NCBI GenBank assembly: GCA_964596595.1
Contig: CAZQUI010000004.1
Location: 1-63,165, forward strand
Direction: 5' to 3'
DNA from: an uncultured Candidatus Saccharibacteria bacterium
GTDB taxonomy: Bacteria; Patescibacteriota; Minisyncoccia; Phycocordibacterales; PALSA-1337
Length of the DNA stretch: 63,165 bases
How positions within the stretch are numbered: position 1 is the stretch's first letter; every line of letters begins with the position of its first letter. Of this stretch, positions 1 to 63,165 are shown one piece after another. The notes beneath the pieces were generated by a model that saw only the letters and a program-made list of their open reading frames with translations, was not told the DNA's origin and searched no databases. The translations under genes were made by a program, and so were the position numbers.

Positions 1-83
1 GTCCTCGACCGCACCCTCGTTTTTTCCGCACGTGCCCCGTGGATTTTTCTTTCAAAAATTCCCAAAAAAATCAACAAAGATGC

Positions 84-128
84 GGGCGGGGCGGAAGGGG
101 GGTTTCAGGGGGGAATTCCGCCCCGCCC
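84..128. repeat. GC-rich inverted repeat downstream of tRNA-Ser(ACT)
   Basis: gggcggggcggaa (84-96) is the exact reverse complement of ttccgccccgccc (116-128); the loop carries two G6 runs. Confidence 0.7.
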
Positions 129-186
129 TCCACATTCTGCGATTCTTTCGCCTTTTTCGGACGATTTTGCATTTTGCGCGAAATTG

Positions 187-273
187 CGGAGAGAGTGGGA
201 TTCGAACCCACGGTTCCCGTGAGGGAACGGCGGTTTAGTAAACCGCTGCCTTAAACCACTCAGCCATCTCTCC
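187..273 (-). tRNA. tRNA-Ser, anticodon ACT (unusual A34)
   Basis: Reverse complement folds as GGAGAGA/TCTCTCC acceptor with G73, D loop AGTGGTTTAA, anticodon stem GCGGT/ACCGC with loop TT-ACT-AA (anticodon 237-239), long variable arm GTTCCC/GGGAAC and T arm GTGGG-TTCGAAT-CCCAC; CCA not encoded. Confidence 0.92.
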
Positions 274-363
274 TTTTTCAATTAGTTTAATTAAAACCAA
301 TTGAAACTGAGATCTAAAATCTACCTCATTTTAGATTAAATGCCAAACAAAATATCTCGAACT

Positions 364-783
364 CTACCAAGCTCCAATGATAGCTCCCATAGCAATCATA
401 GAAACAAGACTGCTGAAACATTCAAAAAGCCAAAGCTTTGGAGACTTGCCCATCCAGATAACATCTATAGAAGTAGTAGTCACCATAAAACCAACCCAGA
501 CAATAATTGCAGAAAATATTCCATTCCAAATAGGAGAATAATTTATCAAAGGAGAAGTAGAAAAAATAGCGTAAATAATTGATAAAACCAAAGCTGTGAC
601 TAAATTTACCACTAAATTCCAAAACATCTGTCCGTACATATCAGAAAGTTTTTCTTTTCCAGTAGGGTGAATGTCCGCAAGTTTCATCCATAACTTTCCA
701 GCAACAGGTCCATGCATTAAAAATCCAATGACAAATGCAGCAATCGCGGAAACAATAACAGCTAAAATATTTATTGGAAACAT
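364..783 (-). CDS. DUF1761-family membrane protein
   Basis: 139 aa, four hydrophobic helices, N-terminal 'INILAVIVSAIAAFVIG..W' pattern typical of DUF1761. Confidence 0.7.
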   Translation of the reverse strand: MFPINILAVIVSAIAAFVIGFLMHGPVAGKLWMKLADIHPTGKEKLSDMYGQMFWNLVVNLVTALVLSIIYAIFSTSPLINYSPIWNGIFSAIIVWVGFMVTTTSIDVIWMGKSPKLWLFECFSSLVSMIAMGAIIGAW

Positions 784-841
784 GTATTTTATATATTAAG
801 TATTAAGATAAATAAATAATATCATAAATCTTTTATAAAAA

Positions 842-1066
842 TCAGCGATGCGGACAACCTGCCCAGCAACATGGTCTACGTTTTCCTTCTCCTAATTCAT
901 TTACCGTCCTTTTCATTCTGTGAGTTCGTGTTTCTATTTTCTTAGCTGATTCTATCCAACAAATCCATTCATTACGCGCCAAAGGAGTTATGTCTTCCCA
1001 AGTAATTTTAGCTGCAGTTGATGCAATAATATTTTTTTGTAGATCTGAAGGTGTTTTGTGTAACAT
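842..1066 (-). CDS. YdeI/OmpD-associated (bacteriocin-protection) family small protein
   Basis: WEDITPLARNEWICWIESAKK..TR..R and C-terminal GKRRPCCWAGCPHR motifs. Confidence 0.8.
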   Translation of the reverse strand: MLHKTPSDLQKNIIASTAAKITWEDITPLARNEWICWIESAKKIETRTHRMKRTVNELGEGKRRPCCWAGCPHR

Positions 1067-1195
1067 TTTGTTTTTAAATTTTTATTAAGAGTCAAATTAA
1101 AATTTATTTGGTTTTACTATAAAAATAGTTTATCAGAATTTTTGATAAAAAACGTCAGTTATGACAAAATGCTTTTGAATACCAATATAATATAA

Positions 1196-1285
1196 GGAGA
1201 CGTGGCTGAGTGGTCGAAAGCGGCACCGTGCTAAGGTGTTAAGGGGGCAACCTCTTCATGGGTTCGAATCCCATCGTCTCCGCCA
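1196..1285 (+). tRNA. tRNA-Ser, anticodon GCT
   Basis: GGAGACG/CGTCTCC acceptor, G73 plus encoded CCA, anticodon stem GCACC/GGTGT with loop GT-GCT-AA, long variable arm, T loop TTCGAAT. Confidence 0.95.
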
Positions 1286-1322
1286 AGTAGGACGCTCTAA
1301 AAGCGACCCGAGTGCATAAATT

Positions 1323-1769
1323 ATGACAACAGAAATTATCTTAACGATTATAGGAACTCTTGGATTAGGTACTGTTATCGGTGCCTATTTTCAGTCGAAC
1401 TTTCAACATTCCAAGGATTTGAAAATGGACAATCATGAGTTTAAAAGAGCCCGATATGGTTCAATACTCATTCAAATGCTTACTATATTAGATCCAAAGC
1501 ACCTTGATAAGGTCTCAAAGATTCGCCCAGACCTCCGAAATATTGAAGATTTGAGAGAAGAGCTTAAGACAGAACTTTTAAATGCCTTTTTATATGCAAA
1601 CGATGATGTTATAAAATCTCTTTCTGTTTTTAATAAAAATCCTAACTACGAAAATTATTTGAATACCGTTTCAAGCATGAGAAAAGATTTGTGGGGTAAA
1701 AATACCAAAATATCCTCAAAAGACCTAGATTTTGTTACCGACCCACATACCTCAAACGTCCAAGTCTAA
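1323..1769 (+). CDS. hypothetical protein with N-terminal membrane anchor
   Basis: 148-aa ORF directly after the tRNA; one hydrophobic N-terminal segment; no motif recognised. Confidence 0.65.
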   Translation: MTTEIILTIIGTLGLGTVIGAYFQSNFQHSKDLKMDNHEFKRARYGSILIQMLTILDPKHLDKVSKIRPDLRNIEDLREELKTELLNAFLYANDDVIKSLSVFNKNPNYENYLNTVSSMRKDLWGKNTKISSKDLDFVTDPHTSNVQV

Positions 1770-1899
1770 ACGTGCTAAAATACCCTTACAAGTCTTGAAC
1801 GTCTGGGTACTTAACCCACATGGCCCGCAAAATAAAATTTACTAATAAAGGTTTACCCTCAAACTAAGCCACCTGAAGTTTTGTCTCAACGATCACAAT

Positions 1900-2208
1900 T
1901 CACTGATCATGATCTTCTATGTCACTAGCCTGGCCCTTTATTAAGTATTTCACTTCTTTTAATTCAATGTAAATTTTCTTAAATTCATTATTAATTTTTA
2001 TAAATTCATCATCTATTTTTTTGAATTTAATATCTACTTTTTCAAATCTGGCATCGATATCATCAAATTTTTTATAAACTTTTTTAAATTCACCACGAAC
2101 TTCAGTCTTAAACTCATTAAGATTTTCTGCTACTTCTTTGAAACCTTTATTAACCATAACTGCCAAATCATCGATTGTTACAGAAGGTGTATTTGAGATA
2201 TTTTGCAT
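1900..2208 (-). CDS. CPR-type coiled-coil (heptad F-x-x-I/V-D) protein, possibly truncated by a premature TGA
   Basis: TIDDLAVMVNKGF start and repeats KFDDIDA RFEKVDI KFKKIDD EFIKINN; the frame stays open for 11 codons past the TGA, to TAG at 1864-1866. Confidence 0.75.
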   Translation of the reverse strand: MQNISNTPSVTIDDLAVMVNKGFKEVAENLNEFKTEVRGEFKKVYKKFDDIDARFEKVDIKFKKIDDEFIKINNEFKKIYIELKEVKYLIKGQASDIEDHDQ

Positions 2209-2386
2209 AATATAAGAAAAGTTAATTGATAATTAAAATTGGCAGGTAACAAAAGCTTACCAAACACATACCATCTGCCTAGATCACAAAAATATAAAAT
2301 CATTGTCTATTGCAACAAAATTGATAACTTAATTCATAACCTGTCAATCTAATCGAACCGTCTCATATCCCGTACAATATCTAAAT

Positions 2387-4678
2387 ATGGCACTAACATT
2401 ATCAACTCTGGTCAATGATCAATTTCGCCTCACACCCCCACAACGAGAAGCCTTAAAAAAATTAGGCATAAAAACAATCGAAGATTTACTTTATCATTTT
2501 CCTACTCGCTACGGAGATACAGCTGAGGCATTAAACATTGAAACTTTAAAAAAAGGTGACACGGCTGTAATTTTTGGAAAAATTAGCAACCTCAAAACTG
2601 CCAAAGGTTTTCATTCAAAAATGACCATGGCCGATGGATATGTCGAAGACGAAACTGGTCGTATACAATGCGTATGGTTCAATCAACCGTATGTTGCCAA
2701 AATGTTTACCGATGGAATGCTCGTGAGAATTGAAGGTAAAGTTTCAGCTAGACAAAAAAAGAAAAACCCTAAGCAGACTACAACTTCTACAGAATCAGCA
2801 ACTCCAGAAACCAATGAACAATCAAATGAAAATGAGCGTCTCTATTTTTCTAATCCTAAAATAGAAATAGTAAACAAATTACCCGTAGGAGTCGGCGATT
2901 CCCTATTTGGTTCTGAAGGAGAAGAACATACTCTCTACCCTATATACCCTGAATCACGCGGAATTAGTTCTGCATGGATATATCATAATATTCAAAAAAT
3001 ATTTAAATCTGGGCTATTAGATGAAATTGTGGATCCTTTACCAGGACACATCTTAGTAAAGTATCATTTACCAAGTCTGAAAACCGCTCTCATTTGGATT
3101 CATACCCCCAAAAAAAGAGATGATGCTTTATCAGCTCGCAAGCGTTTTTCTTTTGAAGAAATTTTTACTATCCAACTAGGTAAACAGCAAGCACGTCGCG
3201 CATACGAAAAAATTCCTACCTTTCGAATCGAAACTAGTGATTCTCATGTTAATGAATTTATTCGTCGTTTCCCTTTTACAGCTACAAAAGCTCAAACAAC
3301 TGCCGTAGAAACAATTCTAAATGATATGCGAGGTAACCGAGCTATGTCTCGACTTTTAGAAGGTGACGTTGGTTCAGGAAAGACAGCTGTGGCTGCAGCT
3401 ACGGCTTATGCTGTAATGACAACGAGACCAGTAATCGTTGATCAAAGCGGCAAAACATTATCTGGAACCGATGGAAGAAGAATTGGAAACCTTCAGATAG
3501 CCTATATGTGTCCCACAGAAATTTTAGCAATTCAACATTTTGAATCATTTATCCAATTTTTCTCTTACATGCCCGTACAGATTGCTCTATTAACAGGATC
3601 AGATTGTCGGAAATTTCCTTCAAAAATAAATCCTAAAAGTTGGACCAGCATATCTCGCAATCAATTATTATCATGGGTAGCTGATGGGCAAATTTCTGTA
3701 GTCATAGGTACACATGCCCTTATTCAAAAATCTGTTTCTTTTAAAAATTTAGCTTACGTAATAATCGACGAACAACATCGTTTTGGCACAAATCAACGAG
3801 GTGAACTCATTAGAAAAAATTCTTTGGGAGGATCTATAGCTCCTCATTTACTCTCAATGACTGCTACACCGATTCCTAGAACATTAACTTTAACTATGTA
3901 CGGAGATCTCGATCTGACACTGCTCGACGAAATACCCACTGGCAGAAAACCAATTATCACAGAACTTGTTCTTCCAAATATACGTGATGAAGTTTATGAA
4001 AAAATTCGTAAAGAAATCCAAGAAGGTAGACAGGTGTATGTTATCTGTCCCCGAATTAATGAACCAGATCCAGAAAAAGAAGCTTCAATGATTGCAAAAT
4101 CAGTAAAAGAAGAAGCTAAGCGTCTCAAACAATCAATTTTTCCAGAATATGAAATTGGTATTCTTCATAGCAAAATGAAACCCAATGAAAAAGACTCCGT
4201 TATGGCAGATTTCAAGTCTGGAAAAATTCATATTTTATGTGCCACTTCCGTAGTAGAAGTAGGTGTAAATGTTCCAAATGCAACAGTAATTATCATTGAG
4301 GGTGCAGAACGTTTTGGTTTATCACAACTCCATCAACTTCGTGGTCGAGTTATGCGTAGTACGCACCAGGCTTATTGCTATATTTTTACTGAAAACAATT
4401 CAGCAAAATCAACCGACAGACTCAAGGCTTTAAAAAACGCCAAGAATGGTTTTGAACTTGCAGAACTAGATCTAGCAGCTCGTGGTGCTGGTGAATTATC
4501 TGGGACCAAACAATGGGGCGTATCTGATGTAGCCATGGAAGCATTACAAAATTTAAAAATGGTTGAGGCTGCCAGAAACGAAGCCGTGAGAATCGTTACT
4601 GAAGATCCTGAACTTTTACGTTATCCAGAGCTTAAAAAAGAAGTAGAAAATAGGACAAGCAAAATTCATTTTGAGTAA
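2387..4678 (+). CDS. recG: ATP-dependent DNA helicase RecG
   Basis: DLLYHFP.RY wedge domain, LLEGDVGSGKT Walker A, IIDEQHRFG, MTATPIPRTL, LHQLRGRV. Confidence 0.97.
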   Translation: MALTLSTLVNDQFRLTPPQREALKKLGIKTIEDLLYHFPTRYGDTAEALNIETLKKGDTAVIFGKISNLKTAKGFHSKMTMADGYVEDETGRIQCVWFNQPYVAKMFTDGMLVRIEGKVSARQKKKNPKQTTTSTESATPETNEQSNENERLYFSNPKIEIVNKLPVGVGDSLFGSEGEEHTLYPIYPESRGISSAWIYHNIQKIFKSGLLDEIVDPLPGHILVKYHLPSLKTALIWIHTPKKRDDALSARKRFSFEEIFTIQLGKQQARRAYEKIPTFRIETSDSHVNEFIRRFPFTATKAQTTAVETILNDMRGNRAMSRLLEGDVGSGKTAVAAATAYAVMTTRPVIVDQSGKTLSGTDGRRIGNLQIAYMCPTEILAIQHFESFIQFFSYMPVQIALLTGSDCRKFPSKINPKSWTSISRNQLLSWVADGQISVVIGTHALIQKSVSFKNLAYVIIDEQHRFGTNQRGELIRKNSLGGSIAPHLLSMTATPIPRTLTLTMYGDLDLTLLDEIPTGRKPIITELVLPNIRDEVYEKIRKEIQEGRQVYVICPRINEPDPEKEASMIAKSVKEEAKRLKQSIFPEYEIGILHSKMKPNEKDSVMADFKSGKIHILCATSVVEVGVNVPNATVIIIEGAERFGLSQLHQLRGRVMRSTHQAYCYIFTENNSAKSTDRLKALKNAKNGFELAELDLAARGAGELSGTKQWGVSDVAMEALQNLKMVEAARNEAVRIVTEDPELLRYPELKKEVENRTSKIHFE

Positions 4679-4716
4679 ACATTCAGCTAGGCTTACCCCT
4701 AGTTATAGCTAACAAG

Positions 4717-4790
4717 TCCGCCCTCTTGGATTCGAACCAAGGACCCCAGAGGTATAAGCTCTGTGCTCTAACCAACTGAGCTAAGGGCGG
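4717..4790 (-). tRNA. tRNA-Ile, anticodon TAT (UAU)
   Basis: Reverse complement: CCGCCCT/AGGGCGG acceptor with A73, D arm GCTCAGTTGGTTAGAGC, anticodon stem CAGAG/CTCTG with loop CT-TAT-AC (4754-4756), T arm CTTGG-TTCGAAT-CCAAG. Confidence 0.93.
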
Positions 4791-4856
4791 ATTTGCACTT
4801 TCGTGCACAAACACATCATATGCCAAAGATTAATTCAATTCAACTAAAATAACAGT

Positions 4857-6782
4857 TTACGCATGCAAAGTCTCGACTTCTGGTTTGTCTATTTTTTGTT
4901 TCGTGGATATACCGTGAGCAATCAATATAGCCTCATATTCTTCTCGTTCGATTGTTTCAGTTTCAATTAAACGCTTGGCGATGGTCTCAAAAACTTTTTT
5001 ATGATCCATCAAGACTTTTTCAGCATGACCACGAGCTTCGGTCATGATACGAGTGACTTCACCGTCTATTTCTGCAGCAACTTTTTCAGAATATTCTTTA
5101 TCATTTACCCCCATACCAAACATAACCTTTCCACCAGCCGCCTCCAAAGCAACTGGACCAATTTTTTCTGACATACCATATTTTGTAACCATATCACGAG
5201 CCAAAGAAGTAGAAACTTGTAAATCATTTGAAGCACCAGTTGTGAAATCATCAAAAATCATACGTTCTGCAACATAACCTCCAAGTGAAACAGCAATATC
5301 ATCTAAAAATTCTTTACGTGATTGTAATTTACGATCTTCAAGTGGAAGTTTTAGTGTATACCCTGCAGCTCTACCTCGCGAAATAATTGAGATCTTATGT
5401 ACAGGATCAGCATATGGTAAAACAGAAGCAACAATAGCATGACCAGCTTCATGGTATGCAGTGATCTCTTTTTCTTTTAGAGAAAGTATATGACTACGAC
5501 GTTCTGGACCAAGCATAACTTTTTCTATGGAACGAATAAGATCGAATTGACCAATTTTTGTTCGATTTTCACGCGCAGCCAATATAGCAGCTTCATTCAT
5601 AAGTGATGCCAAATCAGCTCCAGAAAAACCTGGAGTACGTTCAGCAATTACGCGCAAATCAAAATCTTCAGCTAATTGTTTTTTTGCAGAATGTATTTTT
5701 AGGATATCTTCCCTGTCTCCACGATCTGGTAAATCAATTACAACTCGACGATCAAAACGACCTGGACGCAAAAGGGCCGGATCTAAAACGTCTGGTCTAT
5801 TTGTTGCAGCCATGACAATAACTTTTTCATTTGGCTCAAAGCCATCCATTTCTACTAGTATTTGGTTAAGTGTTTGTTCACGTTCATCATTACCACCACC
5901 CATACCTGAACCTCTAGCTCGACCAACGGCATCTATTTCATCGACAAAGACAATAGCTGGCGCTGCTTCTTTTGCTAATTTAAAAAGATCTCGTACTCTT
6001 GAAGCGCCAACACCTACAAACATTTCAACAAATTCTGAACCAGAAATAGAGAAAAAAGCAACTCCGGCTTCCCCGGCAACAGCTCGAGCCAATAAAGTCT
6101 TGCCTGTACCGGGAGCTCCCATAAGCAAAACTCCTTTTGGAATTTCAGCGCCAATCTCTATAAATTTTTTAGGATTTTTCAAAAAATCAACAATCTCCGA
6201 AAGTTCTTGTTTTGCCTCCTTGGCACCAGCCACATCTTTGAAAGTTACCTTTTGTTTCTGATCATTTGGCATAATAATGCGAGCTTTGGACTGACCAAAA
6301 GACAAAGCTTGAACACCAGCACCTTTTACCTGACGCGATATCATCCAAATAAAAAATATCAAAAATATCAAAGGAACGATAAACGGAGCCAATTGACCAG
6401 TCCAATACCAAAAACCACTTGGTTCTTCTACGGATATAGTTGTAGAAGCTAACCGCACAGAAGAAACATTGAGACGAGACAGCGTTTCTGTAATAGAGAT
6501 ATTTGGTTCTTTTTGCGTATCACGAATAACACCATCACTATAAGTTGCGATTACTTTTTCTCCTCGAATGACCAAAGAATTTACCAAGCCTTTTTGTACA
6601 TCTAAAGCTAATTTTGAAAGTGGAATATTTTCTTTTGAAACTAAGTTTTTAGAAGAAAACTGTCCATATATTGCAGTTATTAGAAAAAACAAAATAAGAA
6701 TAATGATTGATACGTTCAAAAAACTCATTTTAGGAGGCATGGATTTTGATGTTTTATTGCTATTTTGTGGCACACTAGTCAT
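4857..6782 (-). CDS. ftsH: ATP-dependent zinc metalloprotease FtsH
   Basis: Two N-terminal TM helices, [31 protein letters not shown]. Confidence 0.98.
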
Positions 6783-6836
6783 ATCCTGCTGATTATACAG
6801 AAAAGTTTTAGAAAAGAAAGAATTTTTAGTAAGAAA

Positions 6837-8405
6837 TTATTTTTTTACTAACGGTAACTCAAAAATAAAGACACTGCCTTTTTCTAAACCTTCAGATTCA
6901 ACTTTAATATTTCCACCTTGTTTACGTAAAATTTCACGAGCCAAATATAGACCAATTCCAAGACCTTCAGTATGAGTACTAATAGCATTTGAGCCTCTAT
7001 AAAACCTTACAAATAAACGATTAAGATCCTCTGGTTTTATTCCTATACCATAATCACGAACTGACAAAACAGCAAACTCACGCTTCTTTGTTGCACTTAC
7101 TAATATCTTACCCCCACGATGTGAATAAGTTATGGCATTATCAAAAACCATTTGTAAAGCAAAAGCAATTTTTTTCTTTTCAATATAAACTTTTGGTAAA
7201 TCTGAAGGTATGACAACTTGAAGATTTAAATTCTTTTCTTTAATCCGATTACCCGAAACATTTACTATCTCATCAATCAAAATAGACAATTCTTCCTCCT
7301 CATATTTATTAACAAATTGATTATCATCGGCACCAGAAAGTCCAATCAGAGAATCAGTTAATTCTGACAGTCTTACATAAGCATCACTGATAGCATCCAT
7401 TGCTTTTGCCTTTTCTGTCTCATTTGGATTATTACGCAAAGTTTCTAAAGACCAATGAATATACGTTAACGGGGTTCTAAACTTATGAGTAACAACATCA
7501 ATAAATTGGTATTTAAGTAAATTAACTTCCCGGAAATTATTCCAAACTATTATCGCAAAAATAACAGCCACTACTGCTGAAAAGAGGGGTAGTAACCATT
7601 CTGGAAGCCCAGGAAAATAATAATGGATAGTTGTGTTTGCGTAGCCAGTAAAAAGAATAAACAATGTCACGACAGCTACACCAACAGCGTAACCAAAAGC
7701 CTTTTTAGCCAAAACATTTATATCAATAACTTCATATTTCAAAATAGCGTAAGAAAAGGGTATTGTGTACAAACCCATAAAAGCAGCTGGCAAAGGATCA
7801 ACAGCTATACCGTAAAGCAAAAATTCTGGAACCAAAGCAACCGTATATCCATATAAAAACCCAACGATAAGATACTTCAAGCGATTACGAGTATTATAAT
7901 CTGCATGATGATAGGCTGAGCCTAAATGAAAAAGAAAATAAACAGTTACTCCAAAAAAGAACATGTCCTGCAAATAATATAGGGGTCCTGGCACTAAAAA
8001 ATTTGGCAAATAAAGTGCTGGAGACGAAGGTAACATGAACTGATCTGGAAAAATTACATAATAAACTATAAGCAAAGTTGCAATAATATATAAAATATTT
8101 ATTATCTTTTTCTGTTTCTCGATTCTTTTTGTAATAAGTAAAACGAAATGAGCAGTCAAAACTGTTAGATATAGCGTGGCCATATTAAACATAAAGGCTA
8201 ATCGAGACAATTCTGGATCGTAAATATTAATTCCTAAAGCATAAGAAGCTATCCAAACTGCTGCGCTTATACTAAATAGTAGAAAGACTTTATTTATTAA
8301 ATTATTTTCTTTGGGACGACGAATGTAAACCAGCAGACCAAGTCCAATACAAACAACTAGAGAAATAGCAAAACCAATATTAGTTATTATGAGCTGAATA
8401 GGCAT
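6837..8405 (-). CDS. membrane sensor histidine kinase (multi-TM N-terminus, HisKA, HATPase)
   Basis: About 9 hydrophobic segments, H-box HKFRTPL, DNAITYS, VRDYGIGI, GLGIGL. Confidence 0.92.
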   Translation of the reverse strand: MPIQLIITNIGFAISLVVCIGLGLLVYIRRPKENNLINKVFLLFSISAAVWIASYALGINIYDPELSRLAFMFNMATLYLTVLTAHFVLLITKRIEKQKKIINILYIIATLLIVYYVIFPDQFMLPSSPALYLPNFLVPGPLYYLQDMFFFGVTVYFLFHLGSAYHHADYNTRNRLKYLIVGFLYGYTVALVPEFLLYGIAVDPLPAAFMGLYTIPFSYAILKYEVIDINVLAKKAFGYAVGVAVVTLFILFTGYANTTIHYYFPGLPEWLLPLFSAVVAVIFAIIVWNNFREVNLLKYQFIDVVTHKFRTPLTYIHWSLETLRNNPNETEKAKAMDAISDAYVRLSELTDSLIGLSGADDNQFVNKYEEEELSILIDEIVNVSGNRIKEKNLNLQVVIPSDLPKVYIEKKKIAFALQMVFDNAITYSHRGGKILVSATKKREFAVLSVRDYGIGIKPEDLNRLFVRFYRGSNAISTHTEGLGIGLYLAREILRKQGGNIKVESEGLEKGSVFIFELPLVKK

Positions 8406-8451
8406 TTAGGTTTAAATTATAACACCATTGAAAATACCTTGCATGAAGTTT

Positions 8452-8570
8452 GCGTGGCAGGAATCGAAGCTTACAGCTTCGGTACAGGCTTCACATTTTC
8501 TCGGAGCATAGCTCCTCGAAAATATGTTCAGCCTTTTCGATTCCCGACGCGACATGCGCAGGCACGTCGC
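8452..8570. other. multi-hairpin structured intergenic element downstream of tmRNA
   Basis: Outer stem ggaatcgaa/ttcgattcc encloses gaagc-ttaca-gcttc and a long aggct...agcct hairpin; an extra gcgac/gtcgc hairpin follows. Confidence 0.55.
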
Positions 8571-8585
8571 TCCTTATCAACCAAA

Positions 8586-8630
8586 CAGCCAACAAAAAAG
8601 GCCAACGGAGCTGGCACTTTTTGTTGGCTG
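8586..8630 (-). terminator. hairpin immediately 3' of tmRNA (probable terminator)
   Basis: cagccaacaaaaa ... tttttgttggctg perfect inverted repeat. Confidence 0.7.
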
Positions 8631-8995
8631 TGGAGATGGCGGGAATCGAACCCGCGTGTAATCGAAACTCACTAAACGATTCTACAGTGGTAGTAGAAAT
8701 TGAAGTTTAATGAATGTGCTCAAAACGTCTACAAAACACACATTCACGATCTCTAAGTTTCGAAATAAATAGTGAGAAGTTATTTATTTCTACATCCGGG
8801 TTATGACATCCGCATCAAGGTATGGATCCCCTTGAACGAACGCGCACTACTTAAGCGAGTGCGAATGCAAAGTCCTTTGCTCCAAAATATGGAGAAACGG
8901 TTGATTTAGCATTTGTGGTTTCCGTCAGATTTACGAGATAACAGTGCTCGCACTGCACGAATAGGAGTCGACGATTATCGAAGCCGATCATCCCC
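8631..8995 (-). ncRNA. ssrA: tmRNA; tag peptide AKSTVSPYFGAKDFAFALA* (8851-8910)
   Basis: 5' GGGGATG pairs with 3' CATCTCC-A including G3:U70; T arm GCGGG-TTCGATT-CCCGC; internal tag ORF ending ALA*; adjacent to smpB. Confidence 0.96.
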
Positions 8996-9013
8996 ATGTA
9001 TTCTTTCAAGGTT

Positions 9014-9460
9014 CTACCGATCTCTAAATTCCCTCCTCACATTTCTATCGGTCTCTCTCTTTTTTATCGTTTCACGTTTATCGTATTGTTTTTTACCTTT
9101 CGCAATACCGAGTTTAACCTTAATGTGATTACCTTTATTATATATTGAAATAGGCACTATTGTCAAACCTTTATCACCTTCCACAGAAGATAGTTCTGCT
9201 ATTTCTTTTTTATTAAGCAATAATTTACGATTACGTCTACCCTCATAACCATCTGGAATATTATTTTCTTGATAAGGCGGAATAAAACTATTTACCAAAA
9301 AAGCTTCGCCTCCACGAACAATAACATAAGAAGCATCTAGAGATCCTTGACCTTTCTTCAATGATTTTACTTCGTGACCAAAAAGCTCGATACCGGCTTC
9401 GAGCGTGTCCCCTATTTCATAGTTAAAATAGGCTTTTTTATTGTCTACCAAATTTACCAT
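9014..9460 (-). CDS. smpB: SsrA-binding protein SmpB
   Basis: NKKAYFNY, EAGIEL.G.EVKSL, RKLLL.KKEI, GKKQYDKRE. Confidence 0.98.
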   Translation of the reverse strand: MVNLVDNKKAYFNYEIGDTLEAGIELFGHEVKSLKKGQGSLDASYVIVRGGEAFLVNSFIPPYQENNIPDGYEGRRNRKLLLNKKEIAELSSVEGDKGLTIVPISIYNKGNHIKVKLGIAKGKKQYDKRETIKKRETDRNVRREFRDR

Positions 9461-9524
9461 ATAAATATCCTATCACATTCTTTCCTTCTTACATCTTTCA
9501 TTATTTGCTTATATACTTATCTCT

Positions 9525-10613
9525 ATGAATGAAAAACACCCCACATCTTGGACTCTTTTTGCTTCAAATGACGAAGCACATAAAGCCATGTTAGAAGATT
9601 GCAGTAAAGCTCAAAAAAGTATAGTTCTGGAACAATTTATCTTTATTGATGACGAACTCGGTAGAAAATTTATCAATGTTTGCAGCGAAAGAGCTCAAGC
9701 TGGAGTTGAAGTTCGTTTTCTTTGGGATGCAGCAGGCAGTTTTACTTTTTTTGGTTCAAGCATTGTTCAAGAATTAAAAGAAAAAAATGTTCAACTCCTT
9801 TTTTGGAAAACTTTAATCCCTAGTTATTTCAAAGTACCGAACTATCGATCTTGGTTTTTAAGAAACCATCGTAGAACCTTGGTTATTGATCAGAAGATTG
9901 GCTATACCGGTAGCATGGCTGTTTATGAGGAAATGAAAAATTGGCGAGATACAAACGTAAGAGTTACCGGACCTGTGGTACAAGAAATGCAAAACGCCTT
10001 TGAAAGAATGTGGACACGGGCTCGAGGTGTAAAACATTTACCAACCCGTGTTGATGCCAGAGATCCAGAATTCAGCTACATGACTAACCATCCTGCCCCC
10101 GGCAGACGTCAATTATATACAACTGTTATTGAAGCTATTCGCAATGCAAAATCTTATATCTATATTACTACCCCATATTTTGTACCAACACATAGATTAT
10201 TAAGAGTGATAAAATTAGCCGCCCTAAGAAACGTAGATATCAAAATTATTATTCCAGAAAAAACAGATCACTACCCAACTTTAGACTTAGCAGCTCGTTC
10301 ATATTTCACTACTCTCTTACAATCAGGAGTTAAAATATTTCTCTACAAAGGAAATCTGATACATAGTAAAACAATAATAATAGATGGTCACTGGTCAACC
10401 GTTGGTTCACTTAACTTAGACAGTGTCAGTTTACTCTATAACTACGAAGCTAACATTGTAACTAGCAACAATCGCTTTACCGAAGAACTATCTTCACATT
10501 TTGTCCACGATCTTCAAGATTGCGAAGAAGTCACATGGGCAGAATGGAAAAATAGACTTTTTGTAGAAAAAATACCTGAAATCTTAATAAGATTAATAAG
10601 AAATTTTTTGTAA
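9525..10613 (+). CDS. cls: cardiolipin synthase-like phospholipase D protein
   Basis: Two PLD motifs: NHRRTLVID (K to R variant) and IHSKTIIID; TPYFVP; GSLNLD. Confidence 0.85.
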   Translation: MNEKHPTSWTLFASNDEAHKAMLEDCSKAQKSIVLEQFIFIDDELGRKFINVCSERAQAGVEVRFLWDAAGSFTFFGSSIVQELKEKNVQLLFWKTLIPSYFKVPNYRSWFLRNHRRTLVIDQKIGYTGSMAVYEEMKNWRDTNVRVTGPVVQEMQNAFERMWTRARGVKHLPTRVDARDPEFSYMTNHPAPGRRQLYTTVIEAIRNAKSYIYITTPYFVPTHRLLRVIKLAALRNVDIKIIIPEKTDHYPTLDLAARSYFTTLLQSGVKIFLYKGNLIHSKTIIIDGHWSTVGSLNLDSVSLLYNYEANIVTSNNRFTEELSSHFVHDLQDCEEVTWAEWKNRLFVEKIPEILIRLIRNFL

Positions 10614-10655
10614 TATACACATTCTTCTATTCGAAAGAAAACTCACTAGTAACTC

Positions 10656-10684
10656 TTGCATAACAGCACGTATCATGCTATAAA
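10656..10684 (+). promoter_or_regulatory. sigma70 promoter of infC-rpmI-rplT
   Basis: TTGCAT, 17-nt spacer, TATAAA with TGn extension. Confidence 0.7.
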
Positions 10685-10701
10685 TAAGCCTCTGTAATCC
10701 C

Positions 10702-11208
10702 TTGATCAAAGTACGCATCAATCACCAAATAAAGGCGCCCGAATTACGCGTTATAACCGAGTCAGGCGAAAATCTTGGAGTGCTTACTATTGATAAAGCG
10801 CTTGCTGTGGCACGTGAGCGAGAACTCGATCTAATCGAAATCTCCCCACTAGCAGTCCCGCCAGTTGCGAAGATTATGGATTATGGTAAGTATCAGTACG
10901 ATGAAAAAAAGAAAGAAAAGAGTGCCAAAGCCCGTTCTCAGACAACTGAAATAAAAAGTATCCAAGTAAAAATTGGTACTGGGGAACACGACCTAGAGCT
11001 TAAAGCCAAAAAAGTTTCAGAATGGCTTGGAGCTGGAGATCGTGTCAAAATTGACCTCTTTCTTATAGGTCGTTCAAAATATATGGATTTCAATTTCCTT
11101 AAAGAACGCCTCGAAAGAATTCTCAAACTGATCACCGTAGAATACAAAGTCGCTCAAGCACCTCTAAAAGGACCAAAGGGATTAACCACAATTATAGAGA
11201 AGAAATAA
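10702..11208 (+). CDS. infC: translation initiation factor IF-3 (non-ATG start: TTG 10702 or ATC 10705)
   Basis: RINHQIKAPELRVI, LDLIEISP.A.PPVAKIMDYGKY; no in-frame ATG after the upstream TAA. Confidence 0.97.
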   Translation: MIKVRINHQIKAPELRVITESGENLGVLTIDKALAVARERELDLIEISPLAVPPVAKIMDYGKYQYDEKKKEKSAKARSQTTEIKSIQVKIGTGEHDLELKAKKVSEWLGAGDRVKIDLFLIGRSKYMDFNFLKERLERILKLITVEYKVAQAPLKGPKGLTTIIEKK

Positions 11209-11253
11209 CACCAACTTTTTCCATTTTGATATTTTCATTTTAAATTTCCTACC

Positions 11254-11445
11254 ATGTCAATAAAAACCAACAAATCATATCTAAAACGTTTCAAGATCAC
11301 CAAGAATGGAAAAATTCTTGCACGAAAAGCTGGTCAAAACCATTTCAATGCCAAAGAAAACAGTGGTACTCGTTCCAAAAAAGGTCGCATGACCACTATC
11401 CTCATGGACAACAAGGCACGTAGTAGATTTTTAGCAAATCAATAA
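11254..11445 (+). CDS. rpmI: 50S ribosomal protein L35
   Basis: KTNKSYLKRFKITKNGK; position between infC and rplT. Confidence 0.95.
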   Translation: MSIKTNKSYLKRFKITKNGKILARKAGQNHFNAKENSGTRSKKGRMTTILMDNKARSRFLANQ

Positions 11446-11454
11446 ATAAAATTT

Positions 11455-11799
11455 ATGACAAGAGTAAAAAAAGGAGTAAATGCATTAAAAAATCGTCGAT
11501 CAATCCTTAAACGCGCTAAAGGATTCCGTTTTCGTCGCTCAAAAACAGAACGTGCTGCCAACGATGCACTTGTGCATGCTGGTGCATACGCTTTCGCTCA
11601 TCGTCGCGACAAAAAAGGAGACTTCCGTCGTCTTTGGAATGTTAAGATCAATGCTGCTTTACGTCCACTAGGTTTTTCTTATAGTAAGTGGATAGGTGAA
11701 GCAAAGAAGAAAGGTATTTCTCTAGATCGAAAAACACTAGCTTATTTGGCAGAATTTAAGCCAGAAACATTCAAAAAAGTAGTTGCTACTATAAAATAA
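11455..11799 (+). CDS. rplT: 50S ribosomal protein L20
   Basis: MTRVKKG, AKGFR, RRDKKGDFRRLW..KINAA, LDRKTLA. Confidence 0.98.
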   Translation: MTRVKKGVNALKNRRSILKRAKGFRFRRSKTERAANDALVHAGAYAFAHRRDKKGDFRRLWNVKINAALRPLGFSYSKWIGEAKKKGISLDRKTLAYLAEFKPETFKKVVATIK

Positions 11800-11801
11800 A
11801 T

Positions 11802-11831
11802 AAAAAACCGAGAATTAGTTCTCGGTTTTTT
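11802..11831. terminator. bidirectional intrinsic terminator
   Basis: aaaaaaccgaga-attagt-tctcggtttttt between convergent rplT and the MBL gene. Confidence 0.85.
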
Positions 11832-13200
11832 ATTCTAATTCATAACCTTTTGATCTTTCAGGGACGATCGACTCTTTTCCAAATTCATCGTTGAGCCTTT
11901 GAGCCAAATGCATAGAAGCACCCGGTTCACCCATAACCACAAATATTTTTTTTAATTTATCTCCAGCAGTAGAAACAAATTCTACCAAATGATCACTATC
12001 TTTATGAGCAGAATAGCCATAGAGTGTTTCTATACGAGCTTCAATTTTTATTTCCCTACCTCGAATATTTACTTTTTTGGTACCATCAACCAGTTTACGT
12101 CCAAATGATCCAACTGACTGATAACCAACCAAGAGTATTGTACTGTTTGGGTCTGGAAGATATTTTTCTTCATGAGCGATAACTCGACCACCAACCGACA
12201 TTCCTGATCCAGCCAAAATAATTTTAGCTCCTTTAACATTTTCAATGCCCCGAGATTCATTGTTAGACACTGTGTATTTTAATTTTGGAAAATTAAACAC
12301 ATCATCACCTTTTTGTATTTGTTGTTTTACCGTGTCATTAAAAAGTCTGATGCTTTTACGATAGACTTCTGTTGCACCGATAGCCATTGGTGAATCTACA
12401 TAAACTGGCACCGACGGTATTATATTTTTTTCGACCATGTTATTTAATTCATATAATAAAACCTGAGTACGATCGATAGAAAAAGCAGGAATAATCAATG
12501 TACCACCACGATGTATGGTATCTTTTATAACTTTCTCCAAAAATTGAGTTCTCTGTTCTCTGGATTCATGATTACGATCCCCATAAACACTTTCTATAAC
12601 CAAGTAATCAACATCACCAATATTTTCAGAATCACGAAGAAGCGGCGCTGGTGAATTTCCTAAATCACCGGTAAAAAGAATTTTGGTGGATCCTGAAATT
12701 GTAACTTCAATCATTGCTGAACCAAGAATATGTCCAGCATCTTTAAAGATAACTGACAGATCATCATTTATAGGAAAACTTTGATTATAATCCACGGTCT
12801 TCCAGTTGTTAAAAACCACTTGAACATCTTCTATCCCATACAATGGTTCTACTCCTTCTTGTTTGGCCTCCATTGATAAAATAGATACCGCATCTATTAG
12901 TACTAACTCAGCTAATTGTCTAGTTTCTGGAGTTGAGTATAGTGTCCCTCTATATCCATCTTTAACTAACTTTGGTATCCGACCTACATGATCCAAGTGA
13001 GCATGAGTAATTATCAATGCGTCAATATTAGAGATTTCATAACCAAACGGTTGATGATTTTCTTCCATTGCAACGCGCTCACCTTGAACCAAACCACAAT
13101 CAATGAGAATGCGAGTATTATTTTTTGTTTGTAATAAAAAATTAGCACCCGTTACAGAACCAACTCCAGAATAAAATGTAACCGTTGCAGCAGATTTCAT
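11830..13200 (-). CDS. MBL-fold beta-CASP metallo-hydrolase (RNA-processing, Ysh1-like)
   Basis: LIDCG, ITHAHLDHVGR, AGHILGS, FTGDLG, ESVYG, YSAHKD. Confidence 0.92.
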   Translation of the reverse strand: MKSAATVTFYSGVGSVTGANFLLQTKNNTRILIDCGLVQGERVAMEENHQPFGYEISNIDALIITHAHLDHVGRIPKLVKDGYRGTLYSTPETRQLAELVLIDAVSILSMEAKQEGVEPLYGIEDVQVVFNNWKTVDYNQSFPINDDLSVIFKDAGHILGSAMIEVTISGSTKILFTGDLGNSPAPLLRDSENIGDVDYLVIESVYGDRNHESREQRTQFLEKVIKDTIHRGGTLIIPAFSIDRTQVLLYELNNMVEKNIIPSVPVYVDSPMAIGATEVYRKSIRLFNDTVKQQIQKGDDVFNFPKLKYTVSNNESRGIENVKGAKIILAGSGMSVGGRVIAHEEKYLPDPNSTILLVGYQSVGSFGRKLVDGTKKVNIRGREIKIEARIETLYGYSAHKDSDHLVEFVSTAGDKLKKIFVVMGEPGASMHLAQRLNDEFGKESIVPERSKGYELE

Positions 13201-13204
13201 CTTC

Positions 13205-13624
13205 TTATTTTATCTTGCCTTGAGTCAAATTCCTAACAAGAGAAGACCTGGTACTCTTTTTTAATTTTCCATAAATAAATCGAGCAATTGTTCCTCCTAT
13301 CATGTCGTTTATAAGATCAGCAATTGTATCGATATTATATTCAACAGTACCCAGTGGATGACCGGTTATATCATAGTAAAGTTCTATACCCTCCCAAATA
13401 AGACCAAAAACTAGCGTAAGAAAAATAACTTGTAAATAATTTATTTTTTTATTTGGAAAAAGAATATTTAAGCAAATACAAACAAAAAAACCAGTAGCCA
13501 CTCCACCTAGAATATGCATAAAAATATCATACCACCAAATCTGAACATACCAACCATCTAATCCAAATAAATTAAATCTATACGTCGCAGAAGCAGCAAC
13601 CAAAGCCAGGATGTATATGCGCAT
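13205..13624 (-). CDS. integral membrane protein with WYDIFMHILGG and WEGIE motifs (VanZ/DUF2238-like)
   Basis: Hydrophobic helices; start moved to ATG 13624 because TATAAT (13632-13637) lies 7 nt upstream. Confidence 0.7.
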   Translation of the reverse strand: MRIYILALVAASATYRFNLFGLDGWYVQIWWYDIFMHILGGVATGFFVCICLNILFPNKKINYLQVIFLTLVFGLIWEGIELYYDITGHPLGTVEYNIDTIADLINDMIGGTIARFIYGKLKKSTRSSLVRNLTQGKIK

Positions 13625-13658
13625 GAGCATGATTATAACGACAAATTGAAACAAAGAA

Positions 13659-13705
13659 AATACCCCGAACAAATCAGACCTTGAAAGGACGACTCGAGGG
13701 GTATT
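13659..13705 (-). terminator. intrinsic terminator after the candidate ncRNA
   Basis: AATACCCC...GGGGTATT stem followed by TTCTTTGTTT on the minus strand. Confidence 0.6.
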
Positions 13706-13710
13706 CTCTA

Positions 13711-13862
13711 TAGGTTTGCAGGAGTTGTAACCTGTTATTACAGGTGGGATACTTCAAGTCCAACTTCTAGACGGTGCTTGAAACGGACTAATCTGAACAG
13801 CATAACCTGTTCCTTAGAATCCCTTAAAATTGGTTTTATAGTTTTTTTACTCCTGCAACCTA
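13711..13862 (-). ncRNA. candidate structured ncRNA (6S-like architecture)
   Basis: Closing stem TAGGTTGCAGGAGT/ACTCCTGCAAACCTA, A-rich 5' single strand, 3' ACCTGT-AATA-ACAGGT hairpin, inner GGGAT/ATCCC and AGTCC/GGACT stems; no ORF. Confidence 0.5.
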
Positions 13863-13963
13863 CATATAATAATAAACCTAATAAATCCTAAAACAAGAGG
13901 ATAAAAATGTTCTGACATTTTTTTGCAGATTAATCAAAAATATTACAAAATATTTTTTAAAAA

Positions 13964-14575
13964 TTAACCTAAAATTCCGTTTATATCTACATCGTACAAC
14001 ATAGCATCAACCAAAAGTCTGTAATCAACTAACTCATTTTTATTAAACCAATATTCAATTTCTTTTTTAGCATCATCAATGTTTCCGGAAGCATGAACAA
14101 TATTACGAACTGCACGCACATCGTCATCGGCAAGTTTATATGAATCTAAAACAAAATCACCACGTATTGTACCCACATCCGACAATACTGGTTCAGTCGA
14201 TCCTGTAATCTTACGGACAACGGAGACAGCATGCGCTCCTTGCCACACCATGGCAATAACTGGTCCAGAAGCAAAATATTTTTTAAGTTTCATGAGGATC
14301 ATGTCAGACTGCTTTATTGGATCATCATGAGGTGGTGTAAGACCTTTATCACGGTAGGCTTGCAGATTTTTCTCACCAGTTTTTCTTTTCCATTCAGGAT
14401 CAAGCGTATAATGTGCTTCCACCATTTCCTGAGTAGGTGTGATCATTTTAATTCCAACCAGTTTCAATCCAACTCGTTCATAACGACGAATTATTTCTCC
14501 GATTAGACCTCTCTGTATACCATCGGGTTTTATTATAACTAACGTTTGTTCGTATTTTGGGTGTTTTATGCTCAT
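13964..14575 (-). CDS. ndk: nucleoside diphosphate kinase
   Basis: TLVIIKPDG, SGPVIAMVW, GTIRGDF, RNIVHAS. Confidence 0.96.
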   Translation of the reverse strand: MSIKHPKYEQTLVIIKPDGIQRGLIGEIIRRYERVGLKLVGIKMITPTQEMVEAHYTLDPEWKRKTGEKNLQAYRDKGLTPPHDDPIKQSDMILMKLKKYFASGPVIAMVWQGAHAVSVVRKITGSTEPVLSDVGTIRGDFVLDSYKLADDDVRAVRNIVHASGNIDDAKKEIEYWFNKNELVDYRLLVDAMLYDVDINGILG

Positions 14576-14576
14576 T

Positions 14577-16010
14577 TTAATTGTTCAAATAATACACATT
14601 CTTGCGATAATCCTTATTCTGATCAGAATTTGGAAAAATGATTTTACCATCTTTAAAATAAACTGCGTCAGAATAAATAATATCATTGGTAAGTGTAGGA
14701 TTTTCTAACTTTTTATTTTCTGTTTCATAATCTGAATCACCTTTACAGGCACTAGCTTCTTGTTTTCCTATAACACTCTTCTGATCAATACTTATGATGT
14801 CTGTATGACTCCAAAAACAACCAGCATCACCCTCAGCCCAACGTAAATATATGTTATTTTGCATTTCATCAAAACCGACTATATCTCTAGCATCAATATT
14901 AGAAATAATAGAATTTAAACTAAAATTATCCATGTTATATTTCATTAGCTCAACATTACATTTAGCGAGATAATTATTACAATTATTTCCATACAAAAAA
15001 TAGATATCTTTGTTTTCAACAAAAAAATCATTTATTTTAGGTATACCTGCAGTATTTTCAATTTTTCCATCTCCGGTATCTAATAAAACAAGATTCCCTA
15101 AAGATAACGTATTTACTTCATCCGTCACAGGATCAAAAACATTCAAGGCTCCTAGCCTATCAATAAAATATATTTTTCCTCTATGAACTACCAGCTTTGA
15201 ACTTCCCCAGTATGGAGATACGGAAAGATTAACCAAATAAGATTTTTCTGCTCCTTCAAAAATTACTCTTGTGTCTTTATAATCAGATAATATCATTTTT
15301 CCATCTGACAAATCGCCTATTTTATAACCATTTTGACCAACAAGTTTTCCCTTAAAGTAAATATGTTTATCATCTCCCGAATATCCTTCACTACTTATTA
15401 TTTTGAATGTAACAGGATCAGCATTTTGTATAGGAATTCCGTTATAGTAAACCCTGTTTTTATCTTTAGCATATAAAGAATCGCTTCCTTGAGTATCAAA
15501 TCTAGTAAATGTTTGAGGATCAGCTCCAATTAGAATTTCACAGTTAACATAAACATAGTTTGCATCAAACGCATACAATGCAGACCATCTATTAACTTTA
15601 AATGTTAGCGAGGATATATCTGGTCTAAAAATTTCATTGCAGTACACACCATTTTTATCTAAAGCGTATGAATATTTATCACCATCTGAGCTAGCTATAA
15701 CTTTAAAAGTATGAGAATCTGCCCCAATAACTTCTTTAACGAGATTTTCTTGTCGATTAACTACGAAGAATATTTTATTAGAAATTTGGTCACGTCTATA
15801 CATTGTTGCCCAAAATTGATCATCGTCATTAGATTTACTGCTATTAACTATTTCTTCAGAATAAATAATTTCTGCTATTGGAATTTCTAAAGGATTTTGT
15901 TTAGAAAATAGGAGTTTATTAAGGCCAATAGTAATACCTAATAATAATATTAAAATAATAATTGAAAAAAGAGTTTTTCTAGCTACAATAATTTTATGAT
16001 CTTTATCCAT
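14577..16010 (-). CDS. membrane-anchored DKNYY-repeat protein
   Basis: N-terminal TM; repeats YALDKNGVY, YAFDANYVY, YAKDKNRVYY, YSGDDKHIY with GADPQTF/NADPVTF. Confidence 0.85.
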   Translation of the reverse strand: MDKDHKIIVARKTLFSIIILILLLGITIGLNKLLFSKQNPLEIPIAEIIYSEEIVNSSKSNDDDQFWATMYRRDQISNKIFFVVNRQENLVKEVIGADSHTFKVIASSDGDKYSYALDKNGVYCNEIFRPDISSLTFKVNRWSALYAFDANYVYVNCEILIGADPQTFTRFDTQGSDSLYAKDKNRVYYNGIPIQNADPVTFKIISSEGYSGDDKHIYFKGKLVGQNGYKIGDLSDGKMILSDYKDTRVIFEGAEKSYLVNLSVSPYWGSSKLVVHRGKIYFIDRLGALNVFDPVTDEVNTLSLGNLVLLDTGDGKIENTAGIPKINDFFVENKDIYFLYGNNCNNYLAKCNVELMKYNMDNFSLNSIISNIDARDIVGFDEMQNNIYLRWAEGDAGCFWSHTDIISIDQKSVIGKQEASACKGDSDYETENKKLENPTLTNDIIYSDAVYFKDGKIIFPNSDQNKDYRKNVYYLNN

Positions 16011-16057
16011 GAAACAATAGTAGCAAGTATGCTGAGTTTCAGCTAGGTTCTAGCTTA

Positions 16058-16825
16058 CTACAGAGTCAAAATCTCAGCCCCTTTCTTGGTAATAACAATC
16101 GTATGCTCAAAATGAGCCGAAGGTTTTCCGTCAGCGGTACGATACGTATGACCATCTTTATCAAGATATATTCTTTTGGTTCCCATATTAAACATAGGTT
16201 CAATTGCCAACACCATTCCCGTCTTTAAAAGTTCACCACTTCCAGCTTTACCATAATTTGGCACATAAGGATCTTCGTGAACACTATACCCTACTCCGTG
16301 ACCAGCGAGCTCTTCAACTATTCCGTACCCATTAGCTTTGCCAATCTTTTCTATAACACTACTAATATCTCCAACATGACCACCATTTTTTGCAGCTTTA
16401 ATACCAAGATCTAAAGCATGTTTAGTATTAGCAAGTAATCTTTCCAGATCAGAACTTATCTTTCCTACTCCAACCGTCACTGCCATATCAGTATACATAC
16501 CTTCGTGAATAAGACCGAGATCAAGACTGACAATATCTCCTTCTTTCAAAACTTTATCTTTTTCATTTGGTATACCATGCACAATTTCATCGTTTACAGA
16601 TACACACAAAGATGCAGGGTAAGGACGCTTGGCACCATAGGGTTGATAGTTTAAAAATGCCGCCTTGTCTCCCCCTTCAGTAATTAAACGATGAGCATAT
16701 TCATCCAACTCTGCCGCTGTTACACCTGGTTTAACCATAGATACTAATTTACGCAATATCGTAGCGTGACGTTTACCACCCTCTCTCAAGATAAGAATTT
16801 CTTTAGAAGTTTTAAGAGTGATCAT
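16058..16825 (-). CDS. map: type I methionine aminopeptidase
   Basis: SVNDEIVHGIP, GDIVSLDLG, TDMAVT, GHGVG, LAIEPM, SAHFEHT. Confidence 0.98.
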   Translation of the reverse strand: MITLKTSKEILILREGGKRHATILRKLVSMVKPGVTAAELDEYAHRLITEGGDKAAFLNYQPYGAKRPYPASLCVSVNDEIVHGIPNEKDKVLKEGDIVSLDLGLIHEGMYTDMAVTVGVGKISSDLERLLANTKHALDLGIKAAKNGGHVGDISSVIEKIGKANGYGIVEELAGHGVGYSVHEDPYVPNYGKAGSGELLKTGMVLAIEPMFNMGTKRIYLDKDGHTYRTADGKPSAHFEHTIVITKKGAEILTL

Positions 16826-16832
16826 AAGAAAA

Positions 16833-17435
16833 TTAACTTAGTTCAAGTTTTTTAACAATCTCATTATGTACTTCTTCGATACTTAAACGACCATTTATAT
16901 CCAAAAAAATAACATTTGGATTATTTCTATACCATTCGATAGTTGGCTGAACATCTCGTTCAAAAGCGATTCTTCTAATCTCTAACGAAACCGGATTATC
17001 ATCATTCCTACCGCTATTTTTTGCACGAAGAGCTATTCTCTGTGAAGAATGTTCATGCTCAATATCTAAATAGATAACATACGGTTTTTGTAAATTATAG
17101 AAAGGAAAAACCGAATCTAAAATTTTTGCCTCCAATAATTTACGTGGTGTACCATCAAAAATAAGATGTTCTTGGCCGGTGTAATTTTTTGCTAAAAATT
17201 CTGCCCACATATATATCGGCATAAACTCTGGCATCAAATCACCTTTATATATAATATCTTTAGCTAAACTTATGGTATAACTTTCACCTTTTAGGAATTT
17301 TCTAAATTCCTCACCAGTTTCTACATGGATAACATTTTGATTATCAATACTCTTTAGTTTTTGTTCTAAAAGTTTTGCTTGTGTTCCTTTTCCTGCTCCG
17401 CCGCGTCCAATAAATATGAATGATTTAGGGCTCAT
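16833..17435 (-). CDS. adk: adenylate kinase (short LID)
   Basis: GRGGAGKGTQ P-loop, FDGTPR, position secY-adk-map. Confidence 0.9.
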   Translation of the reverse strand: MSPKSFIFIGRGGAGKGTQAKLLEQKLKSIDNQNVIHVETGEEFRKFLKGESYTISLAKDIIYKGDLMPEFMPIYMWAEFLAKNYTGQEHLIFDGTPRKLLEAKILDSVFPFYNLQKPYVIYLDIEHEHSSQRIALRAKNSGRNDDNPVSLEIRRIAFERDVQPTIEWYRNNPNVIFLDINGRLSIEEVHNEIVKKLELS

Positions 17436-17459
17436 AAAAGCATTATATAGCCAAGAATT

Positions 17460-17488
17460 AAAATCTCCAAGTTTGACTTGGAGATTTT
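17460..17488 (-). terminator. terminator after secY
   Basis: aaaatctccaagt-ttg-acttggagatttt perfect hairpin. Confidence 0.8.
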
Positions 17489-17506
17489 AAAGAATTTAAT
17501 ACTAGA

Positions 17507-18778
17507 TTAGTACTCCCTCATCGCTATCTGAGCATCTATTTTTTTCAACAGATCAATAACTACCGAAACAACGATTAGTAAGGCTGTACCTCCAATAGCA
17601 AGGTTTTTAGTATTAGTAAACAATTGCATAAGCAGAGGTAATATAGCAATAAAACCCAAGAACAATGCACCAACAAGAGTTATACGCGTTACGATAGAAG
17701 CCAGATAATCTCGTGTATGTTCTCCTGGTCGAACTCCAGGAATAAAAGCCCCTGAACGCTGTAGATTTTCAGATATTAATTTTGGATCAAAAGTAACTGC
17801 GGTATAAAAATATGTAAATAAAACAACCAAAATAAAATAACCGATACCGTGAATCCAAGGATCATTTAATAAAATGGTTGCCTTGGTTCCAACACTAGCC
17901 AATGTTACATTTGAAGCTCGACTCAAAAAAGTAGAAATAATTTGAGGGAATAACAATATAGACAAAGCAAAGATAATTGGTATTACACCTGCTTGATTAA
18001 GGCGAAGAGGAAGATAAGTCGAAGTGCCGCCATAAACCTTGTTACCACGAACTTGTTTTGCATAGGTTACAGGAACTGAGCGTTCAGCTTCAGTTACATA
18101 TACTACTCCAGCAATAACAGCGATACCCACAATGAGAGCAATGAGATACGTTGGGATTTCTGCTGGGTTATAAGAAGCTAAAAATTGACTAATGTTAGAA
18201 GGTAAACCAGAAATTATACCCGCAAATATAAGAAGAGATACTCCGTTACCAATACCAAATTCTGAAATCAACTCTCCTAACCACATAAGTAAAATTGATC
18301 CAGCAGAAACGACAATAACATTTAGCACAAAACCAAACATGGATATTTCTGGTAAAACATTTTGTGATTGAAGTAAAGAAAGAAAACCAATAGCAGAAAC
18401 GAGGGCCAATGGTATCGAAAGTACACGTGAATAACCAGATAATTTTAGACGACCAGCCTCGCCCTCATCATGCAACATGGCTTTCCACTTTGGAAAGATC
18501 ATAGTTAAAAGCTGAATAACTATAGACGCTGTGATAAATGGACCTACACCCAACATAACAATAGAAAGATTTGAGAGTCCGCCACCAGAGAAAATATTTA
18601 GAAACCCAAAAAACTGACTGGAATTTAACAAAGATTGTAAATTTGCAGCATCAAAACCAGGTATTGGTATTGTAGCCAGTACACGAAACAAAACGAGTAT
18701 TAAAACAGTGAAACCTAAACGCTTACGCATCATTTGGTCACGAAAAACGGTCAAGATTTTTTGAATTAGTGTGTTCAT
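17507..18778 (-). CDS. secY: preprotein translocase SecY
   Basis: LGVGPFITASIVIQLL, GIGNGVSLLIFAGI, YLPLRLNQAGVIPIIFA, FIPGVRPG, IGGTALLIVV. Confidence 0.99.
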   Translation of the reverse strand: MNTLIQKILTVFRDQMMRKRLGFTVLILVLFRVLATIPIPGFDAANLQSLLNSSQFFGFLNIFSGGGLSNLSIVMLGVGPFITASIVIQLLTMIFPKWKAMLHDEGEAGRLKLSGYSRVLSIPLALVSAIGFLSLLQSQNVLPEISMFGFVLNVIVVSAGSILLMWLGELISEFGIGNGVSLLIFAGIISGLPSNISQFLASYNPAEIPTYLIALIVGIAVIAGVVYVTEAERSVPVTYAKQVRGNKVYGGTSTYLPLRLNQAGVIPIIFALSILLFPQIISTFLSRASNVTLASVGTKATILLNDPWIHGIGYFILVVLFTYFYTAVTFDPKLISENLQRSGAFIPGVRPGEHTRDYLASIVTRITLVGALFLGFIAILPLLMQLFTNTKNLAIGGTALLIVVSVVIDLLKKIDAQIAMREY

Positions 18779-18804
18779 AAATCTAGTTTATTTTTTAATA
18801 AACT

Positions 18805-19290
18805 CTATACTTTTTTACTCTCAGCACTTGTGATCTCTTTTTTTGTAACAACAGTAACTGTTCCACCAACTTTTTCAATTGCAACTTTTGCACTCTTTGA
18901 AATTAAACAACCAGATATTTTTAAAGACTTTGTTATTGCTCCATCACCTAAAATCTTGATAGTCGGAATACGTCCAGATAAAGTAGAAATAATTCCTTTT
19001 TCTACCAAAACAGAAGGATTCACTACTTCATTTGCATTAAAAGCTGAATCGAGCATAGCTAAATCAACTATTGATACTATTTCATTTATAGATTTTAGTT
19101 GACTAACGCCACGACCGCGTAATTTTGGTAACCTCTTTATGATATCACGCCATTCTGGACGACGCTTGTTACCAGCACGAGCACTTTGTCCTTTTCCACC
19201 ACGACCAGAAGTCTTACCACGTTTACCTCCACGTGCAACAATGACACGTTTCATGTTTGGATTATTTCTTTTAAGTTGATGTGTTTGCAT
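18805..19290 (-). CDS. rplO: 50S ribosomal protein L15
   Basis: RGGKRGKTSGRGGKGQSARAG, IKRLPKLRG, KILGDG. Confidence 0.97.
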   Translation of the reverse strand: MQTHQLKRNNPNMKRVIVARGGKRGKTSGRGGKGQSARAGNKRRPEWRDIIKRLPKLRGRGVSQLKSINEIVSIVDLAMLDSAFNANEVVNPSVLVEKGIISTLSGRIPTIKILGDGAITKSLKISGCLISKSAKVAIEKVGGTVTVVTKKEITSAESKKV

Positions 19291-19311
19291 AGTATTAATT
19301 TAAGATAAAAA

Positions 19312-20025
19312 TTAGCTTTTTGCTTTTACTTCTTCAATTTTTGAATTACGTAAATTGGCTTTTGGAATTTTTATCAATTTATCAAGTGCTGCAATAGTAA
19401 CTCGAGCATTATTTAGAGGATTTTTACTACCCGAAATAAACTTTGCGCAAATATCACGAATACCAGCAAGCTCGATAATTGCTCTAGCTGAGCTACCAGC
19501 AACGATACCACGTCCACGAGCAGGGAAAATCATAATTCTGGCACTAGCATATTTTGCCTCAACAGCATGAGGAATCGTCATTTGTGGTGAAAGAGGTACT
19601 TTGATTAGATTTTTACGAGCTTCGCGTGTAGCTTTTTCTACTGCACCAGCTGTATCTATACCTTTACCAAGACCAACACCTACACGACCCTTTCTATCTC
19701 CAGCAACTACCGCAACACTAAAATTCATACGACGTCCACCGGAAGTAACGCGAGTTACGCGACGAATATCAATAATTTTTGAATCAAATTCTGGTTTAAC
19801 ACGTTCACGAGAATCACCAGAACGACTACGATTTGATCCTGCAGGACCACTAGAATTACGAGCACCTCGACGTGGAGCATCTCCGCGCATCTTTCTTCCA
19901 GGAGTTAGTTTGTTTGGTGCAACATTTGCTACAACCGAAGGATCTATTGACTCATTATTAACAACTACAGAATCAACTTCCGCAACATTTGTATCTATAT
20001 TATTTTTTAAGTCTTGTTCTTTCAT
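19312..20025 (-). CDS. rpsE: 30S ribosomal protein S5 with long N-terminal extension
   Basis: IRRVTRVTSGGRRMNFS..VVAGD, GRGIVAG, GSKNPLN; about 75 extra N-terminal residues. Confidence 0.97.
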   Translation of the reverse strand: MKEQDLKNNIDTNVAEVDSVVVNNESIDPSVVANVAPNKLTPGRKMRGDAPRRGARNSSGPAGSNRSRSGDSRERVKPEFDSKIIDIRRVTRVTSGGRRMNFSVAVVAGDRKGRVGVGLGKGIDTAGAVEKATREARKNLIKVPLSPQMTIPHAVEAKYASARIMIFPARGRGIVAGSSARAIIELAGIRDICAKFISGSKNPLNNARVTIAALDKLIKIPKANLRNSKIEEVKAKS

Positions 20026-20030
20026 ATTAT

Positions 20031-20381
20031 TTAAAATTGCAAACCGCCTTCTCGAGCTGCATCTGCTACCATTTTTATCTTTCCAGTATACAGATAACCT
20101 CCTCGATCAAAAACTATTTTTGAAATTTTTGCGGCGACAGCTTTTTTTGCTATATCACGACCAACTTCTTGGGCTTTCTCTACAGGAGTTTTACCTTTTA
20201 CAGAACGAGAATCGACAGAGACAAGAGTATGACCTTTTGTATCATCGATAATCTGAGCATAAATGTATTTATGAGATTTGAATATAGCCAAACGAGGACG
20301 CTCTGAAGTGCCGTTGATCTTGGCACGAGTTCGAGCTTTACGTCGGGCGAATATAGCTTGTTTTTTCTGAAGAATACTCAT
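20031..20381 (-). CDS. rplR: 50S ribosomal protein L18
   Basis: RPRLAIFKS..YIYAQIIDD, VFDRGGYLYTG, AAREGGLQF. Confidence 0.98.
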   Translation of the reverse strand: MSILQKKQAIFARRKARTRAKINGTSERPRLAIFKSHKYIYAQIIDDTKGHTLVSVDSRSVKGKTPVEKAQEVGRDIAKKAVAAKISKIVFDRGGYLYTGKIKMVADAAREGGLQF

Positions 20382-20387
20382 GATATT

Positions 20388-20921
20388 TTATGCGGCTTTC
20401 TTGCCTTCCTTACGACGGATAATTTCATCTGAATAACGAATGCCTTTACCTAAATAAGGTTCAGGCTTTTTCAGTGCACGAACCTGTGCTGCAAATTGGC
20501 CAACCTTTTCACAATCGATACCAGAAATCGTTATATTATTTTTTTCTGCAGTAACTTTTAGATCAGCTGGAATAGGAACATTTACTGGGTGTGAAAAACC
20601 AAGAGCCATTGCCAAAGTAGAACCTTTTACATCTGATTTAAAACCGATACCTTCGATAATGAGCTTTTTTTCATAGGCTTTATTTACGCCAGCTAACATG
20701 TTTTTTATATGTGAAGCGTATGTACCAACAAGTGCTTTAGTTTCTAACGATTGATGAGTTGGTTCTAAAGTAATAGATCCATTGTCTATTGTAATTTTTA
20801 TGAGAGAACGAAAAGTTTTTGTTAGAGTGCCAAGTGGTCCTTTTACAGTAAAAATACCCCCTGAATAAGAAGCTTCAGTCTTGGCGGGGATAATAATTGG
20901 TTTTTTAGCAAGTCGTGACAT
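20388..20921 (-). CDS. rplF: 50S ribosomal protein L6
   Basis: MSRLAKKPI, VKGPLG, LGFSHP, KPEPYLGKGIRY. Confidence 0.98.
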   Translation of the reverse strand: MSRLAKKPIIIPAKTEASYSGGIFTVKGPLGTLTKTFRSLIKITIDNGSITLEPTHQSLETKALVGTYASHIKNMLAGVNKAYEKKLIIEGIGFKSDVKGSTLAMALGFSHPVNVPIPADLKVTAEKNNITISGIDCEKVGQFAAQVRALKKPEPYLGKGIRYSDEIIRRKEGKKAA

Positions 20922-20939
20922 GTTATTTATAAAAATGTA

Positions 20940-21332
20940 TTACCAGATTTTAAACAAAACTTCCCCTCCGACTTTTAATTTTTTCGCCTCAACATCGATC
21001 ATAATGCCTTTTGGAGTAGAAAGAAATGTATTACCAAAACCACTACGATACATACGAATATCTGTTGATTTTTGATAAATGCGACGTGATGGTTTTGAAA
21101 TACGCTCAACTCCATGAATACGTGGATTATTATCAAAATAAACCAAACCTACAACTAAATTACGAGCAAATAGATTTCCTTTTTTTTCTACAGAACTGAC
21201 GTAACCAGCTTTTTTGAGAGCGTGAATAACATTTTCAGCAAATTTGGAATAAGAAATTTCCACACTAGACTTACCAGCATCACTACTGTTCTTAAGACGA
21301 ATTATGAGGTCTGAAATAGGGTCGGTTACCAT
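20940..21332 (-). CDS. rpsH: 30S ribosomal protein S8
   Basis: [37 protein letters not shown]. Confidence 0.98.
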
Positions 21333-21511
21333 GATGATTTCTTAATACCAGGGATCATTCCTTCATTAGCAAATTCACGAAAACAAATACGACATAAATC
21401 GAAATCTCTCATATAACTACGCTTTCGTCCACAACGAAAACAACGTCGCACAACGCGAGATTTAAATTTTGGTTTCTTTTTCGACCTGGCTATAACAGAT
21501 GTTTTGGCCAT
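21326..21511 (-). CDS. rpsN: 30S ribosomal protein S14 (type Z, zinc ribbon)
   Basis: MAKTS...RCFRCGR...LCRICFRE...GIKKSSW; true start is ATG 21511, the ORF track start is too long; overlaps rpsH start by 7 nt. Confidence 0.97.
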
Positions 21512-21613
21512 AAATGAATTTGGGCAATGAAATGAAGATTGGTTAACCGAGACCGAGGTCAAAGGTTTCCAATCATTAATCCTCAAAATACTGGTTACGT
21601 AGAGGTACTGGGG

Positions 21614-21642
21614 ATACTAACAGATCGCTCTTTAAGAGTCAA
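21614..21642 (-). promoter_or_regulatory. sigma70 promoter for the rpsN-secY half of the spc operon
   Basis: TTGACT (21642-21637), 17 nt, TAGTAT (21619-21614), TGn extended -10. Confidence 0.8.
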
Positions 21643-21681
21643 CAGGAAAAATAGCGTGATGTAAAATCACATCTATTCATT

Positions 21682-21716
21682 AAAAAAGCCCTAACTTCAG
21701 CAAAGAAGTCAGGGCT
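21682..21716 (-). terminator. intrinsic terminator of the 21732-22751 gene
   Basis: AGCCCTGACTTC...GAAGTTAGGGCT followed by TTTTT. Confidence 0.8.
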
Positions 21717-21731
21717 CATGAGATGCTCTTT

Positions 21732-22751
21732 TCAGGGCATCACCGTTTTCATTCTATAAAATACTTGTCTTCCCTCGGTCTCGTCCTCAATAGCAATCTG
21801 ATGACCTCCAGGAGCAGTAAACGTAACCAAATCAACCCACTTCACAAAATCAGCCGTTCTTTGGAGAGTAAAATTTACCTCACACCCTCCCCAGAGACTG
21901 AAAGTCTTGGTCCTTTGATCAAAAGACATTGGGACTCTGTTTGATGTGGCAGGTTCTCCGTTTACCCCAAAAGACTGCCCAATTGTGTCTGGTTGAAAAT
22001 TCAATCCCAGACTCGATGTAAAACGAAGGTAATCTTCTGGGTCATTAGAGCATTCATTCTCCGGCACTCTACGAACTCCGGAAATATAAACCTCTGTACC
22101 CCAGATTGTATCCTCTGTTACCAATTCGACTTGCATCAAAATTGGTTTCAAAGGAAGATCCTCAGGAGCGCCACCTCCAGCACCTTCGTAGCAGTATCCT
22201 CCGCCACTATAAGTTACTGACATAGCATAAGTATCACCCTCCTCGGGACTGCCACCACCGCTACCAGAATTTCCCGGAGCCGGAGCAGGAGAATTTGTAT
22301 TAAATATTCTTTTGCATAACCGGTACAAGTAAATCGCTCCTGCCGTTCCTCCTACAATTACGAGTCCTCCTACGATATACGGAACCTCTTGTTCTGCAAA
22401 AGGAAATGCTTTTGGCTCCAGCTGAAGAGGAATACCAACAAAGTCAGCTTCCTTGTTTGGTTCAAACTTAACAAGTGAATCACCCAATGAAGGAAATTCT
22501 GCCCCCATAACAGGGTTCACCAACTCGCTCCCAAACACAAGAAAGGTCAAGATGACCCCAACCTTTCGAATAGTCTTTGACATATGGAGCCACATGATAA
22601 CTACCACTACCCCCATACAACCTAGGTAAGGAAACCAAGGTTGATTGTCATCAAGGCTCTGCCCTATGAGAGAGCCAAGAACACCAACCAACAAGGCGCA
22701 TGTGCCCCACGTAAATGGGTACCTTGAACACCACTCAACGAATTGTTTCAT
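21732..22751 (-). CDS. membrane/surface protein of unknown function with Gly/Pro linker and C-terminal LQRTADF..W...FYR tail
   Basis: 339 aa, several TM segments, strong SD (AAAGGTTGGAG), own terminator, visibly GC-richer than neighbours. Confidence 0.75.
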   Translation of the reverse strand: MKQFVEWCSRYPFTWGTCALLVGVLGSLIGQSLDDNQPWFPYLGCMGVVVVIMWLHMSKTIRKVGVILTFLVFGSELVNPVMGAEFPSLGDSLVKFEPNKEADFVGIPLQLEPKAFPFAEQEVPYIVGGLVIVGGTAGAIYLYRLCKRIFNTNSPAPAPGNSGSGGGSPEEGDTYAMSVTYSGGGYCYEGAGGGAPEDLPLKPILMQVELVTEDTIWGTEVYISGVRRVPENECSNDPEDYLRFTSSLGLNFQPDTIGQSFGVNGEPATSNRVPMSFDQRTKTFSLWGGCEVNFTLQRTADFVKWVDLVTFTAPGGHQIAIEDETEGRQVFYRMKTVMP

Positions 22752-22972
22752 ATCTCCAACCTTTCACTCACCTACTGATAATTCAGCAGGCTTACTTCTA
22801 GTTTTCGACGAACAACCCTGGACGCAGTAGGTGCGGGTCGGAATGACCAGTTCGTGTTCCACCACAGGTAGAACCAACTTCCATATTCCCGAAAAAACTA
22901 TACATTATTATAGAAATAATTTCAAGTACTCTTCTATACGGAAAGTGGATAAATGAGAGCACTTTCTCGAGT

Positions 22973-24721
22973 CTATTGTATGTAACCAAGTAACACCCGA
23001 GCCAACCGTATATCTTTAAATGAAACATTTGGACCCACTATATTTTTTACCGGAGATAATAGTGGCGGTTTACCATCTTTTTGTTTCAAGGCAACTTCTT
23101 CGAGAGCTTTTTCAATTTTTCCCCACTGTTGGGAAGAAATTTCATATTTTAGATAAGCTATTTCTTTCAAAAATTCCGCTCGGTTGGTTTCTCCATCACC
23201 CACTTCCCCACAGAGTTGTTCTAAATGAGAAATAATTGTTTCTCCGGTCATACCTCTTTCGTGAGCAATTTCTGTGAGAGATTTTTTGGCTTTAATCAGT
23301 TTTGCAGTTTTGCTATAGGTTGGTTCTTTTATTGCTTTTATTTTTCCTCCTCGTTTACCCTTCTTATTTTTACCCATAGAATGCAGAGGTGCTACACGAG
23401 CCAGAAATTCATTTTGTAATTGAGTAATCTCCTCCGTATTAGTGGTCTCCAGCACCAGTTCTGCCTTATCAGATAATTGCCGCAAATGTCTATCATATTC
23501 CAAAACTTCTGGGTGAACCTGTAAAGCAGCTTCATTTATACCTAAAATAGTTAAACCATTTAGAGTCCGAACTCGTGACAATGCAACATAACCCATGCCT
23601 GGTTCAAATGATTTCGAAAGATCTACTTCGATAGCATCTAAACTCATACCCTGACTCTTATGCACGGTAATAGCCCAAGCCAAACGTAAAGGATACTGAC
23701 TGATTTCAGCTAAAACACGCCCATCATCTTCTATCTTCCAACTGGCCAACTCTATTGTCACTCGTCTACCTTGTGGCCATTCAGGAGTCGGAATTGTCTG
23801 AATAACTGGATCGAGACCAAATCCACACGAAACTACAGTACCCAATGTTCCATTTACATAACCTTTATCAAAATTATTTTTAACACACATAACTTGAGCC
23901 CCTTTGCGTAAACGCAAAACTTCTGGAGCTAAACAGGTTTTCTTTAAAGCTTCAACTAATGGTTTTTTACCCTTACTATTCATTTCATATACAGCTTCAG
24001 AACCCGAAACTTTACTAAGCTCAGTATCGTTAACTTTATCAACATCTATATTATGAGTATAAAGACGAGTTGGAACCAAAGTGGTCAACGTTCTTTTATT
24101 GTGTCTATTTTTTAATTCTTCTCGTGCTTCATCTGACACTTCACCTGAACGTATTTCATTTAAAATAGAAAGGTGAGCATCATCCTTTTGACGATAATTT
24201 TCAGAGAGATAACAAATAGTAAATTTCCCTTCTTTCCAAGCCTGAGAACGATAAATAAAATGGGTATCAGGTTCTCCATACTTTGACACTGGTGGTAACT
24301 GAAAAAAATCGCCACACAAAACAATTTGGATACCACCAAAAGGCTTATCATTTTTTCGAAGATGCTTGAGAATATCGTTTAGCGTATCGAGACGAAAATG
24401 ATGCAACATTGAAACCTCGTCGATAATAAGCACTTGAGTTTCTTTTATTCTATTCGCTATATATGCTTTTTCAGCTAAACCTTCCAGATCTTGTAAACTT
24501 AAATTATTTTTTATACCCATTCCAGACCAAGAATGAATAGTTACACCCCCCATATGAGTAGCAGCAATGCCAGTAGAAGCAGTAATTCCTACAGGAACCT
24601 CATGATCTCGCAGATAATTTATATATTGATTAATGAGGTGAGTCTTACCACTACCAGCAGGACCGGTAATAAAAATATTTGATCCTGTTTTAAGGAGTGA
24701 TAAAGCAGAAGACTGAGTCAT
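22973..24721 (-). CDS. PIF1/RecD-like SF1B helicase with C-terminal helix-turn-helix
   Basis: TGPAGSGKT, IIDEVSM, GDFFQLPPV, YRQ, QYPLRLAWAITVHKSQG, YVALSR; C-terminal SLTEIAHERGMTGETIISHL. Confidence 0.92.
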   Translation of the reverse strand: MTQSSALSLLKTGSNIFITGPAGSGKTHLINQYINYLRDHEVPVGITASTGIAATHMGGVTIHSWSGMGIKNNLSLQDLEGLAEKAYIANRIKETQVLIIDEVSMLHHFRLDTLNDILKHLRKNDKPFGGIQIVLCGDFFQLPPVSKYGEPDTHFIYRSQAWKEGKFTICYLSENYRQKDDAHLSILNEIRSGEVSDEAREELKNRHNKRTLTTLVPTRLYTHNIDVDKVNDTELSKVSGSEAVYEMNSKGKKPLVEALKKTCLAPEVLRLRKGAQVMCVKNNFDKGYVNGTLGTVVSCGFGLDPVIQTIPTPEWPQGRRVTIELASWKIEDDGRVLAEISQYPLRLAWAITVHKSQGMSLDAIEVDLSKSFEPGMGYVALSRVRTLNGLTILGINEAALQVHPEVLEYDRHLRQLSDKAELVLETTNTEEITQLQNEFLARVAPLHSMGKNKKGKRGGKIKAIKEPTYSKTAKLIKAKKSLTEIAHERGMTGETIISHLEQLCGEVGDGETNRAEFLKEIAYLKYEISSQQWGKIEKALEEVALKQKDGKPPLLSPVKNIVGPNVSFKDIRLARVLLGYIQ

Positions 24722-24764
24722 ATTAGGGCTGATTTTACACTAAATAGATTTTATTATCTTCATC

Positions 24765-25334
24765 TCAAACTACTTTAATTTTCTTTAACTCCTGACGTAA
24801 TTTTTTATAATCAGGAAAAGTTCTAGCGACTAGATCCCAAAACTTCTGAGAATGATTGAGTTCACCCAAATGACAGAGCTCATGGACAACAATATAATCA
24901 GCCAATTTTTCTGGTAGTAATACTATTTTATAATTAAAATTCAAATTCTTATTTTTAGAACAACTTCCCCAACATGTTTTTTGATTTTTAATACTAATTT
25001 TATTAAAGGCAAATTTATACAACTGATTAAATTGTCTGATCTTATTTTCTACAAAGACTCGAGCTTGATTTTTATTTTTCAGATAATCTTTTTTATTACT
25101 TTCAATAATTAAAACACCGGTTTTTTCTAAAGATTTAAAGTGAGCAATTTTATCTACAATCCACTGAGATTTTTGACTAACAAATCGTTCAACAAACCAC
25201 TCGGGCGTATATTTTGGAACCGTCACAATACAACGACCATCGTGATACACAGAGAGTCTCATGCTTTTGCTACGCCCACTAACCCTAAGAATATAATCAA
25301 TGTTTTGCTTTTCCAGATGCAGAGTTTTATTCAT
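24765..25334 (-). CDS. YgjP/SprT-like zinc-dependent metallohydrolase (DUF45)
   Basis: QKTCWGSCS, DYIVVHELCHL, NHS..FW. Confidence 0.9.
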   Translation of the reverse strand: MNKTLHLEKQNIDYILRVSGRSKSMRLSVYHDGRCIVTVPKYTPEWFVERFVSQKSQWIVDKIAHFKSLEKTGVLIIESNKKDYLKNKNQARVFVENKIRQFNQLYKFAFNKISIKNQKTCWGSCSKNKNLNFNYKIVLLPEKLADYIVVHELCHLGELNHSQKFWDLVARTFPDYKKLRQELKKIKVV

Positions 25335-25377
25335 GAATAAAACTCATTATATCCTAGCTCAATAAATTAAAATATTT

Positions 25378-26898
25378 CTATTTAGCCAAATCTAAAACCT
25401 CATCGATTCTAATCTGTTCCACAAATTCTGGAACGTGAGAAACAAGAATCATCGCTCCTTCATAAGCATCCAAAGCTTTTGCAATAACCGGAATATGACG
25501 GAAATTTATATGATTAGTTGGTTCATCTAAGATAAGTAGTCCTGGCCGCTGCAAGACTAAACGAGCAAAAGCAACAAGACCTTTTTGTCCCTCAGATAAA
25601 CTACCAATTTTTGTATGAATAGTATCAGCATTGATTAAAAAGCTAGCAGCCACAGCCCGAAGTTCTGTTTCAATGAGACGTCCCTCAACCGAACGAATGA
25701 TTTTTTCCAATGATTCATAGACCGTATCATTAAAATCCATCATCGAAAAATCCTGACGATAATACCCCACTCTCACTCCCGGTGTAATCAAGGTCCCTTC
25801 CGCTACATTTACAATTTTTTCTAAAAGAGTACTTTTGCCAATACCATTAGGACCAGCTAGCAATAGATGATTCTTTTTTCGTAAGGCAATCTTACAGGTT
25901 CGAGTTGTTGGCTTATGCGTTTTAGGATTAATAATAGAATAGGAATTTATGTTAATAATATCGCCAATCAAATCAGTCTGACTTGGAATTGTAAAAGGTT
26001 TAATAGTTCGATCTTCTTTACGGACATCAACTTTTTCTTCTTCAAGCTCTTCTGCTCTCTCACGCATCCGCTTGGCCACCAAACGCATCTGTCCACCCTT
26101 CATCGCAAAAAAGTTTGCCTTATCTTTATTCTCTTGAATTTCTTTGGCCAACTGTGCATTTTTCATATTCTCTTTTTCAATACGAGCCGAAATCTGATCC
26201 ACCACATCAAAATAGTCACCAACATATTGTTCAACTTTACGAGTGTAAACATCTAGATACAAAACTCCATGAGTAAAAGCGTTCAAAAATTCAGCATCGT
26301 GAGAAATCACTAAACAAGTTTTTTTATAATTAATCAAAAACTGTGTCAGATGTTCTATACCTGCTTTATCAAGATTATTGGTGGGCTCATCGAGTAATAA
26401 AATATCAGGATCTTGTATAAGAGCCGAAGCAAGAAGAAGTCTTGCTTGTTGACCACCCGAAAAAGTTTTAACAATACGATCCTTAAGATCAATACCTCCT
26501 TTATGATTGTGTAAATTTACCACTTCCAAAATCTCGTCTATCTTTGGATCCAAATCATATTTCTTTTCTTTAAAACAAGCTTGAAAAAAATCACGGACGG
26601 TAAATTCGAGTCTATCTCTTGGTATCACTTGGCGAGCCGTAGCGATAGTAGTTCCATTAGGTAAATGAATAGTTCCAGAGTCTGGTTTATGATCACCAAG
26701 AATAAGTCCAAAAATAGTAGTTTTACCAGCACCATTTTGTCCCATAATAGTAACTTTGGTGCCACGTCTAACATTAAAATTAACCTCATCGAGTATAGGT
26801 TTATTGTGACCATGTTCAAAACACACATCTTCAAAGCGGATAACAGTCTCCCCTCCAAAGGCTTTTGCTACAGATTCTGATTGGGATTTTTTGGCCAT
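25378..26898 (-). CDS. ABC-F family ribosome-associated ATPase
   Basis: Two NBDs: GQNGAGKT, FSGGQ, LDEPTNNLD and GPNGIGKST, LSEGQ, LDEPTNH; no TM; start moved to MAKKS (26898). Confidence 0.93.
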   Translation of the reverse strand: MAKKSQSESVAKAFGGETVIRFEDVCFEHGHNKPILDEVNFNVRRGTKVTIMGQNGAGKTTIFGLILGDHKPDSGTIHLPNGTTIATARQVIPRDRLEFTVRDFFQACFKEKKYDLDPKIDEILEVVNLHNHKGGIDLKDRIVKTFSGGQQARLLLASALIQDPDILLLDEPTNNLDKAGIEHLTQFLINYKKTCLVISHDAEFLNAFTHGVLYLDVYTRKVEQYVGDYFDVVDQISARIEKENMKNAQLAKEIQENKDKANFFAMKGGQMRLVAKRMRERAEELEEEKVDVRKEDRTIKPFTIPSQTDLIGDIININSYSIINPKTHKPTTRTCKIALRKKNHLLLAGPNGIGKSTLLEKIVNVAEGTLITPGVRVGYYRQDFSMMDFNDTVYESLEKIIRSVEGRLIETELRAVAASFLINADTIHTKIGSLSEGQKGLVAFARLVLQRPGLLILDEPTNHINFRHIPVIAKALDAYEGAMILVSHVPEFVEQIRIDEVLDLAK

Positions 26899-26990
26899 GA
26901 AGATATAGAGTACGGTATTTTTTCGACATTGACAAGGTCGTTTAAGATAAGTAAATTTAAATCTGGACAATCAACAGAAAGGTTCAAGTA

Positions 26991-27224
26991 ATGAATAGAT
27001 ACTACAGTCAAACATCTCACGATAAAATCCGTGAATGTAAGGCTAGACGTAAAAGCACTCTAAAGAAGTTTAGAAAGAAAAACAACAACAAAGAAATGCA
27101 CTGGGAAAATGGAAAGTTGGTATTTTCAGACACGAAGGAGATAGTACCAGGATCTCCAACGATTATGAAACCGGAAAAATCCTTCCGGAAAGAGAATGAT
27201 TGGGGGTATCAACCAACAGACTGA
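26991..27224 (+). CDS. small basic hypothetical protein
   Basis: 77 aa, K/R-rich, followed by a clear terminator. Confidence 0.6.
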   Translation: MNRYYSQTSHDKIRECKARRKSTLKKFRKKNNNKEMHWENGKLVFSDTKEIVPGSPTIMKPEKSFRKENDWGYQPTD

Positions 27225-27262
27225 TACCGGTGAGATAAACACCTCTCTAATAAGTAAACATG

Positions 27263-27290
27263 GGACACGAATAACCTTCGTGTCTTTTTT
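27263..27290 (+). terminator. intrinsic terminator
   Basis: gacacgaa-taacc-ttcgtgtc then tttttt. Confidence 0.8.
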
Positions 27291-27298
27291 ATTAAGGA

Positions 27299-27323
27299 AG
27301 GCCTCACCTTCTAGGTGAGGCCT
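27299..27323. repeat. perfect 11-bp inverted repeat upstream of the flavoprotein gene
   Basis: aggcctcacct-tct-aggtgaggcct, no U-tract. Confidence 0.6.
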
Positions 27324-27354
27324 GCAAAATCTAAAACTATGCTAATCTACCCCC

Positions 27355-28641
27355 ATGACCTCCCAGACCCAAAAACCTGAAACTATATACGATGTCGCTG
27401 TAATCGGCGGTGGACCAGCTGGAATGATGGCTGCTGGTAGAGCGGCTGAAAGAGGACTTTCAGTAATACTTATAGAGAAAAACGATACTTTGGGCAAAAA
27501 ACTACTTATTACTGGTGGAGGTCGATCGAATATTACCAATGCCACGTTTGATGAAAGAGAATTCCTTTCCAAATTTAAAGGCAGTGATAAATTTCTCTTT
27601 TCTGCTTTCTCTCAACATGGAGTAAAAGATAGTCTCGACTTTTTTCATAAACACAATATGCCAACAAAAGTCGAGGCTGAGAATCGTGTCTTCCCTATGA
27701 GTAATAGTGCTCAATCAGTATGGGATGTTTTAGTAAATAACATGAAACATCATAACGTTACGGTCCTATCAAATTCTCCAGTGACAGGATTTAACAGTGA
27801 AGATACTGCTGATGGAATGGAAATAGTCAAAAGTATTAAACTCAAGAAGAACCCTCACAGTCTCAAAGAAGTCCGAGCAAAATCTTTCATTTTAGCCACT
27901 GGTGGCACTTCTCGACCAGAAACTGGTTCTACCGGAGATGCACTTCCCTGGCTTACAAAACTTGGTCACACGATTATTGAACCCTCTGTTTCACTAGTCC
28001 CTGTACGCATAAAAGAACCTTGGGTAAAAAGACTTCAGGGAGTAACCTTGCGAGATATAAAAATTTCTCTCCTGCAAGACAATAAAAAAATTCAAACCAA
28101 TAAAGGTAAGATTTTATTTACCCATTTCGGTATTAGTGGTCCCACAATTCTCAACATGAGTCGAGATATTCGCGAACTTCTTTCGTACGGTCAGGCTTTT
28201 CTTTCACTCGATCTATTACCTACTCATGATTACAGTACTCTCAATACCGCTTTGCAAGAATTATTTAAAAAAGAAAGCAATAAAAAACTCAAAAATAGTC
28301 TCGATGAAATTATTCCGAGTGCCATAGTGCCAATTATTATAGAACAATCTGGTATTAATACTGACACTTTCTGTCACAGCGTTACTCGAGAAGAACGCCT
28401 CTCGTTAGTAAAACTACTCAAAGATGTACGCATGGAAGCAATCGGGCTGTTAGGTACAGATAAAGCAATCGTAAGTTCAGGTGGCGTGGCTCTACATGAA
28501 ATAGACTGGAAAACCATGCGCTCACGTAAAATCTCGAATCTCCACATTATCGGTGACGTACTCAATATCGATCGTCCTTCCGGAGGATATAGTTTACAAC
28601 TTTGTTGGACTACTGGTTGGGTAGCGGGTAGCAATTGTTAA
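27355..28641 (+). CDS. HI0933/YhiN (BaiN-like) FAD-dependent oxidoreductase
   Basis: IGGGPAGMMAA, GKKLLITGGGRSNITN, ILATGG, LFTHFGISGP, SSGGV, GGYSLQ. Confidence 0.93.
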   Translation: MTSQTQKPETIYDVAVIGGGPAGMMAAGRAAERGLSVILIEKNDTLGKKLLITGGGRSNITNATFDEREFLSKFKGSDKFLFSAFSQHGVKDSLDFFHKHNMPTKVEAENRVFPMSNSAQSVWDVLVNNMKHHNVTVLSNSPVTGFNSEDTADGMEIVKSIKLKKNPHSLKEVRAKSFILATGGTSRPETGSTGDALPWLTKLGHTIIEPSVSLVPVRIKEPWVKRLQGVTLRDIKISLLQDNKKIQTNKGKILFTHFGISGPTILNMSRDIRELLSYGQAFLSLDLLPTHDYSTLNTALQELFKKESNKKLKNSLDEIIPSAIVPIIIEQSGINTDTFCHSVTREERLSLVKLLKDVRMEAIGLLGTDKAIVSSGGVALHEIDWKTMRSRKISNLHIIGDVLNIDRPSGGYSLQLCWTTGWVAGSNC

Positions 28642-28704
28642 AGTCTTTACGTTGACTCATGAACAGTATACCTATATCGTATACTCAGAAATCCTTGAAA
28701 GCCT

Positions 28705-29601
28705 ATGAAGACACTTCAGTATCATTCTACTCCTCGGAAATATACTTTGTTATGGGACAAAAAAACATTATCGATAGTTATTAGAATCCATAAAGATTGT
28801 GTACGCACAGCACTACCGATTGCAGGTAATCGCTACATATTAGAAATGAGTCGTGCACTGGATGCGGATGGACTCTTTGATCACTTTGAAGGCAGCCTAT
28901 CAGCTGATTCCTTTGGTTTCAACCATCTCATTCGAAAAGCACATGAGGCTGGAAATTACATTGATTATTCCATGTATCTTCCACGGATTCACATCAATAC
29001 AACATTTGCTTGTGTTTACTGTGGAGGTAGTGGCAAAACAGAAGAATCTTACAGCGATAAATGTCTCAGGTGTGAAGGTTCGGGCAAAAAAGAGATATGG
29101 AATTGGCGAGAAGCCTATATTACAACCTTTAGTCTCAATCTTTTATTTACTACCCTTGATCTGTGCGACCACACATCGGCAAAAGAAAGACAGCATGTTA
29201 CTTTGCAAGTTTTATCTCAAAGAGGTCAACACGGGAGCTCCTTGGGAGGAACATTTGGAATCGAGTTTATGGATTTTATACGAGGGCAAAACTTTGCTCC
29301 AGATACTGGCGAACTTCGCAACACTATCAATTCTATGAGGTCTGCGTACAGCCGGATGATGAAGAGCGTTTATTCCAATATTCAAAGATTTGGTGCAAGT
29401 GTGAGAGATGGGTACCTCATACTCAATTGTCCGGGTGATGCTTGTGAAATTCACATTTCAGAACATGGGACCAGAACAGGAACCGGCGCACAATTCTCTT
29501 GTCACAATGTTGACACACCGGCACAAGCTCTAACTTTGATTACTGGTATTGCCTATCTGGTAAATTACGTTGACCAACAACTTCCAGCAAACACACCTTG
29601 A
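28705..29601 (+). CDS. hypothetical protein with DnaJ-type CxxCxGxG zinc finger
   Basis: CVYCGGSG...CLRCEGSG, plus CPGDAC and CHNVD; upstream TTGACT promoter element and downstream terminator. Confidence 0.75.
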   Translation: MKTLQYHSTPRKYTLLWDKKTLSIVIRIHKDCVRTALPIAGNRYILEMSRALDADGLFDHFEGSLSADSFGFNHLIRKAHEAGNYIDYSMYLPRIHINTTFACVYCGGSGKTEESYSDKCLRCEGSGKKEIWNWREAYITTFSLNLLFTTLDLCDHTSAKERQHVTLQVLSQRGQHGSSLGGTFGIEFMDFIRGQNFAPDTGELRNTINSMRSAYSRMMKSVYSNIQRFGASVRDGYLILNCPGDACEIHISEHGTRTGTGAQFSCHNVDTPAQALTLITGIAYLVNYVDQQLPANTP

Positions 29602-29638
29602 TTTCTCATTGGATTTTCAGGTTTTAGTTCAAAAACTC

Positions 29639-29669
29639 AAAGCGCAGCATTCACTATGCTGCGCTTTTT
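29639..29669. terminator. terminator between convergent 28705 gene and rplE
   Basis: aaagcgcagcat-tcact-atgctgcgcttt. Confidence 0.85.
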
Positions 29670-29698
29670 CCATAATAAAAATTATTATTATTATTATT

Positions 29699-30262
29699 TT
29701 ATTTCTTATTTTTTTTATCTTCTTCTTTCTTTAGAGGCAAACCTAGGTGTTCCAAAAATGCCAAAGTTTTATTTTTATCGTTTGAAGTTGTGACGATTGT
29801 GATACTCATTCCAAAAACATCTTTCAAATCCTCATCTGCTGTTTCAGCAAAAATAGTATGCTCTTTGATACCTAGAGTATAGTTACCCATAGCATCAACA
29901 GATGTCCTAGAAAGGCCACGAAAGTCTTTGGTTCGAGGCAAAGCAATATGAATAAGACGATCCAAAAATTCTGTCATGCGTTTACCGCGAAGAGTTATTT
30001 GGTAACCAACAGGGTCACCAACACGGGTTTTGAAAGAAGCAATAGCTTTTTTAGTTGCACGCATTGCCGGCTTTTGACCAGTGATTCTACCAAGTCTATC
30101 AGCAATTAATTCAATTTTCTTTTTGTCTTTAATAGAACCAAAACCACTCGAAATAACAATCTTTGAAAGACGTGGCGCTTGCATCGGGTTCTTGATATTT
30201 AAAGAACTTTGCAAAGATTTAAAAGAAGACTTATTTAATTCGTATGTGGTTGAATAATTCAT
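29699..30262 (-). CDS. rplE: 50S ribosomal protein L5
   Basis: PRLSKIVI, ITGQKP, AKKAIASFK-like motif, GMSITIVT. Confidence 0.97.
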   Translation of the reverse strand: MNYSTTYELNKSSFKSLQSSLNIKNPMQAPRLSKIVISSGFGSIKDKKKIELIADRLGRITGQKPAMRATKKAIASFKTRVGDPVGYQITLRGKRMTEFLDRLIHIALPRTKDFRGLSRTSVDAMGNYTLGIKEHTIFAETADEDLKDVFGMSITIVTTSNDKNKTLAFLEHLGLPLKKEEDKKNKK

Positions 30263-30272
30263 ATTTTTAATA

Positions 30273-30488
30273 TTACTTCTTCTCTACTTTTGAAGCATTG
30301 ATAGGCATTGGACGATCTACAACTTGCCCCTTTTGACCTTGTTTCCGTGGGCGTTCATGTTTTTTTACAGTATTGATACCATCAACAAGAATCATGCCGG
30401 TACGAGGAAAAGACTGTAAAACTTTTCCCGTCTTACCTTTATCATCTCCCGATCTTATGAAAACTGTATCTCCTTTCTTTACATGCAT
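30273..30488 (-). CDS. rplX: 50S ribosomal protein L24 (short)
   Basis: VKKGDTV..RSGDDKGKTGKV, VDGIN..KKH. Confidence 0.96.
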   Translation of the reverse strand: MHVKKGDTVFIRSGDDKGKTGKVLQSFPRTGMILVDGINTVKKHERPRKQGQKGQVVDRPMPINASKVEKK

Positions 30489-30505
30489 GATATTTAAATT
30501 AAAAA

Positions 30506-30877
30506 TTATACGATCTCAGCAGCCTTAGAAGCAATCGTCTTAAATCCAGCTTCGGCTATTTCCCTCGGAATTGGACCGAATATACGTCCAGCGATTGGTT
30601 CTTTTTTATTTTTTTCAATAATAACTACCGCATTTTCATCAAAACGAATATATGAACCATCTTTGCGACGAACTGGTTTGGTCTGTCTTACAACTACAGC
30701 ATGAAGAACATCTTTCTTCTTAACTGATTTTCGTGGTTCTGCTTTCTGAACAGAAAGAACTACTATTTCTCCAATTTCTGCATAACGTTTATGTGAAGCT
30801 CCGAGCACCTTGAAAATACGTCCGATCTTTGCTCCGGAGTTATCAGCGATATTAACGATCGAGCGTGGTTGTATCAT
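30506..30877 (-). CDS. rplN: 50S ribosomal protein L14
   Basis: MIQ..ADNSGA, RRKDGSYIRFDENAVV, RIFGPIPRE. Confidence 0.99.
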   Translation of the reverse strand: MIQPRSIVNIADNSGAKIGRIFKVLGASHKRYAEIGEIVVLSVQKAEPRKSVKKKDVLHAVVVRQTKPVRRKDGSYIRFDENAVVIIEKNKKEPIAGRIFGPIPREIAEAGFKTIASKAAEIV

Positions 30878-30878
30878 A

Positions 30879-31142
30879 TTATGAAATTACTTTAAATGAC
30901 TTTCTTTTTGAAATTGGTCTGCATGCTTGAATAGTGGCTTTTTCACCAATCTTCTTTGTATTTCCAACATCATGAGCAAGAAACTTTGTTCGGCGTGTCA
31001 TGTGTTTTTGATACTTAGCATGCTTTACATAACTTTCAACGACAACCACAGCAGTGTCTTTCATTTTATTAGAAACAACAACGCCACTAAAAGTTTGAGG
31101 CTTTTTTATGATTATTTCTGGTTGTGTCTTTGCTGTAGCCAT
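30879..31142 (-). CDS. rpsQ: 30S ribosomal protein S17
   Basis: GVVVSNKMKDT, AHD, CRPISKRK. Confidence 0.97.
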   Translation of the reverse strand: MATAKTQPEIIIKKPQTFSGVVVSNKMKDTAVVVVESYVKHAKYQKHMTRRTKFLAHDVGNTKKIGEKATIQACRPISKRKSFKVIS

Positions 31143-31165
31143 GTGATTTGTGATATTACGTGAAA

Positions 31166-31369
31166 TTAATTAGTTTGTCCAGGATTTTTCTTATTGTTTA
31201 TTTCCGTAAGTATTCTTGCTACGTCTTTTCTAAGAGTCCTTCCCTCTTTGACGTTTTTTGCTTTAGCGCCAGTTATACCAAATCTAAAAGCACGTAAAGC
31301 TTCATTTTTTTCTGAAATAAGCTTTATTAATTCAGCTGGGGTCTTAGTTTTAATTTCTTTCATTTTCAT
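31166..31369 (-). CDS. rpmC: 50S ribosomal protein L29
   Basis: LRAFRF, LRKDVARILT; position between rplP and rpsQ. Confidence 0.93.
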   Translation of the reverse strand: MKMKEIKTKTPAELIKLISEKNEALRAFRFGITGAKAKNVKEGRTLRKDVARILTEINNKKNPGQTN

Positions 31370-31378
31370 ATGAGTAAA

Positions 31379-31804
31379 TTATATTCTTCCCACAATTTTT
31401 GTTTTGAGTGGCAACTTTGTACCGGCTTTTCTTAGAGCTTCTGCAGCTACAACTGCTTCTACTCCATCAATTTCAAACATGATACGACCTGGACGAACTT
31501 CAGCGATAAATCCTACTGGATCACCCTTACCTTTTCCCATCTTTACTTCAGCTGGCTTTTGAGTAAAAGGATGGTCTGGGAAAATACGTATCCAGACTTT
31601 ACCAGACTTTGTTGCATAACGAGACATAACTTTACGAGCAGCTTCAATTTGATTTGACGTTACACGTGCATAACTCATAGCCTTTAGACCAAAAGATCCA
31701 AAAGAAACTTCTACACCGCGAGTCTCGTGTTTTTCAGCCTCTTTAACTGGGTGCTTACGCTTTGTAAAACGCTTGCGATATTTAACTTTTTTAGGAAATA
31801 GCAT
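31379..31804 (-). CDS. rplP: 50S ribosomal protein L16
   Basis: MLFPKKVKYRK, QIEAAR, VWIRIFPD, MGKGKG. Confidence 0.98.
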   Translation of the reverse strand: MLFPKKVKYRKRFTKRKHPVKEAEKHETRGVEVSFGSFGLKAMSYARVTSNQIEAARKVMSRYATKSGKVWIRIFPDHPFTQKPAEVKMGKGKGDPVGFIAEVRPGRIMFEIDGVEAVVAAEALRKAGTKLPLKTKIVGRI

Positions 31805-31840
31805 GTTATTAATTTTACATTTAAAATGTTGAATTTTAAA

Positions 31841-32509
31841 TTATTTTTGATCTTTCTTAAAAATCTCTCCCTTATATATCCAAACCTTGATACCAATATC
31901 ACCGTAAGTCATATGGGCTCTTTCGCGAGCGAAATCAATATCTGCACGCAAAGTCTGCAAAGGAATACGACCTTTCTTTAATGATTCTGATCGAGCAATT
32001 TCTGCACCACCAAGACGACCTCCAAGATATATGCGAATACCTTGAACTTCTTTATTAGCCATAACTTTTTCAATTGTCTGTTTCATGACTCTTCGGAAAG
32101 GTAAACGTTTTTCCAAAGCTTCAGCAACCATCATTGCAGCAATTGCTGCATTTGATTCAGGGTTACGAATTTCTTCAACGTCAACTTTAAAATCTTGACC
32201 TGGGAATTCAATCTTATTCTTTTTCAAAAGTGCTAAAATTTTTGCACGAAGCTTTACAACACCATCTCCAGCTTTACCTATGAGCATTCCCGGACGAGAA
32301 GTCTTTATGACAACTCTCAAAACTTTTTGAGTGCGTTCTATATCAACTCCACCAACATAGTTTGAACGAAGCTCTTTTTGTAAATATTCACGAATAAGAA
32401 TATCTGACTTCAGAGATGTTCTGTAGTTTTTATCTACCCCAAACCAACGACTTTTCCAATCGCGGATGATTCCAAGTCTATGAGAATATGGGTGAACTGT
32501 GTGTGACAT
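31841..32509 (-). CDS. rpsC: 30S ribosomal protein S3
   Basis: HP..RLGIIRDWKSRWF, RPGMLIG, GRLGGAEIAR, PLQTLRADID. Confidence 0.98.
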   Translation of the reverse strand: MSHTVHPYSHRLGIIRDWKSRWFGVDKNYRTSLKSDILIREYLQKELRSNYVGGVDIERTQKVLRVVIKTSRPGMLIGKAGDGVVKLRAKILALLKKNKIEFPGQDFKVDVEEIRNPESNAAIAAMMVAEALEKRLPFRRVMKQTIEKVMANKEVQGIRIYLGGRLGGAEIARSESLKKGRIPLQTLRADIDFARERAHMTYGDIGIKVWIYKGEIFKKDQK

Positions 32510-32518
32510 AAAATTAAA

Positions 32519-32887
32519 TTAATTACTTGTTTTCTTAACTTTCTTTGTACTCTTTTGCTCTTTTGGCGCCAATACCAAAACAACATGACTTGTACGCTTC
32601 TTTATTGGATGAGCAGACCCTCGAGAAACTGGCATAGAACGTTTAAGAACGTAACCTTGATTGACCATGATCTGTTTTACGTAAAGAGATTCTTTGTCTA
32701 AATTAAAATTATTTTTTGCATTGGCAATAGCTGAGTGTAAAAGATCACCAAGAGGACTTTTTGCCTTTTTTATAGCAAATGCCAATATTGATTCAGCATC
32801 AACAACTTTTTTACCTCGAATCATATCTGCTACGAGACGGACTTTGCGTGGAGAAATTCGGTGATTGCGAAGTGAGGCTGTAATCAT
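32519..32887 (-). CDS. rplV: 50S ribosomal protein L22
   Basis: RISPRKVRLVADMIRG, SAIANA, KRTSH. Confidence 0.98.
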   Translation of the reverse strand: MITASLRNHRISPRKVRLVADMIRGKKVVDAESILAFAIKKAKSPLGDLLHSAIANAKNNFNLDKESLYVKQIMVNQGYVLKRSMPVSRGSAHPIKKRTSHVVLVLAPKEQKSTKKVKKTSN

Positions 32888-32892
32888 GGTAG

Positions 32893-33234
32893 TTATTTAA
32901 CAGAAGCAACAGCTTCTTTGGCGGATTTTGCAGCAGCAATTTCGGCTTCTTTTGCCTTAAGCTCAATATCTTTTTGCATCTTTCCTCCATGACGAATAAA
33001 TTTTCGTGAAGGTGAAAATTCACCCAAACGATGGCCTACCATATCTTCAGTAACAAAAACATCGAGATGATTGCGACCATTATGCACGCCAAAAGTAAAA
33101 CCGACCATTTCTGGTGAAATTTGAGAGCGACGTGCCCAAGTCTTTATAGTACCAGTTTCAGTTGGCTTTTTTCCTGAGATCTTTTTTATAAGATTCTCAT
33201 CAACATATGGTCCTTTTTTAAGTGATCTTGACAT
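32893..33234 (-). CDS. rpsS: 30S ribosomal protein S19 with C-terminal Ala/Lys extension
   Basis: [29 protein letters not shown]. Confidence 0.98.
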
Positions 33235-33263
33235 AAAAATCGCTCCTGAGGAGCAGTTCAGGC

Positions 33264-33292
33264 ATGTTAACAGAGCCGTGGTTTTAAGTCAA
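33264..33292 (-). promoter_or_regulatory. sigma70 promoter for the rpsS-rplE segment
   Basis: TTGACT (33292-33287), 17 nt, TAACAT (33269-33264), TGn extension. Confidence 0.75.
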
Positions 33293-33586
33293 GAATTATA
33301 ATAACCATCTCTACATCTTTCTTATTGTGATTAGTTTCTGCCTATAATTCAAAAGAATTACTCAGACTATCATTATTAATGTCTTCTCGAGAGGCTTATG
33401 TAAAATAATAATGAACTGTGACAGTATTCATACCATCAATAAATTTAAAAGTTTGGTCAGGAGCATAAAATAAAATGAGATAAATAATGTATCTATACTT
33501 ATATACCACTCAACCTTTTATATTTGCAGTAATCTGTGGGTATCTTTTTTATATTAATAGTTTTCTGAATGCTATAATAAACTCTC

Positions 33587-34375
33587 ATGACACTTCCTTA
33601 TACCATTCTTATATTTGTAGGCATTATTATATTAGTTTTTGTATTAAAAAGACTTGGTTTAGCCATCTGGAACAAAATCAAAGAAAACGAGAACTTAAAA
33701 TACGAGTTTATCACAATCATTGCTCACAAATTCCGTACCCCCTTAACACAGATGAAATGGATTTCTGAAACAATGGTATCCGAAGAAAAAGACTCATATA
33801 AAAAAGAAAATCTTGAAAACATACACCACTCCACTCAACAACTCATAGATCTTACGGGTACACTTATAGAACTCACCGATTCAGACAATGCTTCAACAAA
33901 TTCATACAATTTCGAACATATAAACATATGTGAAATGGTAAAAAGTGTTGCTGACACATTTAAAAATAGTTTCCACGAGAAAAATATCTTTTTAGGTTTA
34001 CAGTGTGCTGCTCCGCAAATTTTTAGCAACATTGATAAACCTAGAATGGAATTTGTCCTTCAAACTATTCTACAAAATTCTATTACCTACTCACCCCCGG
34101 GAAGAAATGTAGAAGTTTTAATCTCCACAGAAAAAAATAGAGCCAAAATAACCGTAAAGGATCATGGTATCGGTATTGACCCAAAAGATATATCAAAAAT
34201 ATTTACAAAATTTTTCAGAACCTCAAACGCCCAAAGAACAGACACAGAAGGTTTTGGTATTGGACTATATTTGGCCCAAGCGATCGTTCGTCGTCATAAA
34301 GGAAAAATACTAGTTTTTTCTGAAGGTTTAGATATGGGAACAACGTTTGAAATTGTTCTACCGGTAACTAAATAA
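33587..34375 (+). CDS. single-TM sensor histidine kinase (HisKA, HATPase)
   Basis: HKFRTPL, NSITYS, VKDHGIGI, GFGIGL; TATAAT 8 nt before the ATG. Confidence 0.92.
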   Translation: MTLPYTILIFVGIIILVFVLKRLGLAIWNKIKENENLKYEFITIIAHKFRTPLTQMKWISETMVSEEKDSYKKENLENIHHSTQQLIDLTGTLIELTDSDNASTNSYNFEHINICEMVKSVADTFKNSFHEKNIFLGLQCAAPQIFSNIDKPRMEFVLQTILQNSITYSPPGRNVEVLISTEKNRAKITVKDHGIGIDPKDISKIFTKFFRTSNAQRTDTEGFGIGLYLAQAIVRRHKGKILVFSEGLDMGTTFEIVLPVTK

Positions 34376-34477
34376 ACTACCCCCACAAAATAAAAGAAAA
34401 TATTGATTCAACTTTACGTTTTGCAAAAGCTAAAATATTATTTATCACCATAAAGATAATGGCTATATTATAGTATA

Positions 34478-35332
34478 CTAACTACCACTTTTCATTAGGC
34501 GCCCTGGTTGACGACGAGATACGATGAAAACATTCGAATACTTCTTTGGAGTACGAGTTTTTTGACCTTTACCTGCTGGTTTACCCCAACGAGTTTTGAG
34601 TCTTCGTAATCCGCGACCTTGACGCTGTTCACCTCCACCATATGGGTGATCTACAGGATTTTGAGCGGTACCACGAACTGTTGGACGAATACCCATCCAA
34701 CGACTACGACCAGCCTTACCTATATTCACCAAACGATTTTCTTCATTTGAAACTGCTCCTATAGAAGCCCAAGCATCTTCGTGGATCTTTCTTACTTCAG
34801 TTGAAGGAAGTTTAATATGTGTATAACCAGCATCATTAGCGATAACTTGACCAAATGAACCACCTGAACGAACCATTTTAGCACCACTTCCCGGCTTTAT
34901 TTCAATATTGTATACAAAAGTACCTACAGGAATGTTTTTTAGAGGTAAACGATTCCCTGTTTCAATTGGTGCATTTTTGGAAACCATAAATGAATTGCCA
35001 ACTTTCATCGTTTTAGGCAAGATAACGTATCTTTTTTCGCCATCATTATATGAAACTAAGGCTATATAAGCAGTACGAAAAGGATCGTATTCAACTGTCT
35101 TAACAGTTGCACGAATATCTTTCTTATCATACATAAAATCAATAATACGATAGAGCTTCTTGTGCCCTGCGCCTTTGTGACGAACAGTTATACGTCCTTG
35201 AGAATTTCTTCCAACATCACGTTTAAAACCAACTGTAAGAGGTTTGTAAGGTTCAGTTGCTGTAACATACTGCTTAAACGGCAGAGTTGTCATGTGGCGA
35301 CGTGATTTACTTGTTGGTCTGTATGATTTCAT
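34478..35332 (-). CDS. rplB: 50S ribosomal protein L2
   Basis: GRNSQGRITVRHKG, VEYDP.R, GRSRW.G.RPTVRG, DHPYGGGE. Confidence 0.99.
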   Translation of the reverse strand: MKSYRPTSKSRRHMTTLPFKQYVTATEPYKPLTVGFKRDVGRNSQGRITVRHKGAGHKKLYRIIDFMYDKKDIRATVKTVEYDPFRTAYIALVSYNDGEKRYVILPKTMKVGNSFMVSKNAPIETGNRLPLKNIPVGTFVYNIEIKPGSGAKMVRSGGSFGQVIANDAGYTHIKLPSTEVRKIHEDAWASIGAVSNEENRLVNIGKAGRSRWMGIRPTVRGTAQNPVDHPYGGGEQRQGRGLRRLKTRWGKPAGKGQKTRTPKKYSNVFIVSRRQPGRLMKSGS

Positions 35333-35369
35333 GGTATTAAATGTAAAATAAAAAAATCAAAATGAAAAA

Positions 35370-35663
35370 TTAAACGAAATTAATCGTCTCACCTTTTTTA
35401 AGAGTTACGACTGCTTTTCTGATACCAGAAGTGACTCCTCTACGACCACGAACAAAAACATTTCGAGAAGGAAGATTAACAATAGAAACTTTAACTGGTG
35501 TAACTTTGTATAAATTTTTTACAGAACGAGCCACAGTCTGCTTATTGGCACCAGTAGCAATAACAAAAGTATATTTACCATTTTGACTTAATACACCAGA
35601 CTTCTCTGTAACATGAGGTCTGATGATGACATTATTTTCTTTTGTATTAACAGCATTTGTCAT
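35370..35663 (-). CDS. rplW: 50S ribosomal protein L23
   Basis: PHVTEKS, YTFV, RKAVVTL. Confidence 0.96.
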   Translation of the reverse strand: MTNAVNTKENNVIIRPHVTEKSGVLSQNGKYTFVIATGANKQTVARSVKNLYKVTPVKVSIVNLPSRNVFVRGRRGVTSGIRKAVVTLKKGETINFV

Positions 35664-35683
35664 AATAGTAAATAAATTTGAAA

Positions 35684-36352
35684 TTATTCGGCTTTGATTT
35701 TACTTGTAAGAAACTTTAATGATTCACCAGGATTTGTGATGACCAAATACTTATGATTCATAATAGAAACTGGGTTAATAGTACGAAATTCTTCCACAGA
35801 AACATTACCAAAATTACGGAAACTTTTTGATGTTGACTCAGCGGCTTTATCTAGAGTAATAAGAGCGACATTTTTTGGTTTTGTAGAAAGCTTTTCATAC
35901 CCTTTTATCTTTGAAAGCGATACTAAAATATTTTTTGCCTCTTTTGCTTTTGGTGTAGAGAAACTTAGACTATCTACAAACAAAATTTCACCGTCTTTAA
36001 ATTTACGAGAAAGTACTGTAAGTAATGCTTTTGTTTTAGTTTTTTTGTTGATCTTTCGAGAATAATTTTGCGTATTACGTGGTCCATGAGCAACTCCGCC
36101 ACCAACCCAAATAGGAGAACGTGTTGAACCATGACGAGCACGACCCGTTCCTTTTTGTTTCCAAGGTTTCTTACCTCCTCCGCTGACCTCACCACGAGTC
36201 TTTGTGTGAGCGATATTTTTTCTGGAATTAGAATTCATTAGACGAATAACTTCGTGCACCAAGTCTGCATTCCAAGGAACATCGAAAATACCCTTTGGTA
36301 AAGTGAATTTACCTGCTGATTTACCTTCTTGATTGTATATTGATGTCTCCAT
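35684..36352 (-). CDS. rplD: 50S ribosomal protein L4
   Basis: HTKTRGEVSGGGKKPWKQKGTGRARHGS.RSP.WVGGG. Confidence 0.99.
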   Translation of the reverse strand: METSIYNQEGKSAGKFTLPKGIFDVPWNADLVHEVIRLMNSNSRKNIAHTKTRGEVSGGGKKPWKQKGTGRARHGSTRSPIWVGGGVAHGPRNTQNYSRKINKKTKTKALLTVLSRKFKDGEILFVDSLSFSTPKAKEAKNILVSLSKIKGYEKLSTKPKNVALITLDKAAESTSKSFRNFGNVSVEEFRTINPVSIMNHKYLVITNPGESLKFLTSKIKAE

Positions 36353-36378
36353 AAAAATAAAGGATATTGAATGATTTT

Positions 36379-36984
36379 TTATCCGACAATCTCGACTAAA
36401 GTTCCACGTTTACCGGGTATTGCTCCTGAAACATACATGACATTCTCTGTTGGGTCAATATGTACGATCTTGAGATTCTTAACGGTTATCCGATCTGAAC
36501 CCATACGACCCGCCATGCGTGTACCGACTGGAACACGTGTACGCAAACCTCCACCGATAGAACCCGGTTCACGTTCTGAATGTTTTTGACCATGAGTACG
36601 AGGTCCTCCACCGAAACCGTGTCTCTTGACTACACCTTGGAATCCCTTACCTTTTGAAGTGGCACTAACAGTAACATTGTCTCCTGAAGCGAATTGAGAA
36701 AGATCGATCTTGTCTCCAACCTTTAGTGATGGCTGATCAACTCTAAATTCTGTAATTGCAGCAAATGAGCCCAAATCTTTCAAATGTCCGCGAACAGCTT
36801 TTGATAAACGTTCTGGCTTACGAGAACCTTCACCTATTTGAAGAGCTTCATAACCATCTTTATCCTTTGTACGAACTTGTGTAACCACATTTGATCGCAC
36901 TGAAACAGCTGTAACAGGCACTGCTACTCCTTCAGTGGTAAAAATTTGGGTCATATTAAGCTTTCTTCCGAGGATGAATTTCAT
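36379..36984 (-). CDS. rplC: 50S ribosomal protein L3
   Basis: KLNMTQIF, SKGKGFQGVVKRHGF, REPGSIG, MAGRMG, GAIPG. Confidence 0.99.
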   Translation of the reverse strand: MKFILGRKLNMTQIFTTEGVAVPVTAVSVRSNVVTQVRTKDKDGYEALQIGEGSRKPERLSKAVRGHLKDLGSFAAITEFRVDQPSLKVGDKIDLSQFASGDNVTVSATSKGKGFQGVVKRHGFGGGPRTHGQKHSEREPGSIGGGLRTRVPVGTRMAGRMGSDRITVKNLKIVHIDPTENVMYVSGAIPGKRGTLVEIVG

Positions 36985-36999
36985 GGCAGTTCTTTTGCG

Positions 37000-37404
37000 T
37001 TACATCATTTTTACATCAATATTGACTCCTGACGGCAAACTAAGATTTGTCAGAGCTTCAATAACTTTTGGATTTGGATTTATAATATCAATGAGACGTT
37101 TGTGTACACGCATCTCAAATTGTTCACGAGAATTCTTGTCTATGAATGATGCGCGGTTGACCGTGTATTTCTTGATTTCGGTCGGCAAAGGCACCGGACC
37201 ATGTACTTCGGCATCATATCGAGCGGCTGTGTCCATGATCTGACGGAGCGAGGCATCAAGAATTTTGTGCTCGTATGCTCTGACACGGATGCGGAGGTGT
37301 GGTGCATCGCTTGAAACCGTGGCTTTGCGAGCACGAGCAGGTTTGTCACTGGCCGTTTTCGCAGTCTTAGCGGATTCATGAGATTTAGTTGTTTTTGAAA
37401 CCAT
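37000..37404 (-). CDS. rpsJ: 30S ribosomal protein S10 with basic N-terminal extension
   Basis: RIRVRAYEH..LD, GPVPLPT, SREQFE.RVHKRLIDI, GVNIDV. Confidence 0.98.
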   Translation of the reverse strand: MVSKTTKSHESAKTAKTASDKPARARKATVSSDAPHLRIRVRAYEHKILDASLRQIMDTAARYDAEVHGPVPLPTEIKKYTVNRASFIDKNSREQFEMRVHKRLIDIINPNPKVIEALTNLSLPSGVNIDVKMM

Positions 37405-37417
37405 GTTAATTTGTTGA

Positions 37418-37672
37418 CTAATTATATTGAACCTTCTCTGATAATGTCAGGATTCCAACTAAAACAATAAAAATAATTGACCAGACTATAATTCCAGAGA
37501 TACCATTTTGATAAAAACCCATAAAACCAAGACCGAAAGAGACAACTGCGGGAACCAAAGCAATCAATCCAATAATACGTGCCTTTTTTCCTTTTAATAC
37601 TTTATTTTTCGAAATTTTCATTTCCCCTCTCCAGAGAAGGAAGATTCCGACAATAAATAATATAATATCCAT
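37418..37672 (-). CDS. small 3-TM hypothetical membrane protein between tuf and rpsJ
   Basis: 84 aa, three hydrophobic segments, 9-nt and 13-nt gaps to neighbours. Confidence 0.75.
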   Translation of the reverse strand: MDIILFIVGIFLLWRGEMKISKNKVLKGKKARIIGLIALVPAVVSFGLGFMGFYQNGISGIIVWSIIFIVLVGILTLSEKVQYN

Positions 37673-37681
37673 TTCAATAAT

Positions 37682-38866
37682 TTAAGCGACTATTTTAGTG
37701 ATAACTCCTGCACCAACTGTCTTACCTCCTTCACGAACTGCAAAACGCTGTTGTGCATCAAGAGCAACTGGAGATACGAGTTTAACTTTGAAAGTAACAG
37801 TATCACCTGGCATAACCATTTCTTGAGTAAGAGTTACTTCACCAGTAACGTCTGTAGTACGAATATAGAACTGAGGCTTATAACCAGTAAAGAATGGAGT
37901 ATGACGACCACCTTCTTCTTTCTTAAGAACGTATACCTCTGCTTCAAACTCAGTATGAGGTTTTGAACTACCTGGTTTAGCGAGAACTTGACCACGAGAA
38001 ACACCATCTTTAGCCACACCACGAAGAAGAAGACCAGCATTATCTCCAGCAATAGCTTGCTTGAGTTGTTTATTGAACATTTCGATACCAGTTACAACGG
38101 TCTTGGAAGTATCTTTGAATCCAACGATTTCAACTTCATCGTTTAAGTTCAAAATACCGCGCTCTACACGACCAGTAACCACTGTTCCGCGTCCTTCGAT
38201 GGAGAAAATATCTTCGATAGGCATAAGGAAAGGTTTATCAGTTTCACGAACTGGCTCTGGGATAAAGGTATCCAAAGCATTCATAAGTTCATCGATCTTA
38301 GCTGTCCAAACAGGATCTCCTTCGAGAGCCTTAAGACCTGAACCACGAATAACTGGAGCTGCTTTACCATCGAAACCGTTTTTAGTGAGGAGTTCACGCA
38401 CTTCTTCCTCAACAAGATCCAAAAGATCAGCTTCTGCTACAGCGTCACATTTGTTAAGAAACACAAGAACACGAGGAACACCAACTTGCTTTGCAAGAAG
38501 GATATGTTCGCGTGTTTGCGGCATAACACCATCAAGAGCAGATACTACTAGAATAGCACCGTCCATTTGAGCGGCACCGGTAATCATGTTCTTGATATAG
38601 TCAGCGTGACCTGGGGCGTCTATGTGAGCATAATGACGTTTATCTGACTCGTATTCTACGTGAGCCAAAGAAATAGTAACTATTTTTGATGCATCACGAA
38701 CAGTTCCTCCTTTTGCGATATCTGCATAAGCTTTTGCATTTGCGAGACCTTTTTTTGATTGAACCGCCAAGATAGAGGCTGTCAAAGTAGTTTTGCCGTG
38801 GTCAACGTGACCAATTGTTCCAACGTTTACGTGTGGCTTTGTACGATTGAATTCTGCTGTTGCCAT
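37682..38866 (-). CDS. tuf: elongation factor Tu with atypical switch I
   Basis: [39 protein letters not shown]; switch I reads [16 protein letters not shown]. Confidence 0.99.
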
Positions 38867-39002
38867 AATATTATTTTATTGCCCTGTATTTTTTGAGTGC
38901 CATCGCCTGGGTGCGTGCGTAACGCGCAGACGACATAACTCAAAAAATGAAGGGATAAATTATTAAAGTTTATTAAAAACGCCAAATAGGCGCGTAATTG
39001 CC

Positions 39003-39031
39003 ATACTAGCATTAGTTACTTATAACGTCAA
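39003..39031 (-). promoter_or_regulatory. sigma70 promoter of tuf-rpsJ-rplB
   Basis: TTGACG (39031-39026), 17 nt, TAGTAT (39008-39003), TGn extension. Confidence 0.8.
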
Positions 39032-39036
39032 CAAAA
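39020..39036. repeat. 17-bp direct repeat, copy 1
   Basis: ttataacgtcaacaaaa, identical to 41507-41523. Confidence 0.9.
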
Positions 39037-39090
39037 TGTACACCTGCTACATATAGTGCTTCTTAGTTAAAAAATATTACTACAATATAA

Positions 39091-41322
39091 TTACCCCGAT
39101 TGAGCAGAAATAAATAGAACAGGTGCTGGTTTAAGAGGAACGATAAATACAGGTACTTCAAGAGTTGTCAGGTTGCCTGCTTGGTCCCTAGAATATACTT
39201 TGATGTAATATGACATTCCACGAGTAAGATCAGGAATGATAACTGAATGGTTAGATGTATATGTAGTAGAAATCGTTGGTATCATCATACCTGGTAACGA
39301 AGTACCATATTCAACTTGAGTTGTTGCATCTTCATTTGTAACCCAAGATATCTCAATACTTTTATTAAAGAGTTTCTTTAGTCTTAAATTAGAGATCACT
39401 GGCGCTATGGTATCTGGAGTGTTATGAGGTGACATATTATCCTCACCAACTTTTAATACAACAAAAACATTAAACTCTATTGGTGTATGATCTTTATTTA
39501 AATGATTAACATTACCAATAATTGGTGATACTACTTGCAAGTTCAAAGGCAAAACAACATTTGGATCAAACGATCTGTAAGTACCATTTACCACTGGTGT
39601 GCCGAAATAATTTTGCGCATCTCTAATCTCAAATTTGTCTCCATCTACAAGTCCTGATGTACTCAAATCTAATGTTACACTATTATTTTTTTGCCAATTC
39701 CATACAACTATATTTGCTCTCCCTTTTTCGTATTTATTTGGACGTATAATAATCTTATTTTCAGGAATATCTGTTAAACTTAGAGTACTGTTTTTCTCCC
39801 ATGTTGGCAAATCACTTAAATACTTCCAACCAGGAGCACTATATGGCGATATTTCCCAACCGGCTTTAGTCAAAACCCTAGGATCATTTTCATCAAACTG
39901 ATCTGCTCCATAGTATTTATTATAATTCCAATCGGCATTTGAATAACTAAAACCTGTTGGCATAATAAAACTAAGAACTACTCTATTTGCTCCAAAATTA
40001 TAAAAGGTGTTATTTTTTACTGTAACTTTTTGGTATTCTTTTATCCCAAACACTCCCCCATCTACACCACTAGGCATAGCTTCTGCCACATAATTACCAA
40101 TAGCAACTGCTTCTCCGTTATTTTTTGCTACATAACCAAAACCAATACCATTCCGATAAGCATTGTTATAATTAATGGTATTTAAATTGGCTGGCTGTAC
40201 AGCAGTTGTAATAGCGATACCTCTATCAGGATTATCAAAGACTATGTTACCTTCAAATGTAACACCGTTACAAAAACCACTTTCACCGTGACATTTCATT
40301 CCACCAGTAAAATTTTTAAATGATATAACGTCACTAATTAGAATATTGCCCACTTCGTTTTGACTATAAATACCTCCTCCTCTGGTCCATCCGTTTGGTT
40401 GAGAAGGATTTGAATTATCATAAATACCATTCCCCCACAAAAGATTGCCGTATATTTCACCTTGGTCAGATTGCTTCCAAAAACCAATTGCAGGATGTCC
40501 AACATTATAAATAATATTATTTATTGACTTATTACCAACTCCTACCGCTTGTAAATTTAATCCGCAACCTTTGTTAAACTGATCAGTAAAACGTTCTTCA
40601 CGTACACTAGTAATTTCTAATCCCCAAAACCAGGTATAACTTCCACTATGATCTATAATGCAACCACCTTTGATAATAGCTGTACCCACTGGAATATTTA
40701 CAAAATCTGCGGGCGCAGAGGCAACTTCAACATTATATTTGTTAGCATCTGCAGGATTTTTACTGTAAACACTAGAAGGATTCAAAAGATACAAACCAAT
40801 ACCATTTATTCGCGCCGTATAACCAAGTGGCCATTTTTCACCATTAGTAATACGCATCTCGTATCTAGTCGTCCAACCACTTATAGGTGTAATAGGTTCT
40901 GCTAAAGTAGCTTGAAAATTATCATTTATAACAACCTTTTCATTATTATAATTTCTAACGACAATTGGAGCAGAAGCTGTGCCTTTAATCTTACTTGTAA
41001 ACGGACCAGTATATGTTCCACTTCTCAACCATATCGTATCTCCTGGTTTTACTACATAATTTTTATTTGTTGAAACAGTATTATCTTCCAACGCCGTTAT
41101 TAAATCCCAAGGATTATTAATGCTACCATCTCCAGACGATGAACCTGTTGGGGAAACATACCAAGAAGAACCACCTGTACCAACTAAAGCCAATTGAGTA
41201 TTAAATACTAAACTTATTTTATTATATTGATTTAAAAAATAAACCGTAGAAATTGTAGCCATAAGGGCCACGAGTCCAACAAAAAAAGTAGCTACGTACG
41301 AAAATTTATAATTATAAGACAT
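39091..41322 (-). CDS. membrane-anchored right-handed beta-helix protein with C-terminal fibronectin type III domain
   Basis: N-terminal TM; WYVSPTG..GDGS..NPW start; N/G-rich beta-helix rungs; RPNKYEKGRANIVVWNW; Fn3 motif WVTNEDATTQVEYG...YYIKVYSRDQAGN. Confidence 0.85.
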   Translation of the reverse strand: MSYNYKFSYVATFFVGLVALMATISTVYFLNQYNKISLVFNTQLALVGTGGSSWYVSPTGSSSGDGSINNPWDLITALEDNTVSTNKNYVVKPGDTIWLRSGTYTGPFTSKIKGTASAPIVVRNYNNEKVVINDNFQATLAEPITPISGWTTRYEMRITNGEKWPLGYTARINGIGLYLLNPSSVYSKNPADANKYNVEVASAPADFVNIPVGTAIIKGGCIIDHSGSYTWFWGLEITSVREERFTDQFNKGCGLNLQAVGVGNKSINNIIYNVGHPAIGFWKQSDQGEIYGNLLWGNGIYDNSNPSQPNGWTRGGGIYSQNEVGNILISDVISFKNFTGGMKCHGESGFCNGVTFEGNIVFDNPDRGIAITTAVQPANLNTINYNNAYRNGIGFGYVAKNNGEAVAIGNYVAEAMPSGVDGGVFGIKEYQKVTVKNNTFYNFGANRVVLSFIMPTGFSYSNADWNYNKYYGADQFDENDPRVLTKAGWEISPYSAPGWKYLSDLPTWEKNSTLSLTDIPENKIIIRPNKYEKGRANIVVWNWQKNNSVTLDLSTSGLVDGDKFEIRDAQNYFGTPVVNGTYRSFDPNVVLPLNLQVVSPIIGNVNHLNKDHTPIEFNVFVVLKVGEDNMSPHNTPDTIAPVISNLRLKKLFNKSIEISWVTNEDATTQVEYGTSLPGMMIPTISTTYTSNHSVIIPDLTRGMSYYIKVYSRDQAGNLTTLEVPVFIVPLKPAPVLFISAQSG

Positions 41323-41506
41323 GGTGATAAATAAATTAATAAATAAAAATTGTGTCCTCGAGATATAGAAGGACAGACAGTTTTAAAAGAGAGGATCCAT
41401 CGAGGACTTTATTATATCAAAATAAACTACAGTAATTATCCACATTAAACATGCTAAACAATCTCCTTCCGGACAAAGTTTAATCAGAGTCCAAGGAGGA
41501 AATAAT

Positions 41507-41523
41507 TTATAACGTCAACAAAA
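41507..41523. repeat. 17-bp direct repeat, copy 2
   Basis: ttataacgtcaacaaaa, identical to 39020-39036. Confidence 0.9.
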
Positions 41524-41553
41524 AACGCCCTGATTTACATTAGAGCGTTTTTT
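41520..41553 (-). terminator. intrinsic terminator abutting repeat copy 2
   Basis: AAAAACGCTCTAA...TCAGGGCGTTTTTT on the minus strand. Confidence 0.75.
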
Positions 41554-41624
41554 GTTTCTAAAATTTTAGATTTAGTTTAGGGCTTTATATGATGCATTTA
41601 ATGTACCTAGATCAAATTACATCT

Positions 41625-41744
41625 TTAGTATCCAATGATAATTGCCTGCACAGCTGATGAACTGTATGTAAGCCAAGCCAAAAAAGCTAAAATAAGAACA
41701 TACTTCAAATTATCTGTTAAAAAATCTTTTTTTCGTGTAGACAT
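41625..41744 (-). CDS. putative 39-aa single-TM small protein (MSTRKKDFLTDNLKYVLILAFLAWLTYSSSAVQAIIIGY)
   Basis: Translated by hand (below the track cut-off); lies between two terminators; basic N-terminus then a hydrophobic stretch. Confidence 0.45.
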   Translation of the reverse strand: MSTRKKDFLTDNLKYVLILAFLAWLTYSSSAVQAIIIGY

Positions 41745-41822
41745 AATTTATATTAATTATTATATAAGAATTATAACAGTATAAAAGTGTAATGTTATCC
41801 CCATAGCCAAAAAATTCAATGC

Positions 41823-41870
41823 ACAAAAACAATAACCAAACTCCAGTGAGAGTTTGGTTATTGTTTTTGT
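41823..41870 (-). terminator. terminator after fusA
   Basis: acaaaaacaataaccaaactc...gagtttggttattgtttttgt long perfect inverted repeat. Confidence 0.85.
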
Positions 41871-41885
41871 AACTTGGATATTCTA

Positions 41886-44030
41886 TTACTTTCTCTTCTC
41901 AGCAATCTCCTTTTCTACATTAGATGGTACAACTTCATAATGATCGAACTCCATCATGGCACTACCTTGACCTGAAGTCATAGAACGAAGCGCAGTGGTA
42001 TAACCAAACATTTCTGAAAGTGGAACCTTTGCATGAATTGCGATATTTTGACCACGAGGTTCAGAACCTTCAACTTGACCACGTTTTGAAGCAATAGAAC
42101 CATTGACATCACCCATGTATTTTTCAGGAGCAATAACTTCTAATTTCATAATTGGCTCTAGAATTACTGGCTTGGAACGTTTAGCAGCTTCCTGAAAAGC
42201 TTGTGAAGCAGCAATTTTGTAAGCAATTTCAGATGAATCGACGTCATGGTAAGAACCGTGGATAAGTTCACAGGAAACATTTACCATACGAAAACCAGCA
42301 ACAATACCTCGATCCATGGCTTCATGAACACCTTTTTCAACTGCAGGAATAAATTCGTTAGGAATCACACCACCCTTGATTGAGTTGATAAATTCAAAAT
42401 CATCGTACCGTTTAATATTTTTTGGAATCTTCTCACCTTCTGGCCAAGCTTCCATTGGTTTCAAAATTATTTTTACGTGACCATATTGACCTTTACCTCC
42501 TGTCTGTTTGATATATTTATGTTCTGCTTCGGCGGTACCCATAATAGTTTCACGATAGGCAACCTGTGGCTCTCCTACATTTGCTTCAACTCCAAATTCA
42601 CGTTTCATACGATCGATCATAATTTCTAAATGAAGTTCACCCATGCCAGAAATGATAGTTTCTCCTGTTTCTGGATTTGAAGAAATTCTAAATGTTGGAT
42701 CTTCGTTACCAAGTTTCTTAAGAGCCATACCCATCTTTTCTTGGTCAGCTTTTGTCTTTGGTTCAATACGTAGAGAAACCACTGGTTCCATGAACTTGAT
42801 AGTTTCGAGAACAATAGGATTGTTTTCATCACAAAATGTATGAGAAGTTAAAGCATCTTTTAGACCAACGGCGGCGGCGATTTCCCCAGCAAAAACTTTT
42901 TTAACTTCTTCACGCTTATCTGCTTGCAGACGAACTATGCGACCCAATCTTTCTTTTTTACCCGTTGTTGAGTTGTAAAGATATGATCCAGACTCTACTG
43001 AACCAGAATATACACGGAAGAATGTAAGGGCTCCTACAAACGGATCGTTTTGAAGTTTGAAAGCAAGAGCTGAAAAAGGCTCTGTGTCTGAAGCGTGACG
43101 AATAACTTCTTCACCAGTATTTGGATTGATACCTTTTACAGGAGGAATATCTAAAGGCGATGGAAGATAATCGACAACAGCATCTAGAACCAACTGAACT
43201 CCAACATTTTTGAGAGCAGAACCAGTAAATACCGGGAAAATTTTATTTGCAATCACGGCTTTACGTGTAAGACCCTTGAGTTCTTCCATTGTAAACTCCT
43301 TACCTTCAAGGAAATGAGACATTGTGGCATCATCAGTTTCTACAATCTTTTCGATCATTTCAGCACGATACTTCTTTGCTTCTACCATCATTTCTTCTGG
43401 GATCTCTTTTTCAATTATATTAATGCCTTTTTCACCTTCAAAATAAAAAGCTTTCATGCGCATAAGATCGACAACTCCAACATGGTCACCTTCGAGACCA
43501 ATAGGTAATTGAAAACGAATAGCATTTTTATTGAGACGGTCTAAAATAGAAGCAAAAGAACGCTCAAAAGAAGCACCTGTTCTGTCCATTTTATTGATAA
43601 AACAAAGGCGTGGTACGTTACCCTCGTCAGCATAACGCCAATTTGTTTCAGATTGAGGCTCCACACCAGCAACTCCATCGAAAACTACAACTGCACCATC
43701 TAGAACGCGAAGTGAACGTTTTACTTCTACAGTAAAGTCGATATGTCCTGGAGTGTCAATGATATTGAAGCGGACCTTTTTGGAAACATCCTCTTTTGGC
43801 ATATAGGTTGGATTCCAAAAACAGGTGATAGCAGCTGCAGTAATAGTAATACCACGTTCTCGCTCTTGTTCCATCCAATCAGTAGTAGTTTCACCTTCAT
43901 GGACTTCGCCGATCTTGTGGATCATGCCTGTATAGTAAAGAATACGTTCTGAAGTTGTGGTTTTACCCGCATCAATATGAGCAATGATGCCGAAGTTACG
44001 CATGCGTTCAAGTGGATAGTCGCGATTCAT
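41886..44030 (-). CDS. fusA: elongation factor G
   Basis: RNFGIIAHIDAGKTT, EQERGITI, DTPGH, NKMD; true start MNRDY at 44030, the track start overlaps rpsG. Confidence 0.99.
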   Translation of the reverse strand: MNRDYPLERMRNFGIIAHIDAGKTTTSERILYYTGMIHKIGEVHEGETTTDWMEQERERGITITAAAITCFWNPTYMPKEDVSKKVRFNIIDTPGHIDFTVEVKRSLRVLDGAVVVFDGVAGVEPQSETNWRYADEGNVPRLCFINKMDRTGASFERSFASILDRLNKNAIRFQLPIGLEGDHVGVVDLMRMKAFYFEGEKGINIIEKEIPEEMMVEAKKYRAEMIEKIVETDDATMSHFLEGKEFTMEELKGLTRKAVIANKIFPVFTGSALKNVGVQLVLDAVVDYLPSPLDIPPVKGINPNTGEEVIRHASDTEPFSALAFKLQNDPFVGALTFFRVYSGSVESGSYLYNSTTGKKERLGRIVRLQADKREEVKKVFAGEIAAAVGLKDALTSHTFCDENNPIVLETIKFMEPVVSLRIEPKTKADQEKMGMALKKLGNEDPTFRISSNPETGETIISGMGELHLEIMIDRMKREFGVEANVGEPQVAYRETIMGTAEAEHKYIKQTGGKGQYGHVKIILKPMEAWPEGEKIPKNIKRYDDFEFINSIKGGVIPNEFIPAVEKGVHEAMDRGIVAGFRMVNVSCELIHGSYHDVDSSEIAYKIAASQAFQEAAKRSKPVILEPIMKLEVIAPEKYMGDVNGSIASKRGQVEGSEPRGQNIAIHAKVPLSEMFGYTTALRSMTSGQGSAMMEFDHYEVVPSNVEKEIAEKRK

Positions 44031-44067
44031 ATTAATCTTTAAAATTATATTACGATAAATTATTATA

Positions 44068-44538
44068 CTACCATGCAAAGTGAGCAAAAGCTTTATTAGC
44101 TTCAGCCATTTTGTGAACATTTTCACGCTTTTTAACTGCTTCACCTTCATTTTTAGAAGCGGCAATTATTTCATCAGCCAATTTTTCGGCTATAGGTTTA
44201 CCTTTTTTACCTCGAGCAGCTTCAACTATCCATTTCATGGACAAAGCCTGTTTACGCTCTGGTCGAACTTCACGTGGAACCTGATAGTTGGCACCACCCA
44301 CACGACGAGAACGGACTTCCATGAGAGGAGAAGTATTTTTTAAAGCCAATTCAAATAATTCCATAGGATTCTCAGTTTTTGCTTTTTCTTTTATAAGATC
44401 CATACAATCATGCACGATTGAACGAGCAATGTTCTTTTTTCCTGATTCCATTACGTAATTGATCAATTTTGAAATTTTTAGAGAATCATAAACTGAATCT
44501 ATTTCTAATTCTCTTTTTATATTTAATTTGCGTCGCAT
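44068..44538 (-). CDS. rpsG: 30S ribosomal protein S7
   Basis: [34 protein letters not shown]. Confidence 0.99.
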
Positions 44539-44543
44539 GATAG

Positions 44544-44963
44544 TTATACTTTAGCTACTTTTGGTTTTTTATTTCCGTACTGACTACGACCTTTACGGCG
44601 CTTTTCAACACCAGTGCAGTCCAAAACCCCACGAACAATTGAATAACGAAGACCGACATCTTTTACACGACCACCGCGAAGTAATACTACAGAGTGTTCT
44701 TGTAAAGCGTGACCTTCCCCTGGAATGTAAGCCGTAACTTCTACACCATTTGAAAGACGGACACGGGCAATCTTACGAACAGCTGAGTTTGGTTTCTTTG
44801 GAGTTTTTGTTGTAACTTTTACACATACACCACGTTTGAATGGTGAAGGAAAGAAAACCGGACGATTTTCGATACTATTGAAAGTACGGGTCAAAGCGAT
44901 TGATTTTGATTTTCGCTTAAACAACTTTCTACTCTTTCTTGTGAGCTGATTAATTGTTGGCAT
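44544..44963 (-). CDS. rpsL: 30S ribosomal protein S12
   Basis: [43 protein letters not shown]. Confidence 0.99.
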
Positions 44964-45100
44964 ATTTACTAAATTACAAACTTAATTGGCAAAACTGAAT
45001 TCTTCATGATTTTGAGCTTGAGTTTTTACCCTAATCATTACTCAGCTTTACCTTGATAAACAAACCTATTTCAAAAATTACTTTCTGAGACAGTGAGAGT

Positions 45101-45129
45101 ACCTTACCACAACACCTCATTCGTGACAA
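45101..45129 (-). promoter_or_regulatory. sigma70 promoter of rpsL-rpsG-fusA
   Basis: TTGTCA (45129-45124), 17 nt, TAAGGT (45106-45101), TGn extension. Confidence 0.65.
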
Positions 45130-45137
45130 GAATGAAA

Positions 45138-45165
45138 CAGGACCCTCTCCTGAGAGAGGGTCCTG
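45138..45165 (-). terminator. strong hairpin after the 49-aa ORF
   Basis: caggaccctctc-ctga-gagagggtcctg, 12-bp perfect stem. Confidence 0.75.
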
Positions 45166-45178
45166 GTGAAAAAACTAC

Positions 45179-45328
45179 TTACCTGAGCTGCTGAGCACTC
45201 CGAACAATTCCACGTCGGCCATGATGACCAGGTTTCAGGCCGCTGGCGTTCACACCGGCAATCAAAGAGAGACGTTGCAGGGGTTTTCCATTATCCTGAC
45301 CGCGGAGGTGCTTTCGGTATTTTGACAT
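45179..45328 (-). CDS. putative 49-aa highly basic small protein (MSKYRKHLRGQDNGKPLQRLSLIAGVNASGLKPGHHGRRGIVRSAQQLR)
   Basis: Translated by hand; ATG to TAA fills the GC-richer island exactly; AAAGAG upstream, strong hairpin downstream. Confidence 0.6.
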   Translation of the reverse strand: MSKYRKHLRGQDNGKPLQRLSLIAGVNASGLKPGHHGRRGIVRSAQQLR

Positions 45329-45422
45329 AACTCTGTACTCTTTTTGGTTTTTGTTAGAACAGAACTACGGTTCGGTGTTAAATAATAAATATAAATAATA
45401 AAAAAGTCAAAACGTAAACAAG

Positions 45423-46028
45423 TTATAATCCGGTAAACAGACTAAAGACAACAGAAACTAAAGGTGAAACTAGACCCCACAAGAAAAATACTACCACTAA
45501 AATAAACAATGGAGCATACGTTTCCAAAGTCATACGTAAACGACCATATTGATTTGGTAAAATAGCAAAAAGTAACTTAGAACCATCAAGCGGTGGTAAT
45601 GGTATCAAATTGAATATTGCCAAAATTATATTTATAAGAACAACATATGTTGATATTTCGACAAATGGAGTGATAAATGGATCACCTTGTATAACAAGAC
45701 GAATTACCGTTCCAAAAATCAAAGCAATAGCAAGATTTGATACGGGACCTGCGGCGGCAATAAGAAATTCTCCCCTGCGTTTATTTTTTATATTATATGG
45801 ATTGTATTGTACTGGCTTGGCCCAACCAAAAGTAAAACCAGCCAAAGATGTAACAATCGGAACAATAACTGAGCCCACAGGATCAAGATGTTTGAGAGGA
45901 TTGAGTGTTAATCTTCCCTGTAATCGAGGAGTAGGATCACCCAAGAAATCAGCCATGTAACCATGAGAAAGTTCATGAACCACTACCGATAACACGAGAA
46001 TAGAAATAGAAAAAATAGTAATGAGCAT
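45423..46028 (-). CDS. site-2 protease family (M50) intramembrane metalloprotease
   Basis: VVHELSHG, RLTLNPLKHLDP.G, GWAKPV, AAAGPVSN, FNLIPLPPLDG. Confidence 0.95.
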   Translation of the reverse strand: MLITIFSISILVLSVVVHELSHGYMADFLGDPTPRLQGRLTLNPLKHLDPVGSVIVPIVTSLAGFTFGWAKPVQYNPYNIKNKRRGEFLIAAAGPVSNLAIALIFGTVIRLVIQGDPFITPFVEISTYVVLINIILAIFNLIPLPPLDGSKLLFAILPNQYGRLRMTLETYAPLFILVVVFFLWGLVSPLVSVVFSLFTGL

Positions 46029-46140
46029 AAATAATTATTTAATTAAAAGATCTTAGTCATTGTAACTCAATACGATATAGTTACCAAAATAGATATTGCA
46101 AAACAATGAATACCTATGTTAGGATGCTTTAACTAATCAA

Positions 46141-46383
46141 ATGGCCAAAATCTGCGAAATAACTAAAAGAGGTTCAATTATGGGAGGGCGCTACTCTAAC
46201 GCTACTCGTGCTACCCAATTTAATCCTTGCGGCAATATACGTCGTTACGTAAATCTCCAAAAAAAGCGTATTTATGTACCTGAACTAAAAAAGACTGTAA
46301 TTGTTACTATGTCTACTCGTGCACTCCGAACAATCCAAAAAAATGGTGCTTTCCGAACTCTCAAAAAAGCTGGTGTAATTTAA
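46141..46383 (+). CDS. rpmB: 50S ribosomal protein L28
   Basis: MAKICEIT, RRYVNLQKKR, STRALRTI. Confidence 0.9.
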   Translation: MAKICEITKRGSIMGGRYSNATRATQFNPCGNIRRYVNLQKKRIYVPELKKTVIVTMSTRALRTIQKNGAFRTLKKAGVI

Positions 46384-47258
46384 AATTTTAAATTGCTAAC
46401 CTCTACTGATTTTCCATTGGAAATAATCTTTACGGTCTTTTCTTTAGCATTAAAACGTCTTTCAAATGGTACAAAAATAACCTCTGGTGATTTGCTAGTA
46501 ACTTGAGAGTAAATAAAATAATTTGGTTTTAATTTTTCTATAAAATTTCTGCTTATATTTGCCCACACCGCACCCTGATTAATAATCAGAACATCAATTG
46601 GTTTATCAGATTGATACTGGGAATTAATATAATTTTGAATTTTCTTTGAAGAATCCCCTAATGAAATGATACTGGTTCCTTTGTATGATAATTTAAAAAC
46701 TATTTCTGGTGAGCTTGCTTTTGAATAATTAAACTCATCTGTACTAGAAGGAAAAAGAATGTTTAAAACAGTTTCACCTAAAACCTTGTCACTATCAATA
46801 ACTACTTTTTCTGATTCACCAATTTCTCTGATAGAGACTTTTTTCTGACGAGCAACTTTTAACAACTCCACATAAGATGAATCGGTAGAGCTAGCCAAAT
46901 TTAAACTTTTTAATGTTAAAGCTGGTACAACCAACTGATCGACTTTATATCTTTCTAAAATACCGACTAAACCTGCTACATTTTTCTTTTGGGTATCTGT
47001 AACCATTGCAATATCAATTCTACGAGAATAAAAAGGGAGTATTTTACTAATATGACGAATAATTTCAGAATTACTACCTCCATTTATAATTATTCTCTTA
47101 TCATTGGGAGTTCGAATAAAAGCAGCATTGCCATTTTTTAGACTCAGGGCGTATATTTCTAAAATTTTTAACCTGTTTTCTTGTTTCCATACATATATTA
47201 CCGTTCCAATACTTATTAAAAATACAAAAAAAAATTTTGAAAAAATTAATTTTTTCAT
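46380..47258 (-). CDS. degenerate ComEC-associated metallo-beta-lactamase-fold protein
   Basis: N-terminal TM; GNAAFIRTPNDKRIIINGG and LPFYSRRID match the ComEC MBL scaffold, but the THxDxDH motif reads TDTQKKN. Confidence 0.75.
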   Translation of the reverse strand: MKKLIFSKFFFVFLISIGTVIYVWKQENRLKILEIYALSLKNGNAAFIRTPNDKRIIINGGSNSEIIRHISKILPFYSRRIDIAMVTDTQKKNVAGLVGILERYKVDQLVVPALTLKSLNLASSTDSSYVELLKVARQKKVSIREIGESEKVVIDSDKVLGETVLNILFPSSTDEFNYSKASSPEIVFKLSYKGTSIISLGDSSKKIQNYINSQYQSDKPIDVLIINQGAVWANISRNFIEKLKPNYFIYSQVTSKSPEVIFVPFERRFNAKEKTVKIISNGKSVEVSNLKF

Positions 47259-47372
47259 TACACTAAAATACCACTACATAATGAATAATTTATGAAAAAA
47301 TAATAAAAAAATCATGAATATAAAAATATGATACTATTGTTTATTATGATTAAAAATACTAATAGATAATAT

Positions 47373-47774
47373 ATGCTAAAAGAATTTAAACAATTTTTAC
47401 TCAGAGGTAATGTCGTCGATCTGGCAGTCGGTGTGGTTATTGGCGCAGCTTTTGGCACAGTAGTTACCGCTTTAGTCACAGATTTACTTACCCCATTTAT
47501 TGCCGCAATTGCAAAAGTCCCAGATTTTTCAGGATTAATGTTTACAATAAATGATAGTAAATTTATGTATGGGCATTTTATCAACTCTCTAATCTCATTT
47601 ATATTAATAGCTGCCGCCATATTCTTTTTTGTAGTAAAACCAATGAATCTTCTTATTTCCAAATCACGAAAAGAAGAACTAACTCAACCTACAACCAAAA
47701 AATGCACCGAGTGTTTGAGTGAAATACCACTTTCTGCAAAAAGATGCGCACACTGTACACAAGTCATAGCGTAA
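47373..47774 (+). CDS. mscL: large-conductance mechanosensitive channel with C-terminal Cys4 ribbon
   Basis: MLKEFKQFLLRGNVVDLAVGVVIGAAF; tail CTECLSEIP..AKRCAHC. Confidence 0.96.
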   Translation: MLKEFKQFLLRGNVVDLAVGVVIGAAFGTVVTALVTDLLTPFIAAIAKVPDFSGLMFTINDSKFMYGHFINSLISFILIAAAIFFFVVKPMNLLISKSRKEELTQPTTKKCTECLSEIPLSAKRCAHCTQVIA

Positions 47775-47801
47775 AATTTTAATTAAAATAAACACAATAT
47801 C

Positions 47802-48404
47802 ATGACCACATTTTCTGAAAAAAAATTTTCTATTCCGGAACTCAAAGGCATATCAGCTAAAAATATTGAGGAGCATTTAAAACTTTACGCGGGCTATGTA
47901 AAACACGCCAATCTAATTCAAGAAAAAATTATAGAACTAAAAAAAGATAGTGAAAAAAATGCTTATGCTTTAGCTGAAGTAAATCGTCGTTTTGGTTTTG
48001 AATACAACGGTATGCGAAATCATGAAGTTTATTTTTCCTCACTTGAAGGTGGTGCTCAAGAACTTGCTGCAGATAGTGACTTGCGAAGCATGATAGTTGA
48101 AACTTGGGGTACATATGATGTCTGGCTAGCAGAATTTAAAGCAATAGCCATGACACGCGGTATCGGTTGGGCTATGCTCTATCATGAGCGAAAAGACAAC
48201 AGACTGCTCAATGCCTGGATTGACGAACAACACCTCGGACAATTACAAGACTGCACTCTCGTCCTAGCTCTCGATATGTGGGAACATTCTTACGTGGCCG
48301 ACTATCAACCTTCAGGAAAGAAAAATTACATTGAAGATTTTTTTGCAAATCTTAACTGGAAAAACGTTGAACATAACTATATATCATCTTGGCCGCAAAA
48401 ATAA
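47802..48404 (+). CDS. Fe/Mn superoxide dismutase
   Basis: EEHLKLYAGYV, NHEVYF, GIGW, ALDMWEHSY. Confidence 0.93.
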   Translation: MTTFSEKKFSIPELKGISAKNIEEHLKLYAGYVKHANLIQEKIIELKKDSEKNAYALAEVNRRFGFEYNGMRNHEVYFSSLEGGAQELAADSDLRSMIVETWGTYDVWLAEFKAIAMTRGIGWAMLYHERKDNRLLNAWIDEQHLGQLQDCTLVLALDMWEHSYVADYQPSGKKNYIEDFFANLNWKNVEHNYISSWPQK

Positions 48405-48409
48405 ACTCT

Positions 48410-48823
48410 CTAAACATCAAACTCATCCATAAGCTTGTCTGAAGCTTCTTTAAACATTTTTTCATATTTACTTTCCCATTCAGAAAAAATATTTGTCTTA
48501 ATACCAAGATCTTCAAGATCCTTGATTTTTAAATCATTTTTCTTCTGTTCTTTTTCAAAATGAGATTTATCTAAATTACCATACAACATCTGATTTTGTT
48601 CCCCATGTTCACTTAAATCAGAAATAATATCAGCAAGACATTTACGTATACCGTAAAATAAAGCTAACTTTTTCTCTGAAAGACTTGGTTCCATCAAGGT
48701 TGATTCAACCTGATCCTGAACTTGAAAAAGTTCAAATGGCATATCACGTATCATACTATAAAACTTTTTAAGATTCGGATCAGAGATATGATCTGTTAAT
48801 TTATTATTATCCATGTTTTTCAT
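48410..48823 (-). CDS. hypothetical charged helical protein
   Basis: 137-aa ORF filling the gap between sod and comEC. Confidence 0.65.
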   Translation of the reverse strand: MKNMDNNKLTDHISDPNLKKFYSMIRDMPFELFQVQDQVESTLMEPSLSEKKLALFYGIRKCLADIISDLSEHGEQNQMLYGNLDKSHFEKEQKKNDLKIKDLEDLGIKTNIFSEWESKYEKMFKEASDKLMDEFDV

Positions 48824-48842
48824 ATTATCATAAAAAAAATAG

Positions 48843-50213
48843 TTAGCTTGAAATTTTAACTGGATTAGGAAGTTTCATCTTCATATAAAATATAAAATAA
48901 ATAAAATACACCCCCACTACAATCCAACCAGAAAATTGTGGAAAATGAATGGTAGCCAGAGGAATACGAGCAGAATATTCTACAATTAAAAGCTCATAAG
49001 AAAGCAATCCGTGAGCTAACCAAGCAATAGTTTGTGAAATTTGAACTGAAATAAAACCTGTTATACCAGTCAAAAATACAGCTAACATAGTCAGTGGTAC
49101 AAACGGTAAAACCAGAATATTAGAAATAAATCCAACAATAGAAATGCTACCCATCATATAGATAATATAAGGCGAAACAAAAATCTGTGTGGCTATACTC
49201 GAGGCCACGATACCACGAATCCCAAACTTTTCCGTAATAAAACCCAACCGTGCTTCTATGGGTGAAGAAAGCAGAATGAGTCCAAATGTGGCTAAAAAAG
49301 AAAGTTGAAATGAGGGATCGTGTAAGAGAATTAGTGGATTTTGAATAATCATAATTAATCCTGCCAAAAAGAGCGCTCGCTTTACCTGATAATCTCGACG
49401 TAAAAAATCGGCGAACAAAGCAATACTCGACATGCAACACGAACGAACGACAGTGGCACCTCCGCCAACGAGTATTCCGAAAGCAACAATACCCAAAGCT
49501 CCCGCTATAATTCCCCAAACACGTGGCAAAAAAGAAAGTAACTTTCTCAAAGCATCGGCCACAATAGTAATGTTGTAACCAGACAAAACAACAATATGAA
49601 TAAGACCAACTGTCCTAAAATTGGCAATCAGTTCGGCCCCCAGAGCACTCTTCTCCCCTACTAAAAGTCCAGCAGCCAAAGCTGAATGTGGTTCACCTAA
49701 AACTTTTTCCAAATTATTTACAAATTTTCTTTTTAATAAATAAAGTATTGAGGAAATATTTTTAGAACCAGAACCAATAAAATTAACTTGAGCACTTTTG
49801 ATTTCATAAAAAACATGATCTTTGGCCAAATATCCTTCATAGTCAAACTCTCGACCATCATCGCTCCGAAAATTAAAAGGTTTTGAAAGTCTTCCTTGAA
49901 ATGAAATTTCATCACCGTAAACAAAACGTGGATACAAAGGTGTTTTCATTCTAACTAAAACATCTTGAGCACACGACGATGATTTTGATTTTAAAATATC
50001 CTCTTCTGTAACCGGCTTTAATTTATTTACCAAAACCACAAAAACTTGACCGGTTTCCTTACGTTCTGGTTCTTGAATAATTTTACCTGTACCAATCGAA
50101 ACCTGTTTTAAACAAATACCTATATCTGGTTTTTGGATTTCAAATGAAAAATATAACCTTATAATTGCAACAAATACAAATAAGCTCCAAAATATAAAAA
50201 CTCCTCTTTTCAT
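48843..50213 (-). CDS. comEC: ComEC/Rec2 competence channel (OB plus Competence domain, no MBL)
   Basis: DYEGYL, GLIHIVVLSGYNI, VVRS, SFQLSFLAT. Confidence 0.95.
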   Translation of the reverse strand: MKRGVFIFWSLFVFVAIIRLYFSFEIQKPDIGICLKQVSIGTGKIIQEPERKETGQVFVVLVNKLKPVTEEDILKSKSSSCAQDVLVRMKTPLYPRFVYGDEISFQGRLSKPFNFRSDDGREFDYEGYLAKDHVFYEIKSAQVNFIGSGSKNISSILYLLKRKFVNNLEKVLGEPHSALAAGLLVGEKSALGAELIANFRTVGLIHIVVLSGYNITIVADALRKLLSFLPRVWGIIAGALGIVAFGILVGGGATVVRSCCMSSIALFADFLRRDYQVKRALFLAGLIMIIQNPLILLHDPSFQLSFLATFGLILLSSPIEARLGFITEKFGIRGIVASSIATQIFVSPYIIYMMGSISIVGFISNILVLPFVPLTMLAVFLTGITGFISVQISQTIAWLAHGLLSYELLIVEYSARIPLATIHFPQFSGWIVVGVYFIYFIFYMKMKLPNPVKISS

Positions 50214-50258
50214 AGAAAGATTTTATATTTTCAAAATAAATATATTGTGAAAAAACTT

Positions 50259-50993
50259 TCAAAAACTAGTGAATTTTTTGATAATTTCTTGCTCCTCTTC
50301 TTTATTAAAAGATTTTTGAAACCGAGCCTTTACACCTTTTACTCGCTTTTCACATTCTGGCCAGGTTTTATGAATTTCAATTTTTCCATCAACCAAACTA
50401 ACGTAAGAATAGGCTTTGGCAGAAGATCGTGAAGAAGATGATTTTTTATCATTTAATTTCATTTGATCATGAGATATATCGGTAATATCTTTTATTGAAT
50501 ACCTCGAAACAGATCCCTTATAGAGCTCAATTTTTAAATCATCAGCAAAAGCTGTGGCAATTTCATCGCACCTTTCATTGCCTTTTATACCAATATGACC
50601 ACCGACATATTGCCACGAGATAGATTTACCCTGAACCAACTCATCCAATTCCATCCACAAATCTTTATTAATAACGTCTTCTTTGGCTTGAGTCATCCAA
50701 CCATTTCGCTTCCACCCTTTAATCCATTGAGTAATACCTTTAATGACATAAGAAGAATCGGTGTAAATTTTTACAGAATAATCATCTTTATTTTTGATAT
50801 TTTTCAAACCTTCTATGACTGCTTTTAATTCCATCTTATTATTTGTAGTTTTTTCTTCTCTTCCACCCAGCTCGGTAACTATCGCGTTACCATTTTCCAT
50901 TTGAACTTTTTCATTTTCAATTATGATCGTTCCCCATCCTCCTGGACCAGGATTACCACGTGATGATCCATCAGTAAAAATAATTATTTCCAT
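50259..50993 (-). CDS. rnhA: ribonuclease HI with C-terminal hybrid-binding (viroplasmin-like) domain
   Basis: FTDGSSRGNPGPGGWG, TTNNKMEL, YTDSSY, GHIG..GNERCD; tail HKTWPECEKRVKG. Confidence 0.95.
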   Translation of the reverse strand: MEIIIFTDGSSRGNPGPGGWGTIIIENEKVQMENGNAIVTELGGREEKTTNNKMELKAVIEGLKNIKNKDDYSVKIYTDSSYVIKGITQWIKGWKRNGWMTQAKEDVINKDLWMELDELVQGKSISWQYVGGHIGIKGNERCDEIATAFADDLKIELYKGSVSRYSIKDITDISHDQMKLNDKKSSSSRSSAKAYSYVSLVDGKIEIHKTWPECEKRVKGVKARFQKSFNKEEEQEIIKKFTSF

Positions 50994-51002
50994 AAAAATA
51001 TA

Positions 51003-52733
51003 CTAACACACATCCACAACTCTTAACCTTAATTCTGTTTTACCAGCAAAATAAGATTTTTCTATAGAAGCCAGCAAATCTATTGGAGTATTTTCCATAA
51101 TTAACTTTGCCCAATTTTCAGTAGCCCCAAAAAAAGCGATGGCAGAAATCTTATTACCATTATCTTTTTTAAAAACTAATTCAATATGATCTTTTGATTT
51201 ACCGAAATGGCGAATAGATGTTGGTGAAACTTTCTTGAAAAGAAAAACTGGTTTTGAATTACCTGTTCCAAAAGGAGCCAATTTTGAAATTTCTTCTTGC
51301 AACCTCCAATCAACGTTGTTTAGGGATAACTCCATATCAACAATCAATTTTGATTCCTCAATATTTTGCTGATCTTTATTATTTAAAACAAAATCATTTG
51401 CTTCATTTAAATACTTTTCCAAGAAATGAATTTCTTCATTAGAGACAGCGAAACCACCAGAATGCTGGTGTCCACCAAAATGAGTGAAGACCCCACTCGG
51501 TACCTTGCGCATTAGTTCCACGATATTAGTTTTACCTTCTGAACGACAAGAACCTTTAATAACATCATCCCCATCTCTTCCCCAAAGAAAGACAGGACGA
51601 TCAAATTCTTCAGCACAAGAATTAGCAACCAGACCCAATAAAGATGGCCTCCAGGAAGGATTACCTAAAACAATCACCTGTGGAACTTTTCCTCCGTGAC
51701 GTTCTTTAATATTTTTTTTAACTTCTTTAACCAAAGAAGCAACTACTCCTTTACGTTCATTATTTATTTCTTCAATATGAGCAACATGAGAATATGCTTC
51801 ATTTTCATCTTCGGTTGAAAGTAAGTTGAAAGCATCCATAGGCACACCCATACGTGAAGCGGCGTTTATTCGTGGTGTAATCATGAAAGCAATGTCATCT
51901 TCAGTTAGATTTTTTTGAGAAATACTGAGCTTAGAAAGCAGTCTCATTAGACCCTTTCGAGGACTTTTACGTAAAACAGTTAGTCCGTAATATGCCAAAA
52001 CTCTATTTTCTCCAGTTAAAGGAACCATGTCCGAAAGAGTGGCGATACCGACCATATCTAATAACCATTTTTCTTGACCATCTTTAAGATCAAAACGATT
52101 TTTCGATAAAATAGCCTGGACTAATTTATATGCAGTTCCTGAACCGCACAGATTTTTATCGGGATATAAGCAATTTTTTTGCTTATGATTGACTATCGCA
52201 AAAGCTGGAGGCAAAACAGGGGGAGGTTCATGATGATCAGTAATGATGACATCAATATTTTTTTCACAGGCACAAGTAACAGCGGCAAAATCAGTAATTC
52301 CACAATCAATAGTGATAATTAATTTAACTCCCTGATTAGCTAATTCTTCTACTGCTGCAACATGCACGCCAAAACCCTCATCATGTCGATGTGGAATATA
52401 AACAATAAAATTTTTAAAATTTATTTTATTAAAAAAATCAGCAAACATAACTGCTCCGGGTATACCATCAGCATCATAATCAGAATAAATAGCAATCTTT
52501 TCATTGCTTTCTACTGACTGGATAATCCTTAACGCAGCTTTTTCTGCATCTTTAAGTAAAAAAGGGTCATGAATATCGCGATCATAATTTGGTTCTATAA
52601 ATTTTTGACCTGTCTGATTGTTTGTAATACCACGATAAAACAAAAGATGAGCCATAACATCAGAAAAAGTGTTTAGTTCCTGTCTTTGAGAAGAAGTAAG
52701 CTTTGGGCGAATAGAATAAGAAGAAATGGACAT
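51003..52733 (-). CDS. recJ: single-stranded DNA exonuclease RecJ
   Basis: YSDYDADG, ITIDCG, ITDHH, LSDMVPL, PRINAASRM, FGGH; start moved to 52733. Confidence 0.97.
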   Translation of the reverse strand: MSISSYSIRPKLTSSQRQELNTFSDVMAHLLFYRGITNNQTGQKFIEPNYDRDIHDPFLLKDAEKAALRIIQSVESNEKIAIYSDYDADGIPGAVMFADFFNKINFKNFIVYIPHRHDEGFGVHVAAVEELANQGVKLIITIDCGITDFAAVTCACEKNIDVIITDHHEPPPVLPPAFAIVNHKQKNCLYPDKNLCGSGTAYKLVQAILSKNRFDLKDGQEKWLLDMVGIATLSDMVPLTGENRVLAYYGLTVLRKSPRKGLMRLLSKLSISQKNLTEDDIAFMITPRINAASRMGVPMDAFNLLSTEDENEAYSHVAHIEEINNERKGVVASLVKEVKKNIKERHGGKVPQVIVLGNPSWRPSLLGLVANSCAEEFDRPVFLWGRDGDDVIKGSCRSEGKTNIVELMRKVPSGVFTHFGGHQHSGGFAVSNEEIHFLEKYLNEANDFVLNNKDQQNIEESKLIVDMELSLNNVDWRLQEEISKLAPFGTGNSKPVFLFKKVSPTSIRHFGKSKDHIELVFKKDNGNKISAIAFFGATENWAKLIMENTPIDLLASIEKSYFAGKTELRLRVVDVC

Positions 52734-52864
52734 TGGGATATTATACCCTACAAACAAAATTAAGCGGGTTATCTTGTATTTTGTTTTTTGCAAGATTATC
52801 ACCACAAATGACAACCTGCTTAATACAGCTAGACTAAAAATTTTTATAGCATTAAAATATCCCT

Positions 52865-53248
52865 ATGCCTGAATGCATATTTTGTAAAATAGTTAAAAAA
52901 GAAATCCCTGCCTATATTGTCTACGAAGATGAAAATTTTTTAGCTTTCCTGGATATTCACCCTCAATCTCCTGGTCACACACAAGTAATACCCAAACAAC
53001 ACTATCGTTGGGTTTGGGATGTACCACCTATAGCAAGCAGTGGTCCAACTATTGGAAAATACTTCGAAATAGCACAAAAAATCGCCCAAGCCCAACAAAA
53101 AGCATTTAAAACAGGCTGGATCCTAAGTAAAATTATGGGAGACGAGATTCCTCATGCTCATATCTGGATTTTTCCAAACAACAATATCTTAGGTGACAAA
53201 AGTGATTTTGAAATAAATAAAAATAAAATTATTGAAAATCTTCAGTAA
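52865..53248 (+). CDS. HIT family nucleotide hydrolase (HxHxW variant)
   Basis: CIFCKIV, AFLDIHP..PGHT.VIPKQH, PHAHIWIFP. Confidence 0.92.
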   Translation: MPECIFCKIVKKEIPAYIVYEDENFLAFLDIHPQSPGHTQVIPKQHYRWVWDVPPIASSGPTIGKYFEIAQKIAQAQQKAFKTGWILSKIMGDEIPHAHIWIFPNNNILGDKSDFEINKNKIIENLQ

Positions 53249-53258
53249 GATCTACATA

Positions 53259-54395
53259 TCATTCCATTGATTCGTTCAACGCTTCAATAGCCGGCAAGGT
53301 TCCTTTAGCGAGAAAATCTAGCATTGCTCCTCCACCCGTAGAAATAAAAGTAAATTTATCTTCCAAACCTAGAGCAGCAATTGCCGCCAATGTATCCCCT
53401 CCACCGACAATCGTCTCGGCTCCAAGTGAGGTCGCTTCACTAATTATTTTAGCTAAAGCCAGAGTTGATTCTTGATAACCATTTTCATACAAACCTAATG
53501 GACCATTCCAGAGAATGAATTTTGATGATAAAACTTTTTCTTTGATCATCTCAATAGTCTTTGGTCCAGAATCCATAATCTTATCTTCTGAAGAAAGATC
53601 GTTAATCAACTTTTTATCTTTTTGTTCATTGGCTATATCTATAGGTAAAATAATTTTGGAATTATTTAGATATGGCGAGAGATCGATGTTGCCTTTTGAG
53701 ACAAGAGAGGAACCGATTCCGTAACCTTTGGCCTTAAAAAAATCGTTAGCCAAAGCTCCACCCACAAAAACATGATCCGCTGTAACTAAAAACTTTTCCA
53801 AAAGTGGTAATTTTGTTTCAAATTTTGCTCCACCAAGAACAAATAAAAACGGATGTGGAGGATTGAAAGCTTTAGATAAATGCGCGATCTCTTTTTCCAA
53901 CTGTGTCCCCGCATACCCAGGAATAAGTTTCGGTACTCCAACCAAAGAAGCATGTTCTCGGTGAGAGACAGAAAAAGCTTCATTTACATATATATCTGCC
54001 AATGAAGCCAGAGCTTTTGCAAATTTTAACTCATTATTTATTTCACTTTCTTCAAAAGAACGAAGATTCTCCAAAAGAAGACACTCTCCATCAGCTAAAT
54101 CTGACTCAACAGTTTCATGAGCATTGCGAATATTTTTAACAAATTTTACTGGCACCCCAAGAGAAACCAGTTTATCTGCCACTGGCTGCAAGGTACCATT
54201 TTGTCCATCGTTAGATTCTAAATGACTAATAAGAATAATCCTTGCTCCACCTTTGCGAAGAAATTCAATTGTGGGTAAAGTTGCTCGAATACGAAAATCC
54301 TCTACTACCACTCCGTTTTTTATTGGTACATTAAAATCAGCTCGGACCAAAACCTTTACTCCTTTTAAATTTTCGATGTCTTTCAAAGTTTTCAT
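53259..54395 (-). CDS. pgk: phosphoglycerate kinase
   Basis: VRADFNVP, LLENLR, YVNEAF..HR.HAS, LGGAK, WNGPLG, GGGDT, STGGGA. Confidence 0.98.
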   Translation of the reverse strand: MKTLKDIENLKGVKVLVRADFNVPIKNGVVVEDFRIRATLPTIEFLRKGGARIILISHLESNDGQNGTLQPVADKLVSLGVPVKFVKNIRNAHETVESDLADGECLLLENLRSFEESEINNELKFAKALASLADIYVNEAFSVSHREHASLVGVPKLIPGYAGTQLEKEIAHLSKAFNPPHPFLFVLGGAKFETKLPLLEKFLVTADHVFVGGALANDFFKAKGYGIGSSLVSKGNIDLSPYLNNSKIILPIDIANEQKDKKLINDLSSEDKIMDSGPKTIEMIKEKVLSSKFILWNGPLGLYENGYQESTLALAKIISEATSLGAETIVGGGDTLAAIAALGLEDKFTFISTGGGAMLDFLAKGTLPAIEALNESME

Positions 54396-54463
54396 GCAGA
54401 GTATTATAGCAGAGACAAAAGTTTGAGCGAGACCTACTCTCGCCCGAGGTCTAATCTTCGTAT

Positions 54464-54497
54464 AAAAAATAGCCCCGCGTTTTCGAAAAAACGCGGG
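54464..54497 (-). terminator. terminator of the inserted 54537-55172 gene
   Basis: CCCGCGTTTT-TTCG-AAAACGCGGG followed by GCTATTTTTT. Confidence 0.7.
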
Positions 54498-54536
54498 ACA
54501 AGATCAAAGGTCAAAGTACAAAGAGCCTACAGTGAC

Positions 54537-55172
54537 TTAGGCCTTAGTGCTACTTGCGAAACGGAGAGCCGGGCCGTTGCCGTCCCAATCGCTGCCAGTC
54601 CAGAGCCAGTAGAGGACCACCCTGTCGCCGTACCCATAGAGATACGGAACACTGAGGCTGCCACTGCGGTTCCGCACGATACCAGCCCATCCGAAGACTG
54701 CTTTTCCTTTGAAGTGTTTCCGGAAAAAGGCAATGCCTTTCTTTCGGATCTCTTCCAGGTCGCGCAGTCTGAGGCAGGTCTTGAGCGTATCGGTCTTTTT
54801 AAGATGGTTGTAGATCTTGTTTCCTCCGATACACTTCCCATCTTTCTGACCATCATGAAGCCACTGCTCCACTACCGCAATATCGTACTCGGCAGGTCCG
54901 ACGCTTTCCAATTCCGGATGCATCACTTCTTTCATCCAGTCAGGATACGACGGACGAATGGAGCGATCCACATGGATTTTACCTTCATCATCGACTATTT
55001 CGGTGACTTCGACGAGCTTGGCTTTCCCTGTCCGCAGCAGTGAGACTGCACGGAAGTTTTCGCCAGTGGAGAGATACTCGACATCGTCGTAGGTACCATT
55101 ATTCCGATTGATGGCAAATTGAAGTTTCTGTGCAATTCCAGGTTCGAGTACCACTTTAAGCTTGCTATTCAT
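54537..55172 (-). CDS. GC-rich hypothetical protein inserted between tpiA and pgk
   Basis: 211 aa; strong SD AAAGGAG; aromatic C-terminus VPYLY..GDRVVLYW.W..SDW...PALRFAS, recalled from Parcubacteria hypothetical proteins. Confidence 0.75.
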   Translation of the reverse strand: MNSKLKVVLEPGIAQKLQFAINRNNGTYDDVEYLSTGENFRAVSLLRTGKAKLVEVTEIVDDEGKIHVDRSIRPSYPDWMKEVMHPELESVGPAEYDIAVVEQWLHDGQKDGKCIGGNKIYNHLKKTDTLKTCLRLRDLEEIRKKGIAFFRKHFKGKAVFGWAGIVRNRSGSLSVPYLYGYGDRVVLYWLWTGSDWDGNGPALRFASSTKA

Positions 55173-55293
55173 ATAGCATGCTCCTTTCTTTGTTGTGAGC
55201 TCGCTGACTACGCAGCATGCTCGATTGTTTTTACTGAACTCTTCAATTCACTAGCAAATCAAAGAACTACATAAAATTATACACCCAAAAACA

Positions 55294-56055
55294 CTACACG
55301 TCAACTGACTTCAAAAGCTCACTAAAACCCTGAATATTTACACTCTGTCTCCCTACCAAAAGACCGTCAACATTGCCTATTTTTATAATATCAGAAGCAT
55401 TTTCTGCATTTACTGAACCACCATATAAAACTTTTACTTTCATAGCCGCATTTTGACCAAAGACATCAGCAAAAGTCTTTCTGACAAAAATTGCCATTTC
55501 ACAGATCTGTTCTGGTTTCATAGCCTCGGTAGCCCCAATAGCCCAAATTGGTTCATAGGCAATGACCACATTTTTGTAATTTTTTAATGAAATTTTTGAT
55601 AGAGAACTGTTTATTTGCTGTTTTATAGTTTCCAAATATTGACCATTTTCATCTCTTACACTTTCACCCACACAAACTATAGCGTTTAATCCAACCTCAA
55701 CTATAGCATTTACTTTTTTGGAAACATCCTCATCACTTTCACCTTGAGCCCGTTCTTCAGAATGACCAACGATCACATATTCAACGCCCAAATCACGTAA
55801 CATATAAACACTAATCTCCCCCGTATGTGCTTCTTCTTCCTTAAAAAGAGAAACCGTCTGAGCGCCCATATAGGCATTTGATGTAGGAGTTCGAGGGGAG
55901 CAATCTGAAATAAATATAAATGGTGGGCAGATTACTACTTCAGTATTAGAAAGTTCCGCTGCTGTTTTACGAGTTTTTTGAGCAATAATTTTTGCTTCAT
56001 CAACTGTCTCCGGATTCATCTTCCAATTACCAACAACCAGTATTTTATTTGACAT
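55294..56055 (-). CDS. tpiA: triosephosphate isomerase
   Basis: GNWKMN, GHSEER, AYEPIWAIG, YGGSV. Confidence 0.98.
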   Translation of the reverse strand: MSNKILVVGNWKMNPETVDEAKIIAQKTRKTAAELSNTEVVICPPFIFISDCSPRTPTSNAYMGAQTVSLFKEEEAHTGEISVYMLRDLGVEYVIVGHSEERAQGESDEDVSKKVNAIVEVGLNAIVCVGESVRDENGQYLETIKQQINSSLSKISLKNYKNVVIAYEPIWAIGATEAMKPEQICEMAIFVRKTFADVFGQNAAMKVKVLYGGSVNAENASDIIKIGNVDGLLVGRQSVNIQGFSELLKSVDV

Positions 56056-56074
56056 GGAAATATTTTAACACATC

Positions 56075-57496
56075 TCACTTCTCTTCTTGCCAAGAAATAG
56101 TTTGATACTGACTAGAGGTTAACGGAAATGACGGTGGAGGACCGTAAAGTAAATTTGTATCGTATGTAATATCACGACTGCTATAACCAGTACCATCGGT
56201 ATAAGCAAAACCATAACGTTGATTTGTTGCAATCATTCCGTATAGAGTTATCGTGTCACGATCATAATAATTCACTCCTCCAGATTTACAATCATTATCA
56301 TAATAATACCGTCCAACACGACCATTTTGAGCAACCAAAGCAGCATCAATCCTCAAATTTAGAGGACTCCACATTCCAACATTAAAACTATCCTGAGAAA
56401 CTAAAGCAATAACATCTGTACCGTCATAGTGATTATACGTAAGATTATTGTTTACAGTGATACTTCTACGAGTAGCAGCGTTATCAGGAAATCTGGCTGC
56501 AGCTATAGTCAAACGAGCACCGTCTATTTCACCTTCAATCCACAAATGATCCTCAACAAAGATAACTCCATTCGCTGGAAATGGATAGTTTGCAATAAAT
56601 GTTTGATTATTAACACTCCAAGTTCCCCACCCAGCTTGATTTAAAGAATTAGTACAACCATTAGGCGCAGCTCTTAAGGAAGTTACTCGATATAAATCAA
56701 AAGTATCATTATTTTTAAGAAGAATGCGATAGCCCTGTGCACCAGAAGCGTCTATATAGCGACCGTTGGCTTGAGCGTCAGCTTTCATTTGAGCTAAATC
56801 AAAAGTCAAACCAGCAAAATCAAATGATTGAATAGGAAATTGCCTACCAGCCACAAAGACATCTGGCCGACTAGGCACAGCAGCGGGAGGATTAGGGTCT
56901 GCTGGCGATAAAGGTGTGTAAACGCCAAATTTTTGTTGAGTATTACCATCATCAGGATCATCATAAGTACTTTTTGAACTAGTAACCAAATTATGAGATA
57001 AACCTTCAAAACGAATTCCGCCATTTGAATGAATTGGCCCAAAGATCTCAGTTCCCGGCCCAAAACGCATATCATTGTTTGCAACAACAGCAAATTTAGC
57101 CAGTGATGGAATTGCCAAAGTAGCTTGAATCGCACGAGATATTGATGGATTTGATTGCAAAACACCCTTAGATCTAACTTTTACAATTGTGGACCCAATG
57201 GGCGGAGGAGTTATAGTCAATTCGAATTGTCCTACAACATCACCATCAGCATCTTTTACATCATGAATGTAAGGGCCAGGATTACCAGTACCATCTGTAT
57301 AATCTGTAGCCGCATGGGCTAAATGCCAACGATAATATTCGATACCCGCTTCGGCCAATTGAAAAGCTTGTTCGCGATAAGTTACCAATCGAGTTTCTTT
57401 TAATACAGAAGCTCCCCAATTTACTAAACCAATAGTAACTGTAATAGCGATTGACGCAAAAACTAATGTATTTATAAGAATAAAACCTTTTTTCAT
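56075..57496 (-). CDS. PilX-like minor pilin with large C-terminal domain
   Basis: KKG|FILINTLV lacks E5 as PilX/GspK do; AFQLAEAGIE; GPIHSNG. Confidence 0.85.
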   Translation of the reverse strand: MKKGFILINTLVFASIAITVTIGLVNWGASVLKETRLVTYREQAFQLAEAGIEYYRWHLAHAATDYTDGTGNPGPYIHDVKDADGDVVGQFELTITPPPIGSTIVKVRSKGVLQSNPSISRAIQATLAIPSLAKFAVVANNDMRFGPGTEIFGPIHSNGGIRFEGLSHNLVTSSKSTYDDPDDGNTQQKFGVYTPLSPADPNPPAAVPSRPDVFVAGRQFPIQSFDFAGLTFDLAQMKADAQANGRYIDASGAQGYRILLKNNDTFDLYRVTSLRAAPNGCTNSLNQAGWGTWSVNNQTFIANYPFPANGVIFVEDHLWIEGEIDGARLTIAAARFPDNAATRRSITVNNNLTYNHYDGTDVIALVSQDSFNVGMWSPLNLRIDAALVAQNGRVGRYYYDNDCKSGGVNYYDRDTITLYGMIATNQRYGFAYTDGTGYSSRDITYDTNLLYGPPPSFPLTSSQYQTISWQEEK

Positions 57497-58119
57497 AAAT
57501 TATCTTTCAAATTACGAAGTGAAACTTGAGTAGAAAACGTCTTAGCAGGAGGTGGTTTATTTAGATCACTATCAATTACTAAATTAATTTTTATTAACCT
57601 AATTGAAGTCAGTACCAAAGGATAAGTCATGGCGGGAGTAGTGCCATTGTAGGTTGATAAGAAATATTCAAATACCGGTGTAGTTGAAGAATTGGCTATA
57701 CCAGTAGCCACAACCCTCTTTGATTCCTGAGCCATATTATAAACAGCCGGAGAACCAGTAGGTTTTGTAAGACCACGGTAAAGAGTTGTACTCGCGAGAT
57801 AATAACGAACCTGATCAGTCAGACCATCACTATCAACATCAGCATAAAAAGTAATTGAACTTGTAGCAGCTGACAAAATAGCAAATGAACCATTTGCCGA
57901 AGAAGCAGAGGCGCGAAATTCACGAGACATAACTTTTAACAAATTATTTGCTTCTTGAATATTTGTTAATCTAATCTGAGTAGAACGATTGTAACTCAAA
58001 ATATTGAATTGAAATGTTCCAACCGCCACCATGACAATTACGATGATCGACAAGGTAACGAGTATTTCAGTAAGAGTCATACCTTGTTTAGTTTTTAACT
58101 GTAATTTTCTAAAGAACAT
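57493..58119 (-). CDS. PilW-like minor pilin
   Basis: KQG|MTLTEILV prepilin cleavage motif; overlaps next gene by 4 nt. Confidence 0.85.
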   Translation of the reverse strand: MFFRKLQLKTKQGMTLTEILVTLSIIVIVMVAVGTFQFNILSYNRSTQIRLTNIQEANNLLKVMSREFRASASSANGSFAILSAATSSITFYADVDSDGLTDQVRYYLASTTLYRGLTKPTGSPAVYNMAQESKRVVATGIANSSTTPVFEYFLSTYNGTTPAMTYPLVLTSIRLIKINLVIDSDLNKPPPAKTFSTQVSLRNLKDNL

Positions 58120-58148
58120 ACATCTTATTTTAACTTATTTTTAAACAA

Positions 58149-59957
58149 TTATGGACTCATTAAAACTTGTTTTTCTAACCAAGCACTATCTATCAAAATG
58201 TCGGCCGTATACAAAGTATACCCTCCTTTCGTAACAGTTAGCGTATAATTTTGATTTAATGAAAGACCTGAAAATACAACTTGTCCTGGAGGCACACAAT
58301 CTGAAGTATAGGTAAATGAAATATCAGAAATATTTGGAGTACTACTCGGATCAGCGGTATTTAGATACAAACGATACTTAGCATACCGATCTTGAGAATG
58401 AATAGAATTTAAAGAAGAATTTGAACTTGTGTAAAAACTACCAGTGGTACCATCTGGACCAACAAATTCCCAAGGACCACTTGGTGAGGTACTGGCAGCA
58501 GTAGCAAACTGCATCCGAACACTATCAGGTCCAACTAATACAGGCTGATCATTTGGTGACCAGATAAGTGAATAAAAATTACTATCCGATCCAGTATCAA
58601 AAATTGAAGACTCGAGCCACCCAGCAGAATTATAATTACCAAAAACATTCTTTAAAGTTATTTGCCCCGGTAAAGTAGTGGTATCAAAATTACTATCGTC
58701 AAAAGCGTACGCTGTAGGATTTACATAATTTGTTTGTCCGGCACCCCCCGACCAATTAGTCTGATTCAAATAACCACGCCCGGTAATTTGAGTTGAATCA
58801 AAACCAGATGGACCAACAAGTCTTACTGTAGCATCAGAAAGCGGTAACTGAGTAACATTATCTTTTATCGTAACCAGTAAACTATTTGGATTTTTAGGCG
58901 CAACAACGAGCTGCAGATTTGTCTCTGAGTCTGGATTTACGGTTAAGGGATTTAAAGGATTGATACCAATTAGATCATTTACAGTATCTGTAGCTAATAA
59001 CGTGTAAATATCCCACTCTAAAGAATTTAGAGTCAAAAGACCACCCCCATCTGTAACATGATTAGCATTATATTTATGAGTAACAGGAGCAATTAATTTT
59101 TCACCGGTTAATGAAAAATCAAAATTACCTACCGGCGTGCAAGTTGTTGTCACACTAGATATATTTAATTTACTTAGTTTATCTATAGCAAAACTAACTT
59201 GAGTCACTTGCTGAATTAGAACTGTAGCATCAGGCTTTGGAATTATTGGATTATTTATATCTGTAGCATACGTTCGATCTGTTGAATAACCAGGTTTTGT
59301 AACAACGATCCGGTAGGCATTAGCCTCTGGAGGAACATCCACCAATTGAAGTAGACCATTTTCATCAGTTACATCATTTATTTCTATAGTAGCTGTTGTG
59401 GTAGCAATATTTTTTACATTTACACTTGCACCCTGAATAGGTTGTCCATTGGCATCGAAAACTCTTATAAAAAGAGCTCCATTTACAGAAGCTGTTTCTA
59501 GACCTTTTGGCGCAACTCGACCAGACACAACAATTGGTTGCATATTTCTACAATCACTACAAGAAACTGTTATCTGCAAAAGTTTATTGTCAGCTGGAGA
59601 CAAATCATTTGGCGAACCACCGATTGTACCATCAAAAGGTAGATCCACATTTCTAACAATTGTACTTACAGTAAACGTAACCCCTCCCCTAACTAGATTT
59701 TGAATGTAAGGTATATCACCACTCGGAACACTTCCTTGAACTCCAACTTTTGAGTAAGGCATGTTTCGGGCAATTTCAAATTGTTCATTAGCAAGAGCCG
59801 TTGCCAATACTTTATATTGACTCAAATCAACCAACTTAAACAAGCTTATATACGCTTTATATGCCGAAATGGAAACTATCAGAAATACCGCAATACCAAC
59901 TAAAGCTTCAATTAAAGTAAAACCATAATCATGCTTTTTAAAAAAAATTTTATACAT
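58149..59957 (-). CDS. very large PilV-like pilin with carboxypeptidase-regulatory-like beta-sandwich domains
   Basis: YG|FTLIEALV; VFDANGQPIQGASV...TDENG; LPLSDATVRL; YRIVVTKPGY and YTLTVTKGGY. Confidence 0.85.
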   Translation of the reverse strand: MYKIFFKKHDYGFTLIEALVGIAVFLIVSISAYKAYISLFKLVDLSQYKVLATALANEQFEIARNMPYSKVGVQGSVPSGDIPYIQNLVRGGVTFTVSTIVRNVDLPFDGTIGGSPNDLSPADNKLLQITVSCSDCRNMQPIVVSGRVAPKGLETASVNGALFIRVFDANGQPIQGASVNVKNIATTTATIEINDVTDENGLLQLVDVPPEANAYRIVVTKPGYSTDRTYATDINNPIIPKPDATVLIQQVTQVSFAIDKLSKLNISSVTTTCTPVGNFDFSLTGEKLIAPVTHKYNANHVTDGGGLLTLNSLEWDIYTLLATDTVNDLIGINPLNPLTVNPDSETNLQLVVAPKNPNSLLVTIKDNVTQLPLSDATVRLVGPSGFDSTQITGRGYLNQTNWSGGAGQTNYVNPTAYAFDDSNFDTTTLPGQITLKNVFGNYNSAGWLESSIFDTGSDSNFYSLIWSPNDQPVLVGPDSVRMQFATAASTSPSGPWEFVGPDGTTGSFYTSSNSSLNSIHSQDRYAKYRLYLNTADPSSTPNISDISFTYTSDCVPPGQVVFSGLSLNQNYTLTVTKGGYTLYTADILIDSAWLEKQVLMSP

Positions 59958-59960
59958 ATA

Positions 59961-61178
59961 TTAGATAGCATTTACCAATGAATACATTGGAGAAATCATC
60001 GATATGGCAAAAAATCCTACGGCTGTTCCAATAACAATCATCAAAAAAGGTTCAATAACTGTAGACATATCTTTGGTTTTTTGTTCAACGTCATTTTCAT
60101 AAAATTGAGCTACTCCCAAAAGCATTTCAGACATTTTACCGGTTTCTTCTCCGACACTCATCATTTCTGAAAAAAATATAGGATACACAACTCCTTTTTC
60201 TGAAAACACCTTGGACATAACATCGCCACCCTTAATTGATTCCTTCGCCCTCTCTAATACAGCTTTAAAATAAACGTTTTGAACTACAGAAGTAGTTATT
60301 ACCATAGACTCAACAACATCAACCCCAGATGAAAGCAGTGAGGATAACGTTCTTGCCGTTCGGGCTGTGTTAACTTCCTGGACCAAAACACCAATCAGTG
60401 GAATCTTTAAAAGAAAAGCATGAATGATTTTTTTGCCAGATTTTTTGTGAGACCACCAAGAAAAGATGGATGCGAGTGGCACCAAACCAACAGCAATCCA
60501 GATTCCGTAATTTTTTAAAATTGTACTCACATTTAAAATAAACTGTGTTGAAGCTGGCAATTTAATGTTCAATTCCACAAATGTTTTCATCAAAACTGGA
60601 ATAACAAAAATAAACATCAATATTGCAATGATTAACATTGCCAAAACTATTACCGCTGGATACATAAGCGCTCCCCTAACACGACGTTCAAGAATATACG
60701 TACTATCCATTTGTACTCCAGCTGCTTTTAAAGATTGAGCCAGAGTTCCACTTTGTTCCCCAGCATGAACCATGGAAATAAGAAGTGAAGAAAAAATTCT
60801 ATCATGTTTACTCAAAGCATCAGCAAAAGTGCTCCCCTTATCAATTTCTTGAATAATATCAACTAAAACGCTCTTAAAACCCTTTTTCTTTGACTGTCTT
60901 TCCAAGACAGATAGAGCTCTCGATAATGGTAAACCTGCTTCTAACATAGCACTAAGATTTCTGGCAAAATTTATTTTATCAATGGTCTTTATACCCTTTT
61001 TACCTTTACCGAATGAAACAAAAGTTTTGAATTTGTATATTTTCTTTTCTTCGGCTGTAACTATCTCGTCGCCACTTTCTCTAATAATACGATACAGTTC
61101 ATAGCGATCAGCCGCATCACGTTCAGCTGTATAAATTTCACCAGTGGATCTCTTTGCTTTAAATTTAAAATGAGTCAT
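59961..61178 (-). CDS. pilC: type IV pilus platform protein PilC (T2SS F family)
   Basis: LSAMLEAGLPL, GEQSGTL, ALMYP, GEETG, ISPMY. Confidence 0.95.
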   Translation of the reverse strand: MTHFKFKAKRSTGEIYTAERDAADRYELYRIIRESGDEIVTAEEKKIYKFKTFVSFGKGKKGIKTIDKINFARNLSAMLEAGLPLSRALSVLERQSKKKGFKSVLVDIIQEIDKGSTFADALSKHDRIFSSLLISMVHAGEQSGTLAQSLKAAGVQMDSTYILERRVRGALMYPAVIVLAMLIIAILMFIFVIPVLMKTFVELNIKLPASTQFILNVSTILKNYGIWIAVGLVPLASIFSWWSHKKSGKKIIHAFLLKIPLIGVLVQEVNTARTARTLSSLLSSGVDVVESMVITTSVVQNVYFKAVLERAKESIKGGDVMSKVFSEKGVVYPIFFSEMMSVGEETGKMSEMLLGVAQFYENDVEQKTKDMSTVIEPFLMIVIGTAVGFFAISMISPMYSLVNAI

Positions 61179-61228
61179 CTTTTTTAATTTTAAACAAAAA
61201 TTTAAAATTTAAAATTTACCTAATTATA

Positions 61229-62977
61229 TCATTCCGAAACGACACGTAACACTTCTTCTATGGTTGTAACCCCAGCCACGCATTTGTATATACCATCTTC
61301 AAGCATAGTTAACATACCCTCTTTTTTTGCTTGCTCTTCTATCTCCAGAGAAGTAGAACCTTTCATGATCAAATCTTTAATGCTTTCAGAAACTTTTAAT
61401 ATTTCATGGATACCAACTCGCCCTTTAAAACTTCCCTCTTCAGTTGTTCCACCGGCTTTATAAAACGAAACATCTTGCCACGTATCAGTCTCTTTTACTA
61501 CTTTATCTGCTTTTAAAGCTGCCATTACTCGATTCAGATCAACATCTTTTTGAAGTTGAGCAAATTCATCTTTTGAAAGTTTATAAGCCTGTTTTGTTTC
61601 TGTAAGCTTACGAACCAGACGCTGACCAATAATTATATTAATTGTTGACACCAACAGAAAAGCCTCAACTTTCATATCCAAAAGACGCGGAATTGCTCCC
61701 GCAGCAGAATTTGTATGCAAAGTAGACAAAACCACGTGACCCGTAAGAGAAGCGTTGATAGCCAACGCAGCAGTCTCGTTATCTCGAATCTCACCGACCA
61801 TTATGATGTCAGGATCCTGACGGACCAGAGTTCTAATGCCCTGTGCAAAGCTAAAACCAATTTCAGGTCGAACTTGCGTCTGGTTTATACGCGGCATCTG
61901 ATATTCTATCGGGTCTTCGATGGTAGAAATGTTAACGTCGGGAGTATTGAGAATATCCAACATTGTATAAAGAGTAGTGGTCTTTCCTGAACCAGTTGGA
62001 CCAGTCGTTAAAATCATACCGGTAGTCTGTTTCAGAGCTTTATGAATACGCTCCAAACCTTCACCATGAAAATTTAAATACTCCAAAGTATATCCTGAAA
62101 TACTTTCACGTAGTAAACGCATAACCGTCTTTTCTCCATAATATGTTGGTAAAATAGAAACACGAAACGAAACCTTCTCTTTATTCATATCAACTTTAAA
62201 ACGACCATCTTGAGGTAATCTTTTTTCATCCAATTTTAGATTTGATAGAACTTTTATACGAGCTGTTATAGAAGCTCCGGCTTGTCTCGGAAGAACCATG
62301 GCATCACGAAGCAAGCCGTCGATACGGTAACGAACCAAAACTTGATTATCCATTGGTTCTATATGAATATCTGAAGCATCTTGCAGAACAGCATGTTTGA
62401 TAAGTGTATCCACAATCCTAACCACCGGTAGACCTTCAGCAATTTTTTTCAAATCACCTTCGCTCACATTCTCCCCTTTTTCATCAGAAATCATTTTTAA
62501 TGACTCTGTTTCTTTTTGAATAAGATCTCCAAATTCTGCCTTTAGACTTTTTTGATACTGAACTAAAGTCTCCTTAATTGAATCGGTATCAGTTAGACGT
62601 GGAAGAATTTTTAGATTTACTTTCTTTTTTATAAAATCAATGGCCGAAAGATCGTTTACATCTAACATAGCAACTTCCAAGGAAAAATCTGTTTTTTTAA
62701 AAGCAACAATGTTGTGAGCTCTGGCAATTGGTTCGGGTATCAATGATAAAGTATCAAAAGGAATTTTTTTTGATTTAAGATCAACAAACGGTATACCAAG
62801 CATGTAAGCCTGCATGCGTCGCAAATTGTCTGTAGTAATCTTGCCAGCAGACACCAGTGTCATACCTAAAGGCTTATTATTTTTTTCCGCTTCTCCACGC
62901 GCAATTTCAAGATCTTCTTTATTTACAAGACCAGAGTCGAGAATAAATTTATAGAGCTGGGTATCTTCGACGAGCAT
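61229..62977 (-). CDS. pilB: type IV pilus assembly ATPase PilB (GspE/PulE family)
   Basis: ASDIHIEP, PQDGRF, TGPTGSGKTTTLY, TIEDPIEY, RQDPDIIMVGEIRD, TGHVVLSTLHTN. Confidence 0.97.
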   Translation of the reverse strand: MLVEDTQLYKFILDSGLVNKEDLEIARGEAEKNNKPLGMTLVSAGKITTDNLRRMQAYMLGIPFVDLKSKKIPFDTLSLIPEPIARAHNIVAFKKTDFSLEVAMLDVNDLSAIDFIKKKVNLKILPRLTDTDSIKETLVQYQKSLKAEFGDLIQKETESLKMISDEKGENVSEGDLKKIAEGLPVVRIVDTLIKHAVLQDASDIHIEPMDNQVLVRYRIDGLLRDAMVLPRQAGASITARIKVLSNLKLDEKRLPQDGRFKVDMNKEKVSFRVSILPTYYGEKTVMRLLRESISGYTLEYLNFHGEGLERIHKALKQTTGMILTTGPTGSGKTTTLYTMLDILNTPDVNISTIEDPIEYQMPRINQTQVRPEIGFSFAQGIRTLVRQDPDIIMVGEIRDNETAALAINASLTGHVVLSTLHTNSAAGAIPRLLDMKVEAFLLVSTINIIIGQRLVRKLTETKQAYKLSKDEFAQLQKDVDLNRVMAALKADKVVKETDTWQDVSFYKAGGTTEEGSFKGRVGIHEILKVSESIKDLIMKGSTSLEIEEQAKKEGMLTMLEDGIYKCVAGVTTIEEVLRVVSE

Positions 62978-63050
62978 ATTGTATATATTGTAGCAAATGT
63001 AGACTTAACCGTATAAGGATAAGTAACAAAAAAATACAAAATTATACAAA

Positions 63051-63164
63051 TTATCTACTAAGACTAAACACTCCGACCACAGTCATCCACAACCTCTTCC
63101 AATAAGAAATGCTACGATCTACAGGTTCGGTATTAGCATCTTGCGGATCGAGATGTTTGGTTAC
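63051..63164 (-). CDS. 3' end of a CDS entering from beyond the window (partial)
   Basis: Open frame ...DPQDANTEPVDRSISYWKRLWMTVVGVFSLSR* ending at TAA 63051-63053. Confidence 0.4.
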   Translation of the reverse strand, partial: VTKHLDPQDANTEPVDRSISYWKRLWMTVVGVFSLSR

Positions 63165-63165
63165 A

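Follow-up and report, generated by a model that had tools for sequence, protein, structure and literature searches.

Staphylococcal pseudo-SCC elements are SCC cassettes without the ccr recombinase, and elements of this recombinase-less type, bounded by 15–18-bp repeats, exist. A comparable unit is the cis-mobilizable element (CIME), an integrative element in which the att sites are kept and the integrase is lost (PMC5704250). The minimal mobile elements (MMEs) of Neisseria, as defined in PMC3082526 after Snyder et al. (2007), are instead exchanged by homologous recombination in their flanks, with no target duplication. Here I describe a locus, within a 63,165-nt stretch of DNA (the window from here on), where a 17-bp sequence overlapping the promoter of the EF-Tu gene tuf is present on either side of a single gene, termed the cargo.

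The locus is similar to CIMEs and pseudo-SCC elements in being a short, cargo-only element with identical direct repeats and a single repeat in the empty site; in addition, the repeat lies over a functional element of a housekeeping locus, which the insertion leaves intact. It differs in its target, which is a promoter -35 together with a terminator U-tract and not the 3′ end of a gene, and in that no cognate integrase-bearing element or second 17-mer element was found in the searches described below. The window cassette is also without remnants of integration or transfer genes, and its excision is putative. The likeness to the MMEs is that the conserved fusA and tuf genes flank different whole-gene cassettes (a beta-helix enzyme, a PG_binding/PKD protein, or nothing), and that the organism carries a DNA-uptake kit; exchange through the flanks as defined there does not, however, predict a 17-bp repeat.

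The exact 17-mer, TTATAACGTCAACAAAA, occurs at two sites in the window, 39020–39036 and 41507–41523 (17/17 identical), and reads TTTTGTTGACGTTATAA on the minus (coding) strand. A perfect direct repeat had been proposed in the original prediction, and both its coordinates and the 2487-bp spacing were reproduced. A search for further copies, which had been suggested as a check, gave none with up to two mismatches in the 63-kb window; with three mismatches one extra site appears, unrelated, within the tmRNA gene. The 17-mer shows no convincing dyad symmetry. Three exact direct pairs of 17-mers are present in the window, while order-1 Markov simulations predict 0.6 pairs per window, and three or more pairs in 7% of simulations. 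An exact pair somewhere in the window is therefore near chance level, and the expectation of 0.04 applies to this particular word, chosen post hoc. These numbers, and the general resemblance of AT-rich promoter regions to one another, could be taken to mean that the repeat arose by chance, or reflects two promoters that look alike, and owes nothing to an insertion. What raises this pair above chance is the location of its copies in neighbouring intergenic spacers and, most of all, the alignment with a related contig (L001), where the homology switches flank exactly at the repeat. The distal copy also has no -10, and a fortuitous repeat, already contradicted by the alignment, is scarcely credible.

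The locus reads along the minus strand from fusA to tuf. On the left, the variable slot is bordered by the conserved fusA gene (EF-G, 714 aa; 41886..44030), recognized by its Pfam EF-G domains and with a start codon fixed by translation, followed by a hairpin terminator (41811-41882) formed by the 33-nt inverted repeat I1. Beyond this lies a 39-aa ORF (41625..41744) encoding a signal-peptide-like sequence (...SSAVQA), with its own promoter, ATAACA-17-TATAAT with TG, at 41798-41770. This ORF probably represents the 5′ remnant of a gene that occupied the spacer earlier; the PG_binding/PKD proteins encoded in the same spacer in relatives have N-termini that end ...VHAQ or ...VQAQ, a likeness that is suggestive only. 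Translation of the frame at 41572..41616 revealed a 3′ gene stump, FDLGTLNASYKALN followed by a stop, whose counterpart is the gene upstream of tuf in L001 (ending in NLDSFKTAYKALN and a stop). An intrinsic terminator (41520..41553) comes next, with a hairpin stem of 12 bp, A/U tracts included (inverted repeat I8, 41517-41534 / 41539-41556); its arms, AAAAAACGCTCT and AGGGCGTTTTTT, enclose the loop, and a homologous hairpin is found at the matching position in L001.

The distal copy of the 17-mer (41507..41523), the left insertion junction, lies directly after this hairpin, and its first four Ts are part of the terminator U-tract. It contains a stranded -35, with its -10 partner absent: no -10 is present 16–18 nt after it, and the promoter scan gave no site starting there. 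The proximal copy (39020..39036), the right insertion junction, provides the tuf -35 hexamer TTGACG (39031-39026), and the promoter scan places an extended -10, TGcTAGTAT (39003..39011), 17 nt past it, upstream of tuf. The original prediction, in which one copy abuts a terminator U-tract without a -10 and the other is the working -35 of tuf, thus agrees with the anatomy on both counts. The first 11 nt of the proximal copy, TTTTGTTGACG, are also found as the tuf -35 region of L223, and the tuf -10 position reads TGCTAAGAT in L002, L086, L087, L223 and L224. The tuf leader (38867..39002) is structured and conserved, with a GC hairpin and U-run (38993-38979) preceding a long hairpin; its minimum free energy has a z of -5.5, and 10 covarying pairs are seen among seven genomes. 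An Rfam search of 36500-45500 gave no real match, the leader included, and only spurious matches to the fusA terminator hairpin. The conserved right flank is tuf (EF-Tu, 394 aa; 37682..38866, from translation), whose homologues in Patescibacteria are 99–91% identical.

Between the two copies, the cargo gene (743 aa; 39091..41322, minus strand) is the sole credible ORF, as had been claimed for a cassette enclosing only a beta-helix/Fn3 gene. The 5′ part of the cassette (41323..41506) carries an extended -10 promoter of its own, TGaTATAAT (41419-41411), and its 5′ UTR contains a hairpin, the fold of which is not significantly stable (z = -1.4); nothing similar to this 5′ part was found in the rest of the window or in the related loci compared. 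The terminator scan found none in the 3′ flank (39037..39090), and cargo transcripts therefore continue towards tuf. Since the cargo is also co-directional with tuf, its effect on tuf could only be one of added transcription. The tuf promoter is still intact because its -35 region was duplicated.

The decisive evidence comes from the comparison with L001, one of nine related loci examined (L001, L002, L003, L004, L086, L087, L222, L223 and L224, representing seven distinct genomes). The tuf protein of L001 is 99% identical to that of the window, and the DNA about 93%. In L001, the order is a hairpin terminator, a single 17-mer, the tuf -10, the leader and tuf. Positions 166–1516 of this contig align with window positions 39036-37682, and positions 107–182 with 41579-41507 (87% identity), so that the single 17-mer aligns with both window copies and the intervening 2470 bp are missing. 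The homology to the window changes flank precisely at the 17-mer, and 41 nt of the L001 junction are identical to the junction predicted for the window without its insert. It had been claimed that dropping one copy and the insert restores a terminator-then-promoter junction, and L001, which is without the cargo, has exactly that; the search for an empty site in relatives had been set beforehand as the test of the prediction, and the single-copy junction is what was found. This alignment shows that the insertion is real and that the repeat marks its ends, although the filled and empty states are represented by one example each, in genomes about 7% diverged in DNA and not in one population. Overall, I consider the repeat pair to be the scar of a real gene gain; the full account of it set out below, with integration inside the 17-bp stretch, is the best explanation of the locus, with a probability of roughly 0.5.

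The other relatives bear on the direction of the change. The fusA-tuf spacer is without any gene in L086 and L087, whereas in L002, L004, L222, L223 and L224 it holds a gene for a secreted PG_binding_1+PKD/TIG protein, unlike the cargo. L003 has the same arrangement, next to a tuf of 94% identity, with an unannotated PG_binding/PKD occupant cut by the contig end, and in L001 yet another gene lies upstream of tuf. In L002, L223 and L224, a search on either side of the PG_binding/PKD gene revealed no repeats. The cargo gene is absent from all eight other loci, and no protein more than 51% identical to it was found among 5.8 billion. The same comparison could in principle be read in reverse, with the cargo and both repeats being ancestral and a slipped or RecA-independent deletion from one 17-mer to the other having removed the gene from L001. 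Short direct repeats are classic sites of such deletion, which would give exactly the junction seen in L001. However, this reading needs both a gain and a loss and still leaves the origin of the repeat unexplained, and it is at odds with the absence of the cargo from the eight other loci and of any close homologue anywhere; I regard it as very unlikely. The distribution of the gene across these loci points to a gain in the window's lineage, a direction that I count among the established points.

Further searches around the locus gave little. No fusA more than 93% identical was on record when the other half of the L001 locus was sought, a tuf protein search of genome contigs returned distant relatives only (at most 82% identical) among the matches listed, and exact-protein look-ups with the window tuf and cargo returned no record. 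Other differences are seen nearby: an 84-aa ORF between tuf and rpsJ is found in the window only, and L002 and L087 have extra genes between rpsG and fusA. The neighbourhood of fusA-tuf tolerates insertions, and the spacer itself is a site where genes for secreted or surface proteins recur within the clade. A boundary of conservation against the distant relatives, at about -18 of the tuf promoter, was considered as a recombination junction and rejected: the empty-site loci L086 and L087 differ there too, and the boundary is therefore ordinary divergence of an unconstrained spacer.

The cargo protein possesses an N-terminal TM helix (residues 10–28), a right-handed beta-helix and two C-terminal Ig/Fn3-like domains. 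Pfam gave weak matches to Beta_helix (sub-threshold), fn3 and Pur_ac_phosph_N, and homologues of the protein carry PF22842, a Pel9A-like beta_helix. The AlphaFold model (pLDDT 82, pTM 0.76) shows strand-rich coils over residues about 50–480, and Foldseek matched it to the K1 capsule lyase, phage depolymerases, Pel9A, RG lyase and RbmB, with a probability of 1.0 to 7w1d, 1ru4, 5olq and 9ozl. The predicted fold of the central domain is thus shared with beta-helix lyases and depolymerases (Pel9A, the K1 capsule lyase, phage tailspike depolymerases, RbmB). The cargo differs from these in its N-terminal TM anchor and C-terminal Fn3-like domains, and its sequence identity to the solved lyases is 9–16%. 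The model and the Foldseek matches make the original claim of a surface protein plausible, and suggest a membrane-anchored, polysaccharide-lyase-like beta-helix/Fn3 surface enzyme. A phage origin is unsupported despite the depolymerase-like fold, as searches of viral and phage sequences with the cargo protein found no relative.

An insert bounded exactly by a short repeat could also arise in assembly, if an independent 2.5-kb molecule, or a piece of foreign DNA, that shared the 17-mer had been threaded into the chromosome path. Assemblers usually employ k-mers longer than 17 bp; the G+C content of the insert (33–36%) and its strand orientation fit the genome, and a 2.5-kb circle with a lone surface-protein gene is an implausible replicon. 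Such an artefact is highly improbable.

How, then, might the segment have arrived? The ancestral spacer would have consisted of an upstream gene, a hairpin terminator, TTTTTTGTTGACGTTATAA, GTAAC..TGcTAGTAT, the structured leader and tuf, as is still the case in L001. A 2470-bp segment, bringing one gene and its own promoter, would have entered through a crossover, or a staggered break, within the 17-bp stretch, which spans the last four Ts of the terminator U-tract through the tuf -35 hexamer. The insert would thereby acquire the 17 bp at each end: the proximal copy would keep driving tuf together with the original, unaltered spacer and -10, and the distal copy would complete the terminator and remain as a dead half-promoter. 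The route I tentatively prefer is a Campbell-type, att-like integration of circularised incoming DNA through the shared 17-mer, the recombinase acting in trans or since lost, and the product being non-autonomous and CIME- or pseudo-SCC-like; on the evidence available, this is a working proposal with somewhat less than even odds. The corresponding junction words are GGGCGTTTTTTGTTGACGTTATAAATTATTTCC (attL-like), GCAGGTGTACATTTTGTTGACGTTATAAGTAACTAATGC (attR-like), GGCGTTTTTTGTTGACGTTATAAGTAACTAATGC (empty site) and GCAGGTGTACATTTTGTTGACGTTATAAATTATTTCC (circle).

The searches for mobility machinery argue against this att-like route. No recombinase domain was found by Pfam in the cassette, whose sole ORF is the beta-helix gene, and none in the 35 window ORFs scanned; the claim that the cassette is without a recombinase therefore stands. 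At the 17-mer site, neither the nine related loci nor the metagenome and viral matches listed include an integrase-bearing element. The 17-mer matched at least 120 stretches in metagenome contigs, with all those listed being unrelated (about half belong to one high-copy, eukaryotic-looking repeat family of sample Ga0209679), and had 12 matches in viral contigs, in five contexts (the commonest in six contigs), none of them tuf or the cassette; the 31-nt tuf promoter had no matches in metagenomes. Different cargo in relatives had also been named as something to look for: none bounded by the same 17-mer was found in the nine loci, nor among the metagenome and viral matches listed. The lack of dyad symmetry in the 17-mer, and the single filled and single empty example, likewise count against an att site. 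The wider proposition, that the 17-mer is a genuine att site at which a recombinase encoded elsewhere shuttles recombinase-less, promoter-equipped, host-interaction surface-enzyme cassettes into the tuf -35 region in some Paceibacteria-like Patescibacteria, is rather unlikely to hold.

Two other types of mobile unit fit less well. As with the target-site duplication of a transposon or IS, a perfect duplication flanks the insert, and its sequence is single in the empty site. However, the insert consists of one ordinary gene and its promoter, without a transposase, and the cassette ends are not paired by any inverted repeat; the absence of terminal inverted repeats, and a length of 17 bp that exceeds the usual duplications of 2–14 bp, speak against transposition by a staggered cut. 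The insert also resembles an integron gene cassette in being a single-gene, recombinase-less unit next to a promoter, but differs in that no attC-like imperfect palindrome is present in the 3′ flank (39037-39090), the scanned window ORFs include no intI, the junction GTTGACG departs from the GTTRRRY core, and the cassette has its own promoter, which typical integron cassettes do not.

The absence of any detected recombinase, terminal inverted repeat or att family is, on the other hand, what would be expected of a one-off, homology-facilitated illegitimate recombination following natural transformation, in which the 17-bp length would be accidental. The donor would be a related strain in which the cargo already stood immediately ahead of the same tuf promoter; homologous recombination would have joined the right end, in the tuf leader or tuf, and the left end would have been joined illegitimately at an AT-rich microhomology, for example TTATAA, 17 bp inside the recipient promoter, leaving the recipient -35 stranded upstream. 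The window encodes type IV pilus components (PilB, PilC and pilins were scored), ComEC and RecJ are likely to be encoded there as well, from synteny with L086, L087 and L223, and natural competence has been demonstrated experimentally in Patescibacteria (PMC10633639). This uptake kit counts in favour of the preferred account as well. The slot lies between two conserved genes and its cargo differs among genomes, and repeats are absent from the other lineage-specific insertions nearby. Along tuf, however, identity to L001, the one comparator, stays flat at about 93%, with no imported block visible and no change of divergence by the junction, and no genome with the cargo beside tuf was found that could represent the donor. 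Illegitimate transformation events, as studied in pneumococcus and Acinetobacter, usually delete recipient DNA and do not duplicate it, which contrasts with the duplication seen here. I consider this route possible, and nearly as likely as the att-like integration.

The original prediction had suggested that the cassette may be excisable, and this could be so if a recombinase encoded elsewhere acted on both 17-mers, turning the surface enzyme reversibly on and off in the population. The perfect direct repeats, the precise empty site in a relative and the promoter carried by the cassette are consistent with this, and the pseudo-SCC elements provide a precedent. In addition, the closest homologue of the cargo (51% identity, in L088) adjoins a large serine recombinase; its bearing on this cassette is limited, since it lies at a different locus, on an unrelated contig that ends shortly after and has a higher G+C content by eye. 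The two states are seen in genomes about 7% diverged and not in one population, and neither the scanned window ORFs nor the scan matches listed provide a recombinase or a second 17-mer-bounded cargo, respectively. An active cassette is therefore unlikely, and my own view is that it is static now, and not a switch.

Returning to the gene gain, the locus is overall a neat but fairly ordinary insertion scar. It provides a base-pair-resolved record of the gain of a predicted surface enzyme in a reduced, uncultivated, epibiont-type bacterium, with the empty site kept in a relative, and suggests that duplication of the -35 region can make an insertion neutral even in the promoter core of an essential gene. 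If no recombinase acts on the 17-mer, an ordinary scar is all that it would be. If one does, this would be a small cassette system with a natural docking site useful for the genetics of these organisms, and should the att reading be true, that site would be the promoter core of a gene both essential and strongly expressed, and would be rebuilt on integration. The fusA-tuf spacer appears to be a variable slot in this clade for secreted, cell-surface or cell-wall-binding proteins, and such surface proteins are likely determinants of host attachment in Patescibacteria.

The 17-mer TTATAACGTCAACAAAA occurs in the window at positions 39020–39036 and 41507–41523, and reads TTTTGTTGACGTTATAA on the coding strand. 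At up to 2 mismatches, no further copy exists in the window, and allowing 3 adds a single, unrelated site within the tmRNA gene. On the minus strand, the distal copy (41523 to 41507) directly follows a terminator hairpin, AAAAAACGCTCT / AGGGCGTTTTTT (41553–41520), its first four bases being the last four Ts of the U-tract; the sequence then runs on as ATTATTTCCTCC... and lacks a −10 at 16–18 nt. The proximal copy (39036 to 39020) contains the tuf −35, TTGACG (39031–39026), followed after 17 nt by the extended −10 TGcTAGTAT (39011–39003), a 136-nt leader and the tuf start codon. A single credible gene lies between the copies (39091–41322, minus strand, 743 amino acids; hereafter the cargo); an extended −10 of its own, TGaTATAAT (41419–41411, minus strand), precedes it, and no terminator was found 3' of it. 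The original prediction had described the repeat, terminator, promoter and one-gene content, all correctly according to this reading.

Length alone does not put the repeat pair beyond chance: three exact direct 17-mer pairs occur in the window, against a mean of 0.6 in order-1 Markov sequences matched for composition, 7% of which reach three. The expected value of 0.04 is post hoc and concerns this one word. What makes the repeat meaningful is its position and the comparison with relatives, and nothing else; on these, the probability that it arose by chance is negligible. The same word also lies inside a conserved high-copy repeat (>110 nt) in at least ∼60 contigs of one metagenome, sample Ga0209679, one of which ends in CCCTAA telomere-like repeats. 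This family is unrelated to the window, and shows that the word can be frequent elsewhere.

The closest public tuf (P0002, 99% identical) lies on L001, a 6.3-kb Logan contig from run SRR8944127. The sequence 5' of this tuf, ...TAAAATTTTAGTGACAAAAAACGCCCTTATGAAAATTAAGGCGTTTTTTGTTGACGTTATAAGTAACTAATGCTAGTATGGCAATTACGCGCC..., comprises a terminator hairpin and one copy of the 17-mer, followed by the −10 of tuf and its leader. BLASTN aligns window 39036–37682 to L001 166–1516 (93.5% identity) and window 41579–41507 to L001 107–182 (87%), so that both window copies match the single 17-mer of L001, which lacks the intervening 2470 bp. The original prediction had made its refutation depend on such a single-copy terminator-promoter junction in a relative without the gene, and this is the junction seen in L001. 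The overall DNA identity of 91–93.5% indicates close relatives but separate populations. As judged from sequence, this independent genome confirms the insertion model, and it is extremely unlikely that the arrangement is an assembly artefact.

In L086 and L087 (tuf 91% identical), the fusA-tuf spacer is geneless and ∼200 nt long, with the fusA terminator, TTTGACT-17-TGCTAAGAT and the leader. In L002, L003, L004 and L222 (tuf 94%) and in L223 and L224 (90–91%), it encodes a secreted protein of 900–1200 amino acids with PG_binding_1 and PKD/TIG domains, interrupted by the contig end in L003. None of these eight spacers contains the beta-helix gene, and of 5.8 billion proteins the best cargo homologue reaches 51% identity and is encoded at another locus. 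Gain in the lineage of the window is the simplest reading, and the reverse, loss in L001, is very unlikely. The tuf −35 region of L223 matches the first 11 nt of the 17-mer (TTTTGTTGACG), and the TG-extended tuf −10 is kept throughout the relatives, which makes the 17-mer a duplicated piece of the native promoter and not an import. At ∼14460–14490 of L223, the junction between the occupant's terminator and the tuf promoter, TTTTTTGTTGG-TTTTTGTTGACG, is a tandem partial duplication of the segment upstream of the −35, in the same place as the window repeat.

Upstream of the distal copy, the window encodes a 39-amino acid signal peptide-like ORF (41625–41744, minus strand) with its own TG-TATAAT promoter (41798–41770), and a 3' gene fragment (41616–41572, minus strand), FDLGTLNASYKALN, ending ...LNASYKALN and a stop codon, which matches the end of the upstream gene of L001 (...NLDSFKTAYKALN, then stop). 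They resemble two remnants of a previous occupant, so that, given also the differing occupants in relatives, the slot has changed its content at least twice. In L002 (7262–7400) and L224 (∼7900–8040), the PG_binding/PKD occupant is followed by a promoter-like site, a ∼95-nt structured RNA with no Rfam match, a terminator, and then a small reverse-strand ORF.

In the window, the tuf promoter would have been rebuilt from the proximal 17-mer and the unaltered spacer and −10, while the distal copy would keep the terminator U-tract and be otherwise inert. Since the cargo shares the orientation of tuf and appears to lack a terminator, read-through could only raise tuf transcription. This neat outcome may reflect selection as much as mechanism, as promoter-breaking insertions would not survive. 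The tuf leader (38867–39002, minus strand) is strongly structured (MFE z-score −5.5), with a short GC hairpin and U-run directly after the promoter (38993–38979), attenuator-like, and then a long hairpin. It has no Rfam match, and 10 of its base pairs are kept via double-sided changes across seven related genomes; it may be an undescribed cis-regulatory element of the clade.

The window comes from a low-G+C (36%) Parcubacteria/Paceibacteria-type Patescibacterium; its tuf and fusA proteins are closest to those of MAGs annotated as Patescibacteria, Parcubacteria, Taylorbacteria or Paceibacterota. The insertion site lies within the minus-strand str/S10 ribosomal cluster, in the order rpsL (44544–44963), rpsG (44068–44538), fusA (41886–44030), insertion site, tuf (37682–38866) and rpsJ (37000–37404), then rplC, rplD, rplW and rplB. 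The tuf-rpsJ spacer is only 3–41 nt in L001, L085, L086 and L087; in the window it contains an 84-amino acid ORF (37418–37672, minus strand), hydrophobic and membrane protein-like, with no flanking repeats and no family match. This ORF is a second lineage-specific insertion near the cassette. A histidine-kinase gene (HisKA and HATPase_c; 33587–34375, plus strand), opposite to the S10 operon, separates rplB from rpsS and is kept in L001, L002, L086 and L087, and a 23S_rRNA_IVP-family gene separates rpsG from fusA in L002 and L222. In this clade, ribosomal operons are broken up at several spacers. Elsewhere in the window, ARAGORN predicts a tRNA-Ser with anticodon ACT (loop TTACTAA; 186–273, minus strand), near an inverted tRNA-Ser GCT (1196–1285, plus strand), and a tRNA-Ile TAT (4716–4790, minus strand). 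A34 serine and UAU isoleucine tRNAs are both unusual in bacteria.

The 2470-bp insert is bounded by a 17-bp duplication of sequence that is single-copy in the empty site. Target duplication can arise from a crossover in sequence common to the chromosome and a circular DNA (att-like, Campbell-type), or by fill-in of a staggered break. I favor the att-like route, at about 35–40%: a crossover within the shared 17-mer would have joined the chromosome and a circular incoming DNA, by a recombinase acting in trans or since lost. No recombinase or transposase was found in the cassette or the 35 window ORFs scanned, no terminal inverted repeats or attC-like structure at the cassette, and no other 17-mer-bounded cargo or integrase-bearing element at the site in relatives; an IS, transposon or integron cassette was rejected on such grounds. 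Metagenome and viral scans gave no informative match among the matches listed, and the cassette flanks show no similarity elsewhere in the window or in the loci compared.

A nearly as likely alternative is a one-off, homology-facilitated illegitimate recombination after transformation, with no site-specific step. The donor fragment would have carried the cargo with its own tuf promoter copy, its right end being anchored by homology in tuf and its left end joined 17 bp inside the recipient's promoter. In its favor are the type IV pilus cluster of the window (56075–62977, minus strand; a PilB-like ATPase, a PilC-like platform protein and two N_methyl pilin-like proteins, one bearing a CarboxypepD_reg domain), ComEC, RecJ and RNase H in a conserved stretch upstream of rpsL (∼48843–52814), placed there by synteny with L086, L087 and L223, and nearby repeat-less lineage-specific insertions such as the 84-amino acid ORF. 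The pilus cluster and the latter three genes are likely a DNA-uptake kit. The mobility and on/off switching of a surface protein that had been suggested for the cassette are unsupported, and its continued active excision is improbable.

For the cargo, the Pfam matches (Beta_helix, fn3 and purple-acid-phosphatase-N) are all sub-threshold; its homologues bear PF22842, a Pel9A-like beta-helix. The AlphaFold model (36 homologues; pLDDT 82, pTM 0.76) possesses an N-terminal helix (residues 10–28), interpreted as a membrane anchor, then a long right-handed beta-helix, and two C-terminal beta-sandwich domains, on which the Foldseek Fn3 matches fall. The top Foldseek matches are Klebsiella K1 capsule lyase, phage depolymerases and tailspikes, pectate lyase Pel9A, rhamnogalacturonan lyase and RbmB; a sequence search found no phage relatives. 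The cargo is most plausibly a cell-surface polysaccharide-cleaving enzyme. Cultivated Patescibacteria are epibiotic (PMC10633639), and by analogy it might act on a host envelope. The closest homologue (51% identity, 1142 amino acids, extra LamG), on the Patescibacteria-like contig L088 (9001–14065), adjoins a convergent large serine recombinase (Resolvase, Recombinase and Zn_ribbon); the contig stops ∼230 bp past the recombinase gene, with no element boundaries visible.

Closest in form is the CIME or pseudo-SCC type of element (defined in PMC5704250), as the cassette is cargo-only with att-like repeats and an empty site; it differs in that no cognate integrase-bearing family was found at its site in relatives. 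The fusA-tuf locus also behaves like the Neisseria minimal mobile element, in which a pair of conserved genes flanks cassettes that differ between genomes of a transformable organism (PMC3082526); however, that model predicts no target duplication, and the window cassette has one. The insertion is of a familiar kind, a repeat-bounded genomic islet, and adds a new case; its particular feature is a duplicated target in which the −35 core of the tuf promoter and a terminator U-tract are fused.
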